Positions 1 through 64,000 of a stretch of DNA of 64,000 nt are shown piece by piece. A program made the position numbers and the translations under genes. The stretch is taken from the IMG/VR virus record IMGVR_UViG_3300025913_000020, one strand, 5' to 3'. Under the pieces are notes generated by a model. It made no database searches, was not told where the DNA came from, and saw only the letters and a program-made list of their open reading frames with translations. This DNA is from a virus. Lineage: Duplodnaviria > Heunggongvirae > Uroviricota > Caudoviricetes. Every line of letters begins with the position of its first letter. Within the stretch, counting starts at the first letter, position 1.

Positions 1-332
1 GCGTCCACGAGGATGGTGACGGTTGGGTTGGTCGGTCCGATGAACTCCATGTAGGGGTTACGGCTTCCCGTTTGGTCGAGAGCGCAGGCCGCACAGATCG
101 GTTGGCGAGGTCCCGGCACCAGCGGTTCTGGTCCGATGGGAGCGTACGCGTCCGGGAGAATGACGACTTCTGATTTTCCTTCTTCCTTCGCGCCGTAATG
201 TTCACGCAGCGTGTCGCGGAAAAATTTGTCAACGCCTTTGTAGTTGACCGTAGTTCCGTCTTCGAGACGAAAGATTACCTTTGGTTTTGCTGGTTTTCTT
301 TTCTTCTCCACGACTGTTTCTTGCTCTGGCAT
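1..332 (-). CDS. Partial ORF running off the window; family-4 uracil-DNA-glycosylase-like N-terminus (possibly the UDG-like domain of a phage DNA polymerase)
   Basis: Manual translation from ATG at 332: MPEQETVVEKKRKPAKPK...PICAACALDQTGSRNPYMEFIGPTNPTVTILVDA, open to the window edge. The CxxCxL...G...V.I.V pattern resembles the family-4 UDG N-terminus. Not in the ORF track. Confidence 0.45.
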   Translation of the reverse strand, partial: MPEQETVVEKKRKPAKPKVIFRLEDGTTVNYKGVDKFFRDTLREHYGAKEEGKSEVVILPDAYAPIGPEPLVPGPRQPICAACALDQTGSRNPYMEFIGPTNPTVTILVD

Positions 333-339
333 ACGTCAA

Positions 340-355
340 AGAACGAAATCGTTCT
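340..355. promoter_or_regulatory. Bidirectional AGAAC-N6-GTTCT element between divergent genes
   Basis: AGAACGAAATCGTTCT; each GTTCT lies exactly 7 nt before a start codon (ATG 332 minus, GTG 363 plus). Confidence 0.5.
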
Positions 356-362
356 ATCATGG

Positions 363-1406
363 GTGGAACGACAAGCGATTGAAGCACCGAGAAGATGTTT
401 TGGCCTGGAGCAGAATCCAGAGAATGAGAATTGCCCGGCGTGTCCCCACCGAAAAGATTGTGAGAGTCTGATGGGACATTTGGTGGATCGCATCGAAGTG
501 GACAAAGCGCGGTTTCAACTAATCCCTCCAGGACTTATTAAGCGCCTGAACATTCCCGATGTTTATGATTGGGACCCCGACATGATGAACATCGAAAAGG
601 TTTACGCCTTCTGCCACAAATGGGTTTTCGGAATGGAGCCTTTGAGAAACATCGGTAATCATCGCAAGCTGATTCTCCGGCGCGTGCGCGAGGCTAATAC
701 TTCCATCAAGATGTTTTTCCTGGCGAACATGTTCGGCTGGAGGGAGAGCCGGGCACACCAGATATTCAGCCCAGTGGTCTTGACGAGGGATATGGCGGTT
801 GGTCAGGTAAAGACCTTTGCTTCGGTTTGTCACAACAAATACGGTGCGTTTGATACCAGCGGGCTTGACCTCCTGATGAAGTCCGAAGCTGCCACTCAGG
901 ACTTTGAAAGTCATTTGTTAAACTCCGAGATCGCGACAGGAAGCTGGATCGTCGGCTATAAGCTGTTTCACCAGGGGAATATCATCGAGAACATTTACCG
1001 GGAGATTGAGATCGAGCTGCATCCCTGGTGGCTGGCCACCGAGGAGTCTTACTTCAACCAGATTTTGAAACCGCATCTGGATAACCCGGATGCGTGCGAC
1101 GACCAGGTAATTAAAAAGCATCGCTGGAATGCGCTGCAAGTGCGCGGACGATTGTTGCGTGAACCTCGGCGCGCTTTGCACGTTTTTTCGCGCAGGCAAG
1201 TGGTGGCAAAAAACGCCATACTGAAAGTTTTGGGAATGCGCGGGCTAAGACCCGAGCACTTTTTAATGGAAGACATCCCCGTTGTAAACATGTTCAAGTT
1301 CTGGGCGCGCCTGGGCCAGGCGGTCCAGCACTACGAGTGCTTGAAATATGTTGAAGGTTTTCCGTCCGCGTTCGACGCGAAAATTCGTTCTGCCTTAACA
1401 CTCTGA
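363..1406 (+). CDS. Hypothetical protein with N-terminal 4-Cys motif, possibly replication-associated
   Basis: Long ORF (track start 198 overlaps the divergent gene, so GTG 363 preferred); CFG...CPACPHRKDC; 2 nt upstream of the DnaB-like gene. Confidence 0.6.
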   Translation: MERQAIEAPRRCFGLEQNPENENCPACPHRKDCESLMGHLVDRIEVDKARFQLIPPGLIKRLNIPDVYDWDPDMMNIEKVYAFCHKWVFGMEPLRNIGNHRKLILRRVREANTSIKMFFLANMFGWRESRAHQIFSPVVLTRDMAVGQVKTFASVCHNKYGAFDTSGLDLLMKSEAATQDFESHLLNSEIATGSWIVGYKLFHQGNIIENIYREIEIELHPWWLATEESYFNQILKPHLDNPDACDDQVIKKHRWNALQVRGRLLREPRRALHVFSRRQVVAKNAILKVLGMRGLRPEHFLMEDIPVVNMFKFWARLGQAVQHYECLKYVEGFPSAFDAKIRSALTL

Positions 1407-1408
1407 CG

Positions 1409-2830
1409 ATGTACGATAAATACAGCTTCACGACAGACCTTCAGGACGCAATTCTGGCGTGCATGGTGGCGCATCCCGCCAAATTCATGTCCTACCAGCA
1501 GACGCTCAACACCGCGTACTTCACCGGTGTCCAGAGAATTTCTGCTGCCCGAGCTATCTTCGCTTACTGGCGCAAGCACACCCGGTTTCCAAGTTGGGAC
1601 GTGCTGGCTGACGTGGTTTTCGACGCGATCATGCGGACCTCCGAGGAAAAGGAGTCGCAGTCGATCATGGAGTACGTCAACCGGCTGCGCGGCATGGACA
1701 CCGGCGACGCGGACTACGTGGCCAGCAAGGTCGTCGAATTCGCCAAGGAGCGGGCGCTGTACCTGGCGGTCAGTGAATCGGCCAAGGCTCTGGAAGCTAA
1801 TGAGACTCCGCCGAAAGGTTTCATCTCGCTGTTTGAGGACGCGTTGAAGGTCGGGCAGAACCTCGGCGACATGGGCTATATCATTGGCCCAGAGAAAAAC
1901 GACATCCAGAAGATCGTTAGTGAGTACACTGCTGAGGGCTACTCCATCTCCACAGGTTTTCCAGAGTTGGATAAAATCCTTCCGGCAGGCGGCATGGAGC
2001 CGGGATGGCTCATTTCTATTCTGGCTCCTCCGAAGCGATACAAGACGACTTTCTGCATCAACATGGCGATGCGGATCGCCGGGCGCGCCATCTCCAGGCC
2101 GGTGTTTTACTATCCCTGCGAAATCACGCAGAAGCTGGCCGGTGTGCGCGCTCTTTGTAACCTGACCGGTCTGTCGATGGATTACGTGCGTAAGAATCCC
2201 AAGCATTTCACGGAGTCAGCGCTGGCGGAAGCTGAGGACAAGCTTGGTGCAAGTCTGCTCATTAAAGGTTATCCATCTCGTGGTGCCACGATCAGTGGTG
2301 ACATCCGGCTGCACGCCATGAACTCGCGGCAGCAGCTCGGAATGGAGCCAGGGGCCATCTTCATCGACTTCGCGGAAACCGTGAAACCAAGCTCAGACCC
2401 CAAGCGGACGAGCGAGCACCGCGCCCAGGGTGAAATTTATATCGAGGCCCGCGCCCTGGCGGCAGAGATGAATTGCCCTGTGATCCTGCCGGATCGTTGC
2501 AACAAGGAAACAGTCGGACGCGCCGTGCCGAGCATGAAAAGCTTTCAGGGCAGCTTCGAGAAGGCAGGTATCGTGGATTTGGCGATTGGCCTGTGCTCCT
2601 CAGAGGAGGAGTACATGATGAACGTCATCCGCTACTTTGTGTTCCTCAACCGCCACGGTGAAGCTAATCAGCACTTTCGCGGTACGATCACGGCCAAGAC
2701 CATGACGATGACTATGGACGAGAAGATACCGTGGAATCCAGAGGACGAAGACAATGACGGAGGGAGAGAGGGCGGCGGCCACAGGAGAAGGGGACCACGC
2801 AGACCGCCGCCCGAGAGGATCGACGAATGA
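1409..2830 (+). CDS. dnaB: DnaB-like replicative helicase
   Basis: N-terminal DnaB-like helical region; Walker A-like APPKRYKT, Walker B IFIDF, ARALAAEMNCPV, GSFEKAGIVDLAIGL, NRHGE motifs. Confidence 0.8.
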   Translation: MYDKYSFTTDLQDAILACMVAHPAKFMSYQQTLNTAYFTGVQRISAARAIFAYWRKHTRFPSWDVLADVVFDAIMRTSEEKESQSIMEYVNRLRGMDTGDADYVASKVVEFAKERALYLAVSESAKALEANETPPKGFISLFEDALKVGQNLGDMGYIIGPEKNDIQKIVSEYTAEGYSISTGFPELDKILPAGGMEPGWLISILAPPKRYKTTFCINMAMRIAGRAISRPVFYYPCEITQKLAGVRALCNLTGLSMDYVRKNPKHFTESALAEAEDKLGASLLIKGYPSRGATISGDIRLHAMNSRQQLGMEPGAIFIDFAETVKPSSDPKRTSEHRAQGEIYIEARALAAEMNCPVILPDRCNKETVGRAVPSMKSFQGSFEKAGIVDLAIGLCSSEEEYMMNVIRYFVFLNRHGEANQHFRGTITAKTMTMTMDEKIPWNPEDEDNDGGREGGGHRRRGPRRPPPERIDE

Positions 2831-3082
2831 TCAGGCTTTGGCTTTTTCGGCGCGGATCAGTCTCCAGCGTTTGCGCTGAGCTGCCGCGATCTTGCGACGG
2901 GCGCTGGCCGACATGGTGCGGGTCGGCGCGATGATGTTGGGAGTGACACGAACTAGCTCGTTAAATTCGTGTTGCAGGCCGTCGATCTTTTCGCGCAGGT
3001 CGGCAGCTTGGCGCAGTTTAGCGGACGAGAGCGTCATGAGAATGTTGCCGTGTCCGTTGTGAGTTGTGGTCTTTGTTTTCAT
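2831..3082 (-). CDS. Small basic protein, putative nucleoid-associated/DNA-binding
   Basis: LRQAADLREKIDGLQ coiled coil plus MSASARRKIAAAQRKRW tail, a pattern recalled from Verrucomicrobia/Acidobacteria small basic proteins; own promoter upstream. Confidence 0.6.
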   Translation of the reverse strand: MKTKTTTHNGHGNILMTLSSAKLRQAADLREKIDGLQHEFNELVRVTPNIIAPTRTMSASARRKIAAAQRKRWRLIRAEKAKA

Positions 3083-3113
3083 TTATTTTGATGTGTATAA
3101 ACTACGGAGCAAA

Positions 3114-3142
3114 AAAGTAAACAAATTCGCTTTAACCGTCAA
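3114..3142 (-). promoter_or_regulatory. sigma70-like promoter
   Basis: Minus strand GGGTA-TTGACG-N17-TACTTT with TTGTTTAC overlapping the -10. Confidence 0.65.
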
Positions 3143-3193
3143 TACCCAAGTTGCATATTCGTCTCAGAGTATTTTAGTTCTACAAACCAACGT

Positions 3194-3796
3194 ATGGCAT
3201 ATTCTCAAAACAACGAAGAAGAAGTAATCCTCCAGTTACTCACTGAATCCGGCGTTTCTATTGGTCGTTTTCTGGATATTGGGGCTTACGACGGCAAGGC
3301 TTTCTCCAACACAATGCGTCTCACCGAACTCGGATGGGGCGGCGTTTGCGTCGAACCTTCACCCAGTGTATTTCCGGCTTTGATGAAGCTTCACGGTCAG
3401 AATCCGAACATTGACTTGGTCCAGGCGGCCATCAGCCCTTCCTCAACTCTGGTGGAGTTTTACGACTCAGGCGGGGACGCGATCTCTACTACTTCGGCGA
3501 ACCACCGGGACAAGTGGCAGCGGGGCTGGAACGTGAATTACACGAAGTTTTTTGTCTTCACCCTTCCGTTGTCCGTGTTGTTTGCACGCTTTGGATTCAA
3601 CTTCCAGTTCATCAACATCGACGTTGAGTCAACCAACTGGAGTATTTTCGAAAATCTTCCTTTCGCGCTGCTCACGGCGACACGGGTCATCTGTGTGGAG
3701 CACGACAACCACATTGACCAGATGGCCAGCCTGGCCGCGCCTTACGGTTATCGGATCGCGCACACAAATGGCGAGAACCTTATCCTGGCGCGATGA
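3194..3796 (+). CDS. FkbM-family SAM-dependent methyltransferase
   Basis: YSQNNEE, FLDIGAYDG..FSNT, GVCVEPSP, FINIDVE, VICVEH. Confidence 0.85.
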   Translation: MAYSQNNEEEVILQLLTESGVSIGRFLDIGAYDGKAFSNTMRLTELGWGGVCVEPSPSVFPALMKLHGQNPNIDLVQAAISPSSTLVEFYDSGGDAISTTSANHRDKWQRGWNVNYTKFFVFTLPLSVLFARFGFNFQFINIDVESTNWSIFENLPFALLTATRVICVEHDNHIDQMASLAAPYGYRIAHTNGENLILAR

Positions 3797-4482
3797 AAGT
3801 CATCAGTTTTTCTGCCTGGGGCCGCGATCCTGCCTTTTATCAGGGCGCTTTGGCTAACGTTGAGCTGGCGAAGAAGATTTATCCCGATTGGACGTGTTGG
3901 TTTTTCGTGGATCACGACACGCCGTTGAGCATGGTTACGCCCCTCATCGACAACGGGGCCATGGTCTATTGGCGAAGCATTATGAGTGGACCATGGGAGG
4001 GGCTGTTTTGGAGGTTCGAGCCGATCTCTGATCCGTTCGTCACGCACACGATCGTACGGGACTGTGACAGCCGGGTGAATCCCAGAGAAGCTGCTGCCGT
4101 CGCTCAGTGGCTCGCGTCTGGCAAGATGTTTCACGTCATGCGTGATCATTACGAGCACAACGTTCCCATCATGGGCGGAATGTTCGGATCGCTGCACTGG
4201 CCTCTGATGGAGACCTTCATGAAGGAGTGGAAGGATTTCGGCAGCAAAGGCTGTGACCAGCGTTTTCTGGCTGAGCGCGTGTGGCCTACCGTTAAGCGTT
4301 CTACTATCGGGCACGACCGCTACGCTCAGGGGCTTTCCATGCCAAACCGCGACGGAGTTGGCACATACGAGTATAAGCCGCTGGAACAGTTGGGTGATCA
4401 CGACCTGCGGTTCTTTCCAGACCATGACATCTTTGATCCGGTTGTGTTTGGAGAACACGTCGGCGCACGCGTAGGAATCTGA
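3793..4482 (+). CDS. Glycosyltransferase-like protein
   Basis: KVISFSAWG...GALANVELAKKIYPDW, WRF, IVRDCDSR (DxD), HVMRDH, IMGGMFG, DQRFL; within the glycan cluster. Confidence 0.6.
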   Translation: MKVISFSAWGRDPAFYQGALANVELAKKIYPDWTCWFFVDHDTPLSMVTPLIDNGAMVYWRSIMSGPWEGLFWRFEPISDPFVTHTIVRDCDSRVNPREAAAVAQWLASGKMFHVMRDHYEHNVPIMGGMFGSLHWPLMETFMKEWKDFGSKGCDQRFLAERVWPTVKRSTIGHDRYAQGLSMPNRDGVGTYEYKPLEQLGDHDLRFFPDHDIFDPVVFGEHVGARVGI

Positions 4483-5081
4483 TGAATCACAGGTACAAAT
4501 TTCGTGTTGATGACATCAGCCTGAACACTGACGCTCTCAAACTGGCGGCGATGATCGCCTTCCTTCAGGATTACTTTGGTCCTGAGTGGGTTGAGGTTGA
4601 ACTGGCTGTTTCACCGGCAGTGTTCGACATGTCGAACTACGAGGGCCTGGAGAAGGAGCGCGCTTTCCCGGCCACTTTGAATCGTGAAGCGGACTTTCGG
4701 AAGTTTTACCGGGTGGAGAAAGTTGGCGTTCCTGAGTTTATCTGGGAGTACCGAAGCAAAGGGCCTTTTTTCACCATCTCAGCTCATGGCATGGTCCACG
4801 TCGATCATCGCCTGCTGTCAGGGAAGGCCCAAGAGCTGAGCATCGTGACTTCCTGTGCGCTGACGAAATCAGATTCGTTCGTTCCTCCGTTCCACAAGTG
4901 GAATGAGAAAACCGAAGCCGCGTGCCAAAGGAACCGAATCCATCTGGAGAAGCTGGAGTCCGTGAACACGAGCCACCTGCTGTACCACAAGTTTGATCCT
5001 AACACCTACCACTATTACTTCCACACCCATGACTTCACCTACGAACAATTCGTCCAGCGTTTTTCATCGCCTCCTCATTGA
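4482..5081 (+). CDS. Polysaccharide-deacetylase-like (NodB/DUF2334-type) protein
   Basis: FRVDD N-terminal motif, HGMVH, FVPPFHKWN, FHTHD. Confidence 0.5.
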   Translation: MNHRYKFRVDDISLNTDALKLAAMIAFLQDYFGPEWVEVELAVSPAVFDMSNYEGLEKERAFPATLNREADFRKFYRVEKVGVPEFIWEYRSKGPFFTISAHGMVHVDHRLLSGKAQELSIVTSCALTKSDSFVPPFHKWNEKTEAACQRNRIHLEKLESVNTSHLLYHKFDPNTYHYYFHTHDFTYEQFVQRFSSPPH

Positions 5082-5676
5082 CGAGAATGGCATTGATAAA
5101 GCCACTGGTTTTAGTCAGGAGGGTCAGGACCAGCGCTTTCGCGTCATTCTCAATCGGTGTCTTCGCACGCCCATAACCGGTAAGAAGATTCTGGATTACG
5201 GATGCAACGTAGGCGGTCTCCTGGATTACGTCTGGCCGCACGGAGAGTATCCGGTTCAGTTAGATTATACCGGTGTTGATCTCGTGCCTGAGTTTTTGGT
5301 GAGGCTTAAAGATAAGTTTCCAACAGCCAAAACGTTCGTGGGCACGGTTTCCGATGATGACGATTTTGCTCATCTCAAGAGTCAGGGGCCTTACGATTAC
5401 ACGATTGCTTCAGGGGCTTTTTGCTACGCAGATCAAAAATCTGAGCACAAGCTGATGTTGCAAAGGCTGTGGGAGTTGACCTCGGACACTCTGGTCGTGA
5501 ATTTTCTGAGCAGCTATGTTTCGACTGAACGACGCACGTCGAAGATCGTTCATGTTTTGTATCCGCCGTATTTCGGCATCGTGGTGGCTGAGAGTTTGAG
5601 CTGCAAGTTTTTCACCTTACAGCACGACTACCGGGAAAATGATTTCACATTGACGCTCTATCGAAAATCAGCATGA
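5029..5676 (+). CDS. Class I SAM-dependent methyltransferase
   Basis: GQDQRF, ILDYGCNVG, YTGVDL, YDYTIASGAF, VVNFLS, HDY..NDFTL. Confidence 0.8.
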   Translation: MTSPTNNSSSVFHRLLIDENGIDKATGFSQEGQDQRFRVILNRCLRTPITGKKILDYGCNVGGLLDYVWPHGEYPVQLDYTGVDLVPEFLVRLKDKFPTAKTFVGTVSDDDDFAHLKSQGPYDYTIASGAFCYADQKSEHKLMLQRLWELTSDTLVVNFLSSYVSTERRTSKIVHVLYPPYFGIVVAESLSCKFFTLQHDYRENDFTLTLYRKSA

Positions 5677-6239
5677 GGGTCGCCATCCATCAGCCCAACT
5701 TCATGCCCTGGCTGCCATTTTTTGAGAAGATGGCTGCGGTGGATCGGTTCGTGATTCTTTCCCGTTGCCAGTTTGAGAAGGGAAAGTACCAGAATCGCTT
5801 TCGATTCAATGAGGCGTGGTACACCATGAGTGTTAATCACGGGATGGACCCGATCATTGAAAAAGTTTACACGCGCCCGCAGGAGGACTGGCAGAAGATT
5901 AAAACTCGCCTGCCCCAGTTCGAAAAAGTCTTCGGCCAGTTTGACGAGTGCATCGGTCACCGGCTTTGGCTGACCAATTTCAGGATCATTTTGAAAATGG
6001 CGAAGATGTTGGGGATCACGACCGAGATCATTCTCGATCCCATCACTTCGTTAAAGGGCACCGACCGTCTGGTTGAGATTTGCCGGGCGCTGGAAGCCGA
6101 TACCTATCTGGCCGGGCAGAGCGGGGCGCACTACATGGAACCAGAGAAGTTTGCCGCTGCTGGCATCAAAGTGGAAAATCAGGACCTGTCGAAGGCTGAC
6201 AAACGTCATTCTCTGGAAAAGCTGCATGAACTCATTTGA
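5673..6239 (+). CDS. wbqC: WbqC-family protein
   Basis: VAIHQPNFMPWLPFFEKM..VDRFV, QFEKGKYQNR, TDRLVEIC..L.AD.YL.G..G..Y. Confidence 0.85.
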   Translation: MRVAIHQPNFMPWLPFFEKMAAVDRFVILSRCQFEKGKYQNRFRFNEAWYTMSVNHGMDPIIEKVYTRPQEDWQKIKTRLPQFEKVFGQFDECIGHRLWLTNFRIILKMAKMLGITTEIILDPITSLKGTDRLVEICRALEADTYLAGQSGAHYMEPEKFAAAGIKVENQDLSKADKRHSLEKLHELI

Positions 6240-7011
6240 TCGTGTTATTTTAAGCTGTGATCCAAATCCAAAGTTCTTGGATTTCTGGCCGGTGGTGGCG
6301 CAGGCATGGCAGAAGCTTTTCGGCGTCTCGGTCCGTCTGGCTTTGGTTGCGGACATCAAGGCTTTTCCGGCACCGCAACTTTACGCTTACGGGCCGGTAG
6401 ATTATCTCCCGCCTGTTGAAGGCATCCCCGTAGCCAACCAGGCGAAGGTGGCGCGCTACTGGGTGGCTGCCGCTATGCAGGACGATCACGTCACGATGAT
6501 CAATGACATCGACCTGCTGCCTCTTTCCAAAGACTACGTGAATACGCTTTTGGGGAATCGTCCCAAAGGCACTCTGGTCACTCTGGGAGCAGAGCTGTAT
6601 CGAGGCGTGGAAAAGGGCAAGCACATGGCCGGTTACCTCACGGGGGAGACGAGCGTGTTCAAGCAGATGGTGAATCCAAAGGGTCTCGGCTGGACTGACT
6701 GGGTGCGCAGCTTTTCAGGTCTCCAGCGCTTCGATCACAAGGAAGACATTTCCAATCCAACGAACAGCGAGAACCCGGATTGTTTCTCTGATGAGTCGCT
6801 GCTGCGCTATCTCCAGTGGATAAACCCGGTTCCTTTTGAGAATCGCCGTATGCCGTTCTGGCCGTACACCGAGCAGGCGCTCGACCGAGCTGATTGGAAA
6901 TTCGATGCGCAGAAATTGAAAGATGGTGTTTACAAAGAGGCGCACCTGCCGCGTCCGTATTCGGAAAACGTGGACAAAATCAAGCCTCTTACTGACTACC
7001 TGGGAATATGA
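6226..7011 (+). CDS. Glycosyltransferase-like protein
   Basis: RVILSCDPNPKFLDFWP, QAKVARY, MINDIDLLPL (DxD), SDE motif; start re-placed at ATG 6226. Confidence 0.55.
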   Translation: MNSFDRVILSCDPNPKFLDFWPVVAQAWQKLFGVSVRLALVADIKAFPAPQLYAYGPVDYLPPVEGIPVANQAKVARYWVAAAMQDDHVTMINDIDLLPLSKDYVNTLLGNRPKGTLVTLGAELYRGVEKGKHMAGYLTGETSVFKQMVNPKGLGWTDWVRSFSGLQRFDHKEDISNPTNSENPDCFSDESLLRYLQWINPVPFENRRMPFWPYTEQALDRADWKFDAQKLKDGVYKEAHLPRPYSENVDKIKPLTDYLGI

Positions 7012-7235
7012 CGAAAGATGATAAGTTGACATTGTTTTTAGGACAGCTCGCAGATCGCAGAGATGAGCTGGACCCGAAGCCGTCTGTTAAGGAATATGGT
7101 TTTGCCGATGACTGCCGATTCGCTATGAGCCTGTCTCCGCGAATGCGTGATTATGCCCTGGCGATCTTCGAGAAGTACGGGAAGCAGCTTGGCTGGCGCT
7201 CGCTTGACGAGCCTCCGCGCCCTCAGAGACGATAG
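7008..7235 (+). CDS. Hypothetical protein (TAG-terminated)
   Basis: ATGA overlap with the upstream gene, inside the operon. Confidence 0.6.
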   Translation: MTKDDKLTLFLGQLADRRDELDPKPSVKEYGFADDCRFAMSLSPRMRDYALAIFEKYGKQLGWRSLDEPPRPQRR

Positions 7236-7238
7236 CCC

Positions 7239-7751
7239 ATGTTTTTCAACTACCAGGATTTTTACGCGCAGGTTGCGGCTCGTGCCGACTTCAAGACATT
7301 CGTGGAGCTTGGAGTTTACGCTGGTGATTCGCTGGCCTTCCTGCACAGCGAGCTTGAGAAGCGCGGCACTCCGTACACTCTTTGCGGGATCGACCTGTGG
7401 GAGGAGGGGTACGCAAGGACGGGTTATCATCGTCATCTGCCGCAAGGATTACGGCAAATGGTCGAGAAGCGATTTGAAGATGCGAAGTCAGTGTTCCTCG
7501 TCCAGGATGAGTCAGCAGCGGCTGCTAGTCGTTTCACTGACCAGTCGGTTGATTTCGTATTCATTGATGCGAATCACAGCGAGGAATTCGTTACGCGTGA
7601 CATCGCGGCGTGGCTGCCCAAAGTCAGACCTGGAGGAATGATCTCAGGTCACGACTTTCGTGAACCCTGCGGAGTGGAAGCGGCGGTCGTGAAGGCGTTC
7701 GGCGAAGGCAATTTTTCCGTGATCGGGACGGTCTGGCATAAAACCGTATGA
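7239..7751 (+). CDS. Class I SAM-dependent methyltransferase (Methyltransf_24-like)
   Basis: FVELGVYAGDS, GIDLW, VDFVFIDANHS, DI.AWLPKVRPGGMISGHD. Confidence 0.85.
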   Translation: MFFNYQDFYAQVAARADFKTFVELGVYAGDSLAFLHSELEKRGTPYTLCGIDLWEEGYARTGYHRHLPQGLRQMVEKRFEDAKSVFLVQDESAAAASRFTDQSVDFVFIDANHSEEFVTRDIAAWLPKVRPGGMISGHDFREPCGVEAAVVKAFGEGNFSVIGTVWHKTV

Positions 7752-8617
7752 AGTGGCTGGTTATTCAATCTGACGGCGCACACAAGGGGCAGGACTCCTG
7801 GACGCCGAACTGGTACCTGCGTGAATGCTACAGCCTGGCTGATGCGCTGCGCAGCCAGGGCCATCAGGCCGACATCTGGGGAGCGGGCCACGGTAATTTT
7901 CATGTTCCTCCTGATTTCAACTCTTACGACGGCATCCTGTTGGTTGAGAATTATGATTTCGGTTGGATGCCGGAGTTCAGCGAGATCACCAAGCCGATTA
8001 AGGTTCAATGGATCATCGACCTGCACACGCAACCCTGGTCAAATTATCTGCGCTGGAGCCGAGATATGGACATGGTGATGCACTCCTCCATTCGGATGCT
8101 GGAGGACTACGAGCGGCAGATGCCCAGTGCCAAGCACATCTGGTTTCCGAACGCCATTGACGACCGCTATTTCAATCTCGGAGTTGAGGAATTTCCGCGC
8201 ACCACCGACATCCTGTTCATTGGCGGCAAAGGGTCTCGGGAAAAGACTATCGACCGAATGGTGGCCGAGGCTGGCATGACGTACGGCTACGGCATCACGG
8301 GAGCGTCTTACATCGACGCTCTGCGCCGGACCAAGATCGGATTCAACAAAAATCTCTCCTGGGACATCAACTACCGGACGTTTGAGACTATCGCGTGCGG
8401 AGCTTGCCTCTTGACCGAGCGGGATTGGGACCTGGAAAAGCTCGGTTTCGTTGACGGAAAGAATTGTGTTCTTTACGAGAGCGACAGCGGGGCGGTCGAG
8501 CGGACCAAAGACCTGCTTGGCAGTGGACAATGGCAAGGAATTGCTCGCGGCGGTTTGGAGCTGGCTAAGAGGCACAGCTACACGGAACGAATAAAATTAC
8601 TGATCGGTCATCTATGA
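7748..8617 (+). CDS. CgeB-like (GT-B, Glyco_trans_1_2-type) glycosyltransferase
   Basis: WFPNAID, DILFIG, KIGFNKN...DINYRTFETIACGACLLTE, DGKNCVLY, HSYTERI. Confidence 0.8.
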   Translation: MKWLVIQSDGAHKGQDSWTPNWYLRECYSLADALRSQGHQADIWGAGHGNFHVPPDFNSYDGILLVENYDFGWMPEFSEITKPIKVQWIIDLHTQPWSNYLRWSRDMDMVMHSSIRMLEDYERQMPSAKHIWFPNAIDDRYFNLGVEEFPRTTDILFIGGKGSREKTIDRMVAEAGMTYGYGITGASYIDALRRTKIGFNKNLSWDINYRTFETIACGACLLTERDWDLEKLGFVDGKNCVLYESDSGAVERTKDLLGSGQWQGIARGGLELAKRHSYTERIKLLIGHL

Positions 8618-9330
8618 ATAAAACCTGTGTTATCAATTTTGCAAAGGGCGCGTGGTATCCTCGTGGCCAGGCGCGCCTGGGCCAGTCTCTGAAGGATGTT
8701 GGCTACGACGGAGACTATTACCCCTGGAACGATGAGCGGACGCTTTTGGTGCCTCCGCATGAGATGCAGCCGTATGCCTTCAAGATCGGTGCTTTCCAGG
8801 AGGCCAAGCGCCTCGGTTATCGAAGGATTCTCTGGTGCGACGCCGCCGTCTTTGCCATCAAGTCCATTCAGCCGATCTTCGATCACATCGAGCGCGAGGG
8901 TCACCTTTTTTTCCAGAGCGGATTCAACTGCGCCCAGTGGACGAGCGACGTGTGCCTGAACACCATGGGCGTCAGCCGGGACGAGGCGGAGAAGATGACC
9001 ATGTACATGGCGTGCTGCATGGGTCTCAATCTCGATCATCCACGGTCAGTCGAGTTCCTGGATCGTCTGACGCATTACTCCATGACCGGCGTCTGCCTGC
9101 CGGGCGCTTGGCGCAACGAGAATCACGAAGTCTCGATGGACCCGCGCTGCCAGGGCCACCGTCATGACCAGAGCATCGGCAGCATTGTGGCCGCGCAGCT
9201 TGGCATGGAGGTCATTGTGGCGCATCACAGCTATTTCGCCTATTACACGAAAGGCGTTTATCAATACGGACAACCAAACGATATGACGGACATCAAAGAC
9301 AGTGTCGTCATGCTAACACAAGGAATGTAA
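8614..9330 (+). CDS. Glycosyltransferase-like (nucleotide-diphospho-sugar transferase fold) protein
   Basis: PYAFKIGAF, ILWCDAA, HRHDQS motif. Confidence 0.55.
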   Translation: MNKTCVINFAKGAWYPRGQARLGQSLKDVGYDGDYYPWNDERTLLVPPHEMQPYAFKIGAFQEAKRLGYRRILWCDAAVFAIKSIQPIFDHIEREGHLFFQSGFNCAQWTSDVCLNTMGVSRDEAEKMTMYMACCMGLNLDHPRSVEFLDRLTHYSMTGVCLPGAWRNENHEVSMDPRCQGHRHDQSIGSIVAAQLGMEVIVAHHSYFAYYTKGVYQYGQPNDMTDIKDSVVMLTQGM

Positions 9331-9336
9331 ACAATT

Positions 9337-9948
9337 ATGGGCGTCGTACCTCACAGTCTCAGAATGCTTCAGACCCACATCGGCAGTGTGGGCGGTTTTA
9401 ACGGATGCCGGATGCTCGAACTGGGTGATCAGCAGATGTACTGTCATCACAACATCCCGGAAGCCAGCGCCGCGAAGTCCTACTTCGAGCAGCTTGGAGT
9501 GAAGCACACGTCCGTTGACCTCAACGGGGAACTGGGCGCATTGCCGCTCAATCTTTCCACGCGGATCGACAACATTGACGGTGAAAACCTCTTTGATGTG
9601 GTCACTGATTTCGGCACTAGCGAGCACGTCGGGCCGGAAGTGAAGCACTTGCACGCCTGCCGCGAGAACGTTCACCGGTTCTGCCGACCGGGTGGCCTGA
9701 TGATTTTCATGAACCCGAAGATCGGCAACTGGCCGGGCCATGGGTATCACTATTTCACGCTCCAGCACTATGCCAGCCTGGCCGCCGCCATGGGTTACAC
9801 CATACTGGAGATTTCAGAACACCCGACTCTTGGAAACTCGGTCGATGGGTGGCAGATTCATGCTGCCCTGCTGAAGAACGGCGACGCGCCCTTCGTCAGC
9901 CTGGAACAGTTTGATCAGCTTTGTCAGGGGACGGTGTTTCGGAAATGA
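9337..9948 (+). CDS. SAM-dependent methyltransferase-like protein
   Basis: MLELGDQ, SVDLNG, FDVVTDFGTSEHV, CRPGGLMI. Confidence 0.7.
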   Translation: MGVVPHSLRMLQTHIGSVGGFNGCRMLELGDQQMYCHHNIPEASAAKSYFEQLGVKHTSVDLNGELGALPLNLSTRIDNIDGENLFDVVTDFGTSEHVGPEVKHLHACRENVHRFCRPGGLMIFMNPKIGNWPGHGYHYFTLQHYASLAAAMGYTILEISEHPTLGNSVDGWQIHAALLKNGDAPFVSLEQFDQLCQGTVFRK

Positions 9949-10471
9949 CCGGTGCGTCCACCACGCGGGATTTCACAAAGTAAATCTCCATCCAGCGGAA
10001 GACGTAGTCGATCACTGAGGATGCGTTCCTGATCTCGGGGTTTCCGGTGAAGCCAGAAGGTTCAAAGCGCTGATGAGAGAACTTCTTGGCCAGCGTCTCG
10101 ATGCTGACGCCGTATTGAAGGGACAGGCTGGTGAGTGTGCCGATGGTATCCATCAGTCCGCCGATAGTTGATCCCTCCTTGGCCATGGTGACAAACAGCT
10201 CACCGGGTGAACCGTCTTCGAACATCCCCACGGTCATGTAGCCCTCGTGACCGGCGATGCTGAACTTGTGAGTGACGGCGTGGCGGCTGTCCGGCAGACG
10301 ACGGCGCACTGGCTGACCGATCTTGGCCTTGGCCTGTTCCAGTTCCTCTCCTGCCTTCGCCAGAGCTTCCCCGCCTTTGATCATGCAAAGAGCCAGGGAG
10401 TCTTTAGCTTCTTGAAGTTCTTTCGCGGCCTGCTCGTAGCTGGCCTTCCAATTCATGCGTCGTTTTGCCAT
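9896..10471 (-). CDS. Stand-alone TSCPD-domain protein (NrdJ class II RNR C-terminal-like) with N-terminal coiled coil
   Basis: RRRLPDSRHAVTHKFSIAGHEGYMTVGMFEDGSPGELF..MAKEGST, SLSLQYGV, RFEPSGFT.NPEIR.ASSVIDYVFRW. Confidence 0.8.
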   Translation of the reverse strand: MAKRRMNWKASYEQAAKELQEAKDSLALCMIKGGEALAKAGEELEQAKAKIGQPVRRRLPDSRHAVTHKFSIAGHEGYMTVGMFEDGSPGELFVTMAKEGSTIGGLMDTIGTLTSLSLQYGVSIETLAKKFSHQRFEPSGFTGNPEIRNASSVIDYVFRWMEIYFVKSRVVDAPVISETPSPDKADQTVPG

Positions 10472-10487
10472 GCCGAGAAGAACAAGA

Positions 10488-12830
10488 TTAGTCGATCTCG
10501 TTATTCAGGATCACGTCGCCAATACGAAGGAGTGTTGTCTCGATGGCGTTCACGACCGCAGACGTGTTGCCCGGAGTCTCCAAGGCAACACGATTGACAG
10601 CAGTCACACCGGAGATGGACTGGATCACGGCGGTAATGTTCGAGGCTGAGCCGATGATGCCGGGAATCTTGGTGCCGTAGATCGAGCTGCCCACGGCCAG
10701 GCCGTTCCCCCAGGCTTCGATGGCTGAGCGAATCTCCCTCCGCTTGGATTGGGATGTGTCGCCAGAATAGCCGACATAAATGTTTACGAAATTATCTGAA
10801 GCGTAGCCCACGATGGGGATGAGCTTCATGCTGAGATCGCCGGGCGCGCCGATGATGTAAAGGTTGATCTGGCCGGTCAGCAGGTTCACGGTGGATGGAT
10901 AGTTGTCCACGTCGGCACTGATGTTCGGACCGAGCACCTGCGCGGTGCCAGGCAGAATGCCGGGAACGACCGTGAGCTGGTTGATCCCGAGGAACAGGCT
11001 GAAGGACCACGCCTGGATCGGAAATACTGGCATCTGGGCCGTGTAAAGGCTCACGTTCGCGTTGTCCACGGAGCTGAATGCCGGGTTGCCTGCGCCATTT
11101 TTCGTCAGAGCATAGGAGAAGTTCGAGTCAGGCGGCGTGAACAGTTCCAGTGAATTGGCGGGGAATAAGTCGCCTGTCGGAGTCGCAAGTATAAGGTTAT
11201 CAACACCATTCACGGTGGTTAATGCACTGAATAACTTGGAATAAATCACGGCTTGGCCAGGCAGCAGGAGGTCCACGAAGCTGAGTAGCGCGCTCTGCAT
11301 CTGGATGGTGGTGTCAGCCACGTCGATATTATCGAGCACTTTGAAGCGAAGGCTGATGGGCAACGGGACTGCTGTGCCATCGCCGATCTCGACTTGGTCG
11401 GTGCCCACGGCCTTGGTCTGCATGAAGTCTTGCAGGGCCAGCTTTTGCAGCGGAGTGAGAGTGATGAGCGAGCCGTTGGGACCAGAGACCCACGGATAAA
11501 TGAACACGATGTTTCCTTCGAGGAAGGAGTTCTCGGTCCGCACCACGGCGCGGGCAAAGGCGATTCCAGGGAAGGACATCGCGATGGTCTGGTAGTCTTC
11601 CAGGGTCACGGCTCGGTCGTTGGCACGGCTGGCCGCAGGAATGTTGATGCGCGCCTGTTCCAGGGTTTCTGCATCCTGGCCGCCGCTGCCGACTCCGGTT
11701 TGGTTTGTGACCTGAATGGTGATCGGGCTGGTGGTGGAGGACAACAGCCCCGTGATCGAAGTGTTGATCGAGTTCAGGGAGATGTTGCCAGCGCTGCCGC
11801 CGCCTACTCGATAGGTCACAGTGATGACGGAATTCGTAGGCACTGCCGCGCCGAACGTGCCGTCACCAAAGACCACGAGGGGCTGACCTGACGGTGTCGT
11901 CTTAAAAATGAAGTCGTTCGCGTCGGCTGCCGATTTCGCGAAGCTGTTCACCTGGTTCCAGACATCACCGTTCACGGTGACTTGGACGGACCCTTCGATG
12001 ACCGGGGTTGTGCCAAGCATCACCACATACGACGGCGAGTTGTTCGCAGGCGAAGTGAAGTCATCCGTGACGGTTAATCCCTGCACGCACAGGATGCGCT
12101 GATCGTACACCTGGCCGGTGACAGTCGCGGTCGAAGCGCCAGCGTAAGCTGTCGCGAGCACGAGCCGGTTGTTGCTGACTGCGCCAGGAGATGCCTGAAT
12201 GTCCTGAATGATGTAGGTGGTAGTTTCGCCGGTGACCTGGAAAATTTGACCGGCCTGAACGTATTGTGTGAGGTCGATGGTGGTGTCCAACAGGTCGGCG
12301 TTCGAGGAACCGGGTGTCACCAGGATGAACGTGGACAGAACTTTAGGACCAGAAATCGTTGGCGAAATGGTGACGATCTGGGTGATGGGTGTTGTCTGTC
12401 CTGCCTGGATCACGTAGTCCTGGGCCACTTCGAAGGAGATGGAGGTCGTGTCGCCGGTACCGGTACTGCGGATCACGGTGCCTTTCGAGATGGTGACGGT
12501 CGCACTGGCTTGCGGTTGGCTGATGCTGGCTTCGCAAGAAACGGAGGCCGCCGTTGGGCCACGCAGTTGGTATCCGATCAGGCTGCCGAGGTTGACTGCC
12601 GATTCCCGTAACGTCATCGTGTTGATGAAGTTCTCGCCTGCCGCCCGGTTGACCAGAAAAGCGACCGTGGCAATCGACCAGGCCATGATGTCCACCAGGA
12701 CGATGCCGAAGGAATTATTGAGGAAGTCGTTCCAAACCCGTGGGTAACGCGCACGAATGCGCTGGAGCAGAGCGTCCTTCTGCGCCTGAAAATCAACCTG
12801 GATGTACCGTAACGTATTTGGCGTCGCCAT
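10488..12830 (-). CDS. Baseplate J-like / baseplate wedge protein
   Basis: N-terminal DFQAQKDAL...WNDF, VFGDGTFG, VTYRVGGGSAGN, GGQDAETLEQARINIP, RAVTLEDY. Confidence 0.85.
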   Translation of the reverse strand: MATPNTLRYIQVDFQAQKDALLQRIRARYPRVWNDFLNNSFGIVLVDIMAWSIATVAFLVNRAAGENFINTMTLRESAVNLGSLIGYQLRGPTAASVSCEASISQPQASATVTISKGTVIRSTGTGDTTSISFEVAQDYVIQAGQTTPITQIVTISPTISGPKVLSTFILVTPGSSNADLLDTTIDLTQYVQAGQIFQVTGETTTYIIQDIQASPGAVSNNRLVLATAYAGASTATVTGQVYDQRILCVQGLTVTDDFTSPANNSPSYVVMLGTTPVIEGSVQVTVNGDVWNQVNSFAKSAADANDFIFKTTPSGQPLVVFGDGTFGAAVPTNSVITVTYRVGGGSAGNISLNSINTSITGLLSSTTSPITIQVTNQTGVGSGGQDAETLEQARINIPAASRANDRAVTLEDYQTIAMSFPGIAFARAVVRTENSFLEGNIVFIYPWVSGPNGSLITLTPLQKLALQDFMQTKAVGTDQVEIGDGTAVPLPISLRFKVLDNIDVADTTIQMQSALLSFVDLLLPGQAVIYSKLFSALTTVNGVDNLILATPTGDLFPANSLELFTPPDSNFSYALTKNGAGNPAFSSVDNANVSLYTAQMPVFPIQAWSFSLFLGINQLTVVPGILPGTAQVLGPNISADVDNYPSTVNLLTGQINLYIIGAPGDLSMKLIPIVGYASDNFVNIYVGYSGDTSQSKRREIRSAIEAWGNGLAVGSSIYGTKIPGIIGSASNITAVIQSISGVTAVNRVALETPGNTSAVVNAIETTLLRIGDVILNNEID

Positions 12831-12834
12831 GATC

Positions 12835-12841
12835 TAACTAC
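12835..12841 (-). promoter_or_regulatory. GTAGTTA-N4-start motif (putative phage late promoter)
   Basis: GTAGTTA-gatc-ATG before the baseplate gene. Confidence 0.55.
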
Positions 12842-13035
12842 GGGACGAGGATGCGCTCCAGGTACTCCGAAACCTTCTCGTCATCTCCCTCCAAGAGTGC
12901 CCGTTGTGCCCGACACAGGTTAAGGAGAGTTCGTTGGGCGTCCTGCAAAGCCTCGTTGTTTTTGAGGATACGCATGGCGTTCAAAACTGCTACGCACTGT
13001 TTTTCCAAACTCGTTCTTTGATTGGTGACTGCCAT
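12838..13035 (-). CDS. Hypothetical protein (TAG-terminated)
   Basis: MAVTNQRTS...; GTTCT 7 nt upstream of ATG 13035; track start 13206 overlaps the next gene. Confidence 0.55.
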   Translation of the reverse strand: MAVTNQRTSLEKQCVAVLNAMRILKNNEALQDAQRTLLNLCRAQRALLEGDDEKVSEYLERILVP

Positions 13036-13051
13036 GCAGCTAAGAACCGAT

Positions 13052-13459
13052 TCACAGTTTGAAAATCCCGTTCGGTCCGGTATCCCAGTGAATGACCACG
13101 TCTCCGCCTTGAGGGTTCCAGGGCAAACCGTTGCCGGTGTCGAGGTAGCAGACGAGGGTTGACGTGCTCTCGTTGCCCGTGTCTTTGAAAACGATGAAAG
13201 CGCCAATTAACGGGCCAGTGACTGCGTTGAGAGTGATGTTCGAGGCCAGGGCGACTCCGTTGTTGGCGGTTTTGCCGGTGAGAGCGCCGGAGATCGCGAT
13301 GCGGGCTGATAGCGGCACGTCCGAGAGCGAGTGATGGACATCTTTCAGAAAAGTGTAGTTGGCCGTGTTTACCAGCAAAACCTTAAAGGTGTTGTTGATC
13401 CAATCAATTTGTCCCGAGAGGAACTGCTGATTGGCGAATGTGTAGCGCTCGTTCGACAT
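13052..13459 (-). CDS. Virion structural (minor tail-type) protein
   Basis: QFLSGQIDW..NTFKVLLV, LTGKT..NGV, KDTG, GLPWNPQGGDVVIHWD.G..IFKL, a widespread phage structural family. Confidence 0.7.
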   Translation of the reverse strand: MSNERYTFANQQFLSGQIDWINNTFKVLLVNTANYTFLKDVHHSLSDVPLSARIAISGALTGKTANNGVALASNITLNAVTGPLIGAFIVFKDTGNESTSTLVCYLDTGNGLPWNPQGGDVVIHWDTGPNGIFKL

Positions 13460-13463
13460 GCCA

Positions 13464-13470
13464 TAACTAC
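13464..13470 (-). promoter_or_regulatory. GTAGTTA-N4-start motif
   Basis: GTAGTTA-tggc-ATG. Confidence 0.55.
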
Positions 13471-13515
13471 CGAATTAAACTTGTTTACGAAATTTAGTTC
13501 TGTTGGAATCAAGAT

Positions 13516-15168
13516 ATGATTGCGGAGCAAAACACGGCAGGCATCATGAGGCACTTCGTCCTTAAAGAGCCTCGGATCAAGCAGATTACTGCGGTCCAGT
13601 ACGTTGAGAAGAAGTACCAGGAGGGTTTTCGCGACATCGTGATCGCCGCGCCGACCGGCGTGGGCAAGTCCGCCATTGGGAGTTCGATCTGTTTCTGGTC
13701 TCAGGACCTGGTCGTCGAGGGTTTCGAGCCGGGCGGCTATTACCTGGTGACGCAAAAGCTGCTCCAGGACCAGCTCCAGAACGATTTCAAGAATTACATC
13801 ATCCCCAACCCGCTCTCGACCTGCCAGAATTTGAAGTCAGCGTCAGAATACCCGTGCCGAGCCTTTGGCACCTGCGGTATCGGCGGCAAGCACAATCCCC
13901 GGTGCGCTGCCATCAAGATGAACGCCTGCGGTTACAAGATTCAAAAGAATCGTTGGCAGAATGCGCTTTTGTCGGTGACCAACTACCCTTACATGTTCAC
14001 TGAGCACACCATGGCGGGCAACCTGCCGCCGCGCCGGGTGCTGGTGCTTGATGAGTGCCACACGCTGGAGCGCCAGATACTGGGTTTCATTGAGCTGTCG
14101 GTCACGGAGGAATCGCTGAGAAAATGGGCACCGTCCATCAAGCAGGTCCCCAAGTTTAGCGGCGTCGAGGAATTTGCCGACTTTGTCATTGATGAATACC
14201 TGCCGTTTATCGAACGCCGTCTTCAGACGCTGGCTGCCTGGGAGCCGACCGACGATTCCGCCGAGGACAGAAAGATCGCCCAGGAAAAGATGGAAATTGA
14301 GAACCACTGGGGCAAGGTCTATCGCGGTTCCAACCTCATCAAAGAGGACCCTAAAAACTGGGTGCTGAACCAGGAGAATAACCGGCGCGGAGAGGCCGAA
14401 GCGGTGGCCAAGCCCTTGGATGCCTCCCCTTTCAGTCAAGACCTTCTCCTCGAAATGGGTCACGTTCGCGTTTACATGTCAGCCTTCCCAGGATCGAAAC
14501 GGATATTCTGTCGGAGCTTGGGTCTTGACGAGGAGAAGACGGCATGGCTGAACTTAAACAGCACCTTCCCGGTCGAGAATCGGCGCATCTACATGACCAT
14601 GGTAGGGTCGATGAGCAAGCGCAACCGTGAAGGCACGATGCCCGGCTTTTTCGCTTTCACGAAGAAGATTCTGGAGTCCTACCGTGACACGAAGGGCATC
14701 ATCCACTGCAACAGCTATGAGCTTGGCAAGTCGATCTACGAGGGGTTAAGAGGGACACCGGATCATCGCCGCCTGCTTTTTCCAGAAACCTCGGATGCTC
14801 GTGATGAAATGTTCCTGCGGCACAAGAATTCCAAAGAGCCGACCGTCATTCTCAGCCCGTCCATGACCGAGGGTTTCGATTTTTCCTACGATCTTGCGCG
14901 CTGGCAGATCATAGCGAAGATTCCTTACCCTTATCTCGGCGACCAGCAGGTGGCCGCGAAGAAGGAATTGGATCAGGACTGGTACGACCTTCAGGCTGTC
15001 ATGTCCATTATCCAAGCCTGCGGTCGTATTGTACGATCGGACAGCGATGTCGGCGACACCTACATTCTCGATAGCGATTTCCTGGCGCTGTGGGAGAAAC
15101 AGCAGCACATGTTCCCCCGCTGGTGGACGGAAGCTGTGGTGTGGCCTCCACGTAAGCCCAGGCAGTAA
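13516..15168 (+). CDS. DinG/XPD-like superfamily 2 helicase with putative Fe-S cluster
   Basis: APTGVGKS, four Cys in YPC...C...C...C, DECH, SMTEGFDF, QII.KIPYPYL, QACGRIVRS.SD.G. Confidence 0.85.
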   Translation: MIAEQNTAGIMRHFVLKEPRIKQITAVQYVEKKYQEGFRDIVIAAPTGVGKSAIGSSICFWSQDLVVEGFEPGGYYLVTQKLLQDQLQNDFKNYIIPNPLSTCQNLKSASEYPCRAFGTCGIGGKHNPRCAAIKMNACGYKIQKNRWQNALLSVTNYPYMFTEHTMAGNLPPRRVLVLDECHTLERQILGFIELSVTEESLRKWAPSIKQVPKFSGVEEFADFVIDEYLPFIERRLQTLAAWEPTDDSAEDRKIAQEKMEIENHWGKVYRGSNLIKEDPKNWVLNQENNRRGEAEAVAKPLDASPFSQDLLLEMGHVRVYMSAFPGSKRIFCRSLGLDEEKTAWLNLNSTFPVENRRIYMTMVGSMSKRNREGTMPGFFAFTKKILESYRDTKGIIHCNSYELGKSIYEGLRGTPDHRRLLFPETSDARDEMFLRHKNSKEPTVILSPSMTEGFDFSYDLARWQIIAKIPYPYLGDQQVAAKKELDQDWYDLQAVMSIIQACGRIVRSDSDVGDTYILDSDFLALWEKQQHMFPRWWTEAVVWPPRKPRQ

Positions 15169-15220
15169 TTGTTTACATTTTTGCTGATCACCATGCGACG
15201 TAGTTAGGGCAACCGACTTT

Positions 15221-16474
15221 ATGTCTAAGAAAAAAGATTTGCTGAGCTACCTGTTTTTCGAATCGGCGGAAAGTGATTCGACAGAATCGGAGAAAGGTGA
15301 GCTGGACATCGCTGAAAACCTTGACCAGTTGTTCGAGGCCGCTGCCGAGCTGGAAAAGGGCGAGTTGGAGTCCAAGAAGACCCCGTTGGCCAAGGCGCTC
15401 AGTGAGTTCGGCATCAGCGACGCTGACCTCCAGCTCGATCCCGAGGGCTTCGCCATTGTTACGGACAATCACCAGGCTTACACCGACATGGTCACCGTGC
15501 TGACCTCGGCGGATGCCATGCACAAGCTGGCCGAGATGGGTTGGGTGGTCACCAAGCCGGGCGACGTGGCGATGACCAACGAACCGGCCCAGTATCATCT
15601 CCGTTTCCTGGAGATCGTGACAGTCGATCAGAATGACCGCGAGCCGAAGCCGGGCTATGACGACAAGAATCGCGAGGAGGTCATCAAGAAGGCTCAGGAA
15701 TTCGCGACCGCGCCGATGGAGCGTGACGATGACGATTTGAATCCTGTCGAAAATGGCGATGGGAAGATGAGCAAGAAGAACGTGGGCCTCGGCAAAGCCA
15801 AGGACGGCGAGGAGCCGGAAAAGGCCATTCACGATGCTCTGAAGCAGGGTGACATCGACGCCGTGTTGGAAATGACCACCACCGGCAGCATGGGCACCGC
15901 GACGCCGCAAGGCCAGCCGTTTGTCGGCATGGTGAAAAAGCCCAAGCCCTACGGCAAAGGCACGCCCTTCAAAACACCCGGCCAGTGGACGGTGAAACAG
16001 CCGGTGGTGAAGGAGCAGGTGAAGCGCAAAGTTCGCAGTGAAGCCACTGAAGCTGACGAGCAGGCAGCAGAAGCATTTTTGAAGGAGGCGGGTCCTGGTG
16101 AGGAAGCTCGGGGTGATTTTCGTGAGCGTCACGCCGCAGGCGATCAGGACGCCATTAACCAGGGTGAACAGGATAACCCGATGGGCGACGAAGGCAGTGA
16201 GCAGGAAGCCTATCAGGATATGCAGGCCGATCTCGAAAGCGGCGAGTGCGTCGTCTTCAGTGACCGGCGCGCCAGCGGTCCGACTGAGGTCATGTTCGGA
16301 CGCGAGCAGCTTGGAACCATTCCAGGAACTTTTGACGACATCGAGCAGGCGCTGGCCGCTGTGAATGCCAAAATGGAGGAGGAAGGTTTCTTCCCCAACA
16401 TTTATCACATTAACGACCACGGCAATGTTTCGCTGTGGGACCAGCACGGCAACACGATTCAAGGTTGGGTTTAA
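15221..16474 (+). CDS. Acidic hypothetical protein, probable head-internal protein
   Basis: Very acidic 417-aa ORF, N-terminal LFFE-SAE segment, GTAGTTA 14 nt upstream. Confidence 0.65.
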   Translation: MSKKKDLLSYLFFESAESDSTESEKGELDIAENLDQLFEAAAELEKGELESKKTPLAKALSEFGISDADLQLDPEGFAIVTDNHQAYTDMVTVLTSADAMHKLAEMGWVVTKPGDVAMTNEPAQYHLRFLEIVTVDQNDREPKPGYDDKNREEVIKKAQEFATAPMERDDDDLNPVENGDGKMSKKNVGLGKAKDGEEPEKAIHDALKQGDIDAVLEMTTTGSMGTATPQGQPFVGMVKKPKPYGKGTPFKTPGQWTVKQPVVKEQVKRKVRSEATEADEQAAEAFLKEAGPGEEARGDFRERHAAGDQDAINQGEQDNPMGDEGSEQEAYQDMQADLESGECVVFSDRRASGPTEVMFGREQLGTIPGTFDDIEQALAAVNAKMEEEGFFPNIYHINDHGNVSLWDQHGNTIQGWV

Positions 16475-17073
16475 TGAAGACCTTTCACGATTACGAAAGC
16501 ATGGGAGCGGTGCAGGGCATCGAGAACGTTGAAGTTCCGGTGCTCGAAACGCTTTCCGGCAGCCAGGTTTCTTCCTGGTACACCATGATCGAGGACTTTC
16601 TCCAGCGGAAGCTCGACGATCAGGAAGCGGCGCGCAATCACGAGAACGCTGATCGGCTGCGCGCACTGCTGAACACGTGGCGTGAGAACGAACTGACTGG
16701 CTCTGTCAGCATTGACGATCTCAAGCCTCTCAAGGCGGCTGTCGAACAGGGCGCGGCTATCAAGTCGCCATTGCGCTCGATCTATACTTCTCTCCTGCGC
16801 AGCCTGCGCAAGCTGATCGCTGACGAGGAACAACTCCCGCGTGGCGTTGACACTGACGCTGTCAATCCGATGGCAGGTGGCCTCGGTCGTGGCGCGCCGC
16901 CCATGAGTCCTGACTTCGGCCCCGAGGAAAATCCTCCAGGTGATCTCGAACCTGGAGCGGAAGGTGAGCCAGGCGCTGAAGGCGGTCTCGAAATGCCTGG
17001 AGATGATTTGGGTGCTGAAAAAGCTGTTACCGCTGCCGGGAACGAACCTCTCGGTGGCAAACCCCGTAGATAA
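16474..17073 (+). CDS. Hypothetical protein with T4-like capsid-targeting N-terminus
   Basis: Start overlapping the upstream TAA gives MKTFHDYE-S; acidic Pro/Gly-rich C-terminus. Confidence 0.65.
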   Translation: MKTFHDYESMGAVQGIENVEVPVLETLSGSQVSSWYTMIEDFLQRKLDDQEAARNHENADRLRALLNTWRENELTGSVSIDDLKPLKAAVEQGAAIKSPLRSIYTSLLRSLRKLIADEEQLPRGVDTDAVNPMAGGLGRGAPPMSPDFGPEENPPGDLEPGAEGEPGAEGGLEMPGDDLGAEKAVTAAGNEPLGGKPRR

Positions 17074-17076
17074 GGT

Positions 17077-17703
17077 ATGACGAAAAACGAAATTGCAAAA
17101 GTGATCCTGGAGCGCCGCGCTCGCATGACGCATGTCGTGCTGCCAGGGGAAATCAATGCCGCCATCGGTGCGGACGGTGTTTCCGAAGCTCTGCGTGATC
17201 GCTGGCTGATCCCGGATACGGATTCGGGCTACCTCTGCGTCACCAACGAACCGTCCAAAATCCAGGAGATGGTGGAACTCGCTGGCTCCAAGCCCGAGGA
17301 CGCGTTGAAGCCTGCTGCCATCGTGGTCACAGACAGCCATGATCTTTCGCTGGCGCACACCAAGCGCCGCAACGTCATCCAGGAGATCGCCGCCCCGATG
17401 ACCGGCCAGCCGTCGCCAGGTCTTTCCTCTGTGTCGCAGCCGCAAGCACCCCAGGCCCCGGCGCAGCCTTCCACCGGCGCTCCTGGTCTCTCGGTCGGCT
17501 CCTCCGTCACAGTGGCGCGCCAGGGCGTGGCTGCCAACGGAGTGATCGAAAAGCTTTTGCCTGATGGCCGCTACTCGGTGGGCTACGGCGCTGACGTGAA
17601 GACGAAGCCGCCCGGCGACAATGTTTTCTCCAAGGACGAAATGACCATCGTTCCTGGAAGTCCGCAACGTCCCGCTGCTCCGGCTGCTGCGCCTGTCGCA
17701 TGA
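17077..17703 (+). CDS. Hypothetical protein, probable head-internal; C-terminal SH3-like segment
   Basis: MTKNEIAKVILE; VGSSVTV..QGVAANGVIEKLLPDGRYSV. Confidence 0.65.
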   Translation: MTKNEIAKVILERRARMTHVVLPGEINAAIGADGVSEALRDRWLIPDTDSGYLCVTNEPSKIQEMVELAGSKPEDALKPAAIVVTDSHDLSLAHTKRRNVIQEIAAPMTGQPSPGLSSVSQPQAPQAPAQPSTGAPGLSVGSSVTVARQGVAANGVIEKLLPDGRYSVGYGADVKTKPPGDNVFSKDEMTIVPGSPQRPAAPAAAPVA

Positions 17704-18221
17704 CTCAAGCCGATAAAATTGTAAAGGCCGTCCTGGAGGTCGAAGAAGGTGACGAAGAAAATCTGCAAGACCTCCTTGGGCACGACTACGCGCTCGCTGA
17801 ACCCGTTCCCCAGGGGCTGCCTGCTGAAGTAGATGTTCACGACCGATGGAAGGACGTGAAGATCGGTGATGTTCATTTCTGCATCTCCTACCTGACTCCG
17901 GTCGCTGTTTACCGACCCGGCCTGTCGGTCTTTTTAACCGATAAGCAATGGTCCAGCTCGACCTCGAACCACATCAGAAAGTGGTACAATATGCTTCTGA
18001 GTCCGCCCACCGGCGAATACTCGTACAAGCAAATTCGAAAAGAATCCAGCACCATGCCGCAGAGCGAGCTGACTGAGCTGTTCCGCAAGCAGAGCCGCAA
18101 AGCTCTGTGGACCAAGAAACAGTCCAGGCAGATTGAACGATTGCCGAGCAACATGGAGCGGCCTCTCAAGAGTGGCCACGAAGAACGAGTTAGCGTCCAG
18201 CCGCACGAGCCTGAAGAATAG
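17700..18221 (+). CDS. Hypothetical protein, paralogue of the N-terminal domain of the next gene
   Basis: MTQADKIVKAVLE; ISYLTPVA...TDKQWSSSTSNHI. Confidence 0.7.
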   Translation: MTQADKIVKAVLEVEEGDEENLQDLLGHDYALAEPVPQGLPAEVDVHDRWKDVKIGDVHFCISYLTPVAVYRPGLSVFLTDKQWSSSTSNHIRKWYNMLLSPPTGEYSYKQIRKESSTMPQSELTELFRKQSRKALWTKKQSRQIERLPSNMERPLKSGHEERVSVQPHEPEE

Positions 18222-20083
18222 TGAATGCGCTTGCACAGATCATCAATTTCATTCTTGAAGCCGAAGATGAAGACTTCGACTTAAAGGACGTTGCTGAGCC
18301 AAATCAAGTCGTCGGCGGGCGCGCCACCGTAAAGCGGTACGGCAGGTTTAAGATTGTTGACACGCCCCGCTACACGTTCCTGATTTCCTACCTGACACCG
18401 GTCGCCTACTACGACAAGCAGACCGAGAATTATTACCAGACCAGCAAGCAGTGGTCTCCCACGACCAACACGCATATCGGCGACTGGAAGGGAATGATCT
18501 GGAAAAGCCCTGAGTGGCAGGCCAACCCCGACAATAAAGAGGAATCGGAATGGGGCGGGCAAAAACACATTTCTGTCCGCTATCCTCGTTTTCATCGCAA
18601 GCGCCAGGCATTCATCAGCAAATTGTTCCGGGAGATGATCCCGCAACTTCAGATGAAGCCCCACGAGAAGCGCCGGATGTACCACGTGCATCCGAAAATG
18701 CGTCAAGGCTCTGGTCTCAGCAAGACCTGGCTTTCTGGCCATCTGAAGCATCATGACAGCGGTGACGAAGGATTGCCGCGTCCAGACGATCCAGGCTATG
18801 AGGGATTCTTCACTGACTTCGAGCCACACGAGCCGGAGATATTCGACTGGTCCAGCGGTTTGAAGAACATGGACCCGCACGAGACCGGTGAGGACCCGCT
18901 CGGTGAGGCCATGGAGGACGGGGAGAGCGGCAAAGACCTGCAAGGAATATCACCAGAGCTGTTGCAGAAGCAGCTCGATACGCTGCTGCCGTCCATCATC
19001 CAAGCCAAGGAGCGGGATTACGGCAGGAAACTTAAAAAGACGTACGATCACACGAATCCTCACGGTGAGCGTTTTCTTTTTGGTGAGTTCGGTCGTGATG
19101 GGTTGATGATCACGCTTTTGTTTTTCGATCCTGAGTTCGGGTGGTCGCCGATTCCTTCGGCTGCAAACGAAAGCCTGCTTGATGAGCGTGCCAAGACCGG
19201 CATCTTCATGAAGCAGCTCGACAACGGGCGTCAGGTGTTCTCATCGAAGTGCGATTGCGGTGTGATGCACGGCGGCTATCGCAGCTATGAGGAAGCGAAG
19301 GCCAACAAGAAGTGCCGTCGCTGCTATCGCGGTGAGATCGAGAAGACGCGCAAGGAAATCGAAAAAGTTGACGAACCGAAGAAGCAGAAAGACATTTTCC
19401 AAAACCGCATGAACAAGCCTGCGGTGATTGGTGAGGCGTACGAGGACGATGATCTCAAGGATGTGGCCGAGCCTCTGCCTGACAGACCGATGTACATTCT
19501 CAACACTCCGGGCAGAGAGTTTTATTCGGTGACCCGTGACGGGTTCATCAGCCAGTTCCGTGGTAAGCCGAGCGGCCAGTGGCAGATGGTGGGCATGACC
19601 GTGCAGAAGTATGCGGACACCGTGCCTGTTTATCTTCCGTGGCAAAAGCTCGTCGTGCTGCTGAATCAAGGCGAAGCTCTCAGCGGCAAGGTGCGTGATC
19701 TGGACCACGGCACGACGCGGGAGTGGGGCAACGAAGCCAGGATTTACAAAACAAGTGTAAACGAAAACTTTCCCGACGATGACTTTGGCGGTGACTGGAA
19801 AGAGGTCACCAACCCTGAGAAGGAGATTGGCGCGGTAACTAAAGATGTCTGCGTGAACGCACGCTACGGTCAGGAATTTTGGTTGCGGAACGAAAGAAGC
19901 GCAGACGGAGTTGCACGACGTGTGCGAGTGAGCGGGAAATGCCAGACATGGAAGACGAGACCAGATGAATTCAAACTCCCAGTCAAGTACGGACTCTATC
20001 AGAGCTTTTATATCACCAATGCTAACGCGGGCGAGTTCTCGACCGTCGAGCCACCCCCAGTCAAGTCTCCGCGAAGACGTTGA
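18221..20083 (+). CDS. Multi-module probable head-internal protein
   Basis: Repeated acidic DxKDVAEP linkers, ISYLTPVA domain, CDC...CRRC Zn motif, C-terminal RVSGKCQTWKTRP.EFKLPVKYGLY domain. Confidence 0.75.
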   Translation: MNALAQIINFILEAEDEDFDLKDVAEPNQVVGGRATVKRYGRFKIVDTPRYTFLISYLTPVAYYDKQTENYYQTSKQWSPTTNTHIGDWKGMIWKSPEWQANPDNKEESEWGGQKHISVRYPRFHRKRQAFISKLFREMIPQLQMKPHEKRRMYHVHPKMRQGSGLSKTWLSGHLKHHDSGDEGLPRPDDPGYEGFFTDFEPHEPEIFDWSSGLKNMDPHETGEDPLGEAMEDGESGKDLQGISPELLQKQLDTLLPSIIQAKERDYGRKLKKTYDHTNPHGERFLFGEFGRDGLMITLLFFDPEFGWSPIPSAANESLLDERAKTGIFMKQLDNGRQVFSSKCDCGVMHGGYRSYEEAKANKKCRRCYRGEIEKTRKEIEKVDEPKKQKDIFQNRMNKPAVIGEAYEDDDLKDVAEPLPDRPMYILNTPGREFYSVTRDGFISQFRGKPSGQWQMVGMTVQKYADTVPVYLPWQKLVVLLNQGEALSGKVRDLDHGTTREWGNEARIYKTSVNENFPDDDFGGDWKEVTNPEKEIGAVTKDVCVNARYGQEFWLRNERSADGVARRVRVSGKCQTWKTRPDEFKLPVKYGLYQSFYITNANAGEFSTVEPPPVKSPRRR

Positions 20084-20759
20084 TTATGACGGAGTCATTC
20101 GCGAGGCAACTGCGTTGTTGAAAGATGGTCCTTTGTCAGCCTCGCACGTGCTGCGTACCTGGGAGGGCATTATCTGGTCGAAGACGGATGACCAGCGTGT
20201 AGCAACCGATGCTGAAGTGGCTCGCGACGGCAGCAACCGGATCAACCTTTATCCATCCCTGGTCGGCAAGCCCAGGAAGATGGCTGCCTGCATTCTGATC
20301 CGCGAGTTCGGTCATCTGCTGTACGGCAAAGCCAACGAGACGGCCAAGCGCCGGTGGAACAACAAGCTCGGTCTTCCTTCCAGCGCCCAGATCGACGCGG
20401 TGCAGGCGAAGCTGACTCCCAATTTCAAAAGCTACCGGGACTTGGTTGAATCCTTTACTACGGCCATGGATCGTTACGTGGCGCTGAACATCTGCAACGC
20501 GCTGATCGCGAACGGCGTTCCCTATTCCCAGTCCCAGAACATCCAGCTCAAGCAGTGGGGACCTACGCAGGAGTACTGCAATCGCCGCCGTTATCACGTC
20601 TTAATTCCATTGGTGTCGGCATACTCCTCGAAGGAGGTTTTTGAAGACTTCGGCGCTGCGATGGCGGATTGGGTCTGTGCGATGAACGGCATCACTGAAT
20701 CAACCGTTGCGGAAGCCACCCACGAGATCATCCGTGAAGTGGTGGAAGCGATGCGCTAA
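20019..20759 (+). CDS. Zincin-like protein with degenerate HExGH (REFGH); start uncertain
   Basis: INLYP...ILIREFGHLLY, EDFG.AMA; overlaps the end of the upstream ORF. Confidence 0.55.
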   Translation: MLTRASSRPSSHPQSSLREDVDYDGVIREATALLKDGPLSASHVLRTWEGIIWSKTDDQRVATDAEVARDGSNRINLYPSLVGKPRKMAACILIREFGHLLYGKANETAKRRWNNKLGLPSSAQIDAVQAKLTPNFKSYRDLVESFTTAMDRYVALNICNALIANGVPYSQSQNIQLKQWGPTQEYCNRRRYHVLIPLVSAYSSKEVFEDFGAAMADWVCAMNGITESTVAEATHEIIREVVEAMR

Positions 20760-21346
20760 AGGTTCAGCTTGAGGAATTTCTTTGCCTGGTAGTAGCTCAT
20801 TTTGAATTCCTCTCCGTAATCGCCCCATCCAAAATAGCTGGCCAGCTCGTCCATCTTTGCTTCAATCGGCATTTCCTGCCAGACCTCCTGGTCGATGCCG
20901 GTCGGGCACTCGTTTTCGTAACGACGCCAGTGACTGGGCAACTGGTCCATCGGGATGTGCCCCATCAGATAAAAGGGTCGTTTCATCTGATTGGTCATCA
21001 ACTCAGCTTTGGCGATCTTGTAGTTGTCGATGATGCGGTCACGTTCGACGTTGTCCTGCCAATCTGGCTGTTCAGGTGGAAGCTTTGCCAGCATCTCGGG
21101 CGGAACCTCCACGTCGTGATAGTCAACGTCGCCGCCTTCCTGGTCGATACCACCGAAATGCAAAAGCTGGCGCTTTGCAGGATTAAACCAGGTTCCTCCC
21201 CATATCCAGGGATTGGCATCGCCGCCGATCTGAATCCAATAGCCGTCTGGAGACGGCTCATCGAGCGCTTTTACGTCAATGTCATCATCGTCCATCTCCA
21301 GAAGGTCGCGGACGAGCTGCTGTGCGCCGATAGTGAACTGGCTCAT
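20756..21346 (-). CDS. Hypothetical protein, probable head-internal (TAG-terminated)
   Basis: ATGA-coupled start MSQFTIGAQQLVRDLLE-MDDDDIDVK; IGGDANPW..GGTWF. Confidence 0.7.
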   Translation of the reverse strand: MSQFTIGAQQLVRDLLEMDDDDIDVKALDEPSPDGYWIQIGGDANPWIWGGTWFNPAKRQLLHFGGIDQEGGDVDYHDVEVPPEMLAKLPPEQPDWQDNVERDRIIDNYKIAKAELMTNQMKRPFYLMGHIPMDQLPSHWRRYENECPTGIDQEVWQEMPIEAKMDELASYFGWGDYGEEFKMSYYQAKKFLKLNL

Positions 21347-23076
21347 GACAGGACTTCCTCCACGATCTGCGCGGCGCGCCACTGGATGTTCTCACCGAGA
21401 TGACGCTTCTTCCCTTCGCGATCCCGGTGGTACTGGATATAATCGCCGACGATGAACGAAGGATCGAATTCCTTGCCCCATTCACGAATGGCTTTGATCG
21501 CTTGGGAGATGCTGCGCAGCAGTTTGTAGTAGGTCGGTCCGTCCAGGTTCCTTCGGAAATAATCCACCATCTGAGTGAATTTCATCTCTGATCCATCCGC
21601 CAAGCGCCAGCGGGTGGCCGGATAGGGTGGCTGCAAGTCCACCAGGTCGTCGATGAACGTGATCATCAGAATCTTGGTCAGCTCTTTCAGCATCCCAGGA
21701 AGTTTTACGTGGAAAAAGATCGGGATGGCCTGAGACTCGGCAAACTCCGGGTAGTTGTGATTTTTGGAGGCGTAGCGATTCCAGGTGGACAGGGCCGCGC
21801 TGCTACCGGCGTTGAGCTTATTGATCTGGTCTGGGTCAGAGATGTCCCAGTCAGGGTGGCCTGACTTGATACTGGCTGCCACGGTCAGCGGCACCACCAC
21901 GTCAATGTTCGCGTCGGAGTATAATTTCTCACCGCTGCCCACTCTGTTTTTAGGGCCAGCGTAGCGCACGTCATTCGAGACCTTTTCGCGCATCGGCAGC
22001 TCGTTGAGCTGTTTGCTCATATCGGTCACCGACTCGATGACCGGATACGCGCCTTTGTAAACGAGATTCCCTTCCTTATCGACCAGCACCTTGCCGATGT
22101 CCACGTTGAAAGCCAAAGGCTCGCGTAGCGGAAGTTGCTGGTCAGGCGGAAGGGTTTTATTTTTCTCTTTGACCCGCAGGTTGTAGTTCTCGATCTGGGC
22201 GTTGCGGCGCTCCACCACGGTTCGATTGCTGATGAACTGCTGAGCAGCCGTATAGACGCGCTCGTAGCGGTTTTCCTTCCCCGGCCAGGAACGGCTGAAT
22301 CCAAAGTTGTTCCATTTCAAGGCGTCCTGGTCGCCGTAAAGGTACTCGTGCCGTCGCTTTGGCTCGATCTCAGTCTGCCACTCCTGCTCGGCCTGGTCTT
22401 GGGGCTGGCCGCGAATCAGCCGTCCCAGGATGAAAGTCGCGTGGACGCGGTCTCTGACCTTGGTCGCGAGCTGATCTTTGATCCAGTTTTTGAATTTGTA
22501 GGTGAGCAGATCGGAGGCAACACGATCTTCTTTGCCAGCGGCAACCTGGTTACTCTGGAGGATGCGAACGATGGCCTGGTACTTCTCGTGCCAATCCACT
22601 CCGTGGGTGGCTGCCGTGATGTCCGGTGCGAGCGCCATGAGCTGGTCGCTGTCGATGCCCAGGCCCTTCAACTGAAAGGCCACCTGTCGAACTTCTTCGG
22701 ACCTCACACTGGCGTTCGGAAACTCTTGAAAAAATGTGCTGAAGAAGTTGTCCGGCGTGCGTGGCGTGGAATCATCGCCCCATCGCTTGCGTGAGTTCTC
22801 GAACGCCCTCGCGCCGCCGCCCGCCTGATAGAGCATCCAGTCCAGATACTGCTTGGTGGGAGTGGTATCGAGTTCAGCGAACTTCTGGAAGGTCGTCTCA
22901 TCCATCAGAGGTCCGATGCCCAGGGGTCTGCCGCCAGGACCTTCTGCGTTCAGCTTTACCGTGGCGTCGAGACGGTATTTTTGCTTGATCGCTTTGAGCT
23001 TACGGGCGGAAGGGTCCGCCTTCTTGCGAGGGGCGGCCTTCTTTTCAGGCTCTGGGTTTGGCGCGGCTTCCGGCAT
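21343..23076 (-). CDS. Large hypothetical protein (PcfJ-like region seen in large phages)
   Basis: DTTPTKQYLDWM; KLYSD...VVVPLTVAASIK.G..W; ends RAAQIVEEVLS. Confidence 0.65.
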   Translation of the reverse strand: MPEAAPNPEPEKKAAPRKKADPSARKLKAIKQKYRLDATVKLNAEGPGGRPLGIGPLMDETTFQKFAELDTTPTKQYLDWMLYQAGGGARAFENSRKRWGDDSTPRTPDNFFSTFFQEFPNASVRSEEVRQVAFQLKGLGIDSDQLMALAPDITAATHGVDWHEKYQAIVRILQSNQVAAGKEDRVASDLLTYKFKNWIKDQLATKVRDRVHATFILGRLIRGQPQDQAEQEWQTEIEPKRRHEYLYGDQDALKWNNFGFSRSWPGKENRYERVYTAAQQFISNRTVVERRNAQIENYNLRVKEKNKTLPPDQQLPLREPLAFNVDIGKVLVDKEGNLVYKGAYPVIESVTDMSKQLNELPMREKVSNDVRYAGPKNRVGSGEKLYSDANIDVVVPLTVAASIKSGHPDWDISDPDQINKLNAGSSAALSTWNRYASKNHNYPEFAESQAIPIFFHVKLPGMLKELTKILMITFIDDLVDLQPPYPATRWRLADGSEMKFTQMVDYFRRNLDGPTYYKLLRSISQAIKAIREWGKEFDPSFIVGDYIQYHRDREGKKRHLGENIQWRAAQIVEEVLS

Positions 23077-23129
23077 ATCAACCGTAAATACGTTCTTCTG
23101 AGATATAGAATGCGAAAGAAAATGTAAAC

Positions 23130-23693
23130 ATGGGTCTTGATCCAGCAGACGTTCTAAAAATGCAGGAGCGCCTGGAGCGCAACCGCCGCCCGCGCCCTAT
23201 GGTGACGGCTCCGGCTCCGGCCAGGACGCCTCCGCCGCCCGCGCCGCCACAGGTGGAATCGTCGTCTGCGCGGTCCATCGTTTTTGCCAATCTTGACGAG
23301 TTCGACATGCGCCAGTTCACGTACCGGGGTGCGCCAATGGGCAAGCCGCGCATGACACAGCGGGATAAGTTTGTCAAAAGGCCGAAGGTGCAGCGCTATT
23401 GGGCATTCAAGGATGCCATCCGACTGGCGGCTGGCACGCTTCCGCCATTGCCCGAGCTGGTGCTGGTCTTTGCCCACGTGGCCATGCCGAAGTCTTGGAA
23501 GAAAGCCAAGATGGCTGAGTTGGCAGGCAAGCCCTGCCGTGGACGGCCTGATTGGGACAACATCGGTAAGGCCGTATGCGATTCTCTGTTCGATGAAGAC
23601 TGCTGCATCTGGCTCGGAATGACAATGAAGCACTGGTGCTACGCAGGCGAAGAACGTGTCGATGTGAAAGTTTTTTATGCTAAATCCAAATGA
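23130..23693 (+). CDS. rusA: RusA-family Holliday junction resolvase
   Basis: GAPMGKPRMTQRDK...RP.VQRYWAFKD, RPDWDNIGKAVCDSL..ED..IW. Confidence 0.85.
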   Translation: MGLDPADVLKMQERLERNRRPRPMVTAPAPARTPPPPAPPQVESSSARSIVFANLDEFDMRQFTYRGAPMGKPRMTQRDKFVKRPKVQRYWAFKDAIRLAAGTLPPLPELVLVFAHVAMPKSWKKAKMAELAGKPCRGRPDWDNIGKAVCDSLFDEDCCIWLGMTMKHWCYAGEERVDVKVFYAKSK

Positions 23694-24030
23694 AGTCAGT
23701 CCTCGGCACCTGCCACCGATGCAGGCCGCCATCCTGAAACATCGTTCGACCCTGGATGAGCACCAGGTCGCCAACCTCTATAAGACGGCCAGGGAAATCC
23801 TTTTCACCGGCGCGCCGAAGGTAAACGATCCGAACATCCTGGTATCCAATATCGAGATCAGCAAGGGGGTCCGGGTGGTGACTTGTACGGACGCCAAGAC
23901 GGGTCTATTTGTCCAGCTCTCCGGCGCAGTCAAAGAGGGGCCGGATATGGCGGTTATGGCCTTCGGCCACAAGTATTGCCAGGAGGTCCGGGACGGGATG
24001 CGCCAGAATATCGCCACCAAAATCTGGTAG
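23677..24030 (+). CDS. Hypothetical protein (TAG-terminated)
   Basis: Intact ORF overlapping the rusA end. Confidence 0.6.
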   Translation: MLNPNEVSPRHLPPMQAAILKHRSTLDEHQVANLYKTAREILFTGAPKVNDPNILVSNIEISKGVRVVTCTDAKTGLFVQLSGAVKEGPDMAVMAFGHKYCQEVRDGMRQNIATKIW

Positions 24031-24046
24031 GTCCTGCACAACGGAC

Positions 24047-24074
24047 TTGACTGGAATACAAAATTGTTTACATT
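24047..24074 (+). promoter_or_regulatory. sigma70-like promoter with overlapping TTGTTTACA motif
   Basis: TTGACT-N16-TACATT. Confidence 0.7.
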
Positions 24075-24085
24075 TTCTCATAAAG

Positions 24086-24388
24086 ATGAATACCCGACCG
24101 AGAAAAAAGCTCCAACTGAAACCTCGAAAGATCAGAGAACCCCGCACAGTGGTTGTCGCTTTTCGGTTGCGCAGGACGGAAGCCAAGGCGTTGAGCGCTG
24201 ATCTGAAGCAAACTCCGGCTGCCGGAGTCAAGTCCCTGAAGCAGTTTGCGCGTAAGATCGTCATCGACTTCTCCAAGAGCCGTCTCCGCTATGTGAATCC
24301 AGCGGATCGCACGATTGACTGCGACGCGGGAGAACGCCTGGTGGAGATGCGCGCCAAGATGCGCGAAACGTCCACTGCCATTTCATGA
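24086..24388 (+). CDS. Putative ribbon-helix-helix DNA-binding protein
   Basis: Basic N-terminus, then RTVVVAFRL (beta strand) R.TEAKAL...G.KSLKQFARK (two helices). Confidence 0.5.
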   Translation: MNTRPRKKLQLKPRKIREPRTVVVAFRLRRTEAKALSADLKQTPAAGVKSLKQFARKIVIDFSKSRLRYVNPADRTIDCDAGERLVEMRAKMRETSTAIS

Positions 24389-24594
24389 AAGCCTACAACC
24401 TGGTAAAAGATAACGTCGAGGTTTCGTTTCGAATCTACGAAGATAGCGCTGAGATGACCCGCCGTGTGGACGGCAATGTCAGTACCAGTCGCCCTCAGAT
24501 GACACCGCTGGAAGCCAACCGCGAAGTCAACGCCCTCCTGCGTGCCGGATTCCGCAATGCCGAGGCCGTGCGGAAAGCCGCCAAGAAAAAGTAA
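24385..24594 (+). CDS. Hypothetical protein
   Basis: ATGA overlap with the upstream gene. Confidence 0.6.
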   Translation: MKAYNLVKDNVEVSFRIYEDSAEMTRRVDGNVSTSRPQMTPLEANREVNALLRAGFRNAEAVRKAAKKK

Positions 24595-24615
24595 GCGGTT
24601 TCAGTTCTACTGGGC

Positions 24616-25383
24616 ATGAACGTTAGTTACGTCATGCCTAAGTTTTTATTCTCGCTCACCGTGTTGGCGCTGTTTACCTCCTGCGCTGTCCAACCTGTCG
24701 ATCGTACGCCTGATTTTCTGTACCCAGGGAAACCGGCCAGAAAGCACGTTCGGGCCATGTCGCCCAAGCTGAAGGAGCGTTCGGTCGAGAAAAACAAGTC
24801 CATGCTCAAGGCAGCTCCGTCCTTCGTGGTGCAGCCTCCCGTCGATGTGAGCACGAATCTGTTGTTGTTCACCTGGCAGCACCCTTCGGACTACGTCCCT
24901 GGTTCAACCGTCAGCTCTTACAATCTCTATTTTGGCGTGACTCCCGGCGTTTACGATGCCGCGATCAATTTTCCCAATTCGAACGATCTCACCAATTATA
25001 CTCTCCAGATCGTGGACCAGACGATGAGCACCAATCCGCCCATCGACCTGATGATTTTCCCGAGTGGGGCAGCCTACACGAACACCTTTCGATTTTATTT
25101 CGCGCTCAGCGCTGTGGGATTGCAGGAAGGTGCGTTGTCAAAGGAGATCACCTGGCCTGATCTGCCGTGGAATACGCTTTTCTTGTCGTGGGATTCCGGT
25201 CGCGACGCCATTATCCAGCAGACGCCAAGCTTGCGTAATCCCGTGTGGACCACGGTCACCAATGTCATCGGTACGAATATGATCTCTCTCCCGATCTCGG
25301 GAACGAATCTGTTTTACCGGGCAGTCACCACCAATCCACCACCTGTGCAGTTGCACATCAACGGAGCGTACATAGCACCATGA
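24616..25383 (+). CDS. Putative lipoprotein with FN3-like and Verrucomicrobia-style C-terminal domain (start 24616 or 24634)
   Basis: Signal MPKFLFSLTVLALFTSC; FTWQHP...SYNLYFG...Y; LSW...QQTPSL.NPVWTTVTN...FYRA. Confidence 0.65.
   Translation: MNVSYVMPKFLFSLTVLALFTSCAVQPVDRTPDFLYPGKPARKHVRAMSPKLKERSVEKNKSMLKAAPSFVVQPPVDVSTNLLLFTWQHPSDYVPGSTVSSYNLYFGVTPGVYDAAINFPNSNDLTNYTLQIVDQTMSTNPPIDLMIFPSGAAYTNTFRFYFALSAVGLQEGALSKEITWPDLPWNTLFLSWDSGRDAIIQQTPSLRNPVWTTVTNVIGTNMISLPISGTNLFYRAVTTNPPPVQLHINGAYIAP
24623..24629 (+). promoter_or_regulatory. TTAGTTA-N4-start motif variant
   Basis: TTAGTTA-cgtc-ATG 24634. Confidence 0.4.
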
Positions 25384-25820
25384 GCAAACAACTTGGATTT
25401 TTTGTAGTTAGCAAAAGAACTGGCTACATGCTGGAAGGGAGAGATCATGCAGCGAAGATTTTTGACACGAACGCAGAAGCCCGGAGAGCCTGCAAACCTC
25501 TCCAGGATCAAATCCCAGTCCCTGTTCAGTATGCCGATGTCGCGAAGGCCCTGCTCAAGGGATCGGCATTCTGTTTCGACAATGAGATCGTTTACGACAA
25601 ATTCATCAAGGGCCTTCGTAACGATCTTCCCAACAAACCCTTTATCGCTTTCAGTAAGGACAGGAATTTCGTCCGCTGGCGGCACACACCTGATGCGAAA
25701 ACTAACCCTGCTCCCGACGTGGCTGCTGATGCGCGCCGTGAGACCGTTTCTGCGAGCGCAGCACCCGTTCAAACAACGCAATTTAACCCTGACCTCCTGG
25801 TCCGAGGGAGCAACGGCTAA
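25380..25820 (+). CDS. Hypothetical protein
   Basis: ATGA-coupled start MSKQLGFF. Confidence 0.6.
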   Translation: MSKQLGFFVVSKRTGYMLEGRDHAAKIFDTNAEARRACKPLQDQIPVPVQYADVAKALLKGSAFCFDNEIVYDKFIKGLRNDLPNKPFIAFSKDRNFVRWRHTPDAKTNPAPDVAADARRETVSASAAPVQTTQFNPDLLVRGSNG

Positions 25821-25870
25821 TTGCTTGATGTTTGGCGTCACCTTTTGGGTTGGCTCGTTCAACGCGCTTT

Positions 25871-26320
25871 ATGCCACGTACATTCTCTACACACGTATCT
25901 TTGCCGCCCATTGACTGGCTGAAGGAGGTCCAGGACCGCAAGCTGGAGATCAATGGCGTCAACGTGTGGAAGGCTCTGCACTTTCCATCCTTCGTGCAGG
26001 TCATCAGTCGCAAGAATGACGTGATGACGGAAGTGAAGGTCCTCAAGGACGTGGCTGAATTTCGTCTGACGCGGAGGGGTTCGGACTTTCTGGAGGAGTC
26101 TGAAGCGACCATTTTGATGTTCAAAAAGGCCGATCCACCGCCTAACATTCGGTACTGGCTCAGCGCTTTTCGTCGATTGGCCCGTAATTGCCCTGAAGGG
26201 CTTCAGTTGACGTATGCTGACGGTGAGTTAAGAGTCCTGGCCAAGGATACGAAGGGAAATACCAAAAACGATGACCTGCACCTGGTCGAATCCGTAAAGG
26301 TGCCCTGGCTGAGTATTTAA
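25871..26320 (+). CDS. Hypothetical protein
   Basis: Intact ORF; start at ATG 25871 preferred. Confidence 0.6.
   Translation: MPRTFSTHVSLPPIDWLKEVQDRKLEINGVNVWKALHFPSFVQVISRKNDVMTEVKVLKDVAEFRLTRRGSDFLEESEATILMFKKADPPPNIRYWLSAFRRLARNCPEGLQLTYADGELRVLAKDTKGNTKNDDLHLVESVKVPWLSI
26313..26319 (+). promoter_or_regulatory. GTATTTA-N4-start motif variant
   Basis: GTATTTA-acgt-GTG 26324. Confidence 0.45.
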
Positions 26321-26323
26321 CGT

Positions 26324-27067
26324 GTGAGTGAACTTGTAAGCGATATTGTTGCGATTGTGACTGAAAGCGATGTCCGAACGCGGAGAGAAAGGGCTGCTTT
26401 TGTTGCCAAGCTCCGTGATGAAATGGGGCTGACCTGGGGTCAAATTGGCAGCCAGCTCAACGTGTCGCTTCAGCGCGCCCAACAGCTCTACACGTTGAAC
26501 AAGTTCTTTCAGCGCAGTGCTCGAAGCCCGTTCCGCGATCTCACTACCCGCGCTCGTAATCTTCTCAATAGCATTGCTTCCAGCCAGCGCTGGCCGAGGG
26601 ACTGGGAGGACAAGCCGGAACTGGTAACGCAGATGCTCGCACTGCTGAAGGCCATGCCGGAGCGGGAGCTGAAGAAGTTTCGTCAGGCCGGGAAGCGCAC
26701 GACCGGTGAGGTAAACGATTTCCTGACCCGGCAGGTGTCGGAAGCATTCGGTGGCGAAGTCGATCCAAAGGACTTTACCACGGCGGAAGACCCGCAGGCA
26801 GTGGTGCAGCTTGTGACCAAGTTTCTCAATGAAAATGGCTTCATGGGCGAGTTTACTGCATGGCCGCCCGAGACGGTCAAAGACCTCAATCCCGAATATG
26901 ATTTCATGGTGGTCATGACTCCTTTCATGGCCGACGCCCTGGAGGAGCGCTGGTCTGCATTCACCGAGCTGGACTCGGTGCTGCGTTCCATGGGTTACGA
27001 ATACGACGTGGCCGGAGAGCCGGGCGATCCGCAGCGCTCACTCAACTTCTTCAAAATAAAAGCCTGA
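26324..27067 (+). CDS. sigma70 region-4-like HTH fused to an RNA polymerase alpha-CTD-like domain
   Basis: LRDEMGLTWGQIGSQLNVSLQRAQQL (HTH); DLTTRARNLL...ELKKFRQAGKRTTGEVNDFL (alpha-CTD-like). Confidence 0.65.
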   Translation: MSELVSDIVAIVTESDVRTRRERAAFVAKLRDEMGLTWGQIGSQLNVSLQRAQQLYTLNKFFQRSARSPFRDLTTRARNLLNSIASSQRWPRDWEDKPELVTQMLALLKAMPERELKKFRQAGKRTTGEVNDFLTRQVSEAFGGEVDPKDFTTAEDPQAVVQLVTKFLNENGFMGEFTAWPPETVKDLNPEYDFMVVMTPFMADALEERWSAFTELDSVLRSMGYEYDVAGEPGDPQRSLNFFKIKA

Positions 27068-27083
27068 TCCGGTTCTATCTGGC

Positions 27084-27338
27084 ATGAGCCAGATGACTAC
27101 GGACGAGACCCTGGAACGCTTCCTGAAAATATGGAGAGACCGGGAACCTCTGTTCAGCCTCGACGATCCTAAAGTGAGGGAAAATTTGATGGTGCTCTTG
27201 AGTGCCAGCCTGAGCGTGCTGTCTCAGGCCCCGGAAGAAGTCGCCAATGATTTCATGGAACGCTGTGCAAATATCGCTAAAGAGATCGTGCCGGAGGATG
27301 TGCAGGACAAAATCATCGGGCGACGAACTTCTACTTGA
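27084..27338 (+). CDS. Hypothetical protein
   Basis: GTTCT 7 nt upstream of the ATG. Confidence 0.6.
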   Translation: MSQMTTDETLERFLKIWRDREPLFSLDDPKVRENLMVLLSASLSVLSQAPEEVANDFMERCANIAKEIVPEDVQDKIIGRRTST

Positions 27339-27369
27339 TTTTGTTTACAAAAACTTTCAAAGTGTCCAC

Positions 27370-27606
27370 ATGAGTCTTCCACTTCAAGACTGTCTGTTTT
27401 TTCGTGCGGCCAGGGGCGACGAGAAAGCGTTCGACAGTCTTGTGAAACGGCTGGCTTACAACATCGTTAAGGGTCATTTCACCATGTACCCTTGCAGTCA
27501 CGAACCTCGTTGCGTGGAATGCACTGATGAGGAGCTGGAGGCGCTGACCAAGCGCCTTGAGCCTGCGCTTCAGGTGGAAAAGGAAAAAATCCAAAATCAG
27601 AAATGA
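27370..27606 (+). CDS. Hypothetical protein
   Basis: ATG 27370 follows a TTGTTTACAA motif; coupled to the next gene. Confidence 0.55.
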   Translation: MSLPLQDCLFFRAARGDEKAFDSLVKRLAYNIVKGHFTMYPCSHEPRCVECTDEELEALTKRLEPALQVEKEKIQNQK

Positions 27607-27929
27607 ACATTCGAATCGTAGCGTTGCACGAAGGTCCGGCTGACGGAATGAAGACCATGGCCTCGCACAGCACTGCCGTCCACGACGGCCAGGCTTACGT
27701 GTGGGACGGCGGAGAGGATCGGTCTCGTTTCGTCCATGCCATGACCCTGCTATCGCGGCAGCCTCGCGAGCTGGTTATCCAGGAGCAGGAGAAGATGCGA
27801 GATTTTATCAATCACCCCGAGCGTAATTGGAACGTTGACCCTCGATCAGAAAAAGGACCGCTTCACGGCATACCAGAGTGGCGTCTCAATTTATGGATTG
27901 CCCTGTTTCAGTACGGGGAAGTCGCATAG
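27603..27929 (+). CDS. Hypothetical protein (TAG-terminated)
   Basis: ATGA overlap. Confidence 0.6.
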   Translation: MNIRIVALHEGPADGMKTMASHSTAVHDGQAYVWDGGEDRSRFVHAMTLLSRQPRELVIQEQEKMRDFINHPERNWNVDPRSEKGPLHGIPEWRLNLWIALFQYGEVA

Positions 27930-27970
27930 CGGTGCCTGGCGCGTTTCATGTTCGCGCCAGGCACTGGCTA

Positions 27971-28306
27971 TTAAGCCGGTGTGGATGAAGTCTGGTGGGC
28001 TTTCAGATACTGTTCCTGCGCCCGCAGCTTCGAAGCCTTTCTCAGTTCCAGCATCTCGCGGGCTTCGTTTTGAAAACGCCAGATAGCGCCGTAGTCGAAG
28101 CCATAAGGTCCGGTGAAACGTTTGATGATCTCGGCGATCTTTTCGCGCTGAGACGCCCATTTGTCCCGACCTATCCCGCTGGCCGTGCTCCGGCGCACCA
28201 GCTTTAAGTCGTGGATGTGTTTGCTGATCTCGGCATAGCGGGTGCGCCACTCAGCGCGCCACGTGAGATATTGTTCCTTCGTTTCGAATGTCAGTGTTGT
28301 ATTCAT
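27971..28306 (-). CDS. Hypothetical protein, coupled to the Pth2-like gene
   Basis: ATG overlaps the TGA of the upstream minus-strand gene. Confidence 0.65.
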   Translation of the reverse strand: MNTTLTFETKEQYLTWRAEWRTRYAEISKHIHDLKLVRRSTASGIGRDKWASQREKIAEIIKRFTGPYGFDYGAIWRFQNEAREMLELRKASKLRAQEQYLKAHQTSSTPA

Positions 28307-28752
28307 GGTAGTAACTGGAACCGCCGTGTGATGGTTTGTATTTCGTGCTTCTTCGCTGGACCTATACCCAGGGCGGTAATGATGGGCTGGCCACCGAAGA
28401 AATTTTCACAGCCGGAATCCACGACCAGGAAGTGCGGGATGCCGAGGCGTTTGGCTTCGTCCACGGCCTGCATGATCCGATTGAGGTTGCCCTCAAGACA
28501 GACTTTGGTGCCGGGAGAATTGGGGTGCTCGACGGAATAGGCCGCAGCGAGCGAGGGATTTTGTTGAAGCGCCTGGATGTAAGCTCCCAGGTAAGCGTGA
28601 CCCGCTTGAGAAGCGGATTTGCCTGGAGTCATGCCCAGGTCTTTGCGAACGATAGCGTAGAGACGGAGAGTTTCGTCCTACGTGAATGGAGAGGCACATG
28701 GGGCACTTTCCCCAGTTGCCTTCGAAGTTTCTAAAACCTACAGTTCTGTCAT
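28303..28752 (-). CDS. pth2: Peptidyl-tRNA hydrolase 2 (Pth2)-family protein with two in-frame TAG codons in its N-terminus
   Basis: Frame from ATG 28752: MTEL*VLETSKATGESAPCASPFT*DETLRLYAIVRKDLGMTPGKSASQAGHA...KVCL...V.D.G...T.LGIGP...I..IT.RFQLL. TAGs at 28738-40 and 28678-80. The conserved first strand (YAIVRKDL) lies upstream of the track start 28632. Confidence 0.8.
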
Positions 28753-28761
28753 AGTGGCGAA

Positions 28762-28790
28762 AATGTAAACGCTTCCTTTTTCGCTGTCAA
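28762..28790 (-). promoter_or_regulatory. sigma70-like promoter of the Pth2-like gene
   Basis: TTGACA-N17-TACATT, 9 nt before ATG 28752 (near-leaderless). Confidence 0.7.
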
Positions 28791-28845
28791 ACGAAAAGTT
28801 GCACGGGCTGAGTAGGTAGGGAGAATCACTGTGGTATGAAATGAA

Positions 28846-28920
28846 TGGCGCTTCCGGCAGGGTTCGAACCTGCGACGCACCGATTTAGAGTCGGTCGTTC
28901 TGCCGCTGAACTACGGAAGC
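28846..28920 (-). tRNA. Amber suppressor tRNA (anticodon CUA)
   Basis: GCTTCCG-TA-GTTC-AGCGGCA-GAAC-G-ACCGA-CTCTAAA-TCGGT-GCGTC-GCAGG-TTCGAAC-CCTGC-CGGAAGC-G-CCA: all four stems fully paired, encoded CCA, G73; anticodon at 28886-28888. Confidence 0.95.
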
Positions 28921-28929
28921 ACGGACAAA

Positions 28930-28958
28930 AAACTAAAATGTTTACATTTATGAGTCAA
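28930..28958 (-). promoter_or_regulatory. sigma70-like promoter of the tRNA, with palindrome in the spacer
   Basis: TTGACT-N17-TAGTTT; AAATGTTTACATTT at 28936-28949. Confidence 0.65.
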
Positions 28959-28988
28959 GCCGGGAATAGCGAATTGATCGGGTCGCCG

Positions 28989-29339
28989 ATGAGCAAAGAG
29001 CTGATCGACGAAAAGATCAAGCGGTGCTATCGCCAGCGCCGTGTTGATAAAGTGCTCACCTGCGTCTCTGCCGTGGTGACCACGACGATTTTTATCCTGA
29101 TCTATCGCCACAACTACGTGATGCTGGCTTTCTTTCTCCTGGTGGGATGGCTGGTGAATCTGGCCGTGATGTTTTATTGCCAGAGAGTGTGGTCGCTGAG
29201 GATCAACCGGTGGGAAGCCCTGTGGAAGTGGTGCGACCTTCTGGAGCACGTCACTTTATTAGGTGAGTCAGGACCTTTTCGAGCAGGATCGGAAGGCATA
29301 ACAGCAGAAATCCTCCGACGACTGCCCACTTCGAGCTGA
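28989..29339 (+). CDS. Membrane protein (two TM segments)
   Basis: Hydrophobic VLTCVSAVVTTTIFILIY and VMLAFFLLVGWLVNLAVMFY; the track's N-terminal extension is tRNA antisense. Confidence 0.6.
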   Translation: MSKELIDEKIKRCYRQRRVDKVLTCVSAVVTTTIFILIYRHNYVMLAFFLLVGWLVNLAVMFYCQRVWSLRINRWEALWKWCDLLEHVTLLGESGPFRAGSEGITAEILRRLPTSS

Positions 29340-29577
29340 CCATCGACTGCCAGTCTTGAAGCTCTTGCGTCCGCAGGTCTGTTTCAATCAGACTGCGGTT
29401 CAATTCCAGGACGGAATTGATTAGCCACTCCCTCTCACTTTCCATCTTCGAGAGCGCCATGATGATGTACTTCTGCTCATCAGACAACTTCGTGACTAGA
29501 TGGTCGGGGATAGAGGATTTGAACTCAGGGCGTTTCAACTCCTGATACCTCGGAATGCGTTCTGATTTTTCGGCCAT
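29251..29577 (-). CDS. Coiled-coil protein with C-terminal TM anchor (holin/XhlA-like architecture)
   Basis: MAEKSERIP...coiled coil...WAVVGGFLLLCLPILL. Confidence 0.45.
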   Translation of the reverse strand: MAEKSERIPRYQELKRPEFKSSIPDHLVTKLSDEQKYIIMALSKMESEREWLINSVLELNRSLIETDLRTQELQDWQSMVSSKWAVVGGFLLLCLPILLEKVLTHLIK

Positions 29578-29653
29578 TATGCCAATAAATACGCAGCCTA
29601 ATTTCCAAGTGTGCGCGCCTGAAAAGTTTGACTTGAAACAATACACTACAGAA

Positions 29654-29682
29654 TTGACATCCAAATCGTAAATGTTTACAAG
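29654..29682 (+). promoter_or_regulatory. sigma70-like promoter with TGTTTACA
   Basis: TTGACA-N17-TACAAG, 6 nt before ATG 29689. Confidence 0.65.
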
Positions 29683-29688
29683 ATCGGC

Positions 29689-29985
29689 ATGGACCAAAGA
29701 CGCCGCCAACTGCTCCTCGACACCGCTAACCATTTCTCCGAGGGTACTCCCGCCATCAATCACGAGTGGCTGGTTAAAAATGAAATCAACATTGACGAGA
29801 TGGGCCAACTTTGTGAACAACTTGGCGGCATCATCCGGGGCTTTGCCAACGCGCCGAAAGAATTACGCACGCTGATACTCATTTGCAGTGCCGCAGATGA
29901 CCCAGATCAGGCCCAGATGATGGTGGCGCGACTGACGGAAAGCATGGCCCTGGAGACAGTGATCGAGCGTCTGAAAAAGATGTGA
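29689..29985 (+). CDS. Hypothetical protein
   Basis: Leaderless start after the promoter. Confidence 0.65.
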   Translation: MDQRRRQLLLDTANHFSEGTPAINHEWLVKNEINIDEMGQLCEQLGGIIRGFANAPKELRTLILICSAADDPDQAQMMVARLTESMALETVIERLKKM

Positions 29986-30063
29986 ATATCCTCTGGATAA
30001 GGGTGGAATAGGAAATAATAACATTCCGTTTACATTTAGGAGTTGAGATTTTACGGTAGGGGA

Positions 30064-30312
30064 ATGGGATTTGAATTGAGAGCTTCGCACTCCGGGCTAG
30101 GAAAACAGAAGAATCAGTTGAGCGTGGCCGCCGCCCCGTATCACGTGAAACTGAAAGACGGCAAAGATAAATTTTGCGCGCACTTGAAAGAAGTTTACGG
30201 GGGATTCTCGCAGGCCGCCGTGGACTCGGTGTTCGACCGGCACGAGCGGGCTTTCCTGGACCTGGAAGCCCTGTGGACCAGGCATCGAAGGCGGTTTGTC
30301 ACCCTGGCTTAG
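30064..30312 (+). CDS. Hypothetical protein (TAG-terminated)
   Basis: Short intact ORF between promoters. Confidence 0.45.
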   Translation: MGFELRASHSGLGKQKNQLSVAAAPYHVKLKDGKDKFCAHLKEVYGGFSQAAVDSVFDRHERAFLDLEALWTRHRRRFVTLA

Positions 30313-30329
30313 TATTTGCACTTTGGCTA

Positions 30330-30358
30330 TTGACAGGCGTTAGGTCTTCGTTTACATT
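30330..30358 (+). promoter_or_regulatory. sigma70-like promoter
   Basis: CACTTTGGCTA-TTGACA-N17-TACATT. Confidence 0.7.
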
Positions 30359-30386
30359 TTACATCGAAGATTAAAACTTAACGCTT

Positions 30387-31106
30387 ATGGCAACCAAAAA
30401 GACCACCGAATCCAAGAAGAACATCCTGGCACCGCTCAAGATCAAGGCGCTCGAAAAGCCTTTGAAGACAGGCGATGTCGTCACCATCAACGTCGAGGGT
30501 GACTACCCTTCGAAGTACAATGAAGCCTCCGCCATTGCCAAGGGCGCGGAGAAGATCATGAAGGATTACAAGCCCGCCATGCTCCCGCTGGCCGTGGACG
30601 AAATCTTTACTCAGAACACCACCAACCCGAACGAACCCATTGTCAGCGTTGCCTTTCGCGACGAGAAGGACAACGTGCTGCGCATCAGCATGACCAGCAA
30701 GTACGGCGACGTGACGGCTGAAGCGGTCCAGGAGCTGTTCAAGGGCCTCAAGAAGAAAGACAAAACGGAGGCCAACATCAATGATTACGTGGAGCGCACG
30801 GTGGAAGCACGTTTTGACAGCACGGTGTTTCGCGGTGCGGACGGCAAGTTTGACAGGGAGCGCTACGACAAGATCGTAGCCGCGCTCGATGGCGTGTCCA
30901 AGGAACTGGGCATCGTCAATCCGTTGTCCACGCAGATCGTGGTGAAGCCGTTCGCCAATTTCAGCACCCGGCGCTGGCTGGATTTTGATAAAGCGACCAA
31001 CGTGCAGATCAGCAAAGTCATCACAAATCAGATTACGTTCACTCCGTGCCCCAACGCGGTCACCGGTCTCATGGTCGGCGAGGAGCCGGAAAAGGAAAAA
31101 GAATAA
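30387..31106 (+). CDS. Hypothetical Lys-rich protein
   Basis: 239-aa ORF after the promoter. Confidence 0.7.
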   Translation: MATKKTTESKKNILAPLKIKALEKPLKTGDVVTINVEGDYPSKYNEASAIAKGAEKIMKDYKPAMLPLAVDEIFTQNTTNPNEPIVSVAFRDEKDNVLRISMTSKYGDVTAEAVQELFKGLKKKDKTEANINDYVERTVEARFDSTVFRGADGKFDRERYDKIVAALDGVSKELGIVNPLSTQIVVKPFANFSTRRWLDFDKATNVQISKVITNQITFTPCPNAVTGLMVGEEPEKEKE

Positions 31107-31459
31107 TGAGAACTCGTGTCATTATTAACTGGGACGACAACGATCCGTTTCCGATGGGGAAACGGATCGAGGAAGCGTTTAATCGTGTCATCAGCTTTTG
31201 CCCGGAGCTGATGGCCGAGTCGGATCACCCGTCTCAGCGTCCACCCGAGCAGGTAGCCTGGCGCAAAGTAATAGGCGGTGAGTTTGAGAATACCGATCTC
31301 CACCTTTTGGTGAAATACGCACGCACTATCGTTCAGCGGGTCAACGAAAAATATAAGACACCCGAAAGTCCGGTCGCAGAGAGCGTCATTCAAGCGGTGG
31401 ATAATCTCTATACCGTGCTTTCTGAAACGTGTGAATACGTGTTCAAAAACAAATCATGA
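31106..31459 (+). CDS. Hypothetical protein
   Basis: TAATG overlap start MRTRVIINW. Confidence 0.6.
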   Translation: MRTRVIINWDDNDPFPMGKRIEEAFNRVISFCPELMAESDHPSQRPPEQVAWRKVIGGEFENTDLHLLVKYARTIVQRVNEKYKTPESPVAESVIQAVDNLYTVLSETCEYVFKNKS

Positions 31460-31959
31460 CTCTGATCGTTCATTTCATGCAGTACGGCCAGACGGCTTGC
31501 CAGATGGCAGGCGTTCCCAAGGACTGGGCCGCTGGCCATAGGTGGAGCAGCGCCTGGAAAGATGTGACGTGCCAGGATTGCCTGCGCGGCAAGGATTTTA
31601 TCGACACGTTTACGATCTCAGAGAAACGCGATTCGATTACGTGCAAGCGCTGTAACCGCACCAGTTACAATAGCAATGATGTGCAGTACCACTATTGCGC
31701 TTACTGCGATGTGTTCCATGATGACATCTGGCCGCCCGCTCGTCGTTGGTGGATCGAGAACCCGGAGCGTGACCTAGCCCTGGTCTCGTGTGCCTGCGGG
31801 TACCGCATCGGGTTCCGTTGGAAACAGTTGATCAGCTTGGAGCCTAACCTGGAGGTTGCAGGCGTCTTCCGCTGTCCTCAGTGCAAGGCGAACCTTTTTG
31901 ACCAGATTTCAAAACTCAGTAAGCATTACCATGAAGCGCATCAAGCACATCAGCCCTAA
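31456..31959 (+). CDS. Protein with three Cys-rich Zn-binding modules
   Basis: TAC...VTCQDC; ITCKRC...YCAYC; CACG...CPQC. Confidence 0.6.
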   Translation: MTLIVHFMQYGQTACQMAGVPKDWAAGHRWSSAWKDVTCQDCLRGKDFIDTFTISEKRDSITCKRCNRTSYNSNDVQYHYCAYCDVFHDDIWPPARRWWIENPERDLALVSCACGYRIGFRWKQLISLEPNLEVAGVFRCPQCKANLFDQISKLSKHYHEAHQAHQP

Positions 31960-32557
31960 AGTCCAGGTCCAGGTGGTCGAGGACTACAAAGCCAAGAACC
32001 CGGACGGGACGTACAAGCTCACTCTCAAGCAGATCGCCGAGAAGCACGAGATCAGTCTCAGCACGGTCAACAATCTGGCGCGCATCTCCAAGGTGCAGGG
32101 CAGGCCGAAGATCGGGAAGAAGCTGATCGTGCCGGACGCTCGTACCATGAAGCTGCTGCGCGATGCGACCGAATTGAACATCACCCTGGAGGAAGTGGGC
32201 CGACTCAACAAGCGCTGGACCACGGACCCGGCGACGGGCCGCCGTGTGCTCAAGCCGCTCACCAAACAGCGTGTGTCTCAGATCATCAACTTTTGGAAAA
32301 AGCGCGGCAATCCTGGACTGCGCACGAAAGGATTCAAGCCTGGCGATGTGATCAAGTGGGCCGACCAGCTCTTTACCGTGGTCCGCTACGATTCGGCGCG
32401 CAAGGGCGCTGTGCGTGACGCCGAGGGCGACGTTATTGATCCCTTCCACTGGGTGCATCTAGGTGCCCGCTCCAAGCTGGTGACTCCAGCTCCGGCACCC
32501 CCGGCTGAAGCTGTCCCTTCTGATGCGTCGTCCAATGGCGAAGTATCTAAAGCGTGA
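31931..32557 (+). CDS. Putative DNA-binding protein with HTH motifs
   Basis: LTLKQIAEKHEISLSTVNNL; ITLEEVGRL...LTKQRVSQI. Confidence 0.6.
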   Translation: MKRIKHISPKVQVQVVEDYKAKNPDGTYKLTLKQIAEKHEISLSTVNNLARISKVQGRPKIGKKLIVPDARTMKLLRDATELNITLEEVGRLNKRWTTDPATGRRVLKPLTKQRVSQIINFWKKRGNPGLRTKGFKPGDVIKWADQLFTVVRYDSARKGAVRDAEGDVIDPFHWVHLGARSKLVTPAPAPPAEAVPSDASSNGEVSKA

Positions 32558-32925
32558 CATCGAAACAAATTCTCGACGAGATCATCGAGCGCCAGATCAG
32601 TGATGCGACCATGCTCAAACGCGTGGTGGCACTCTTTCAGCGGGAGTTGGGTGCGATCTTCGGGAATGCCTCGGTGAAGCGACGTAATCATCGCTACGAG
32701 ATCGACGTGGCTGTTTACGAAAAACCTATCGCTGGCGGGGAGTCCTACAGGATGCCCACGCGCCAGGTCCAGGAATGGGTCCGTCAGGCCGCCGCCAAAG
32801 CCCATCCTCGCCTCTATAAACGGCTGCAAGTCAACGTCCAGCCGTGGAAGCACGGTCACGCCTCCAAAAAGTTATTCGCACCCCTGCACATCACTGTGGA
32901 TGCCCGTCAAAGTCCTGCCCAATAG
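32554..32925 (+). CDS. Hypothetical protein (TAG-terminated)
   Basis: GTGA overlap. Confidence 0.6.
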   Translation: MTSKQILDEIIERQISDATMLKRVVALFQRELGAIFGNASVKRRNHRYEIDVAVYEKPIAGGESYRMPTRQVQEWVRQAAAKAHPRLYKRLQVNVQPWKHGHASKKLFAPLHITVDARQSPAQ

Positions 32926-32983
32926 GGATTTGTTCAAACATTGACTTGACGAAGCAAAAATTGTTTACGATTATTCACACGTT

Positions 32984-33295
32984 ATGCGCAGTCTTATTAA
33001 CAAAGGTGAAAGTGGTATCAACCTCGAAGCTCCTGGCCGAATGGACGTTGTCGAGCAAGTCTTACGTGCGGAGCCGTTCTTTAAGCCGAAGATGCGTGGT
33101 CCTGTACGTTGTCGCCGCACCAACCGGCGCGGAATTCGAAAACAGTACAGCGGGCTGACCGTGGAACTGGTCGGAAGGCTGGCTCGCGCTGGACTTGACG
33201 CTGTAACGATGCGCCGCGACGAATTGATTGCGGCAGCGTATCAGCTCTGCCAGCCAGTATCTGACGGCCAGGAAACGTTGTCAGTGAATGCCTGA
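32984..33295 (+). CDS. Hypothetical basic protein
   Basis: Follows a TTGAC...TTGTTTACG motif. Confidence 0.55.
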   Translation: MRSLINKGESGINLEAPGRMDVVEQVLRAEPFFKPKMRGPVRCRRTNRRGIRKQYSGLTVELVGRLARAGLDAVTMRRDELIAAAYQLCQPVSDGQETLSVNA

Positions 33296-33809
33296 GCAGG
33301 ATGCCAAAGACCCAATCCAGGAAGAATTAGAGCGCCAGATTCTTGAGGGCGCGCCGGAAATCTGTATCTGGATGATTGTCTTTGGGTGCCTGACCACCAT
33401 GGCGGAAATCCGCGAGGAATACGCTCTCAGTAGAATTGACCACTCCACTTTCTATCCTGCATTCAACAACGCGTTCGCCGAACTGATCAAGACGGCGGAG
33501 GCCGTGGACCGCTTTGGCGTTATTCTCGCGGTCGTGACCGAGAGCAACTACCGCAGGAGGATCAAGAAAGACCCCTACTACGTCATCGACGCCAAATTTT
33601 CCTCCTTTTTCTGGCGCTGGTACAACTGGTGGGCCGATCATCTTTTCGAACTGGACGATGTAGCTAGGCAAAGGCTCTTTCGGCTTGGCCACGAGAGATC
33701 GTCCACGCTGGCAGAGTATAAGCCTCCGGGCGACTGGATGCACTATCGGCGCACCATGCCAAAAGTGCTCAATTTTTCAGTCCCGCTAGGCGTGGCAAAA
33801 GCCGAATAG
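33288..33809 (+). CDS. Hypothetical protein (TAG-terminated; in frame with the next gene)
   Basis: 173-aa ORF. Confidence 0.65.
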   Translation: MPEQDAKDPIQEELERQILEGAPEICIWMIVFGCLTTMAEIREEYALSRIDHSTFYPAFNNAFAELIKTAEAVDRFGVILAVVTESNYRRRIKKDPYYVIDAKFSSFFWRWYNWWADHLFELDDVARQRLFRLGHERSSTLAEYKPPGDWMHYRRTMPKVLNFSVPLGVAKAE

Positions 33810-33879
33810 TGGGACCCTCACTTCCCTCCTTGGCGCGGCGTTTGTTATCGCTTCAGCGGGACTGTTCTATTATGGGTTG

Positions 33880-33886
33880 GTAGTTA
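33880..33886 (+). promoter_or_regulatory. GTAGTTA-N4-start motif
   Basis: GTAGTTA-tcac-GTG 33891. Confidence 0.55.
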
Positions 33887-33890
33887 TCAC

Positions 33891-36800
33891 GTGAACGAGC
33901 TGATCGAGCAAGAAGTCCTGGATGCCAAAGAGGTTTCCACGAATGAATCAGGACGCGTAGTGGTTGAATCCGACATCGACCTCCGCGACTCTCTCAGCCC
34001 ATCGTTCCATGACGAAGTGGCGCAGCTCCTTTCCAACCTGGGCGTCATCGTTGAATCCCAGTGGCGGCCAGCCGGGCTGGCGACAGAGAAAAGATTTTAC
34101 ACGGGGCCGGTGCTCGTCATCAAAGCTGTTACCGGCAACCAGGATGTCACCGGCCCGAAGCTTGCCGAAGCGGTACGATCGCTGATCCCTGATGCGCTGC
34201 GCGCCCAGACCCGAGTCTGGTGCCCCTTCCTTCACAAGGACGTGTGCAATGAGACACTGGTCTTCGATGTGGCGGTGGCGGGCGCACCGGCAGTCCTCTT
34301 TGAATTTGCGGATGAGGACGAGATGAAAACCATCTCGGAGCCAACCGACCCGAAGGAGCGCATCATGACTGTGCTCAATGGCCATGGTTTGCACATCGAG
34401 AGCTTTGTCACGACTCCATCCGATCCCGGTTGGGGCGATCTCGGTAATCCAGTCTTTGTCATCAAGACCAATCTTCAACCCACTGAAGCTCCCTGGACCT
34501 ACGATCCAGTGGCACAGTCCGGTCTAGTGGAATTCTGTGCGCGGGTAAAGCGCGACCTGGAGGAGATCACACACCAGGATGTGACGTTCGCCTCCAAGTT
34601 CGCCATGGAGAAGGGGGCGTGGAACATTACCTGGCTGACGGATGAGCACGGTAAAATGGAATCGACTGGCGATGCTGATCTCGACGCTGAGTTGGCTAAA
34701 GAGCTGACGAGTGACAAAGTGGATCGCGCTCTGATTGAGGATATTCTTTCCCGTTACGGTGTTCGTCTTTTGCCTGGCGACCGTCAAGGTACTGGCTTCG
34801 ACATACCCAATCAGCCCGACATCATTCCGAACACCTACCACATGTTCCGTGGGCAATGGAAACCCAAGGTCTTGTGGCACGAAGGGTCATCGCAGCTCGG
34901 TACCGATCTTCGTAACGACATCAGCGCGCAGTGTGGGGTGGCACCGAAGGACATTTTCTTCTACATCGACTTCGCGAGCGGTGAAGTCGAAGTGGCTGTG
35001 CCGCGCAAGAATCTCCAGACGGAATCAGAGCTGGACTCCGAAGCCGAAGACGCCAAAGAGGTTGGTGAAATTCCTGCCGACCGCGACGTGATGCCGTCTG
35101 GCGTTGAGGGATGGCAGAGCCGTCTTCAAAATGCTTACGACAGCTTTGAGGAGTTTGCTTCGTACTCGGACATCTACGGGTTGGCCGAACGCCTGGGATT
35201 CGAGACCGCTCAGGAAGCCTGGGAAGCCAATCCGATCATTCGTGGTTCCGTGAATCCTGGTGATTACGGTGTGGTTGAGAGTGCTGGTGATAAGCCACCG
35301 TGGTATGACCCCAACGCCGGTGCGCAGAAAGTCGCCCATGACGTGGAAGGCGCGCCAGTGAAGATCGGCCAAATAGTCCGCGTGACCTCGGTTGATGAAG
35401 CAGAGGAAGGAACTGACTGGGCTAAATTGGTGGGCCAGGAGGGCAAAGTAGTCCACCTGGAGTATTCGTGCGGATGCGGGCAGTCTTATCCAGAGGACCC
35501 GATGATCGGTGTGGAGTTTTCCGATGGCACCGTTCACGAGTTCTGGGCTGAGGAGCTTGGCACCGAGACCAATGAAGCCATCCGGGCCTACCACGCGTCG
35601 CCGAATAAGTTCAAGAAGTTCGATCTCAGTAAAGAGGGCGCGCACTTCGGGTCTCGCGAGCAGGCGTCCAACGTCAGGAAGCATGGGCTGAAAGAGCCGG
35701 TCGCTTACGATCTGGAGGTCAAGAATCCTTTGCGCCTGCATGACATCGGCGTCTGGAATAATTTCAACAACCTGCACTCTGTGCTCAGCGTGGGTGATCA
35801 CATCACGCCCGAGCAGGCTGACGCGGCCTGGGCCGCCTGGTTGCGGTCGGATCAGGAAGGGTGGGAGGCGCTGAAGGCCGCACTCGAACAGAATGGCTAC
35901 GACAGCATCGTCTATCAGAACGAGCAGGAAGGCCCCGGCGACTCCTACCTGGTATTCCGCGACGGCCAGATCAAACGGATCAAGGAGAACGACGAAGGTG
36001 ACTTCAAAGACCTATGGGTGGACTCGCCTAGTTTATCGCACACTTTCACGTTTGTCTTTGATTTCGGTGCCGGAGAAGGCACTCAAGAGTGGGTCTGGAC
36101 CGTTCCCATCGAGATGATGCCGCCTGTCGGCCCGGATGGAGATTTAGAGCCTGTCTTGGATTTTGTTAGAGAGTATGCCCGCAAGCACATGCCAGATACT
36201 CCGCCAGACGACTGGGATTTTCTTGTTGATATTAAACCAGCCAATCCTGAGAACTTGGCCGAGCTGTTGCGTGAGGACCTGAACGATGACGTGGTAGCGG
36301 CTGCGAAAGAGGCATGTAAAGAGCCAAGCGACGAACAGAAGGAAGCTGGCAATTACCAAAAGGGTCACATTGTGATCCATGGTCTTGACATCTCCATCGA
36401 GAATTGCAAAGGGTCCATGCGCCGGGGCAAGGACAAGGGCGGCAAGGAGTGGGAGGTTAAATTACCCGCGCACTACGGCTACATCAAAGGCACCGAAGGC
36501 AAGGATAAGGATCACATCGACGTGTTCATCGGCGAGAAGCCGGAGAGCGAGAAGGTGTTCGTGGTCAATCAGAACAAGCTCGATGGTGGTTTTGATGAGC
36601 ACAAAGTCCTGCTTGGATTTGAGGAGCGCGCCGACGCCATCCAGCATTACGACGACGCCTACACAGGCGGCCTGGGTCCCAAGCTGCGCGACTCGGTCGT
36701 GTCCACCACGATGGAAAAATTCAAAGCGTGGCTCCAGGATGGCGAGCACAAGAAGCCGTTCGAGGAAGTCGAGCTGAAGGAATCCCTCCAGGAGCGGGTC

Positions 36801-38042
36801 AACATCAGCGACGTATTCGCCTACCTGGAATCCATTCGATCCAAACTCGATGAAGCCCGCGACGCGGCGGCTGCTCGTGAACAGGACGAGGACAAGAAGC
36901 GGGACATTCTCAAGGGTCACGGCATCTACAAGGGAAGTTGCGGCCACCGCATCCAGGGCTGCCGGTGCCCGCAGGTCTGCGCCGTGATCGAGGTCCAGGC
37001 TCCGTGCCGCGAGTGTGCAAGTAAAGCCCCCATCCACGAATTCGTAAACAAGTGGCGGTCTCAACGCATTCAGGAGGCAACCGATCCTGAACACATGTTC
37101 CAGTCTCGTGAATATGACTGTGGTCCAACGTGCATCAAAATGGTGGCCAACGCTCTCGGGGTTGGCCGACAGCTCACTCTCGACGACATCATCCAGGTCT
37201 GCGGCAGCGACCCAACGACCGGGACCGACGATAAGAAGATGGAGAAGGGCTTGGCCGCCGCAGGCGTACCGTTCCAGGTAGGCGGGGCGCGCACTGCCGA
37301 AGACCTGGCGACCTCGCTCAATGCGGGCAACCTGATCATCCTGCGAACGCTAACGCGTGGCATCAAGCATTGGATCGTGCTCTACCGTTTCGACGGACAA
37401 CGCTTTCTCGCACAAGACCCTTGGCTTGGTCCACTCAGCTACACGCCCGAGGAAGTCGTCAACATCTGGAAGCCTCGCGACTATTTCTACTTTGAGGTTC
37501 CGCGCACGATGGAGCAGCGCGTGGACAGCTATCAGATTGCGACCTACGCCATGCTGAAAGCCCTGGGCGAGTCCCAGGAGGGCGGCAACCTGCTGTTCGT
37601 GAACGCGACGGGCGAAGTCATGCCTGCCCTGGAGAAAGCCATCGTGGATGTTTTCCCACGCTATGCCGATTGGGTGGTGGGCTACGCGAAGTCCGCGATG
37701 GACCCGCAGCTCTCAGTCGTGGTGCTCGATGGCCACGAGGTCGTCGGATTTTATCTCATCGGTCGGCGTGATGTGATTGACGGCACCGCTGGCATGGAGC
37801 TGATGGAAGACCTGACGCCGTACGCTCAGAAGCGTGGCGTTGAAGGCGTCGCTCTCGGGGTCGTGGGCAGCGCACGTGGACGCGGCATCGGCAACCGGCT
37901 CAAGGATTATCCCAAGCACCTGGGCGTGGAATACGTCTGGGGACTTCAGATGAGGAAGCTCGGCAACTTGAAGGACTGGCTCAAGCGCCGACGCCTGGTT
38001 GCGCAGAGCGCTGAGTGCTTCGCCACGCTCGAAGATTTGTAA
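33891..38042 (+). CDS. Polyvalent multi-domain protein: CarS-like SH3, ART-like, inorganic-pyrophosphatase-like, C39 peptidase, GNAT
   Basis: HDVEGAPVKIG...YPEDPMI...F.AEEL; AYHAS...HFGS...KNP...GYDSIVY.N; EAGNYQKGH...ISIEN.KGS.R.G...HYGYI.GT.G.D.DH.DVF; QSREYDCGPTC...HW...DP; RGRGIG. Confidence 0.8.
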   Translation: MNELIEQEVLDAKEVSTNESGRVVVESDIDLRDSLSPSFHDEVAQLLSNLGVIVESQWRPAGLATEKRFYTGPVLVIKAVTGNQDVTGPKLAEAVRSLIPDALRAQTRVWCPFLHKDVCNETLVFDVAVAGAPAVLFEFADEDEMKTISEPTDPKERIMTVLNGHGLHIESFVTTPSDPGWGDLGNPVFVIKTNLQPTEAPWTYDPVAQSGLVEFCARVKRDLEEITHQDVTFASKFAMEKGAWNITWLTDEHGKMESTGDADLDAELAKELTSDKVDRALIEDILSRYGVRLLPGDRQGTGFDIPNQPDIIPNTYHMFRGQWKPKVLWHEGSSQLGTDLRNDISAQCGVAPKDIFFYIDFASGEVEVAVPRKNLQTESELDSEAEDAKEVGEIPADRDVMPSGVEGWQSRLQNAYDSFEEFASYSDIYGLAERLGFETAQEAWEANPIIRGSVNPGDYGVVESAGDKPPWYDPNAGAQKVAHDVEGAPVKIGQIVRVTSVDEAEEGTDWAKLVGQEGKVVHLEYSCGCGQSYPEDPMIGVEFSDGTVHEFWAEELGTETNEAIRAYHASPNKFKKFDLSKEGAHFGSREQASNVRKHGLKEPVAYDLEVKNPLRLHDIGVWNNFNNLHSVLSVGDHITPEQADAAWAAWLRSDQEGWEALKAALEQNGYDSIVYQNEQEGPGDSYLVFRDGQIKRIKENDEGDFKDLWVDSPSLSHTFTFVFDFGAGEGTQEWVWTVPIEMMPPVGPDGDLEPVLDFVREYARKHMPDTPPDDWDFLVDIKPANPENLAELLREDLNDDVVAAAKEACKEPSDEQKEAGNYQKGHIVIHGLDISIENCKGSMRRGKDKGGKEWEVKLPAHYGYIKGTEGKDKDHIDVFIGEKPESEKVFVVNQNKLDGGFDEHKVLLGFEERADAIQHYDDAYTGGLGPKLRDSVVSTTMEKFKAWLQDGEHKKPFEEVELKESLQERVNISDVFAYLESIRSKLDEARDAAAAREQDEDKKRDILKGHGIYKGSCGHRIQGCRCPQVCAVIEVQAPCRECASKAPIHEFVNKWRSQRIQEATDPEHMFQSREYDCGPTCIKMVANALGVGRQLTLDDIIQVCGSDPTTGTDDKKMEKGLAAAGVPFQVGGARTAEDLATSLNAGNLIILRTLTRGIKHWIVLYRFDGQRFLAQDPWLGPLSYTPEEVVNIWKPRDYFYFEVPRTMEQRVDSYQIATYAMLKALGESQEGGNLLFVNATGEVMPALEKAIVDVFPRYADWVVGYAKSAMDPQLSVVVLDGHEVVGFYLIGRRDVIDGTAGMELMEDLTPYAQKRGVEGVALGVVGSARGRGIGNRLKDYPKHLGVEYVWGLQMRKLGNLKDWLKRRRLVAQSAECFATLEDL

Positions 38043-38044
38043 AC

Positions 38045-38060
38045 AGTTCCACGTGGAACT
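38045..38060. promoter_or_regulatory. Perfect 16-bp palindrome, parS-like
   Basis: AGTTCCACGTGGAACT, intergenic; the core matches the chromosomal parS consensus GTTNCACGTGNAAC. Confidence 0.6.
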
Positions 38061-38077
38061 TTACCGTTCTATCCGTC

Positions 38078-38392
38078 ATGTTGAGAATTAAGGAACTCAT
38101 TCAGGCGCTGCAACAACTTGATCCAAGTGTTCACGATCTGCCGGTGTGCGCTGTCTTCAAAGCCCGTGAAGTCATGTCGGGGCCGATGGAAGGAGCGATC
38201 CTGCTTTTTAACAAGCCAGCCATCGGAGCCGCGATGACACCTGAAGGACTTTATCTTTTCACGGAGGAGGATAGTGAGCTGCGCGAGAACCACATGTTCG
38301 GGATGATGCCGCCTGGTTTCAAAACAGGAAACCCCGACATCGACGTTCGCAACGCTGAAGACGATGCCGGGGAGGGATGGAAAAAAGAGTGA
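38078..38392 (+). CDS. Hypothetical protein
   Basis: GTTCT 7 nt before ATG 38078. Confidence 0.6.
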   Translation: MLRIKELIQALQQLDPSVHDLPVCAVFKAREVMSGPMEGAILLFNKPAIGAAMTPEGLYLFTEEDSELRENHMFGMMPPGFKTGNPDIDVRNAEDDAGEGWKKE

Positions 38393-38408
38393 TTCGGTGA
38401 TTGGGTGT

Positions 38409-39311
38409 TTACTTTCCCTGTTTCCACATCTCGAAGGATTTTTCCAGCCACGCCACTGCTTTGTTTCGCGCCGTGTGTGAGGTTGGTCCCTGTTTGATTT
38501 TCGGTATCTCCGTCCTGAGTAGCCGGGCGTGAATCTCGCGCTTGTCTTCCAAAAATTTCTTCAGCTCCAATGCCGGACGGCGGCAGCCTTGTTCGAGGAG
38601 GTAGGCGCAGAATGCCGAAGAAGGTAGAGAAAAACCATCATTTTCGGCTTCGTTCTCGGTCTGCTCAAGTTTTTCTTCGCCGGTTTTCTTTTTCATCAGC
38701 GCCGAAAAACGCCGCTGTAGCTCGCTGGATTCGGTGACACCTTGGATGGCGAGGATGCGTTTCTGCTGCTCCTTCTCATCGCGGTCCATGTCAAGGATCA
38801 AGCGCTGGATGAGCGTACATTCAGTGATCCCGGTTGTGATCGCCGTATTTGCACGTTCGCGAAATTCGTCGATGTTTTCGTTCAGCACGCGCTTTTGAAA
38901 ATCAGCAAACGACCGCTTTCTTTTTGAGCCAGAGCCTTTTTCCAGATAGCCTTCCTCTTTGTCAAGGATGTAACGGAGCGCGCCGATGATGGAAAAGGAG
39001 TTGATAAACCCTCGGGCTTGGAACCAAGCATAGGCTTCTTTTCCTGTTTTGGCCCACTTTTCTTCGGGTTGAGGTCTGCGCCGTGCCAGGAATGAGGTCG
39101 TCGCGAGAGTTTTAGTTGGTTCGGCTTCCATGGTATCCACCAGCGTAGCTGTGGATTTGTTTGATGTTGTCGGTGGAGTGCCGACTTCCATTGTGTGCAG
39201 GCGTCGCTCGTGACTTTCCTGCTTGGCTTTCATGTTCTTGACCGTCTGTTCGAGTTTTGAGACGGTCAGCGTGAGTTCTTCCAGTGATATTTTAGTAGGT
39301 TGAGCTGACAT
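38409..39311 (-). CDS. Hypothetical protein with coiled coils
   Basis: 301-codon ORF from MSAQPTK. Confidence 0.65.
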   Translation of the reverse strand: MSAQPTKISLEELTLTVSKLEQTVKNMKAKQESHERRLHTMEVGTPPTTSNKSTATLVDTMEAEPTKTLATTSFLARRRPQPEEKWAKTGKEAYAWFQARGFINSFSIIGALRYILDKEEGYLEKGSGSKRKRSFADFQKRVLNENIDEFRERANTAITTGITECTLIQRLILDMDRDEKEQQKRILAIQGVTESSELQRRFSALMKKKTGEEKLEQTENEAENDGFSLPSSAFCAYLLEQGCRRPALELKKFLEDKREIHARLLRTEIPKIKQGPTSHTARNKAVAWLEKSFEMWKQGK

Positions 39312-39320
39312 ACAGGCAGA

Positions 39321-39338
39321 AGAACAAAAATCCGTTCT
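39321..39338. promoter_or_regulatory. Bidirectional AGAAC-N8-GTTCT element
   Basis: GTTCT 7 nt before ATG 39346 (plus) and 9 nt before ATG 39311 (minus). Confidence 0.5.
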
Positions 39339-39345
39339 AAGCATT

Positions 39346-39639
39346 ATGGCAAAGACGATGACTAGCACTCAGCGGCACGCCGCTTACCGGAAAGCCATCA
39401 GGGCCTTTGGCCGCAAAATGTTTTTTGAGCTGAAGCTCAATGACCCAAAGAAGGGAAACTTTCTTGATTGGGAGCCGACCGGGTCTCACGGCATGAACGA
39501 GCTGAACCACCACGTGGCAAAGCTTCGTGACGCCGTCATGGACGGGAACATCACCAAAATCAGTGAGTACTGTGCCGACATCGGCAACATCGTTATGGCC
39601 ATCGAGAAAAGTCCACGCATTATCCAAAGGAACTCCTAA
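39346..39639 (+). CDS. Small MazG-like/all-alpha NTP pyrophosphatase-like protein
   Basis: MFFELKLN..K...W...L..HV.KL..A...EYCADIGNI.M. Confidence 0.4.
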   Translation: MAKTMTSTQRHAAYRKAIRAFGRKMFFELKLNDPKKGNFLDWEPTGSHGMNELNHHVAKLRDAVMDGNITKISEYCADIGNIVMAIEKSPRIIQRNS

Positions 39640-40028
39640 TGTCCACACTTCAATCCCCAGTTAAGTCAATAGGCGAGTTGAGAATCCACCGTCTTCCGGC
39701 TGGCAGAAAAGTCGCCGTCACCCACGCCATTCGTTATGACGGCCAGACGTTTATCGTAGGTCTTGACGGAAAGGTTTATTCCAATCGCGCCATGGACCAC
39801 GCCTTCTACCAGCTCAGTGACTATGGGTGGGCGACCGCCATGGTCCGAGCGCTGGCCAAGATCGGAATGATCAAAGGCAAAGACGCGGAGGCCCATATCG
39901 AGGCTGCCCGGCGCGCAGATAAGGCTCGCGAAAATCGGTCGGTGGCGGCCTCGTTTGAAGTGGACGCCAAGAATCTTGGCGTCAAACTGACGGCGAAACA
40001 GCGGCGCTTAATCAACAAGTGGAAATGA
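39639..40028 (+). CDS. Hypothetical protein
   Basis: TAATG overlap. Confidence 0.6.
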   Translation: MSTLQSPVKSIGELRIHRLPAGRKVAVTHAIRYDGQTFIVGLDGKVYSNRAMDHAFYQLSDYGWATAMVRALAKIGMIKGKDAEAHIEAARRADKARENRSVAASFEVDAKNLGVKLTAKQRRLINKWK

Positions 40029-40363
40029 ACCCGGTGCCAATCTCCTGGGACCCGAAGGTCAATACGCACGAAGGCATGGAGGCTGATGCTCAAGGGATGC
40101 TCTTTCGCAAAGACGTGGCACCCGGTGCCGCCTGGTGGGGCAAAGGCCGTAGCGGAGATACGACGGTAGAAAACGCTGTGCTGCGCTTTGCCTGCCCGTG
40201 CGGATGCGGTACGATCGGAGCCATACCGATAGTCCACTGGGACCCGAAGGGTTGGACCTGGGATGGTAATAAAGAACTTCCAACAACCAAACCGAGTGTG
40301 CTGATGCTTTCAGTTTGCCAGTGGCATGGCTACCTTACTGCGGGCGTCTGGACTCCCTGTTAA
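40025..40363 (+). CDS. DUF6527-like protein
   Basis: FACPCGCG...WTWDG....PT..PSV....C.WHGYL..G.W..C. Confidence 0.65.
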   Translation: MNPVPISWDPKVNTHEGMEADAQGMLFRKDVAPGAAWWGKGRSGDTTVENAVLRFACPCGCGTIGAIPIVHWDPKGWTWDGNKELPTTKPSVLMLSVCQWHGYLTAGVWTPC

Positions 40364-40364
40364 A

Positions 40365-40697
40365 ATGATCGGCACCATACGCCTCGGGAACAAACGAAAG
40401 GTCTCGGACTACAAGCCTGAGCTGGACGAGATCGTGATCCACATTGATCGTCCCAACCTGCTGTGCAATCCCTTTCCAGTGAATGAGCGGACCTGCCGGG
40501 CGACTTCGCTGCTGGCCTTTCACACGGACTTCGGACTGGAGATGGAGCGTCGCAAGGGACCGCGCTACCAGGAAGTATGCCGGATCGTTGGGTTGTTGCT
40601 CGAAGGTAAAGACGTGATCCTGATGTGCTGGTGTCACCCGCTTCCATGCCACGGCCAGACCATCAAGCAGTGGGTGGAGAAATTTCTGAAGCCGTGA
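40365..40697 (+). CDS. DUF4326-like protein
   Basis: IDRP..L.NPF...L.GK...L.CWCHP.PCHG..I. Confidence 0.75.
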   Translation: MIGTIRLGNKRKVSDYKPELDEIVIHIDRPNLLCNPFPVNERTCRATSLLAFHTDFGLEMERRKGPRYQEVCRIVGLLLEGKDVILMCWCHPLPCHGQTIKQWVEKFLKP

Positions 40698-40909
40698 GAA
40701 CCAAGATCATCTTCAACGACCAGGAATGGGAGGACTACAAGGCCACGTTCTCGGTCGGCAGGATGATGCACGTTCCCAAGATCGCGCCGTCGTTCCCTGT
40801 GCTCGTGGTGACGGTGATCACACCGAATCCACACCATCAGTACAGTAACCAGGCGGAGCATTCTTTTGTCGAAGCCGCTGAGCTGAAGCGGATGTTGGGA
40901 ATCAAGTAG
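40694..40909 (+). CDS. Hypothetical protein (TAG-terminated)
   Basis: GTGA overlap. Confidence 0.55.
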   Translation: MRTKIIFNDQEWEDYKATFSVGRMMHVPKIAPSFPVLVVTVITPNPHHQYSNQAEHSFVEAAELKRMLGIK

Positions 40910-40957
40910 AACTTCCGATACTTCCTTCTCGCGCAGGCACAAAGTGAGTATTGGGTG

Positions 40958-40985
40958 TTGACTTTATTACTTCCAAATGTAAACA
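40958..40985 (+). promoter_or_regulatory. sigma70-like promoter with TGTAAACA
   Basis: TTGACT-N16-TAAACA. Confidence 0.6.
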
Positions 40986-41037
40986 TTCTCTCAGAGGCCC
41001 ACCGAGGCCCATAACAATCAAATGAAAGACTACTGTT

Positions 41038-41334
41038 ATGGGCCAAAAGAAAAAGATCACGGAAGCTGACAAGATCGCTTTCCGCACACACCTGGTAAAC
41101 TTCCTGAACATGCAGGAGGACACGCGCCAGGCATCCATCGCGGCGGATACGGCTGAACGTCGAAAGCAAGAGGTGTACACCCTGGAGCGCAAGCAGCACG
41201 AGGCAGTTATCGAGCTGTGGGAGAAACTGCGCGAGCACGAGTGGATGACGTTCGAGCATTTCAAGCTGCCGGATGGTCGTCTGGTTAAGGTAGAAAAAGG
41301 CAACATTCACGTGTGTCCGGCGACGCAGCTTTGA
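41038..41334 (+). CDS. Hypothetical coiled-coil protein
   Basis: Intact ORF after the promoter. Confidence 0.6.
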   Translation: MGQKKKITEADKIAFRTHLVNFLNMQEDTRQASIAADTAERRKQEVYTLERKQHEAVIELWEKLREHEWMTFEHFKLPDGRLVKVEKGNIHVCPATQL

Positions 41335-41386
41335 CGATTGTTTGCAAGTGGTTGAAGGGCAGTAGATAGAATATACACTCTGACTA

Positions 41387-41414
41387 TTGACAAATGGTCA
41401 AATAATTGTAAACT
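41387..41414 (+). promoter_or_regulatory. sigma70-like promoter
   Basis: TTGACA-N16-TAAACT, 9 nt before ATG 41424. Confidence 0.7.
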
Positions 41415-41423
41415 ATTTCCACT

Positions 41424-41711
41424 ATGAGAAATGAATTACCCAAGACCAGCCCGGTCAGCGAATACCTCGCTGAAGTTGAACGCACCATTGCCACCTACGG
41501 TCACCGTGATGTGCAAGGTTTTATGGATGCTGCCCACACGGCCCACCAGGGCTTGAACTACAGCATCGAGCTGCCCGGATATGCAGTCAGGGTGCGTGAT
41601 TTTCTACTGAAAGGCCAATCCGTCTTCGTTCCCGACTACAAGTATTTCGACGCGCATGTCGCCGTGGAATACGCCGCCCTGGTCGCCAAGTTCAACTCGC
41701 TCAACCTCTAA
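41424..41711 (+). CDS. Hypothetical protein
   Basis: First gene of a dense co-directional array. Confidence 0.6.
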   Translation: MRNELPKTSPVSEYLAEVERTIATYGHRDVQGFMDAAHTAHQGLNYSIELPGYAVRVRDFLLKGQSVFVPDYKYFDAHVAVEYAALVAKFNSLNL

Positions 41712-41715
41712 TCCT

Positions 41716-42090
41716 ATGGACAAGAAACAATACACCTACCGCTATCGCGGATTCCTCATCAAACCCAAACGCGATTTCGGCAATGGTTATCTCAGCAATG
41801 GCCGGGTCATCAAGCGCGGCTGGAACGTCGTGAAGGACGGCTGCAACATCATGCCGGGTGCTACCTGGTTCGAGACGCCCAAGAAGGCCAAGCGCGCCAT
41901 CAATGTCCTGCTGCGCGTGAAGGGCGATGCCCAGAAGTTCTGGGAGATCATGCAGCCCTTCGAGTTCAAGCGCGTCGGCCAGAAAACCACTGAGCGCGAC
42001 TGCACCATTCGCAAGGGCCGCTTCTTCGTCAAGATCGAGAATGGCCGCGTGGTGGAGTATCGCGATGACATGAATCCCAACGGCCTATGA
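41716..42090 (+). CDS. Hypothetical protein
   Basis: MDKKQYTYRYRGF; array member. Confidence 0.6.
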   Translation: MDKKQYTYRYRGFLIKPKRDFGNGYLSNGRVIKRGWNVVKDGCNIMPGATWFETPKKAKRAINVLLRVKGDAQKFWEIMQPFEFKRVGQKTTERDCTIRKGRFFVKIENGRVVEYRDDMNPNGL

Positions 42091-42329
42091 TCGCTCCTCC
42101 CATCACCCAGTTGGAGTTCGCGCCGGAGGACTTTGAGATCGCCGAGCAGGTGGCGCGCAGGCTCGGCTACACTCAGACGGCTTACACGTCCACGAGCGCG
42201 CTCTGGGGCCTCTTTTGTCTGCCGGATAATGCCAGCCATCGCTGCGGCTGCATCATCAAGACCAAGGAGTTCGGCCTGATGTTCGTGGCCGACCTGGAGG
42301 ACATGCACATGGAGGATTTGAAGAAGTGA
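42087..42329 (+). CDS. Hypothetical protein
   Basis: ATGA overlap. Confidence 0.6.
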   Translation: MIAPPITQLEFAPEDFEIAEQVARRLGYTQTAYTSTSALWGLFCLPDNASHRCGCIIKTKEFGLMFVADLEDMHMEDLKK

Positions 42330-43120
42330 ATACCAGTGCCGAAAGCGATTCCGTTCTTACCAGTATGACGACCAAAGAAAAGCGGATACTTCTTGCACTC
42401 GCAGAAGGATTTGTTGCCAAGAAATCAGCCTGGGACTACATGGGCGAATCTGGCATCAATACCCATTACACGCTCTGGGACAACAAAGGCAATGTGCTGC
42501 ACAGTGGCCTGCGTGATTACTTTGGCAATCTCAACGATATTCGGGCGGCGCGAAAGAACCTTCTCAAGACCGAAGAACAACAGACCGCGTTCATTAGTCA
42601 TCTGCGCGAGTTCGACTTAGACGCCTATCGCGGCGTGGAGGAATGCGTGTACGAGCTGGTGGACATGGATGCGCGCCGCCAGGCTGAGGCGCTTGGCTGG
42701 ACGCTCGGCTTGTGGGAGATGGATAATTTGAAACTGTACGAGCTGGACTACTCGGTTCGCATCGTGCTGCCCTGTGGGATCATTCAGCTCGTGACCTCAG
42801 ACCAGATCAGGGACTCTTACGCTCGGCGGTGGTGCCGTCTCCATAACGCGAATCCCGAAGGCCGCTTTGCCATGGACATGCAGAATCGAATGCCGTCCAC
42901 GCTGAAGCTCTGGCTCGAATACTACGTGACCGAAGCAATGTTCCCAGGCTCCGTGCTGCTGGTCCAGGAGACTGATCCGCTGGAGTACGAGAAGAACGGT
43001 GGCTGCCCGGTCTGTCGCCGGGAGGACGAACACATGCACCCGATGGCCAAATGCGTCGCCTGCGGTTTCTACGGTGATCCGGCCACTGCCCTGAAACACG
43101 ATTGCAAATGTCAACGATAA
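42326..43120 (+). CDS. Hypothetical multi-module protein with C-terminal Cys motifs
   Basis: GTGA overlap; CPVC...CVAC. Confidence 0.6.
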   Translation: MNTSAESDSVLTSMTTKEKRILLALAEGFVAKKSAWDYMGESGINTHYTLWDNKGNVLHSGLRDYFGNLNDIRAARKNLLKTEEQQTAFISHLREFDLDAYRGVEECVYELVDMDARRQAEALGWTLGLWEMDNLKLYELDYSVRIVLPCGIIQLVTSDQIRDSYARRWCRLHNANPEGRFAMDMQNRMPSTLKLWLEYYVTEAMFPGSVLLVQETDPLEYEKNGGCPVCRREDEHMHPMAKCVACGFYGDPATALKHDCKCQR

Positions 43121-43443
43121 CCAAACGCGGTCTCGTATTCAAAGAGCAGGATGGCTCGATCTCGCTCATTCGCCTGGATGAGGAAATGGTCGTCCACGGC
43201 CTGACCATCGGTGATGAGGATGAGCTTTACGACAACTGGCCGGAGCATCATGCCGACCTGGTGGACGTGGATACCATCGGCGACGACATGAACCTGGTTA
43301 ATCTGACCTCGCTTCAAACCTTGACGTTCAGTCGTGATGGTAAAGAATGTCCTGCGCGAGAAGCAATTAACCATGGCTTAAACACGGAGCCGCAAAAGAT
43401 TTATCAGCTTTTGACCTATGGCGCGAACCAAGCTCAGTCCTGA
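43108..43443 (+). CDS. Hypothetical protein
   Basis: Array member. Confidence 0.55.
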   Translation: MSTITKRGLVFKEQDGSISLIRLDEEMVVHGLTIGDEDELYDNWPEHHADLVDVDTIGDDMNLVNLTSLQTLTFSRDGKECPAREAINHGLNTEPQKIYQLLTYGANQAQS

Positions 43444-43711
43444 ATCGCTGTGGCTGCTGTGCTACCTGAACGAGCAGCACCCGATTGGCGTCGCGTCCAC
43501 GGTGGCACTGCCGGTACCGTCGTATCTGAAGCGCGAAGTAAAGCTGTGCCAGGTTCGAGGCTTGATCCGTCGTGGGTGGGCCGAGGAGAAGCACCGGGGC
43601 ATCTTCTACATCACGCAGCGTGGCAAGGAGGCCATCACCCGCATGTTGACCAGCTACCGTGGAAACGAGATTTGGCGGCAACGGCGCACATTAGGAACTG
43701 TCCATGGCTAA
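43418..43711 (+). CDS. Putative winged-helix protein
   Basis: LWLLCYL...VRGLIRRGWAE...FYITQRGKEA. Confidence 0.5.
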   Translation: MARTKLSPESLWLLCYLNEQHPIGVASTVALPVPSYLKREVKLCQVRGLIRRGWAEEKHRGIFYITQRGKEAITRMLTSYRGNEIWRQRRTLGTVHG

Positions 43712-43973
43712 GGCTGCCAAATCGCTCGCGAAGACGAAGCTTAAGTGGACTGGTGCCTTGGTGAGCTGCTATGTCCGTGACATGAAGAATAGACGGCTCG
43801 GTCCGGTCCTGGGGATCGTCCGAGGCGTGTCCACCAACCAGGCCGCCGTGGAGGATGAGGGCGGGGACGAATACAGCGCCACCGGCCTGCTGGTGGAAAT
43901 TCCCGATCTCGGTCGCAACGTCACGTATGGCGAGTGGCCGGTGAGATTCGAAGATGCAAAGATTGAACGTTGA
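43704..43973 (+). CDS. Hypothetical protein (SH3-like)
   Basis: Array member. Confidence 0.55.
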   Translation: MAKAAKSLAKTKLKWTGALVSCYVRDMKNRRLGPVLGIVRGVSTNQAAVEDEGGDEYSATGLLVEIPDLGRNVTYGEWPVRFEDAKIER

Positions 43974-44323
43974 TTATGCTGCTTAAGCTCTCAGGACCGT
44001 TTGTACGAACACTGCTGCTGATCCCAGTGGGAGGTAATGACGTGATCGAATACTCTCCCACCGCAATACCATGGAATCTGGCAGGTCGCTTTGCTGTTCG
44101 TATGGATACACTCAACGAGCCACCGCAGCACCCTGACCATGCCCGACTGGAGGAGGTCGAGTTGCCCGAAGTCCGCGAACCGGATTGGAATCTTGAGCAG
44201 TGTGTGGAGCAGTGGCGTTCCTGGCGTCGTCAAGTCTGGTTGCATCGTTACCTTACGGCCAGGAATGAAAACAGCCGTAGTGAAGCTAAAGCGATCGTAC
44301 AGGCCATCGACCAAATAAAATGA
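43970..44323 (+). CDS. Hypothetical protein
   Basis: TTGA overlap. Confidence 0.55.
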   Translation: MIMLLKLSGPFVRTLLLIPVGGNDVIEYSPTAIPWNLAGRFAVRMDTLNEPPQHPDHARLEEVELPEVREPDWNLEQCVEQWRSWRRQVWLHRYLTARNENSRSEAKAIVQAIDQIK

Positions 44324-44556
44324 GGCGCGCACCTAACATCGACCCAAGTCCACACTCCCGGCCAGGAATCGGTGACGACCAGGCCATCACCCGGTATCCC
44401 GACGAGCCACACCCAGACAACGAGCACGCCTGGAAAGCCTGGTGGGTGAAGAAATGCTTCGATCTCCAGAAGCCGCTCACTGAAGGTGCCATCGTCTGGA
44501 TTCACCAGTGCTGGACGGAAACAAAAGCGCGCTGGACTGTAAAACAGATTTCATAA
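44320..44556 (+). CDS. Hypothetical protein
   Basis: ATGA overlap. Confidence 0.55.
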   Translation: MRRAPNIDPSPHSRPGIGDDQAITRYPDEPHPDNEHAWKAWWVKKCFDLQKPLTEGAIVWIHQCWTETKARWTVKQIS

Positions 44557-44580
44557 CACTCGAACATTGACTATTGACCT

Positions 44581-45078
44581 ATGCCTAAACTACTCCCCGA
44601 CACCGAATTCCTGGAGATGGTGGACAAGATGCCCCTCGTCTCCATCGACCTTATTATCATCGACTCCAAAGGCCGCATCCTGCTCGGCCTGCGCGCCAAT
44701 GAGCCAGCCAAGGGCACCTGGTATTTCCCAGGCGGGCGCATCTTCAAGGGCGAGATGATCCAGTCAGCAGGCAGCCGGATCGCCTTCGAGGAAGTTGGTC
44801 TGGGTGCGAAGAAGGACGCCAGGTTCGTGGGCGTCAATGAGTGGTTCTTCGACACCAACTTCTACGGCGCGGAGAATATCGGCACGCACTACGTCGCCCT
44901 GGCCTTCATGGTGCGTGCTGAGCCGGAGGAGATCACTATCTCTGTGACCGACAAGCAGCACCGTGCCAGAGCCTGGATGACTATCGAGGAGATCAAGAAG
45001 AATCCCGAGGTCAGCCCGGATGTCGTCCACGCCATCAACGAACTGGAGGCCAAGAAATACCTCCCCCAACCCGTATGA
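44581..45078 (+). CDS. gmm: Nudix hydrolase, GDP-mannose mannosyl hydrolase (Gmm/NudD)-like
   Basis: PLVSIDLII, LLGLR.NEPAKG.W..PGGRI.KGE...RI..EE.GL, THYV.L, QH...W. Confidence 0.8.
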   Translation: MPKLLPDTEFLEMVDKMPLVSIDLIIIDSKGRILLGLRANEPAKGTWYFPGGRIFKGEMIQSAGSRIAFEEVGLGAKKDARFVGVNEWFFDTNFYGAENIGTHYVALAFMVRAEPEEITISVTDKQHRARAWMTIEEIKKNPEVSPDVVHAINELEAKKYLPQPV

Positions 45079-45392
45079 TCGTCATCACTCAACGCCAGAT
45101 GATCGAAAGCGTCGTGCAGCGGTGGAAAGACACGTACGGCGCGGATAGCAATGTCGGCAGACGCCTGGAGACATTCCGGGCGCTCCAAAAGCTCGATCTC
45201 AAGACCGCGACTGCCGAGGAAGTGGACAAGATCATCGGCAATAATCACTGGACCACCTGCCTCTGCCACGAATGCCGTCAACACGTCACGGACTTCATCC
45301 GCGTGGGCACGACCGGGATCGAGTTCGATGATGGCTCAACCTTCAACATCTGCCACGAATGCCTCCACAAGGCGTTCGCCCTCGTCCAATGA
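45075..45392 (+). CDS. Hypothetical Zn-binding protein
   Basis: CHEC...ICHECL. Confidence 0.6.
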   Translation: MIVITQRQMIESVVQRWKDTYGADSNVGRRLETFRALQKLDLKTATAEEVDKIIGNNHWTTCLCHECRQHVTDFIRVGTTGIEFDDGSTFNICHECLHKAFALVQ

Positions 45393-45784
45393 CACGCGAA
45401 GACTGGCTGGCCCGTTTCAATCAGCACAAGGAAGTCCTTACGAGCTTCGTAGCAGGCTGGCACCCACGCTCCATCCTCTATGGCAAGCAGGAGAACGTCG
45501 AGCTGCCCATCACCGCTCCCAACGCGGAAATAGCCTGCGAGGAAGCGCGCAGCCAGATTGGCCCAGTCGATGTGTTCAAGAAGTGGAGCAAGGCCGTCCA
45601 GGAACAAGATGCCGATACTCTCAGCCAGATGCTCAGCTCCGCCTGGTTCGGTGTCCCCGAAAGCACGAGCTGCTGGCAGATCACCGGCTTCAAGGAGGCC
45701 GTGGACCTGTTGGACGACCCGATTGAATACGACGAGCCGCCTGAAGACATGGAGACACCGCCAGCGGGCCAGTTGGAAGGGTGA
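45389..45784 (+). CDS. Hypothetical protein
   Basis: ATGA-coupled MTREDWL. Confidence 0.6.
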   Translation: MTREDWLARFNQHKEVLTSFVAGWHPRSILYGKQENVELPITAPNAEIACEEARSQIGPVDVFKKWSKAVQEQDADTLSQMLSSAWFGVPESTSCWQITGFKEAVDLLDDPIEYDEPPEDMETPPAGQLEG

Positions 45785-45860
45785 GCGCCAGGTGTTTAAT
45801 GAGAGCAAAGAATCTTTAGACTCTGTCCACGGTTCTCCCGTAGCACTATTCCCGACGCCA

Positions 45861-45867
45861 GTAGTTA
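45861..45867 (+). promoter_or_regulatory. GTAGTTA-N4-start motif
   Basis: GTAGTTA-gaac-GTG 45872. Confidence 0.5.
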
Positions 45868-45871
45868 GAAC

Positions 45872-46150
45872 GTGATTCCAACGAAGCTGTGCCAGAACCT
45901 GGATGAAGTCAAAGCCCTCGGCGACTACTTCATTGACCGCCGCAACCCCGCCAGACCCGCCATCTTCATCTTTCTGCCTCACGACACCGTTCCCTCCTAC
46001 TTGAGGCTCTACCAGGTGAATCGTGAAGGCGGAGACAACTCCTGGTGGCAGCTCAGCGGTCCAGACGAAAGACCCACACTGCACCCGAGCATCAACGCGC
46101 CCGGACTGTGGCACGGTTATCTTCGTGATGGACAACTCGTCGAGTGTTAG
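45872..46150 (+). CDS. DUF6527-like protein (second copy; TAG-terminated)
   Basis: W.L.G....PTLHPSI....WHGYL.DG.L.EC. Confidence 0.55.
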   Translation: MIPTKLCQNLDEVKALGDYFIDRRNPARPAIFIFLPHDTVPSYLRLYQVNREGGDNSWWQLSGPDERPTLHPSINAPGLWHGYLRDGQLVEC

Positions 46151-46163
46151 GTTCTATAAAAGC

Positions 46164-46385
46164 ATGTATGCGGTCATGCCAGTGGGAATGGATCGAATAG
46201 GGAACACGTTCTGGCCGGATGGCATTCCCAAAGGCAGCTCCAAGCCCGCTCACTACGACCGCTACGTGGACAGCCACGGAGTCGAATTCTCCATCTGCTA
46301 CACCCAGGCCCAGATTGAAGCCCAGGTGAAACGCCAGTGCTGCTTCGCTCCCTATTTCCCACTCACCATCTGCGGCGACATTTAA
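46164..46385 (+). CDS. Hypothetical protein
   Basis: GTTCT 8 nt before the ATG. Confidence 0.5.
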   Translation: MYAVMPVGMDRIGNTFWPDGIPKGSSKPAHYDRYVDSHGVEFSICYTQAQIEAQVKRQCCFAPYFPLTICGDI

Positions 46386-46397
46386 GTTCTCTCAGTG

Positions 46398-46730
46398 GTG
46401 AGTGAACCCGCACCCAAGCGCAAATGGTACGATCGTGACCCGGCAGAGCTGAAAGCCCTCCAGGGAGATTCCGCCTACGAGACACCCGCCCAGAAGATCA
46501 TCCGTCAGGAGGCCCGCATCAAAGAGCTGGAAGCCCTGGTGCTCGCCATGCAGGAGGACGCCGAGGATTACATCCAGCAGATAAAGACCCTCAAGGAGAA
46601 TCACCGCAGCTACCTGTCACAGAAGCAAATTGCGGACGACCTGAAGGACGAGCTGTTCGAAGTAAAGCTTAAGCTGAAGCGCTTGGAGTGGGCGGAGACA
46701 CTGAGGAACAAGCAGAGCCATCAGGAGTGA
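46398..46730 (+). CDS. Coiled-coil hypothetical protein
   Basis: GTTCT 7 nt before GTG 46398; heptad-rich. Confidence 0.6.
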   Translation: MSEPAPKRKWYDRDPAELKALQGDSAYETPAQKIIRQEARIKELEALVLAMQEDAEDYIQQIKTLKENHRSYLSQKQIADDLKDELFEVKLKLKRLEWAETLRNKQSHQE

Positions 46731-47131
46731 AACCTGTCATCCAGACCATCTTTGGGGACCGGGTGGGAAACTGCTTCACCGCCTGTCTGGCGTCGCTATT
46801 GGAAGTCCCGCTCGAAAGCCTGGCCATCGACCCAGACGAGTTCAAGTGGCTCGATGACACGCAACGAGCACTGAAGCCCCACGGACTGTTCTACCTGGAA
46901 ATCCGGTTAGATGTGGCCGTCAATTATCCTACCTACGCCATGAAGGAGCGGCTGTGCATTATGACCGGTAAAAGCCCACGGGGAGACTTCCTGCACGCGG
47001 TGGTGGGGAAGATCGGCCACAACGATGCGGACAACACCGTCATCTACGAACTGGTGCATGATCCACACCCATCAGGCCGGGGCATTGAGGGCAATCCAAA
47101 GGCCATCGGATTCCTCGTGAAAGATTTGTGA
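46727..47131 (+). CDS. Conserved phage hypothetical protein (papain-like C...H pattern)
   Basis: GNCFTACLASLLE...G.SPRG..LHAVV...HDPHP. Confidence 0.6.
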   Translation: MKPVIQTIFGDRVGNCFTACLASLLEVPLESLAIDPDEFKWLDDTQRALKPHGLFYLEIRLDVAVNYPTYAMKERLCIMTGKSPRGDFLHAVVGKIGHNDADNTVIYELVHDPHPSGRGIEGNPKAIGFLVKDL

Positions 47132-47146
47132 GTATTCGGAGCAGCG

Positions 47147-47167
47147 CTATTGACGGCGAGTCAATAG
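47147..47167. terminator. Inverted repeat, possible terminator or operator
   Basis: CTATTGAC-GGCGA-GTCAATAG after the stop at 47131; no long U-tract. Confidence 0.35.
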
Positions 47168-47174
47168 GAAACGT

Positions 47175-47202
47175 TTGACAAACGAACGGAAAATTGTAAA
47201 CA
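47175..47202 (+). promoter_or_regulatory. sigma70-like promoter with TGTAAACA
   Basis: TTGACA-N16-TAAACA. Confidence 0.65.
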
Positions 47203-47315
47203 TTCTGATGTGCGAGAAAATGATACTGTCGTAAACATTATGTGCGAGAGGATGGTGGCGTCCAAATAACCTTCTTGGTGATCTGCGTCCCCGACCTCGC
47301 ACGCGTAAACAATCT

Positions 47316-47546
47316 ATGAAAAGAGTCTGTGCTCCCCTGTTCGTGACCCTGGTGCTTGGCATCATCATCTACATGATCGGCCTCATCATTCACTCGCTCT
47401 ACACCGGCAGCTTCCCGCGAATTCCTGGTCCACCCATCTACCGCGCAAGCAGCCCAGGCTGGTTCTGGTTTGACATCCTGCTCTCCGCCGCAGTTGCTGT
47501 GTACGGCGTCATGATCCTTTACTTCGACTGGAAGAAACTCAAATGA
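47316..47546 (+). CDS. Small membrane protein (two TM)
   Basis: Two hydrophobic stretches. Confidence 0.6.
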   Translation: MKRVCAPLFVTLVLGIIIYMIGLIIHSLYTGSFPRIPGPPIYRASSPGWFWFDILLSAAVAVYGVMILYFDWKKLK

Positions 47547-47905
47547 TCACTGAAGTCACCACCATCACTCCTCCGCGCATGACGAATAAGTTTCGCATCT
47601 CGCGCTACATCACGGCTGCCGCTGTCCTGCTCACTGACGACATGGAGGAAATCAACGAGGCGGTCCTTTCGCGCACGGCGTACCTCATCGAGCAGATATG
47701 GCGATTTCAATTTATCGAGTTCACGCACAAGTACCAGGTCACCGACTTTTGGAAGCGGGTGGCTGTTCAGGCAGGCAAGAGTCCTGACATCGGCGCGCTG
47801 AAGATTTCGTGGACGGGCGACAACAGCTCTTGCAAAGTGCAAATTCTGGTGAAGACAGAGACCGGAAAAGTCTTTCATCAGATTGACATTGAAGCCCGGC
47901 GCTGA
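47543..47905 (+). CDS. Hypothetical protein
   Basis: ATGA overlap. Confidence 0.55.
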   Translation: MITEVTTITPPRMTNKFRISRYITAAAVLLTDDMEEINEAVLSRTAYLIEQIWRFQFIEFTHKYQVTDFWKRVAVQAGKSPDIGALKISWTGDNSSCKVQILVKTETGKVFHQIDIEARR

Positions 47906-47908
47906 ATT

Positions 47909-48070
47909 ATGGCACTGACGAAGAAACGTAAACAAAAGATGGAGGATCGGGCCGCTATCAGGTACGTAGGCTACCACGAGTGGGTGTGCGGCAATCAGAA
48001 TGGATACGCTTACGGGAAGGGCTACATGGCTGGCTTCCGGGCTGGCCGCCGCGTAGCGAGAAAGAAGTGA
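47909..48070 (+). CDS. Small hypothetical protein (53 aa)
   Basis: Manual ORF MALTKKRKQ...RVARKK filling the gap exactly. Confidence 0.5.
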   Translation: MALTKKRKQKMEDRAAIRYVGYHEWVCGNQNGYAYGKGYMAGFRAGRRVARKK

Positions 48071-48073
48071 TTT

Positions 48074-48463
48074 ATGGCAATGACGAAAAAAGAGAAGGCC
48101 GCGCATGACGCGGAGATTGACAGACTGACCACTCGTTTGGCATTATGCTGGACTCCCGAAATCAAGCCAGACGTGCCTCACCCCACAAGCGACAGCACGT
48201 TTAGGAGTGGCCAGCGGATGACCGTTGGCTGGCAGCCGTTCTTCGACCGTGTTGAGCCAGGCTGCTCCACTTCCTGCAACCATGGCCGCTTTCAGACCAC
48301 GCGAGTTGATAGCCAGCAGCCGGTTGATCTGTACAGCACACGGCTATTGGCGTTGCGCGCTCTCCGTCATCAACTGGAGCTGCGCTTTGCAAACGAACTG
48401 AAGCGGATCGACGAACAGATTCAGCGAGAGACGGATAACCCAACCCCACTGCCCGCGAAATGA
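48074..48463 (+). CDS. Hypothetical protein
   Basis: Array member. Confidence 0.6.
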   Translation: MAMTKKEKAAHDAEIDRLTTRLALCWTPEIKPDVPHPTSDSTFRSGQRMTVGWQPFFDRVEPGCSTSCNHGRFQTTRVDSQQPVDLYSTRLLALRALRHQLELRFANELKRIDEQIQRETDNPTPLPAK

Positions 48464-48729
48464 GCGAAAGAGTTGAGCGTTTCGAGGACATGAGTCCCAG
48501 GGGTCGCCTGGTGCTCCACCGCCAGGACGACGGCGACATCATTGTGTCCGTCATGCCCGATGACAAGCAGTGTGACGGAAAGCGCCTGCTATCACCGTTC
48601 GGTGTGTCGGCAGAGTTCTGCACGGTCGGCAGCGGTGGTGGCCAATCTCCTCATACTCGCAGGGCGCTGACGGCTCTGTGGGAAGCCATCGAGCTGGATA
48701 ACAAAGAGAATCCTCAACACCGTGAATGA
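48460..48729 (+). CDS. Hypothetical protein
   Basis: ATGA overlap. Confidence 0.6.
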   Translation: MSERVERFEDMSPRGRLVLHRQDDGDIIVSVMPDDKQCDGKRLLSPFGVSAEFCTVGSGGGQSPHTRRALTALWEAIELDNKENPQHRE

Positions 48730-48732
48730 GAT

Positions 48733-48993
48733 ATGAGCAATGAAAATGATAAACCCGCCCCACTGCCCCGTGAGATGATGGACCGGTGGGCGGCCAGGCT
48801 TCCTGATCGTACCACCATCCTGGACTTCTGGGACTGGTTGACCAAGAAGCACGCCGGAGTGAAGCTCGGCCTGTACCTCGATGAGATCGACATCGAGAAA
48901 GAGCTGAACGAATATCACGAGATCGACAAAAGGAAACTGGACGATGAGCGCCGAGCTGCCCTCGAACGACAACGCCAATTCTCTGAGTCGTGA
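48733..48993 (+). CDS. Hypothetical protein
   Basis: Array member. Confidence 0.6.
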   Translation: MSNENDKPAPLPREMMDRWAARLPDRTTILDFWDWLTKKHAGVKLGLYLDEIDIEKELNEYHEIDKRKLDDERRAALERQRQFSES

Positions 48994-49177
48994 GGCGTTC
49001 ATCGCCGAGCTGGATCGCTTGATCGCCGTCGCGCCTAACCTCGGTGCCAAAGGCGTGCTGATGACGCTTAGGGCTGCTATACACGAGGAGCGTGAGTGGG
49101 TGCTCCTGGAGCACTGCCAGGAATTTGCGCGCCAGTCCCTCGAACAACTTCAGCAGATGAAGAATACCAAGAATTAG
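48944..49177 (+). CDS. Hypothetical protein (TAG-terminated)
   Basis: Array member; weakly similar to the C-terminus of 58808-59227. Confidence 0.5.
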   Translation: MSAELPSNDNANSLSREAFIAELDRLIAVAPNLGAKGVLMTLRAAIHEEREWVLLEHCQEFARQSLEQLQQMKNTKN

Positions 49178-49178
49178 T

Positions 49179-49331
49179 ATGAAGAAACAAAGAATCCCTC
49201 GTAAACAATCTCTCCGCTGGTGCCAGGCCCGACTGCGCCGATTACGTTCTAAAAAGAAGGACGAGCTGAGTGTGCGCCAGTTCGTTCGCATCCGTGAACT
49301 GGAGCGCGCCATCGCTGCTTGTCGTCAATGA
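49179..49331 (+). CDS. Small basic hypothetical protein (50 aa)
   Basis: Manual ORF MKKQRIPRK...; ATGA-coupled to the next gene. Confidence 0.45.
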   Translation: MKKQRIPRKQSLRWCQARLRRLRSKKKDELSVRQFVRIRELERAIAACRQ

Positions 49332-49690
49332 TGGAAGGATTGCCATGGTGGAAAGTGATGCTGATCGTGCTCGCGATCTGCATTCCGCTTATCATCGTAA
49401 ATGAGATCATCCTGCGTGTGCGAAAGTACCGCGCCAAGGTGACCAAAGGTCTGTTCGATCTCGATAAGCGCGCCCAGGAGTGCCCGGACTCGGAGGTCGA
49501 ACAGTTGTGGTCGGACGTGTGCTGGTTCGAGGTCGAGACCTACAAAAACCATTTCCAGCACCTGAAGATGATCTCCATCATGGCTTACGTCCAGGGCCGC
49601 CGTGCCCACATCAAACGTGACACCGCTGCTGCAAAAATTACTGGAGGCCAAACGCCATCAGCGCCTCCATCTGATCAATCTGCCGATTGA
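49328..49690 (+). CDS. Membrane-anchored hypothetical protein
   Basis: N-terminal TM segment. Confidence 0.55.
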   Translation: MMEGLPWWKVMLIVLAICIPLIIVNEIILRVRKYRAKVTKGLFDLDKRAQECPDSEVEQLWSDVCWFEVETYKNHFQHLKMISIMAYVQGRRAHIKRDTAAAKITGGQTPSAPPSDQSAD

Positions 49691-50108
49691 GGAAAAGCTC
49701 ACCATCATGGAGAGGCTGCGTGACCAGGCCATTCTCCTGCGTAATACCCGCCGACGCATGATCTCTCCCCGCATCCAGGCCCTGGCCGACAAATATAAAG
49801 TTCCGGTCAACCGCTTTCCCACTGACGTTGAGCGCAACCATGGTGCCAGCGCCGGTGACGACATCATGCTCGGAGAGTTTGACGATCCTGACATCGAGCT
49901 GGTCGCCTTCTTCCATGAGCTTGGCCACGTGCTGATGAATCGCCGCGTCCACCGTGGCTGTTCGATGTGTACTCTTTCACGCGAGGGCATGGCCTGGGAG
50001 ATGGGTCTCGACGCCGCCTGGGCTGAGGGCTACACGTGGGAATACCAGAGCAAGGAGATGGCCTGGGCGCGTGCTCAGTTAAAAACTTACGCTGACGCGC
50101 ACAAATAG
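49602..50108 (+). CDS. ImmA/IrrE-like zinc metallopeptidase (TAG-terminated; start uncertain)
   Basis: FFHELGH plus downstream E.MAW. Confidence 0.5.
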   Translation: MPTSNVTPLLQKLLEAKRHQRLHLINLPIEEKLTIMERLRDQAILLRNTRRRMISPRIQALADKYKVPVNRFPTDVERNHGASAGDDIMLGEFDDPDIELVAFFHELGHVLMNRRVHRGCSMCTLSREGMAWEMGLDAAWAEGYTWEYQSKEMAWARAQLKTYADAHK

Positions 50109-50109
50109 C

Positions 50110-50137
50110 TTGCACGGAACTAAAAATTGTTTACAAA
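50110..50137 (+). promoter_or_regulatory. sigma70-like promoter with TTGTTTACAA
   Basis: TTGCAC-N16-TACAAA, 7 nt before ATG 50145. Confidence 0.55.
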
Positions 50138-50144
50138 GTTTGGC

Positions 50145-50609
50145 ATGGCAGAAAAACCTGTGCTTTCGACCGAACACGCTGAACACGTCCGTCACCTGAT
50201 TGGCAATCCGATCTTCGCTATCGAGACTGTCCTTCCAAGTCTCACCCGCTCCATCGAGAAGGGTGAGACTGCCGAGGCGAATCGAATCATCACCGCCATC
50301 CAGCGCTGCATCGAGACTGCCAAGCAGCGGCTGCATGATCTCGACGTGGCACCCGACACCGAGGTCAAGTTCGAGGAGTTCAAACCGGATGAGGAAGGCG
50401 GCATCGGCCTCATGCCCATGGCGGAGTTCATCAACAGCGTGAAAGCTAATGCGATCACGGATGACGATGGCACGGGCTTCTTCGTCACGACCACGCTCGA
50501 TAACAATAGCCGGACCATGGAGAGCAACAAGCGCGTCGTTCCCAGTGAGATCGCACGCGGCACTCCCATTCCACCCTGGGCCACCCACGTTGCCTGGTAC
50601 TCCAAGTGA
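50145..50609 (+). CDS. Hypothetical protein
   Basis: MAEKPVL...; C-terminal DDDG.G...W.TH..W.SK. Confidence 0.6.
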   Translation: MAEKPVLSTEHAEHVRHLIGNPIFAIETVLPSLTRSIEKGETAEANRIITAIQRCIETAKQRLHDLDVAPDTEVKFEEFKPDEEGGIGLMPMAEFINSVKANAITDDDGTGFFVTTTLDNNSRTMESNKRVVPSEIARGTPIPPWATHVAWYSK

Positions 50610-50923
50610 GCGCTCATCAAACACCAGAACATGTAGCGAACTGTCTTGCTTCGAAGGCGGCCCGTGCGGTGCCACCCGACGTGCTCGAACATCCCATGCC
50701 ATTCCCGGTTCGCCTGGACTACGCGGCCAAGCGGATCAGGAGCGCCACTCATCTGCAACTGTACGAGGAAGTGCGCCAGGCGGCAGAAGCGCTCAAGCTC
50801 GGTCTCTGGTCCTGCTGTCAGGATGGCGAGCATAGCCCCATGCGGTCCTACTGCATCCCAGGTCGGCAGCTTCAGCACGCGCTGGACAGACTCGATGCGA
50901 TGCTCAAACTCGATCAAATATGA
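50606..50923 (+). CDS. Hypothetical protein
   Basis: GTGA overlap. Confidence 0.55.
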   Translation: MSAHQTPEHVANCLASKAARAVPPDVLEHPMPFPVRLDYAAKRIRSATHLQLYEEVRQAAEALKLGLWSCCQDGEHSPMRSYCIPGRQLQHALDRLDAMLKLDQI

Positions 50924-51246
50924 CTGACCACAATCGCTTCATGACCGGCTACAAAATCATCGTCACCGAGTATTCCGGCAAGGTGACCGGTGACGACGTG
51001 ATCTACACGAACAAGGAGGCGGCTGATTATCTGTTTGCTCAACAGAATCAGAGCGTTCGCACTGAGACTTCACCAGAGGTCAAACTGGAGAAGGTCACCT
51101 ACACTCCTCGCCCCAATTCCAATGAAGGCGTGATCGGTCGGATGCTGCACACTTTGAACAACTGCACGCGTCGCGACTGTGTGCGCGAGACAGCGCTGAG
51201 TAAACTTACGCAGGAAGAAATCAACGCCATCCAGGACCTACAATGA
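50920..51246 (+). CDS. Hypothetical protein
   Basis: ATGA overlap. Confidence 0.6.
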   Translation: MTDHNRFMTGYKIIVTEYSGKVTGDDVIYTNKEAADYLFAQQNQSVRTETSPEVKLEKVTYTPRPNSNEGVIGRMLHTLNNCTRRDCVRETALSKLTQEEINAIQDLQ

Positions 51247-51500
51247 AAAAGCCCATTACTTTTGAACAGGCCGTCACTCACATGGAGGAAATCCACGCTC
51301 TCGCCCACCAGGTGATGAAGCGCGATTATCCCGTGGACGCCATCATCACGTACAAGATCGGCACCGCACTGCACGTGGTGGCGACCGTCATCGACCACGG
51401 CATCGGACTGCGACTGAAGGTGCGCGGCCAGAACTCCGGGAAGGAATACTGGGTGGATGCGCGCCGGGTGACTTCCGTTCTATCTCAGTCAGTGAGATAG
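51243..51500 (+). CDS. Hypothetical protein (TAG-terminated)
   Basis: ATGA overlap. Confidence 0.6.
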   Translation: MKKPITFEQAVTHMEEIHALAHQVMKRDYPVDAIITYKIGTALHVVATVIDHGIGLRLKVRGQNSGKEYWVDARRVTSVLSQSVR

Positions 51501-51514
51501 CGGAGAACCAAACA

Positions 51515-52144
51515 ATGAAAATCTTATTTTGCGGCAAATGCTATGGGATGCGGTCGTTTGAGATGGACGACACCGGCGATGGCCATCATCCCTGGACGTA
51601 CTGCGATTGTAAACAAATGGCGGCTCGGTGGGAGAATCCTGATCTCGGTACGGTCCAGGTCCTGTCGATGGTGCCCGAGCGCGCCTTCATCATCGGGATG
51701 AACAATAACTTTCTGCGCGATGCCGTCCACCGCAGTCCGATGTCCAACGAGGATTGGCAGAAGTCGCACGCGATGGCCACGTTGGCACCTGACCACGTGT
51801 TCGATGCTCATCGCCGGGCGTGTTGGGCCTGCGTGCTTCAGGTGGGCACCACTACCGACATCAGTTGGCATCCGGCCCAGGAGAAGATCAAGATGGGGAT
51901 GACTATCGAGGAAGCACTGTTCGAACCGTGCTCCGTCAAGGTAAACAGCACCGCTAAGCAGGTGGATAAGCTGTTTCTCAACTATGACGACATTGTCGCG
52001 CTCGCGGGTCACGATCCGATGAAGGGCGTGCTTTACTCGATCACCTATCACGGCAAGACCAGCGAAGGTAGCATCTGGCCTGGCAAAATCCTGAAGGTGG
52101 AAGCGGACATGTACATCTCCTGCGTGTTCACTGGCAACGCGTGA
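51515..52144 (+). CDS. Two-module hypothetical protein (Zn-binding N-terminus, ubiquitin-like beta-grasp-type C-terminus)
   Basis: CGKC...CDC; C-terminal IKVN...LNYDDIV.LAG......ITY. Confidence 0.55.
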   Translation: MKILFCGKCYGMRSFEMDDTGDGHHPWTYCDCKQMAARWENPDLGTVQVLSMVPERAFIIGMNNNFLRDAVHRSPMSNEDWQKSHAMATLAPDHVFDAHRRACWACVLQVGTTTDISWHPAQEKIKMGMTIEEALFEPCSVKVNSTAKQVDKLFLNYDDIVALAGHDPMKGVLYSITYHGKTSEGSIWPGKILKVEADMYISCVFTGNA

Positions 52145-52281
52145 AGACGATCTCGATCAAAGCGCGCTATCCCTGGTGGCACAGCCGGAGGATTCATTTC
52201 CGCCGACGCTGGCCGTTCATCACCATCTGCTGCGGTGGCACGTGCATGTGCGACATCAATGACATTCTCGATCAAATATGA
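52141..52281 (+). CDS. Small hypothetical protein (46 aa)
   Basis: Manual ORF with GTGA/ATGA overlaps on both sides. Confidence 0.45.
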   Translation: MKTISIKARYPWWHSRRIHFRRRWPFITICCGGTCMCDINDILDQI

Positions 52282-52727
52282 ACATTCTCAAAGTAAAACG
52301 CATCCATCCTGAAGCCAAACTCCCCACGGTCGCTCACCCTGGCGAGGACTTGGCCTATGACCTGTATGCACTCGAATCTGCCAAGGCGGCGGCACACACT
52401 GTTTGCAAGCTGCGAACCGGGATCGCGGCCAACGCATTCAAGACTGATAAAGATTTCGGTCTGCCTGTAGTGAGACTCGGCCTCTTGCTTAAGACTCGTT
52501 CTGGCATGGCCAGTTTTGGTTTCACAGTTGAGGGTGGCGTGATCGACCCGAGATACACTGGTGAGATCATTGTTCTTCTCTCTTGCAAGTACGACTTCAC
52601 CATCAACCCAGGGGATAAGATCGCCCAGGCGGTGCCAGTCGAAGTCCTCACCGGCGAGGTCATCGAGGTTGAGGAGCTGGAGGCAGGCGCACGCGGTGAA
52701 AAAGGATTTGGAAGCACAGGACGTTAA
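52278..52727 (+). CDS. dut: Trimeric dUTPase
   Basis: AYDL, RSGMA, GGVIDPRYTGEI, IAQAV, RGEKGFGSTG. Confidence 0.9.
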   Translation: MNILKVKRIHPEAKLPTVAHPGEDLAYDLYALESAKAAAHTVCKLRTGIAANAFKTDKDFGLPVVRLGLLLKTRSGMASFGFTVEGGVIDPRYTGEIIVLLSCKYDFTINPGDKIAQAVPVEVLTGEVIEVEELEAGARGEKGFGSTGR

Positions 52728-52728
52728 T

Positions 52729-53226
52729 ATGAGTGACATTAAGATTCGTAGGATGGAGCCGCGTGATATTTCACCGGTCCTGTCAATGATCAAACAGAAT
52801 TGGGACGAGGAGTCTGAGACCCTGGCTGCGAAGGAAATCATTTCCGCGTTCGCCGGTGCCACTCCACAACCGATTTACTTCGTTGCTGTCCTGGACACGG
52901 CCATCATCGGTGCCATCGGCATCTGTGACTCGCACATGGACACGCGCATCTACGAAATCTTCTGGGTGAACGTTCATCCCACCTGGCAGGATTCAGGCGT
53001 GGGCAGGTTGCTTGTTACCCATGCCTTGGAGTTTGCCGATTGCGAGGATGCGGCACTGGTGATCCTGACCACCAAGCCCAAGACGCTGCCGTTCTACCAG
53101 AAACTGGGATTTCACATATTGGCACCCAGTTACCCTGAGAAGCTGTTGGAATCGGACTTCCTCATGCAGGCCAAGCCCAGGGAAGCAGTTGCTTTTATTG
53201 CCATGAGAGAAAGGACTGTCGAATGA
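52729..53226 (+). CDS. GNAT acetyltransferase
   Basis: IRRMEPRD, IIGAIG, VNVHPTWQDSGVGRLL, FYQKLGF. Confidence 0.8.
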   Translation: MSDIKIRRMEPRDISPVLSMIKQNWDEESETLAAKEIISAFAGATPQPIYFVAVLDTAIIGAIGICDSHMDTRIYEIFWVNVHPTWQDSGVGRLLVTHALEFADCEDAALVILTTKPKTLPFYQKLGFHILAPSYPEKLLESDFLMQAKPREAVAFIAMRERTVE

Positions 53227-53444
53227 CTGTAGGTGAACTCAAAGCCCGGCTGGCCGGTTTCAAAGACGACGTGCCGGTACTGATGGAAGACTTCACCATG
53301 CGTGAGATTCACGAAGTGCAGTCTGTATCTGAGGACCGCATGTGCGAGTGGATCGCACAGCAAATGCGCGAGGTCTGTGTGCTCTCGATTAACAAGAATC
53401 GCAATGCCACCACGGCCAGGAGGGTCCGGGAGGAGAAGCGATGA
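53223..53444 (+). CDS. Hypothetical protein
   Basis: MTVGELKARL..F.DD..V pattern common in phages. Confidence 0.6.
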   Translation: MTVGELKARLAGFKDDVPVLMEDFTMREIHEVQSVSEDRMCEWIAQQMREVCVLSINKNRNATTARRVREEKR

Positions 53445-53818
53445 GCGAGGCCACCGAGGCGCAGAAGTCGTGGACGCCGCTCGATAGCCAGATCGACTAC
53501 GTGTGCGGACTGCTGGAAGCCGTGTGCTGGCTGTGGCGTGATGAGGATGAACAAACGGTCTTGCTTATCATCACAAGAAAGTTTACAAAAACTTGGCCGT
53601 TCATTTGGCGCATGTTCCCGGCACCCCACCAGGAGCTTTGCGCCAAGTTATTTTGGGATACCGTCGTGCAGCGCTATAACCGGCGCTGCATTCGTCTTGT
53701 CGAGGTCGTGTTCGGCGAGCAGGTGAATCCCAAGCGTGACGGCAGTGTGGCGCTGATTCGTGTGCAACCGGCGCACTGTGCTGAGTGGATTGAACTGAAG
53801 ATCAAAGTCGATGAGTGA
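53441..53818 (+). CDS. Hypothetical protein
   Basis: ATGA overlap. Confidence 0.55.
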   Translation: MSEATEAQKSWTPLDSQIDYVCGLLEAVCWLWRDEDEQTVLLIITRKFTKTWPFIWRMFPAPHQELCAKLFWDTVVQRYNRRCIRLVEVVFGEQVNPKRDGSVALIRVQPAHCAEWIELKIKVDE

Positions 53819-54167
53819 GAAGACCTGGAAGCTGAAGCGGACGGTGCAGTGTGCCAAGTGCCCCTGGCGCGTGGATACCAATCCGCATGACATCCCCAAC
53901 GGCTACGATGTCGAGAAGCACAAGAACCTGCGGCGTACGATCGCAACGCCCGGCGATCTTCGCACTATTTTCGCCCGCGAGGCCCGCGTCATGGCCTGCC
54001 ACGAGGATCACGAGGCACACTGTATCGGCTGGCTAATGAACCAGATCGGCCCAGGGAATAATCTCGGCCTGCGCATCAGGCTGACGACGTGTGAGAATGC
54101 CCGCGACATCAAATTGATTGGAGAGCAGCATGAGACTTTCGAAGATACGCTTCCACAGGATGTTTGA
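53811..54167 (+). CDS. DUF6283-like Cys-rich protein
   Basis: CAKCPWR...MACH...HC.GWL. Confidence 0.6.
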   Translation: MSEKTWKLKRTVQCAKCPWRVDTNPHDIPNGYDVEKHKNLRRTIATPGDLRTIFAREARVMACHEDHEAHCIGWLMNQIGPGNNLGLRIRLTTCENARDIKLIGEQHETFEDTLPQDV

Positions 54168-54423
54168 TGTGGACAACGTGGCCAAGCTGATCGCGCTGCT
54201 GGTCATCATCGCGCTCGTGTGCTGGATCATTTTCTGTATTAAATTCTGGAGCGGCTTTCGCCGGGAGCGGGCTGAGCTGAGTCGGTCGATTGCCAGGATG
54301 ACGCCCATCGAGCAGCAGAAGCTTTCCTACGATTTGATGGCGGCCATGTTCAATGCGGCGCAGACCAACTGGACCATGACCGTCACCATCACACCCCGAA
54401 CGAACCTGATTGAAAAGCCATGA
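54160..54423 (+). CDS. Small membrane protein
   Basis: LIALLVIIALVCWIIF. Confidence 0.55.
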   Translation: MFDVDNVAKLIALLVIIALVCWIIFCIKFWSGFRRERAELSRSIARMTPIEQQKLSYDLMAAMFNAAQTNWTMTVTITPRTNLIEKP

Positions 54424-54764
54424 ACATCACCACCGTTGCCAAGCGGGCCGCTCTCCGCATCGCCACTCAGCACTTCCCGCAAGCGCGCATCACTGAGAGC
54501 CTGCTGCTTGAGATCGCGTACGAAATCCAGTATGCCATGGATCAGCGCGAGACCGAGAGCCACTATTTCATCATGCAGGAGGACGTGAAGTTCGAGGAGC
54601 AGTTCTGGGACGGCGAGAAGTGGACGGCAGGCGACAAAAGAAAAGTTTACACTAACTTCGATGAGGCGACGGTCGCCTACCGCAAAGCATTCCTCGCGTG
54701 CAAAGGCAAGGTCACTGTGGCCCACGTGTCACCGGGCGGCATAGTCAAGTATCAGCCGCTATGA
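54420..54764 (+). CDS. Hypothetical protein
   Basis: ATGA overlap. Confidence 0.6.
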   Translation: MNITTVAKRAALRIATQHFPQARITESLLLEIAYEIQYAMDQRETESHYFIMQEDVKFEEQFWDGEKWTAGDKRKVYTNFDEATVAYRKAFLACKGKVTVAHVSPGGIVKYQPL

Positions 54765-55246
54765 CTCGCGATGTTTATTGTCCGCGCTGCGACTGCTGTT
54801 TCCTGGTGGCAAAAGATGAGGGCGATACTGCCGCCTGTCCGCAGTGCTGCTATGAGTTTGACGTAGAGTGGTTCTACGATCAAGACGGTGAGAGCGTGCG
54901 CCCGGTCGCTCAGAACCTCGCATTGTTTCAGACACGGCCCTCAAAAGACAGAGTCGATGCGGTGATTTACGCTGCGCAATGCGCCATGGAAAGTCAGATG
55001 GGCGTGCCACGTGAGTTTTTCGCCGAGGCTTCCACCAATTTCATCAGGCAATCCCAGATCGCGGTCAGGTACACCACAATGCTGGAGAGCGCTAAACGCC
55101 AGCTTTCCATCCGTGCCCAGGCTGAATGGATGGGGATGCGCCTGGAGAATAACCGCAAACGAATGCGCAAGCGCGTGCGCCAACGCCTTCGCCGGTGGAG
55201 CATCCTGGACGAGCATTGGACCAACAACCCGAATGGAGACTGGTGA
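54761..55246 (+). CDS. Zn-ribbon-containing hypothetical protein
   Basis: CPRC...CPQC. Confidence 0.6.
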   Translation: MTRDVYCPRCDCCFLVAKDEGDTAACPQCCYEFDVEWFYDQDGESVRPVAQNLALFQTRPSKDRVDAVIYAAQCAMESQMGVPREFFAEASTNFIRQSQIAVRYTTMLESAKRQLSIRAQAEWMGMRLENNRKRMRKRVRQRLRRWSILDEHWTNNPNGDW

Positions 55247-55247
55247 T

Positions 55248-55430
55248 ATGAAAACTAAACGAGTGGTGCGCTTCAAACGGATCAAGATGCTGAGCGGCGG
55301 ATACGTCAGGTTCGACACGGTACCGACCCAGGGATCACCGGTGAGCAATGGTGTCTATATCAACGCGGCAGCGTGGCCCGGCATCGCCAATGCCAAAGAG
55401 GTAAAAGTCACTTTTGAAGTGGTTAAGTGA
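55248..55430 (+). CDS. Small hypothetical protein
   Basis: MKTKRVVRF...; last gene before the next promoter. Confidence 0.55.
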   Translation: MKTKRVVRFKRIKMLSGGYVRFDTVPTQGSPVSNGVYINAAAWPGIANAKEVKVTFEVVK

Positions 55431-55467
55431 CTTATATTCATGGTGTAAAGAAAATACACTTTGGGTA

Positions 55468-55495
55468 TTGACAAAGGCACAGATTTGTTTACATT
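55468..55495 (+). promoter_or_regulatory. sigma70-like promoter with TTGTTTACA
   Basis: CACTTTGGGTA-TTGACA-N16-TACATT, 7 nt before ATG 55503. Confidence 0.75.
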
Positions 55496-55502
55496 TGTGC
55501 GT

Positions 55503-55934
55503 ATGAATAACGAAGTCTCCTTCATCATGCCAGCCTGGCAACAGAACCAGCATCTCAACTTCGGTGAAATCCGTCAGGTCGCCCAGGCCGCTGCCAACGC
55601 TGCCGGTGACAAAGCCCAGGAGGTCACCAGGGCCAAATTCGCTGCCCTGGCGCGCAAGCCCAAGATCGACTTCAACAACGTCCGCCTTCAGGCCATCACC
55701 TGCGGCGTCATTGATGCTCGCTACGGTGAATGCCTTTACGGCACTCATCACGCGGTGGTCAACGGGCGTACGCTCTGCGGTCAGAGCGCCCGTGAGCGCG
55801 AGGGTCGGACGACGATGTGGTTTAGCCTCGAATCTCTCCACAGCCAGGACCAGGCCGATGAGTTCATCACCTGCAACCGCTGCCGCAAATCCATGGGTTT
55901 CAAACCTGTCCGTGATTCACAAATACTTTTATGA
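55503..55934 (+). CDS. Hypothetical protein with C-terminal Zn motif
   Basis: H...TLCG...ITCNRC. Confidence 0.6.
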   Translation: MNNEVSFIMPAWQQNQHLNFGEIRQVAQAAANAAGDKAQEVTRAKFAALARKPKIDFNNVRLQAITCGVIDARYGECLYGTHHAVVNGRTLCGQSAREREGRTTMWFSLESLHSQDQADEFITCNRCRKSMGFKPVRDSQILL

Positions 55935-56623
55935 GCCAACTCGCACTCAAACCCACGAGCGGGATGAAGTCCATCGCCTACTTCCGCGATGGCACTGGCC
56001 GCTGCTGCGACCGCTGCGGCACCTTCATAAAGAACGTCGCCCTGATCACTTTCAAGGATGGCTCCTATCAGTCGTACGGCTCCGAGTGCATCGAGAAGGT
56101 CCTGGCTGGTGACCTCAGCCTGCTCAAGCTGTGGAAGACCAACTACAAGCTGCTCCAGAAGTGGCAGCGCTATCTCGAAATCCTCAGCCGTCCCGTGGAC
56201 AAGATTCCGTTCGACACGCGTGGCTATTACGACCGTGGTGTGTTCTTCGTGTCTGATGACGAAGGCAAGGGCATCTGCTGCGGAATGCGCTACAATCTCC
56301 CGAGTTCTGGCCGCTTGATCATCCACAGCGGCTGCAACATTTTTCATCCCACTCACGTCACCGAACCCGCGCTGGCAGGCATGACCGGCGCGCAGACCTT
56401 CGACATGCGCGGTGCGGCGGGTGGGAGCGCCTGGGAGCCGTACACTCGTGAGAACTGGGAGAAGAAGTGCCGTGCTGATCTCGAAGCGCACAAGGCGTGG
56501 CTCGCGTTTGAGATCGACCGCATCAGCAAGTTTCTGGCCCGCATCCTGGAGAAGGGCCTCATCACTCAACAGCAGGCACAGGCAGCACAAAATGAACAAG
56601 GAACTCAAGAAGCTCAGGCGTGA
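55931..56623 (+). CDS. Hypothetical protein with N-terminal Zn finger
   Basis: CDRCG..IK...YGSEC..K. Confidence 0.6.
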   Translation: MSQLALKPTSGMKSIAYFRDGTGRCCDRCGTFIKNVALITFKDGSYQSYGSECIEKVLAGDLSLLKLWKTNYKLLQKWQRYLEILSRPVDKIPFDTRGYYDRGVFFVSDDEGKGICCGMRYNLPSSGRLIIHSGCNIFHPTHVTEPALAGMTGAQTFDMRGAAGGSAWEPYTRENWEKKCRADLEAHKAWLAFEIDRISKFLARILEKGLITQQQAQAAQNEQGTQEAQA

Positions 56624-56786
56624 GATCACCACGGCCAAGCGCACGCTAAATCGACCACAGTCGTACGGTGCCCAGGTCATCGGTTACACGCTGAAGATGA
56701 TCGACGAGAAGTTCGGCAAGGCCGAGGCGAACAAAGCCATCGTTGAACTGGGCCTGGAGCGCTGCGGCTGGAAGCAGGAGAAATGA
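56592..56786 (+). CDS. Hypothetical protein
   Basis: MNKELKKL... Confidence 0.55.
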   Translation: MNKELKKLRREITTAKRTLNRPQSYGAQVIGYTLKMIDEKFGKAEANKAIVELGLERCGWKQEK

Positions 56787-56974
56787 AAACTGCTTCTCTA
56801 GTTGCCGACACGGTCTGCGTCCTCTGCCCAGAGTGCAAGGAAGCGATCCCGAACAAGGCGAACGGCTCTCTACTGTGGACGCGTGAAGACTTCACTGACC
56901 AGCCCCAGGAGTGCGAGTGCATATCCTGCGGAGCCAAGGTGCGTGTGGTTCGGCGCGAACGCGTTCCTTTCTGA
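56783..56974 (+). CDS. Small Zn-ribbon protein
   Basis: CPEC...C.SC. Confidence 0.6.
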   Translation: MKTASLVADTVCVLCPECKEAIPNKANGSLLWTREDFTDQPQECECISCGAKVRVVRRERVPF

Positions 56975-56977
56975 TTT

Positions 56978-57160
56978 ATGGCACGAGGCGACATCAAACG
57001 ATTCCGGGAGTATCTGAACTCACTGGATGACGGTGAATCGAAGCACCAGCATGGGCGCTATCACCAGCTCAAGCGCAAGTATGGCGATTACCTTTACTCC
57101 CAGGATCGTGAGAAGTTCATGGTCGATATGGAGGAGTGGTTAAAATCAAATCCCCAATGA
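56978..57160 (+). CDS. Hypothetical protein
   Basis: Array member. Confidence 0.55.
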   Translation: MARGDIKRFREYLNSLDDGESKHQHGRYHQLKRKYGDYLYSQDREKFMVDMEEWLKSNPQ

Positions 57161-57336
57161 GCAAATCCAAACCAGTATTCGAAGCGATCCACCTGGCGGC
57201 TCTGGCCATAGACGAGGTTCAGGCTCGCGGCACCAAGCGGCACGCGAGGGCGCTGAAAGTCCTGGAGGAAGGCCGTAAGCTCTGGCGCGCCAGGTCGGAA
57301 CGGAAGTGCCCCAAGTGCGGCCATAAGCTTCCATGA
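57157..57336 (+). CDS. Hypothetical protein with C-terminal CPKC
   Basis: ATGA overlap. Confidence 0.55.
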   Translation: MSKSKPVFEAIHLAALAIDEVQARGTKRHARALKVLEEGRKLWRARSERKCPKCGHKLP

Positions 57337-57354
57337 CAAACTGCACTTTGGGTA

Positions 57355-57382
57355 TTGACACCAAACCATAATTGTTTACATT
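57355..57382 (+). promoter_or_regulatory. sigma70-like promoter with TTGTTTACA
   Basis: CACTTTGGGTA-TTGACA-N16-TACATT. Confidence 0.75.
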
Positions 57383-57390
57383 CCAATGCA

Positions 57391-57645
57391 ATGAATGACG
57401 AGTTCCCCAAGATGTCTGAGTTCGAGACCAAGGTTTTCACCCGTTTCGCTCGCGCCCACAAGCCTGGCTACGGCGATCACAGCATCCAGCTCGAAGGCGA
57501 TGGCCGCATCGCGATCTGTGCTGCCGCGCACCGGCTGATGAAGAAGGGTGTCCTCATCAAGCACAGTGCGTGCAACTGGTATTTGACCGAGCTTGGCCGG
57601 AAGATGGCCGTCGAGTGGCAGAAGCTTAACCCCAAGAAGGCATGA
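57391..57645 (+). CDS. Putative winged-helix protein
   Basis: AAHRLMKKGVL...WYLTELGR. Confidence 0.55.
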   Translation: MNDEFPKMSEFETKVFTRFARAHKPGYGDHSIQLEGDGRIAICAAAHRLMKKGVLIKHSACNWYLTELGRKMAVEWQKLNPKKA

Positions 57646-57854
57646 AACAAAAGTCCTTTGAAGTCACCGGCACGGCCTTTGTCCCTGTGAAGGTGCGCGT
57701 CACTGTCCAGGCGGAAACCATCGACGAGGCGATGGATAAGGCCAATGCGCAGTTCAAGAAATCGTCCTGCCGTGAGCACGTCGTCACTGGGTCAGAGGAC
57801 TACGGCGCGACCTTCGGCTTTGATGCGCTCGACGCTGCGGAGACCAAGCCATGA
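57642..57854 (+). CDS. Hypothetical protein
   Basis: VRVTVQAETIDEA. Confidence 0.6.
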   Translation: MKQKSFEVTGTAFVPVKVRVTVQAETIDEAMDKANAQFKKSSCREHVVTGSEDYGATFGFDALDAAETKP

Positions 57855-58150
57855 ACCAACCGATTTACATCATCACGGAGGAAGCCATGCAGGCAGCTCT
57901 CGATATGGCGCGCTGTGACTTTCCGCAGCGTGGTGAGCAGCCTGGCGCGGAGTGGGGCTATTTTAACTTCGCCGAAGTGAAGTCTCGGATGCGCGCCGCC
58001 AAGGAGCACTTCCCAGGCAAGTATGACTTGGCCAGCGTCGCCCAGAAGGTGCGCCAGATGGAGACCGATAAGATGGTCGCCACCGCCAACCGTGGACTGA
58101 TCCGTCTGCTGCACCATCTGAAAACAAAACGTGAGGAGCTGAAGGCATGA
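57851..58150 (+). CDS. Hypothetical protein
   Basis: ATGA overlap. Confidence 0.6.
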   Translation: MNQPIYIITEEAMQAALDMARCDFPQRGEQPGAEWGYFNFAEVKSRMRAAKEHFPGKYDLASVAQKVRQMETDKMVATANRGLIRLLHHLKTKREELKA

Positions 58151-58503
58151 AACAACCCTGGACCCAGGAACCCTGGCCGGACACTGGAGATGTCGTCGCA
58201 TACCGAGGCGACAGCAGCGGCACTGCGATCAATGACGACAACGAGGCCGAGGACTATCAGCGCGCCAGGGTGTGCGTCAACGCCTGCGCTGGCATCGCGG
58301 ACCCGGCTGACTTTATCAAGCAGGCCCACCAGGGCGGCATGAAACTGTTCCGCATCAAGGCAGCGGGAAAGATTATTTCGAGCGGCGTGTTCGCGCCCAA
58401 CCAGGCGGCAGCCAAGCGCCTGTTCAAGAAAGAATATCCTCGGTGGAAGTCCGCCAAGCTGACGGTAACCGAGATCACCAAACCCTGTGTTTTCAATTTA
58501 TGA
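58147..58503 (+). CDS. Hypothetical protein
   Basis: ATGA overlap. Confidence 0.55.
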   Translation: MKQPWTQEPWPDTGDVVAYRGDSSGTAINDDNEAEDYQRARVCVNACAGIADPADFIKQAHQGGMKLFRIKAAGKIISSGVFAPNQAAAKRLFKKEYPRWKSAKLTVTEITKPCVFNL

Positions 58504-58811
58504 GTGAGAAGAAACAAGAGACCGGCTGGTACGTGCGTCCCGACCACCCGCACCAGGTGATGGACGTGATCGGCAACCACGTGGCTGACACCTATGGCAA
58601 GTTCGGAGAGGACGCTGCCGAGCGCGCTGTGCTGATCGTCGAGACCGTCAACGAGCGCCCTCTCGTGGAGGACGTTGTCCACGCCGCCCAGATGATTGCG
58701 GAATACGGGGCGAAGCAGCTTCACATGAAGAACCTTCGTGCTGCGGTCCTGGCGCTACAGAAACGTCGGACGGCGGTCAGCGCGCTGAAGGAAATGAGGA
58801 GCAAATTATGA
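58500..58811 (+). CDS. Hypothetical protein
   Basis: ATGA-coupled MSEKKQ. Confidence 0.6.
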   Translation: MSEKKQETGWYVRPDHPHQVMDVIGNHVADTYGKFGEDAAERAVLIVETVNERPLVEDVVHAAQMIAEYGAKQLHMKNLRAAVLALQKRRTAVSALKEMRSKL

Positions 58812-59227
58812 GAACACCGTGGCAGCGCAAGACCGTGACGTTCCCTGGGATTGAGCCTTTCCCGGCGCTTGTGGACCCGTTCCAGGACAACTACGGCAAG
58901 CACCTGGTTGTGACTGAGAAGCACGGTCCAAAGATGTTGATGAAGGCTCACTCCAGCCAGCTTAGTGCGCCAATGGCGAAAGACTACGATGAGTTCACTC
59001 GGATCGAGGACCTTTACGTTGACCAGCTCAGCCGTGCTGAAATGAAAGTTGAGCTTGAGCGTTTGATCGCCAAGACTCGGAAGGATAATCCGGGTGTGGC
59101 GGCCATTCTTCTTACCCTCAGCGCCTGCGTGGATTTAGGAACGGAACTTAAGATGGCGGCCCACGTTCGCCCGTTCAATGAGAAGAATATCGTCGCAATG
59201 GCGGCCATGAGGGCCGCTGAAAATTAA
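58808..59227 (+). CDS. Hypothetical protein
   Basis: ATGA overlap. Confidence 0.6.
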   Translation: MRTPWQRKTVTFPGIEPFPALVDPFQDNYGKHLVVTEKHGPKMLMKAHSSQLSAPMAKDYDEFTRIEDLYVDQLSRAEMKVELERLIAKTRKDNPGVAAILLTLSACVDLGTELKMAAHVRPFNEKNIVAMAAMRAAEN

Positions 59228-59232
59228 AATTT

Positions 59233-59619
59233 ATGCCACCCGAACCTAAAAAGACGTTGCCGCCTCTGCCGCCGAAAGAACCCGATGCCCGGCCTTGGCG
59301 CTGGCTCCACGATAAACCCGAGGGCATGTGGTATCTCGTAAACGGGCCAGAGGGCAAGGAAAACTCAGTGATCCCGGCGCTGCACGCTTTCGAGGATTTT
59401 GGCGAAAGCGTCAATGCTCAGCTCATCCTGCGCGCCGTAAACCAGTATGACATTGTGCGTGAGCTGATCGTCGCGGTGACTCGCTATACACGGGTAGTCG
59501 AAGACCATTATCACACTCTGACTGATGGTCAGTTTGGCCGGTTTAGCGATAATCCAGCCGGTAAAGAGCTGGCGGCTGTCATCGTGAAGCTGTTAGAAAT
59601 TCACGAAAGTAAGGGTTGA
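59233..59619 (+). CDS. Hypothetical protein
   Basis: Array member. Confidence 0.6.
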   Translation: MPPEPKKTLPPLPPKEPDARPWRWLHDKPEGMWYLVNGPEGKENSVIPALHAFEDFGESVNAQLILRAVNQYDIVRELIVAVTRYTRVVEDHYHTLTDGQFGRFSDNPAGKELAAVIVKLLEIHESKG

Positions 59620-59643
59620 CTCTTGACCACAAAATTGTAAACA
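59616..59643 (+). promoter_or_regulatory. sigma70-like promoter with AAATTGTAAACAATTT palindrome
   Basis: TTGACT-N16-TAAACA. Confidence 0.65.
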
Positions 59644-59652
59644 ATTTCCGTT

Positions 59653-60060
59653 ATGGGCGGCACTATTACACCACCATCCGACCGGCAGGTCATCAGCGAT
59701 CTGCGCCAGGAGAACGCAGCGCTTCGCAGACTCCTGGAGAAGCTGGCACGCGCACGCACCGTGAAGGACTTGAAGGCGGCGCAGAAGGAAGCCCAGGAGG
59801 AGATCAACGGCCCTGTCCGCCAGTCCAAGTCCATCTACTGGAATCGTTGGGACACGGGGTACGAACCTCCCCGCCTGCGTGAAGTGCGCGGCAAGATGCG
59901 GGTCGTTCCTCAGTATGGCGGCGACGGCCTTTACTTTTTAATGGAGGGCAGCAAAAAGGTCAACGAGTGCTCGATGACAGCCCAGGACGCCCGGCAGCGT
60001 AATGCCGACCGAACGAAGAATAACATCAAGGCGCTGTGGCACTGGTCAGGCAGGAAATAG
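59653..60060 (+). CDS. Hypothetical protein (TAG-terminated; in frame with the next gene)
   Basis: Follows the promoter. Confidence 0.6.
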   Translation: MGGTITPPSDRQVISDLRQENAALRRLLEKLARARTVKDLKAAQKEAQEEINGPVRQSKSIYWNRWDTGYEPPRLREVRGKMRVVPQYGGDGLYFLMEGSKKVNECSMTAQDARQRNADRTKNNIKALWHWSGRK

Positions 60061-60072
60061 TTCTCTCGGGAT

Positions 60073-60438
60073 ATGGCAAAATCATCTTTCAATATCTCGA
60101 CCGGTGGCCTCATCGTAATCTTTGCAGTCGGCTACATGGGTTACCAGCTTCTCCACAAAGCTATTGGCAGCGACGACAGTGACAGCGAGGAGACCAAGCC
60201 GAAAGTCACCACCCGTGCCGCCGCTCCTGACGATGATGTCACCGTCACGAAGAAAGTGATGAGCGACAGCGAACATGACACGGTCGTTGTGCGCTCGAAG
60301 GGCAACGAGTACGTCCGCATCGGCGAGATGGTTTTCTGCTGGCACAGCAACGTGCTCACCGGTGTCTTCACCAAGAATGGCCTCGTGCCCGGCTGGCAAA
60401 CCATGACCAATCAACCACCACCATCACATGCTCCGTAA
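60073..60438 (+). CDS. Membrane-anchored hypothetical protein
   Basis: N-terminal TM GGLIVIFAVGYMGY. Confidence 0.6.
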   Translation: MAKSSFNISTGGLIVIFAVGYMGYQLLHKAIGSDDSDSEETKPKVTTRAAAPDDDVTVTKKVMSDSEHDTVVVRSKGNEYVRIGEMVFCWHSNVLTGVFTKNGLVPGWQTMTNQPPPSHAP

Positions 60439-60622
60439 ACTTTTTGATTTCATTCGTAAGAACTTCTGGTCTCACCAGTGGCGCTACAGCAACCCCCACA
60501 ACCGGCGTTGCGCAGTCTGTGGCCGACATGAGGTCGAGCACGGTAATGGCGAGATCGGGTTCGCGAGCATGTCGTGGTGGGAAGTGTTCGATGACGGCAA
60601 GGAGGAGAAGCATTATGTCTAA
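60428..60622 (+). CDS. Small Zn-binding protein
   Basis: HQW...R.C.VCG. Confidence 0.55.
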   Translation: MLRKLFDFIRKNFWSHQWRYSNPHNRRCAVCGRHEVEHGNGEIGFASMSWWEVFDDGKEEKHYV

Positions 60623-60932
60623 AGAATCGAAGTTCGAAAAGTTCGAGGTCAAAATGATTCTCTTAAAGCCGCACAAGCCCTGGCGCGGCAAGTCCGTCCT
60701 GATCCACTGGCCAGGCTGGAAGCACCCACTCGCGATCCACATCTATCCGCACACGGAATACGATGTCAGCAATGGCGACGGTTTCGACAAGATTATCCGC
60801 TATGAAGTGAGTTGGTCCGCCCTTGGCTCTGTGCCCGTTCTCCAGGCGCGCCGGTATGCCCACGCGATCAACATGGCCGCGAGCGAGGCCAAGCTGCTGG
60901 AGGACAAATACGTCGGGAAGGATTACAAGTGA
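60615..60932 (+). CDS. Hypothetical protein
   Basis: MSKESKF... Confidence 0.55.
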   Translation: MSKESKFEKFEVKMILLKPHKPWRGKSVLIHWPGWKHPLAIHIYPHTEYDVSNGDGFDKIIRYEVSWSALGSVPVLQARRYAHAINMAASEAKLLEDKYVGKDYK

Positions 60933-61312
60933 GCGTGGAAACCAAAAACGATTTCGAGGGCCTGGTCACCAGGTTGGGAGGCGACGCTCTCTTTGCCATG
61001 ATCAGCGGTAAGAAGACCTGGCACGATCTCGTTCACGGGATCGCGTTCGGCACCGCTCGGTGGGCAGGTGAGACGATCACGGACCCGATTCGAAAGGAGC
61101 GCGACGCGGCACTCAGAGTCCTGGAAGCCGTGAAGACTCATCTGTCGCCAGCTTTCCTTCCGTCGAATGAGGCTGATGTCCACGTCTGCAAATACTGCGG
61201 CAAAGGAAAGCGCTTCACTCGCGGGGGTCTTGTTGAGTCTCTGGGCGAGGCGTGCGCTCCAGACTGTTTGTGGGAGAAAGTAAACAAAGCTCTGGAGGCC
61301 GCTAAAACATGA
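60929..61312 (+). CDS. Hypothetical protein with Cys motifs
   Basis: GTGA overlap; CKYC...H/C.PDC. Confidence 0.55.
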   Translation: MSVETKNDFEGLVTRLGGDALFAMISGKKTWHDLVHGIAFGTARWAGETITDPIRKERDAALRVLEAVKTHLSPAFLPSNEADVHVCKYCGKGKRFTRGGLVESLGEACAPDCLWEKVNKALEAAKT

Positions 61313-61692
61313 GAGCCTATTACGCAGCCAACGTGAAAGAGCGGATGGACAAGCTAACCACCGCTCAGCGCCGGACCGTTATCCGCTACGCCAAGACCGA
61401 GGCCGAGCGCCTGGCCAGCTCGGGTGACATCCAGGCAGAGCTGTTCGCTGTTCTTCCACGCCACCTGGATGTGTGCGGATTCACCACGAAGCAGCGCAAG
61501 CAGTCACCGCGCAAGCAGATGGAGGAAGCGTTCTTCAGCTTTTACCGGGATGGTATCACTGGCGACGCAGGCAAATATCTGTCGAACAAAGTGATTCGCA
61601 AGCTGATGAAGATTCCCGGCAACGACTTTCATTTCGCTTACCGAACATTCGCGGCGGGCTGGTCATTGGGCAGGACGTTTGGGCTGCGCTGA
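61309..61692 (+). CDS. Hypothetical protein
   Basis: ATGA overlap. Confidence 0.6.
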   Translation: MRAYYAANVKERMDKLTTAQRRTVIRYAKTEAERLASSGDIQAELFAVLPRHLDVCGFTTKQRKQSPRKQMEEAFFSFYRDGITGDAGKYLSNKVIRKLMKIPGNDFHFAYRTFAAGWSLGRTFGLR

Positions 61693-62528
61693 TCTGTCAT
61701 TCTCCATTTCAGCAGGTCGATCAGTGACTGACGCACAACGGGTCGGAGCGCTTTCATCTTCTTGCGCCATTTGCGCTTCCACGGGGCTTTCTTTTTGTTC
61801 AGCTCGTCCCGGTGTTCCTCTCGGTATTTTTTAGCGGCAGTCTTGGCTTTGGTTAAGTTGCGCTCGCGCCAGCTCTTGTTCCTGGCGTTGGTGATCTCGG
61901 GGTGCTCGTCCCTGAATTTGTAAACGTGGAAGTATTGAGAGCACTTCGGGCTGCAAAACTTGCGCTTCTTCAGGTCGGCAAACCTCCAGAACAGCCTGCC
62001 ACACCTGGAAAACTGGCACTTCACCAGAATTTTCCGGCGTGCTCGTTTCTTTTCTTTATAGCGCCTGGCGTTCAGCGTCGAGTACATGTGAGCTTCGCAG
62101 CAGAAGTTCACTTTGTTCGACTTGGCAAAGAATGGCTGTCGGCAGTGATCGGCCAGACAGGTGCGCAGGAAATATCCTTTCGGCGGCTTCAGGCGTTTTC
62201 TGGCTTCTCGCACGGTGTGCAGATGAAGCGACGGTTGCAGGTGCTCGCGTATTCGCTGCTTGATCACCAGCCACAGGGCATTGAGTTCTTTGGCCTCCTC
62301 CTGGTCATCGGTCTGCTTCCGTGGATGAACTCGGATCGCGTGGCGTTTGTAAACTTTCTCAGCGTCGTAGAGGACGTATTCGAGCTGACCCTGCCAGTGT
62401 TCCCAGAAGTTTCGTACGCACCAGATGTGCCGGGGCAGACCGAGCTGCTTCAGCAGAATCTTAATCGAAAGACTGCGCAGACCGTAATAGCGTCCACGGT
62501 ATTTTACGAGTGCCCTGTTTCTCCTCAT
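61638..62528 (-). CDS. Very basic protein with two treble-clef-type Zn fingers
   Basis: ATGA-coupled start MRRNRAL; C....C..PF......FCC..H and C....C...F......FCS.KC; Lys/Arg-rich tail. Confidence 0.6.
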   Translation of the reverse strand: MRRNRALVKYRGRYYGLRSLSIKILLKQLGLPRHIWCVRNFWEHWQGQLEYVLYDAEKVYKRHAIRVHPRKQTDDQEEAKELNALWLVIKQRIREHLQPSLHLHTVREARKRLKPPKGYFLRTCLADHCRQPFFAKSNKVNFCCEAHMYSTLNARRYKEKKRARRKILVKCQFSRCGRLFWRFADLKKRKFCSPKCSQYFHVYKFRDEHPEITNARNKSWRERNLTKAKTAAKKYREEHRDELNKKKAPWKRKWRKKMKALRPVVRQSLIDLLKWRMTDQRSPNVLPNDQPAANVR

Positions 62529-62860
62529 CGCATCGAGTAAGAACGGGAGGCGACCGGCAGGTGCAGGACGTTTTTCTTCGGCTCGTTGAGATTCTTCACC
62601 ACGTTGTGATGCAGGGCGTAGTGGATCAGTTCCGGCAGGGTGGTGAGATTCAGCTTCTCGAAGATGCGTTCGCGATACGTGGCAATGGTCTTGACCGACA
62701 GGAACAGCTTCTTCCCGATCTCGGTGGACGGCACGCCCAGGGCCAGGAGTTTCATCACTTCCAATTCCCGCTTTGAAAGGCTGGCGACACCTTCTTTGAC
62801 CGGCACCCATCCCCGGCCATGAGTATAACGACAAAGCCTGACCTCACGCGTCGATTTCAT
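62525..62860 (-). CDS. Stand-alone LuxR-type HTH protein
   Basis: LSKRELEVMKLLALG....EIGKKLFLSVKTI.TYR..IFEKL.L....ELIHYA. Confidence 0.85.
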   Translation of the reverse strand: MKSTREVRLCRYTHGRGWVPVKEGVASLSKRELEVMKLLALGVPSTEIGKKLFLSVKTIATYRERIFEKLNLTTLPELIHYALHHNVVKNLNEPKKNVLHLPVASRSYSMR

Positions 62861-63231
62861 TTGGTTAGGTCGAAGAAGTTGGTGGCGTAGCGCATCTTCC
62901 CTTTGTCGTAGTAGGTCAGAATCTGTTGCTCCATGATCCGGCCCTTTGCGTCTATCGGGTTGATCATGGTTGTAACTTTTGCGGTTACATTGGGAGAAGC
63001 CGCGAACACCTGGGCCTCCCAGGCTTGCTGTTGGAGAGCATTGTTTGTCTGGACGGCGACCTGCTGGAGCCGGAGCGAAGCGTTGAGCTTTTCGCGAAGC
63101 GGTCGGGCTTGGTCTCGGGAAAGAGTCTGCCGCTGAATCAGCTCAGCATTGACGGCTGGCGGTGCGGTCGGGGTCTGCGCGCAACCAGTAATTAAAAGCA
63201 ATAGGCATAGTAATCGGGTTGTCATATCCAT
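62857..63231 (-). CDS. Putative lipoprotein
   Basis: LLCLLLLITGC lipobox. Confidence 0.65.
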   Translation of the reverse strand: MDMTTRLLCLLLLITGCAQTPTAPPAVNAELIQRQTLSRDQARPLREKLNASLRLQQVAVQTNNALQQQAWEAQVFAASPNVTAKVTTMINPIDAKGRIMEQQILTYYDKGKMRYATNFFDLTK

Positions 63232-63253
63232 AAAAGAACGGATGCAGTGTCAC

Positions 63254-63282
63254 TTGCATTTTAAGTCAAATAAGTGTAAACA
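63254..63282 (+). promoter_or_regulatory. sigma70-like promoter with TGTAAACA
   Basis: TTGCAT-N17-TAAACA, 9 nt before ATG 63292. Confidence 0.5.
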
Positions 63283-63291
63283 TTTTTCCGT

Positions 63292-64000
63292 ATGAAAAAT
63301 ATCTACCTAACCATCACCCTCTTATTAACCCTCGTGCGCGCCAACGCGGACACTGTTCAATACATGAAACAGATGGTCACAGGCCGCAATGTTTACGCGC
63401 CTTGCGTTATCTACGACGCCCAGGCGAACAAGTATAAAATGTGGTACGGCGGCTGGCAGAACAGCAACAACGTGCCTAACGACGACATCTGGTACCGCGA
63501 GTCCACGGACGGCACAAACTGGACCACCGCGCCGACCAAGGTCATCGACCACAACACGCTCGGGATGTATCACGTCAATGACCCCACGGTGATCAAAGCC
63601 TGGAATGCCGTGCTCCACACCAACATGTATTGGATTTACTTCACCGCCATTGCCTGCGACCCGAATACCTGCGACATCACCAACCATCACATCTGGGCGG
63701 CCAGTGGTTTCGACGGCAAGACCTTTGGCGCTTACACGAAGGTCATCGACGGCTACAACGGCGCAGGCGTGTTCGCTCCGTCCGTGGTCAGCATCGACCC
63801 GACCAATGGAGATTTCTGGCTTTACTATCAGATCACGGGCGTCGCTGATCGCATCATCCTGACCAAACTTACGGGCGGCACGACCGTCACAACCACGGAG
63901 GAAGTCTTCGTCTCGCCCCAGGATGGCGCGCACAACCCGGACGTGGCGATCCTGCCGGATGGAACCTGGTCGATGTGTTACAACCGCATTACGTCCAGCA
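63292..64000 (+). CDS. Secreted five-bladed beta-propeller glycoside-hydrolase-like protein (partial)
   Basis: Manual translation MKNIYLTITLLLTLVRANA (signal) ... VYAPCVI...YKMWYGG...IWY.ES.DG.NW...VNDPTVI...APSVV...NPDV; open to the window edge. Confidence 0.7.
   Translation, partial: MKNIYLTITLLLTLVRANADTVQYMKQMVTGRNVYAPCVIYDAQANKYKMWYGGWQNSNNVPNDDIWYRESTDGTNWTTAPTKVIDHNTLGMYHVNDPTVIKAWNAVLHTNMYWIYFTAIACDPNTCDITNHHIWAASGFDGKTFGAYTKVIDGYNGAGVFAPSVVSIDPTNGDFWLYYQITGVADRIILTKLTGGTTVTTTEEVFVSPQDGAHNPDVAILPDGTWSMCYNRITSS

Follow-up and report, generated by a model that had tools for sequence, protein, structure and literature searches.

Hydrophobic-x-Glu joints in a modular polyvalent protein of an uncultured jumbo phage: a candidate substrate of a T4 gp21-type prohead protease

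One gene in the window (the whole 64,000-nt stretch of phage DNA analyzed here) encodes a polyvalent protein that is a chain of 11 modules of 85–169 aa each, five of which are recognizable as enzyme or binding domains (Table 1). Comparison with relatives supports the view that the domain joints carry a conserved signature independent of the modules joined. Here, we propose that the protein is a capsid-loaded polyvalent effector cut by a Glu-specific prohead protease of the T4 gp21 type, a reading to which we assign a probability of about one half. The original inference of a packaged polyprotein that releases several enzymes on injection is partly supported. Capsid loading and cutting are suggested because the joints carry the hydrophobic-x-Glu signature cut by T4-type head proteases.

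The source is an uncultured jumbo phage of ~245 kb. A separate gene prediction for the 245,196-bp ENA contig gives identical ends for the ORF, and the homologs have the same N-terminal start point (MNDLIEQE...). The window also contains genes for a baseplate wedge, DnaB-like and other helicases, RusA, and numerous small genes without assigned function. The presence of InPase and a probable ART-PolyVal among unrelated effector domains on this phage contig supports the original prediction of a polyvalent phage protein.

Table 1. Positions of the polyvalent protein gene, its modules, and related features in the window. A slash marks the presumed cut site; J1–J10 are the module junctions.
Feature	Position	Strand	Description
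Second protein of this kind	18221..20083	+	620 aa; leader and tag, two internal cassettes
GTAGTTA box	33880..33886	+	4 nt 5' of the polyvalent GTG start
Polyvalent protein gene (P0001)	33891..38042	+	1383 aa, GTG start; ORF list and independent gene call
N-terminal leader and tag, aa 1–19	33891..33947	+	xNELIE/QEVL-DAKEV-STNE/S
M1, aa 20–138	33948..34304	+	Ferredoxin-like alpha/beta domain; closes at J1 LFE/F (E138)
M2, aa 139–257	34305..34661	+	Second ferredoxin-like domain; closes at J2 KME/S (E257)
M3, aa 258–378	34662..35024	+	Poorly modeled; insertion versus P0003
M4, aa 379–463	35025..35279	+	Cassette, then ~60-aa widespread domain; closes at J4 VVE/S (E463)
M5, aa 464–562	35280..35576	+	CarS-like SH3 (PF18354); closes at J5 TNE/A (E562)
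M6, aa 563–699	35577..35987	+	ART-PolyVal ADP-ribosyltransferase-like; closes at J6 IKE/N (E699)
M7, aa 700–795	35988..36275	+	Opens with tag NDEG-DFKDL; closes at J7 LRE/D (E795)
M8, aa 796–964	36276..36782	+	InPase (PF18823); closes at J8 LKE/S (E964)
M9, aa 965–1062	36783..37076	+	Helical stretch and Cys/His-rich segment; closes at J9 IQE/A (E1062)
M10, aa 1063–1227	37077..37571	+	C39-type cysteine peptidase; closes at J10 LGE/S (E1227)
M11, aa 1228–1383	37572..38039	+	GNAT acetyltransferase fold, motif A RGRGIG

Domain composition of the polyvalent protein

The five domains named in the original prediction (CarS-like, ART-like, pyrophosphatase-like, C39, and GNAT) were all recovered by Pfam, AF2 models, and relatives, ART-PolyVal as a probable match. 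SH3_18/CarS (PF18354) was matched at residues 481–555 with 26.8–32.6 bits (cut-off 25), and the best Foldseek match of its AF2 model was CarS1 (2kss, 33% identity), with Z 8.0 to PetP (VIA). ART-PolyVal (PF18760; 565–701) fell short of its cut-off of 31.2 bits in a scan of the full chain (27.4 bits) but exceeded it with the segment excised (33.3 bits). Of nine aligned relatives, eight share 61–73% identity with the ART module and P0065 shares 45%; a precomputed ART-PolyVal family match exists for four of the nine (P0065, P0067, P0069, and P0070). InPase (PF18823) was matched at residues 815–949 over profile positions 2–135 of 135 (E 4e-49; 166.5 bits, cut-off 26.8). This part matches PHROGs labeled DarB-like antirestriction, minor head protein, and virion structural protein, and its matches in phage records are genes labeled internal head, tail, or structural proteins. 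C39 (PF03412; 1069–1194) gave E values of 1e-7 to 3e-9 (32–37 bits, cut-off 22), and Foldseek placed its model with the peptidase domains of PCAT1 and ComA (target TM 0.74–0.84). The predicted Q/C/H/D catalytic set is intact, with Q1071, C1077, H1160, and D1176 invariant across 22 sequences. GNAT, at about 1235–1383, is weak in Pfam (E 0.046; 14.4 bits, cut-off 20.7), but its AF2 model (pLDDT 87) matches PH1933, Naa50, and RimI-type GNATs, relatives carry PF00583/PF13508, and its motif A follows the pattern R/Q-x-x-G-x-G/A.

Among the other modules, M1 is confidently folded (AF2 pLDDT 84–96) with middling fold matches only, to PilO/EpsL-type domains (Z 6.8). M2, which opens with a degenerate cassette (FADEDE-MKTI-SEP), is the commonest module of the clade, found in 17 relatives, and its fold match is PilO-like (Z 8.0). 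On its 5' side, most relatives have hydrophobic-x-Glu and an acidic run, and most also have a [DE]-x-K-[DE]-[VIL]-type tag. M3 is flanked by cassettes at both ends (KME/STGDADLDAELAKEL and QTE/SELDSEAEDAKEV). The ~60-aa domain of M4 (pLDDT 95–98) has 474 matches, many of them stand-alone proteins of 65–150 aa, and fits no Pfam family. The position of M7 is taken in P0003 by a different module, and the InPase module M8 carries its own acidic N-terminal extension (DLNDDVVAAAKEA). M9 is common to P0003, P0004, P0005, P0010, P0011, and P0233; it matched no Pfam family, and from its sequence the Cys/His-rich segment probably binds zinc.

Signature of the joints and the acidic tag

The original prediction listed nine hydrophobic-x-E(S/A) strings as separators of the domains. 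All nine are present at the places given. Seven of them (KMES, LQTES, GVVES, TNEA, LKES, IQEA, and LGES) fall on junctions that were defined independently, in low-pLDDT linkers, but VVVES (23–27) and VIVES (52–56) lie inside a folded module. These two were rejected as cut sites: they form β-strands of M1, and the closest homolog (73% identical) has LVIDA and VIVDP in their place, with Asp for Glu, so they are unlikely to be real sites. Three junction sites were absent from that list, LFE/F (138), IKE/N (699), and LRE/D (795). Counted alone, hydrophobic-x-E-[SAG] is no more frequent in the protein than chance would give (9 versus 5.95 ± 2.4 in shuffles).

The position of the motif across the clade is what stands out. 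Of 103 module junctions in 24 relatives, 89 (86%) have [VIL]-x-E, versus 3–27% in control windows displaced by 30–75 aa; with S/A/G/D/N required at P1', the values are 73% and 1–10%. The junction logo (P3 V43/L30/I16; P1' S32/G15/A12/D11; P2'–P5' acidic) gives a clade-wide joint of [V/L/I]-x-Glu with Ser/Gly/Ala/Asp next to it and an acidic run behind; at several joints, a [D/E]-Phi-K-[D/E]-[V/I/L] tag comes after these. The polyvalent protein itself has V/I/L at P3 at only 7 of 12 candidate sites, the others being KME, QTE, TNE (twice), and NDE (an alternative for J6), and LKE/S (J8) is deleted in its closest homolog. The junction Glu is retained whatever module adjoins it. Ten junction Glu residues, conserved across module contexts, are in or beside low-pLDDT linkers between confident domains, J10 (E1227) within a disordered one, although the low pLDDT may partly be an alignment effect, as the fragments used end near the junctions. 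Only 24% of the stand-alone M4 homologs have the junction Glu, and the Glu after YxVV is clade-specific. Because stand-alone M4 mostly lacks this residue and stand-alone ART begins just past it, the junction Glu is no part of the domains.

The acidic DxKE/D tags noticed earlier are real, with three in the protein (DAKEV at 11 and 387, DFKDL at 704) versus 0.06 expected, besides degenerate versions (EMKTI at 144, LAKEL at 268). Acid-preceded [DE]-x-K-[DE]-[VIL] tags number 29 in 13 clade proteins (0.9 expected) and 2 in 48 other InPase polyvalent proteins (1.6 expected). By these counts, the tag is clade-specific; P0116 contains 10 near-identical cassettes. At the N terminus, the hydrophobic-x-Glu of the leader (L4-I5-E6) is followed by the tag at 11–15, and residues 13–20 have pLDDT <50. 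A site plus tag behind a short leader is found in the polyvalent protein, in ORF 18221–20083, and in proteins encoded on another phage contig, and the layout is kept in P0003, P0004, P0006, P0007, P0110, P0113, and P0116. The leader sites of the homologs, within residues 3–8, are LIE, LLE, IAE, and IQE. Head-targeted, trimmed cargo would be expected to have such a layout.

Insertion, deletion, and swapping of modules in the clade fall exactly at the hydrophobic-x-Glu joints. Modules that are extra or replaced in P0003 relative to the polyvalent protein are bordered by the motif; the stand-alone ART proteins P0067 and P0070 (137–140 aa) have their first and last residues at the borders of M6, and stand-alone M4 proteins likewise start and end at joints. 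Judged from these comparisons, the joints double as points of module gain, loss, and swapping between phages. The same exchange would be expected if the joints were never cut and served as recombination joints and flexible acidic linkers, each holding a short motif to which, for example, a scaffold, loader, or inner-body protein binds, the ~150-kDa chain being delivered or acting intact like N4 vRNAP or P1 DarB. The identical codons of both DAKEV tags fit such linkers, intact transfer is known or assumed for many polyvalent proteins (PMC5512222), and a cut upstream of the tag would leave the tag on the products. Uncut linkers do not account for a Glu that is almost invariant, with V/L/I at P3 and a small residue at P1', nor for the site plus tag right behind a 5–13-residue N-terminal leader, where nothing needs linking. 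We consider this explanation possible but unlikely.

Proposed processing and comparison with known systems

In the proposed pathway, the polyvalent protein would be made late in infection and taken up into the prohead by means of the N-terminal leader, the tags, or the two together. The Glu-specific, T4 gp21-type maturation protease of the phage would then cut after the junction Glu residues, yielding up to eleven small proteins, including the CarS-like SH3 domain, ADP-ribosyltransferase, pyrophosphatase, C39 peptidase, and GNAT, which would enter the host cell along with the DNA. T4 gp21 cuts after L/I-x-E, and Asp blocks cutting (PMC9026906); SPN3US gp245 cuts after A-x-E, with Ser preferred at P1' (PMC10052503). 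The motif of the joints matches the gp21 rule, with P3 mostly Val here, and is close to that of gp245. Like T4 IPI–III and Alt, the polyvalent protein has a short N-terminal leader closing in hydrophobic-x-Glu (PMC9026906), and the first residues are alike (xNELIE here, MELITE in Alt). The T4 cargo also includes an ADP-ribosyltransferase, Alt, which is packaged and trimmed at both ends (PMC9026906), and, as proposed for the products here, those of T4 are believed to enter the cell with the DNA. However, T4 cargo consists of single proteins trimmed at their ends, whereas here a single chain holds ~11 modules, each joint having its own site. Moreover, the T4 targeting sequence precedes its site and is removed, whereas the tag here follows the presumed cut site.

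SPN3US, phiKZ, and 201phi2-1, which have gp245 or gp175 proteases, are jumbo phages like this one, and in many of their packaged proteins the cut follows x-x-Glu, Ser being favored at P1' and some propeptides having several sites (PMC10052503, PMC9026906). Their P3 residue is Ala/Ser/Gly rather than V/L/I, and their cuts remove N-terminal propeptides, whereas the proposed cuts would separate enzyme domains. Outside the InPase region, no sequence similarity to the head or ejection proteins of these giant phages was found. The DarB-like polyvalent proteins likewise have unrelated effector domains in one polypeptide, and of the hallmark domains, InPase and a probable ART-PolyVal, together with GNAT, occur here (Iyer et al. 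2017, PMC5512222). InPase polyvalent proteins are argued to be packaged; for polyvalent proteins, delivery with DNA has been predicted and processing into pieces proposed in general terms, as self-processing through embedded peptidases, zincin-like or assemblin-like (PMC5512222). That work describes no junction motif, and the word "linker" is absent from it. In contrast to such self-processing, a repeated site of the trans-protease type is found here at each joint, and the Pfam scan of the protein showed no MPTase or MuF module.

Several effector domains in one chain, freed by cuts in inter-domain linkers, are familiar from MARTX toxins and viral polyproteins, which rely on an embedded protease with a specificity of its own. 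The string here carries recognizable polyvalent-class enzymes, and its joints are partly degenerate. Besides C39, Pfam found no embedded protease domain, and the known specificity of C39 does not suit the joints. If C39 nevertheless acted on the linkers of its own chain or of other copies, whether before packaging or once injected, it would resemble the MARTX cysteine protease domain or the peptidase domains proposed to process other polyvalent proteins (PMC5512222), and its intact catalytic set and PCAT1- and ComA-like fold suit an active peptidase. But characterized C39 enzymes cut after Gly-Gly leaders (from the matched PDB titles), and no conserved Gly-Gly occurs at the joints of the clade proteins, most of which lack C39 (P0004–P0007, P0009–P0014, P0116, and ORF 18221–20083). 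C39-GNAT is, furthermore, a conserved two-domain unit, widespread as self-contained stand-alone proteins of ~315 aa without such linkers, and therefore looks like cargo. Self-processing by C39 is thus very improbable. Given this two-domain unit, a cut between C39 and GNAT, as the prohead-protease reading implies, is not obviously useful; P0007 and P0111 have GNAT without C39, joined at the same place as in the polyvalent protein.

Genomic context and a second protein with the same layout

The gene is surrounded by small genes without assigned function, outside the head module, and the stand-alone ART homologs have neither leader nor tag. Both observations would suit an unpackaged, cytoplasmic polyprotein, whole or cut by a host or other phage protease, with tags for localization, turnover, or the like. 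We regard this as quite unlikely, since the typical annotation of InPase polyvalent proteins is virion-associated (PMC5512222), and the leader layout and Glu rule fit head-protease substrates (PMC9026906, PMC10052503). The GTAGTTA box upstream of the gene also argues against it, being shared with the baseplate-wedge gene, where it lies at 12835–12841 (−) with identical spacing to the start. GTAGTTA occurs six times in the window versus 1.18 expected and is a candidate late promoter.

A Pfam scan of ten ORFs at 15221–25383 found no prohead protease. This region includes ORF 18221–20083, the leader of which ends in FILE/A followed by EDEDF-DLKDV. A six-frame search of the window gave seven acid-preceded tags, six of them inside this ORF and the polyvalent gene. 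Position 2 of the tag varies within the genome, being A, A, and F in the polyvalent protein and L, L, and W in ORF 18221–20083.

Modular organization of P0001

The gene for the polyvalent protein P0001 has a GTG start and 1383 open codons. An identical 1383-aa protein is present in an independent gene call on a single 245,196-bp contig of ENA analysis ERZ27252312, in which the gene ends agree, and homologues of P0001 share its start position (MNDLIEQE...). BLAST comparison with relatives and stand-alone homologues, together with the AF2 model of residues 1–565, divided the protein into 11 modules of 85–169 aa each, in the order M1, M2, M3, M4, SH3, ART, M7, InPase, Cys-rich M9, C39, and GNAT. 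The original prediction of five domains (CarS-like, ART-like, pyrophosphatase-like, C39, and GNAT) is borne out for all five by Pfam, AF2 models, and relatives (Table), with the ART-PolyVal match passing the Pfam cut-off in the excised segment and falling below it in the whole protein. In the AF2 model of residues 1060–1383 (pLDDT 87.2), the first half matches the peptidase domains of PCAT1 and ComA, and the second half matches PH1933, Naa50, and RimI-type GNATs. A second AF2 model covers residues 1–565 (pLDDT 74.9). The folds of M1 and M2 are ferredoxin-like; as to their function, Foldseek gave no PDB match at E ≤ 0.001, VIA-align yielded only common ferredoxin-like arrangements (Z ≤ 8), and an ESM Atlas feature search gave no usable match.

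M4 is a widespread domain of ~60 aa without a Pfam family, with the pattern W..L...Y.SFEEF...YGLA.RLGF....AW.ANP.I.GS..P.DY. Among 50%-identity representatives, it had 474 matches (E ≤ 0.001), and many of these are stand-alone proteins of 65–150 aa with the domain at their start. C39 and GNAT form a conserved pair that also occurs as stand-alone proteins of ~315 aa in many metagenomes, with an invariant Q/C/H/D set. The GNAT half resembles the N-terminal acetyltransferases Naa50, RimI, and Ard1. The pair may be a cut-then-acetylate enzyme. The Phi-x-E|S linker between the two halves (the bar marks the presumed cut point after Glu) is an addition in the jumbo-phage clade, the close relatives of P0001 that share its joints.

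Table. Coordinates of the features of P0001 and of the related loci
Feature	Position	Details
P0001 ORF	33891-38042 (+)	
P0001 first residues	33891-33911	xNELIEQE
SH3_18/CarS	residues 481-555	above Pfam cut-off; best PDB match of the model, CarS1 (33% identity)
ART-PolyVal	residues 565-701	27.4 bits in whole protein, 33.3 bits in excised segment; cut-off 31.2
InPase	residues 815-949	E 4e-49
C39	residues 1069-1194	Q1071, C1077, H1160, and D1176 invariant in 22 sequences
GNAT	residues about 1235-1383	Pfam weak (E 0.046); relatives with PF00583 or PF13508
M4 domain	35082-35279	residues about 398-463
C39-GNAT unit	37077-38039	residues 1063-1383
Junction LFE|F	residue 138	then degenerate cassette ADEDE-MKTI-SEP
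Junction IKE|N	residue 699	directly upstream of DFKDL tag
Junction LRE|D	residue 795	before InPase extension
DNA repeat D5 (VVVES/VIVES)	33955-33971 and 34042-34058	
620-aa ORF	18221-20083 (+)	
Genes with leader-like N-termini	17700-18221 (+), 20756-21382 (-), 15221-16474 (+), 26324-27067 (+)	amphipathic stretch, hydrophobic-x-Glu, acidic residues
Jumbo-phage contig L002 (GCA_037025325.1, JBAIHS010000018.1)	2421-6192 and 10001-10414	
T4 Alt N-terminus (T4 locus L006)	7414-7503 (-)	MELITELFDE
GTAGTTA copies	33880-33886, 12835-12841 (-), 13464-13470 (-), 15200-15206, 25404-25410, 45861-45867	

Glu sites at the module joints

Nine hydrophobic-x-Glu sites had been predicted as cut sites. Seven of them (KMES, LQTES, GVVES, TNEA, LKES, IQEA, and LGES) lie on junctions and low-confidence linkers. 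VVVES and VIVES were rejected because they fall within β-strands of M1, whose fold is modeled with confidence (pLDDT 84–96), and because their counterparts in the 73%-identical homologue P0003 (LVIDA and VIVDP) have Asp for Glu, a replacement that blocks processing in T4 (PMC9026906). The DNA segments encoding these two motifs share 82% of 17 nt, a likeness that may reflect an internal duplication and not a signal. Three further junctions had been overlooked (LFE|F, IKE|N, and LRE|D). AKE|A (808), initially considered as the junction preceding InPase, was superseded by LRE|D on comparison with 12 relatives. LKE|S is deleted in P0003, and most other relatives have Phi-x-E|S there.

Phi-x-E-[SAG] occurs nine times in P0001 versus 5.95 ± 2.4 in shuffles, and the number of motifs was dropped as evidence because it does not exceed that of the shuffles. 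For an analysis by position, the ten P0001 junctions were placed on 24 relatives by aligning the flanking module alone; this gave 103 distinct junction places, which span many different module pairs but are not independent events because the relatives are akin to each other. [VIL]-x-E was found inside an 18-aa window at 86% of these places, compared with 3–27% in windows shifted by 30–75 aa; with S/A/G/D/N at P1', the values were 73% and 1–10%, respectively. The junction logo consists of V43/L30/I16 at P3, Glu at P1, S32/G15/A12/D11 at P1', and acidic residues at P2'–P5'. Thus, the Glu motif is clearly non-random by position, not by number. Low pLDDT at the junctions is given a supporting role only, because the model of residues 1–565 rests on an alignment of fragments, which often stop close to a junction.

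The junction Glu is conserved regardless of the module on the opposite side and does not belong to the domains themselves. The stand-alone ART proteins P0067 and P0070 start directly past one junction Glu and end at the next. The conserved YxVV end of M4 is followed by [VIL]-x-E in eight of nine clade relatives. In 141 M4 homologues from beyond the close relatives, a set with many short stand-alone proteins, the share is only 24%. Modules are exchanged at the joints, with which the differences between P0001 and P0003 coincide: M3 is an insertion relative to P0003 and has a cassette (a cut-type site plus an acidic tag) on each side, an extra module of P0003 is flanked by FVDE|S and VQE|G, and M7 is replaced by another module in P0003.

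Iyer et al., who defined polyvalent proteins, proposed self-processing by embedded peptidases (PMC5512222). Cleavage of P0001 by its own C39 domain is unlikely because many proteins that lack C39 have the same joints, because the C39-GNAT pair is widely found by itself as a self-contained protein, and because the matched characterized C39 domains cleave after Gly-Gly.

Acidic tags and N-terminal leaders

The predicted acidic tag also stands: acid-preceded [DE]-x-K-[DE]-[VILM] occurs three times in P0001 versus 0.06 expected. It was found 29 times in 13 clade proteins (0.9 expected) and twice in 48 other InPase-bearing polyvalent proteins (1.6 expected). The relative P0116 contains ten near-identical cassettes, x-x-E|SEEDDF-D[FM]KD[VL]. 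A six-frame scan of the window gave seven acid-preceded tags, six of which lie within the P0001 gene and the 620-aa ORF at 18221–20083; at its second position the tag has A, A, and F in the former and L, L, and W in the latter.

In P0001 and its orthologues, a site-plus-tag unit directly follows a short N-terminal leader (xNELIE|QEVL-DAKEV in P0001). The 620-aa protein has the leader ..FILE|AEDEDF-DLKDV and three site-plus-tag cassettes. The same arrangement is found in proteins of L002, a 252-kb NCBI metagenome-assembled contig: a 218-aa protein (..HLTE|GDDDFSVKDV) and an 886-aa protein (..AIIE|GDDDFSVKEV), the latter with two further internal cassettes. In L002, the ART module is encoded on its own, by a 137-aa gene that lacks both leader and tag and is the last of five overlapping or abutting genes. 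Near the 620-aa ORF, genes encode the N-termini KAVLE|VEEGDEE, RDLLE|MDDDDIDVK, YLFFE|SAESD, and AIVTE|SD, and this ORF and its leader-bearing neighbors probably represent more cargo of the P0001 system. The first residues of P0001 resemble the N-terminus of T4 Alt, an ADP-ribosyltransferase that is packaged and from which gp21 removes a short N-terminal propeptide; so short a stretch is no evidence of homology.

The joints could alternatively stay uncut, as flexible linkers or as binding motifs, and double as recombination joints. This explanation is consistent with module exchange at the joints, but it accounts neither for the strict Glu rule nor for the site-plus-tag unit behind N-terminal leaders, and we consider it doubtful.

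Proposed packaging and genomic context

T4 gp21 recognizes L/I-x-E and trims packaged cargo including Alt (PMC9026906), and SPN3US gp245 cuts after A-x-E with a preference for Ser at P1' (PMC10052503). The P0001 joint fits the former rule and resembles the latter site. Packaging and cleavage of P0001 are inferred here, as is the protease responsible: P0001 would be synthesized late and loaded into the prohead, the prohead protease would cleave it at the joints into module-sized proteins, and the released modules would exit the head together with the DNA. This is the most economical reading of our analysis, credible but unproven; that P0001 is instead a cytoplasmic polyprotein that is never packaged seems improbable.

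The P0001 joints would link two known classes, polyvalent proteins and head cargo of the T4 type. In the T4 and giant-phage work, single proteins are trimmed, whereas P0001 has a head-protease-type site at every domain joint. Iyer et al. report no junction motif (PMC5512222), and in the papers we searched, neither linker-punctuated polyvalent cargo nor such a motif is described. We tentatively propose, with a probability of roughly 0.3, that the clade uses a portable grammar, [V/L/I]-x-Glu|acidic run|[D/E]-Phi-K-[D/E]-[V/I/L], as a head-loading mark, a protease cut guide, and a common recombination joint. If so, a small number of polyproteins could gain and lose enzyme modules, and a putative dedicated partner would read the retained acidic tag. 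A polyvalent head cargo of the P0001 type, if real, would account for the delivery of many small anti-host enzymes at once by very large phages and for the quick reshuffling of phage arsenals. It would also make the whole injected protein set of uncultured phages predictable from sequence, and suggest a natural design for packing several foreign proteins in a phage head.

The gene content of the window is phage-like, with a baseplate-wedge gene, DnaB-like and other helicases, RusA, and many small family-less genes; in 40 of its ORFs scanned against PHROGs and Pfam, neither a head protease nor a capsid or portal gene was detected. The nearest cultured match of the window helicase is in Tunturiibacter phage Tunturi_5 (31% identity). 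Viral contigs searched with P0001 and with this helicase gave no match. In deposited phages, the InPase part was the only P0001 region with matches; queries with the N-terminal 565 aa, with the C-terminal 429 aa, and with the gene DNA gave none. The heptamer GTAGTTA occurs six times in the window versus 1.2 expected, and it is located exactly 4 nt 5' of the start codons of both the polyvalent gene and the baseplate-wedge gene. This box is a candidate late-gene signal that hints at, and does not prove, late expression of P0001.
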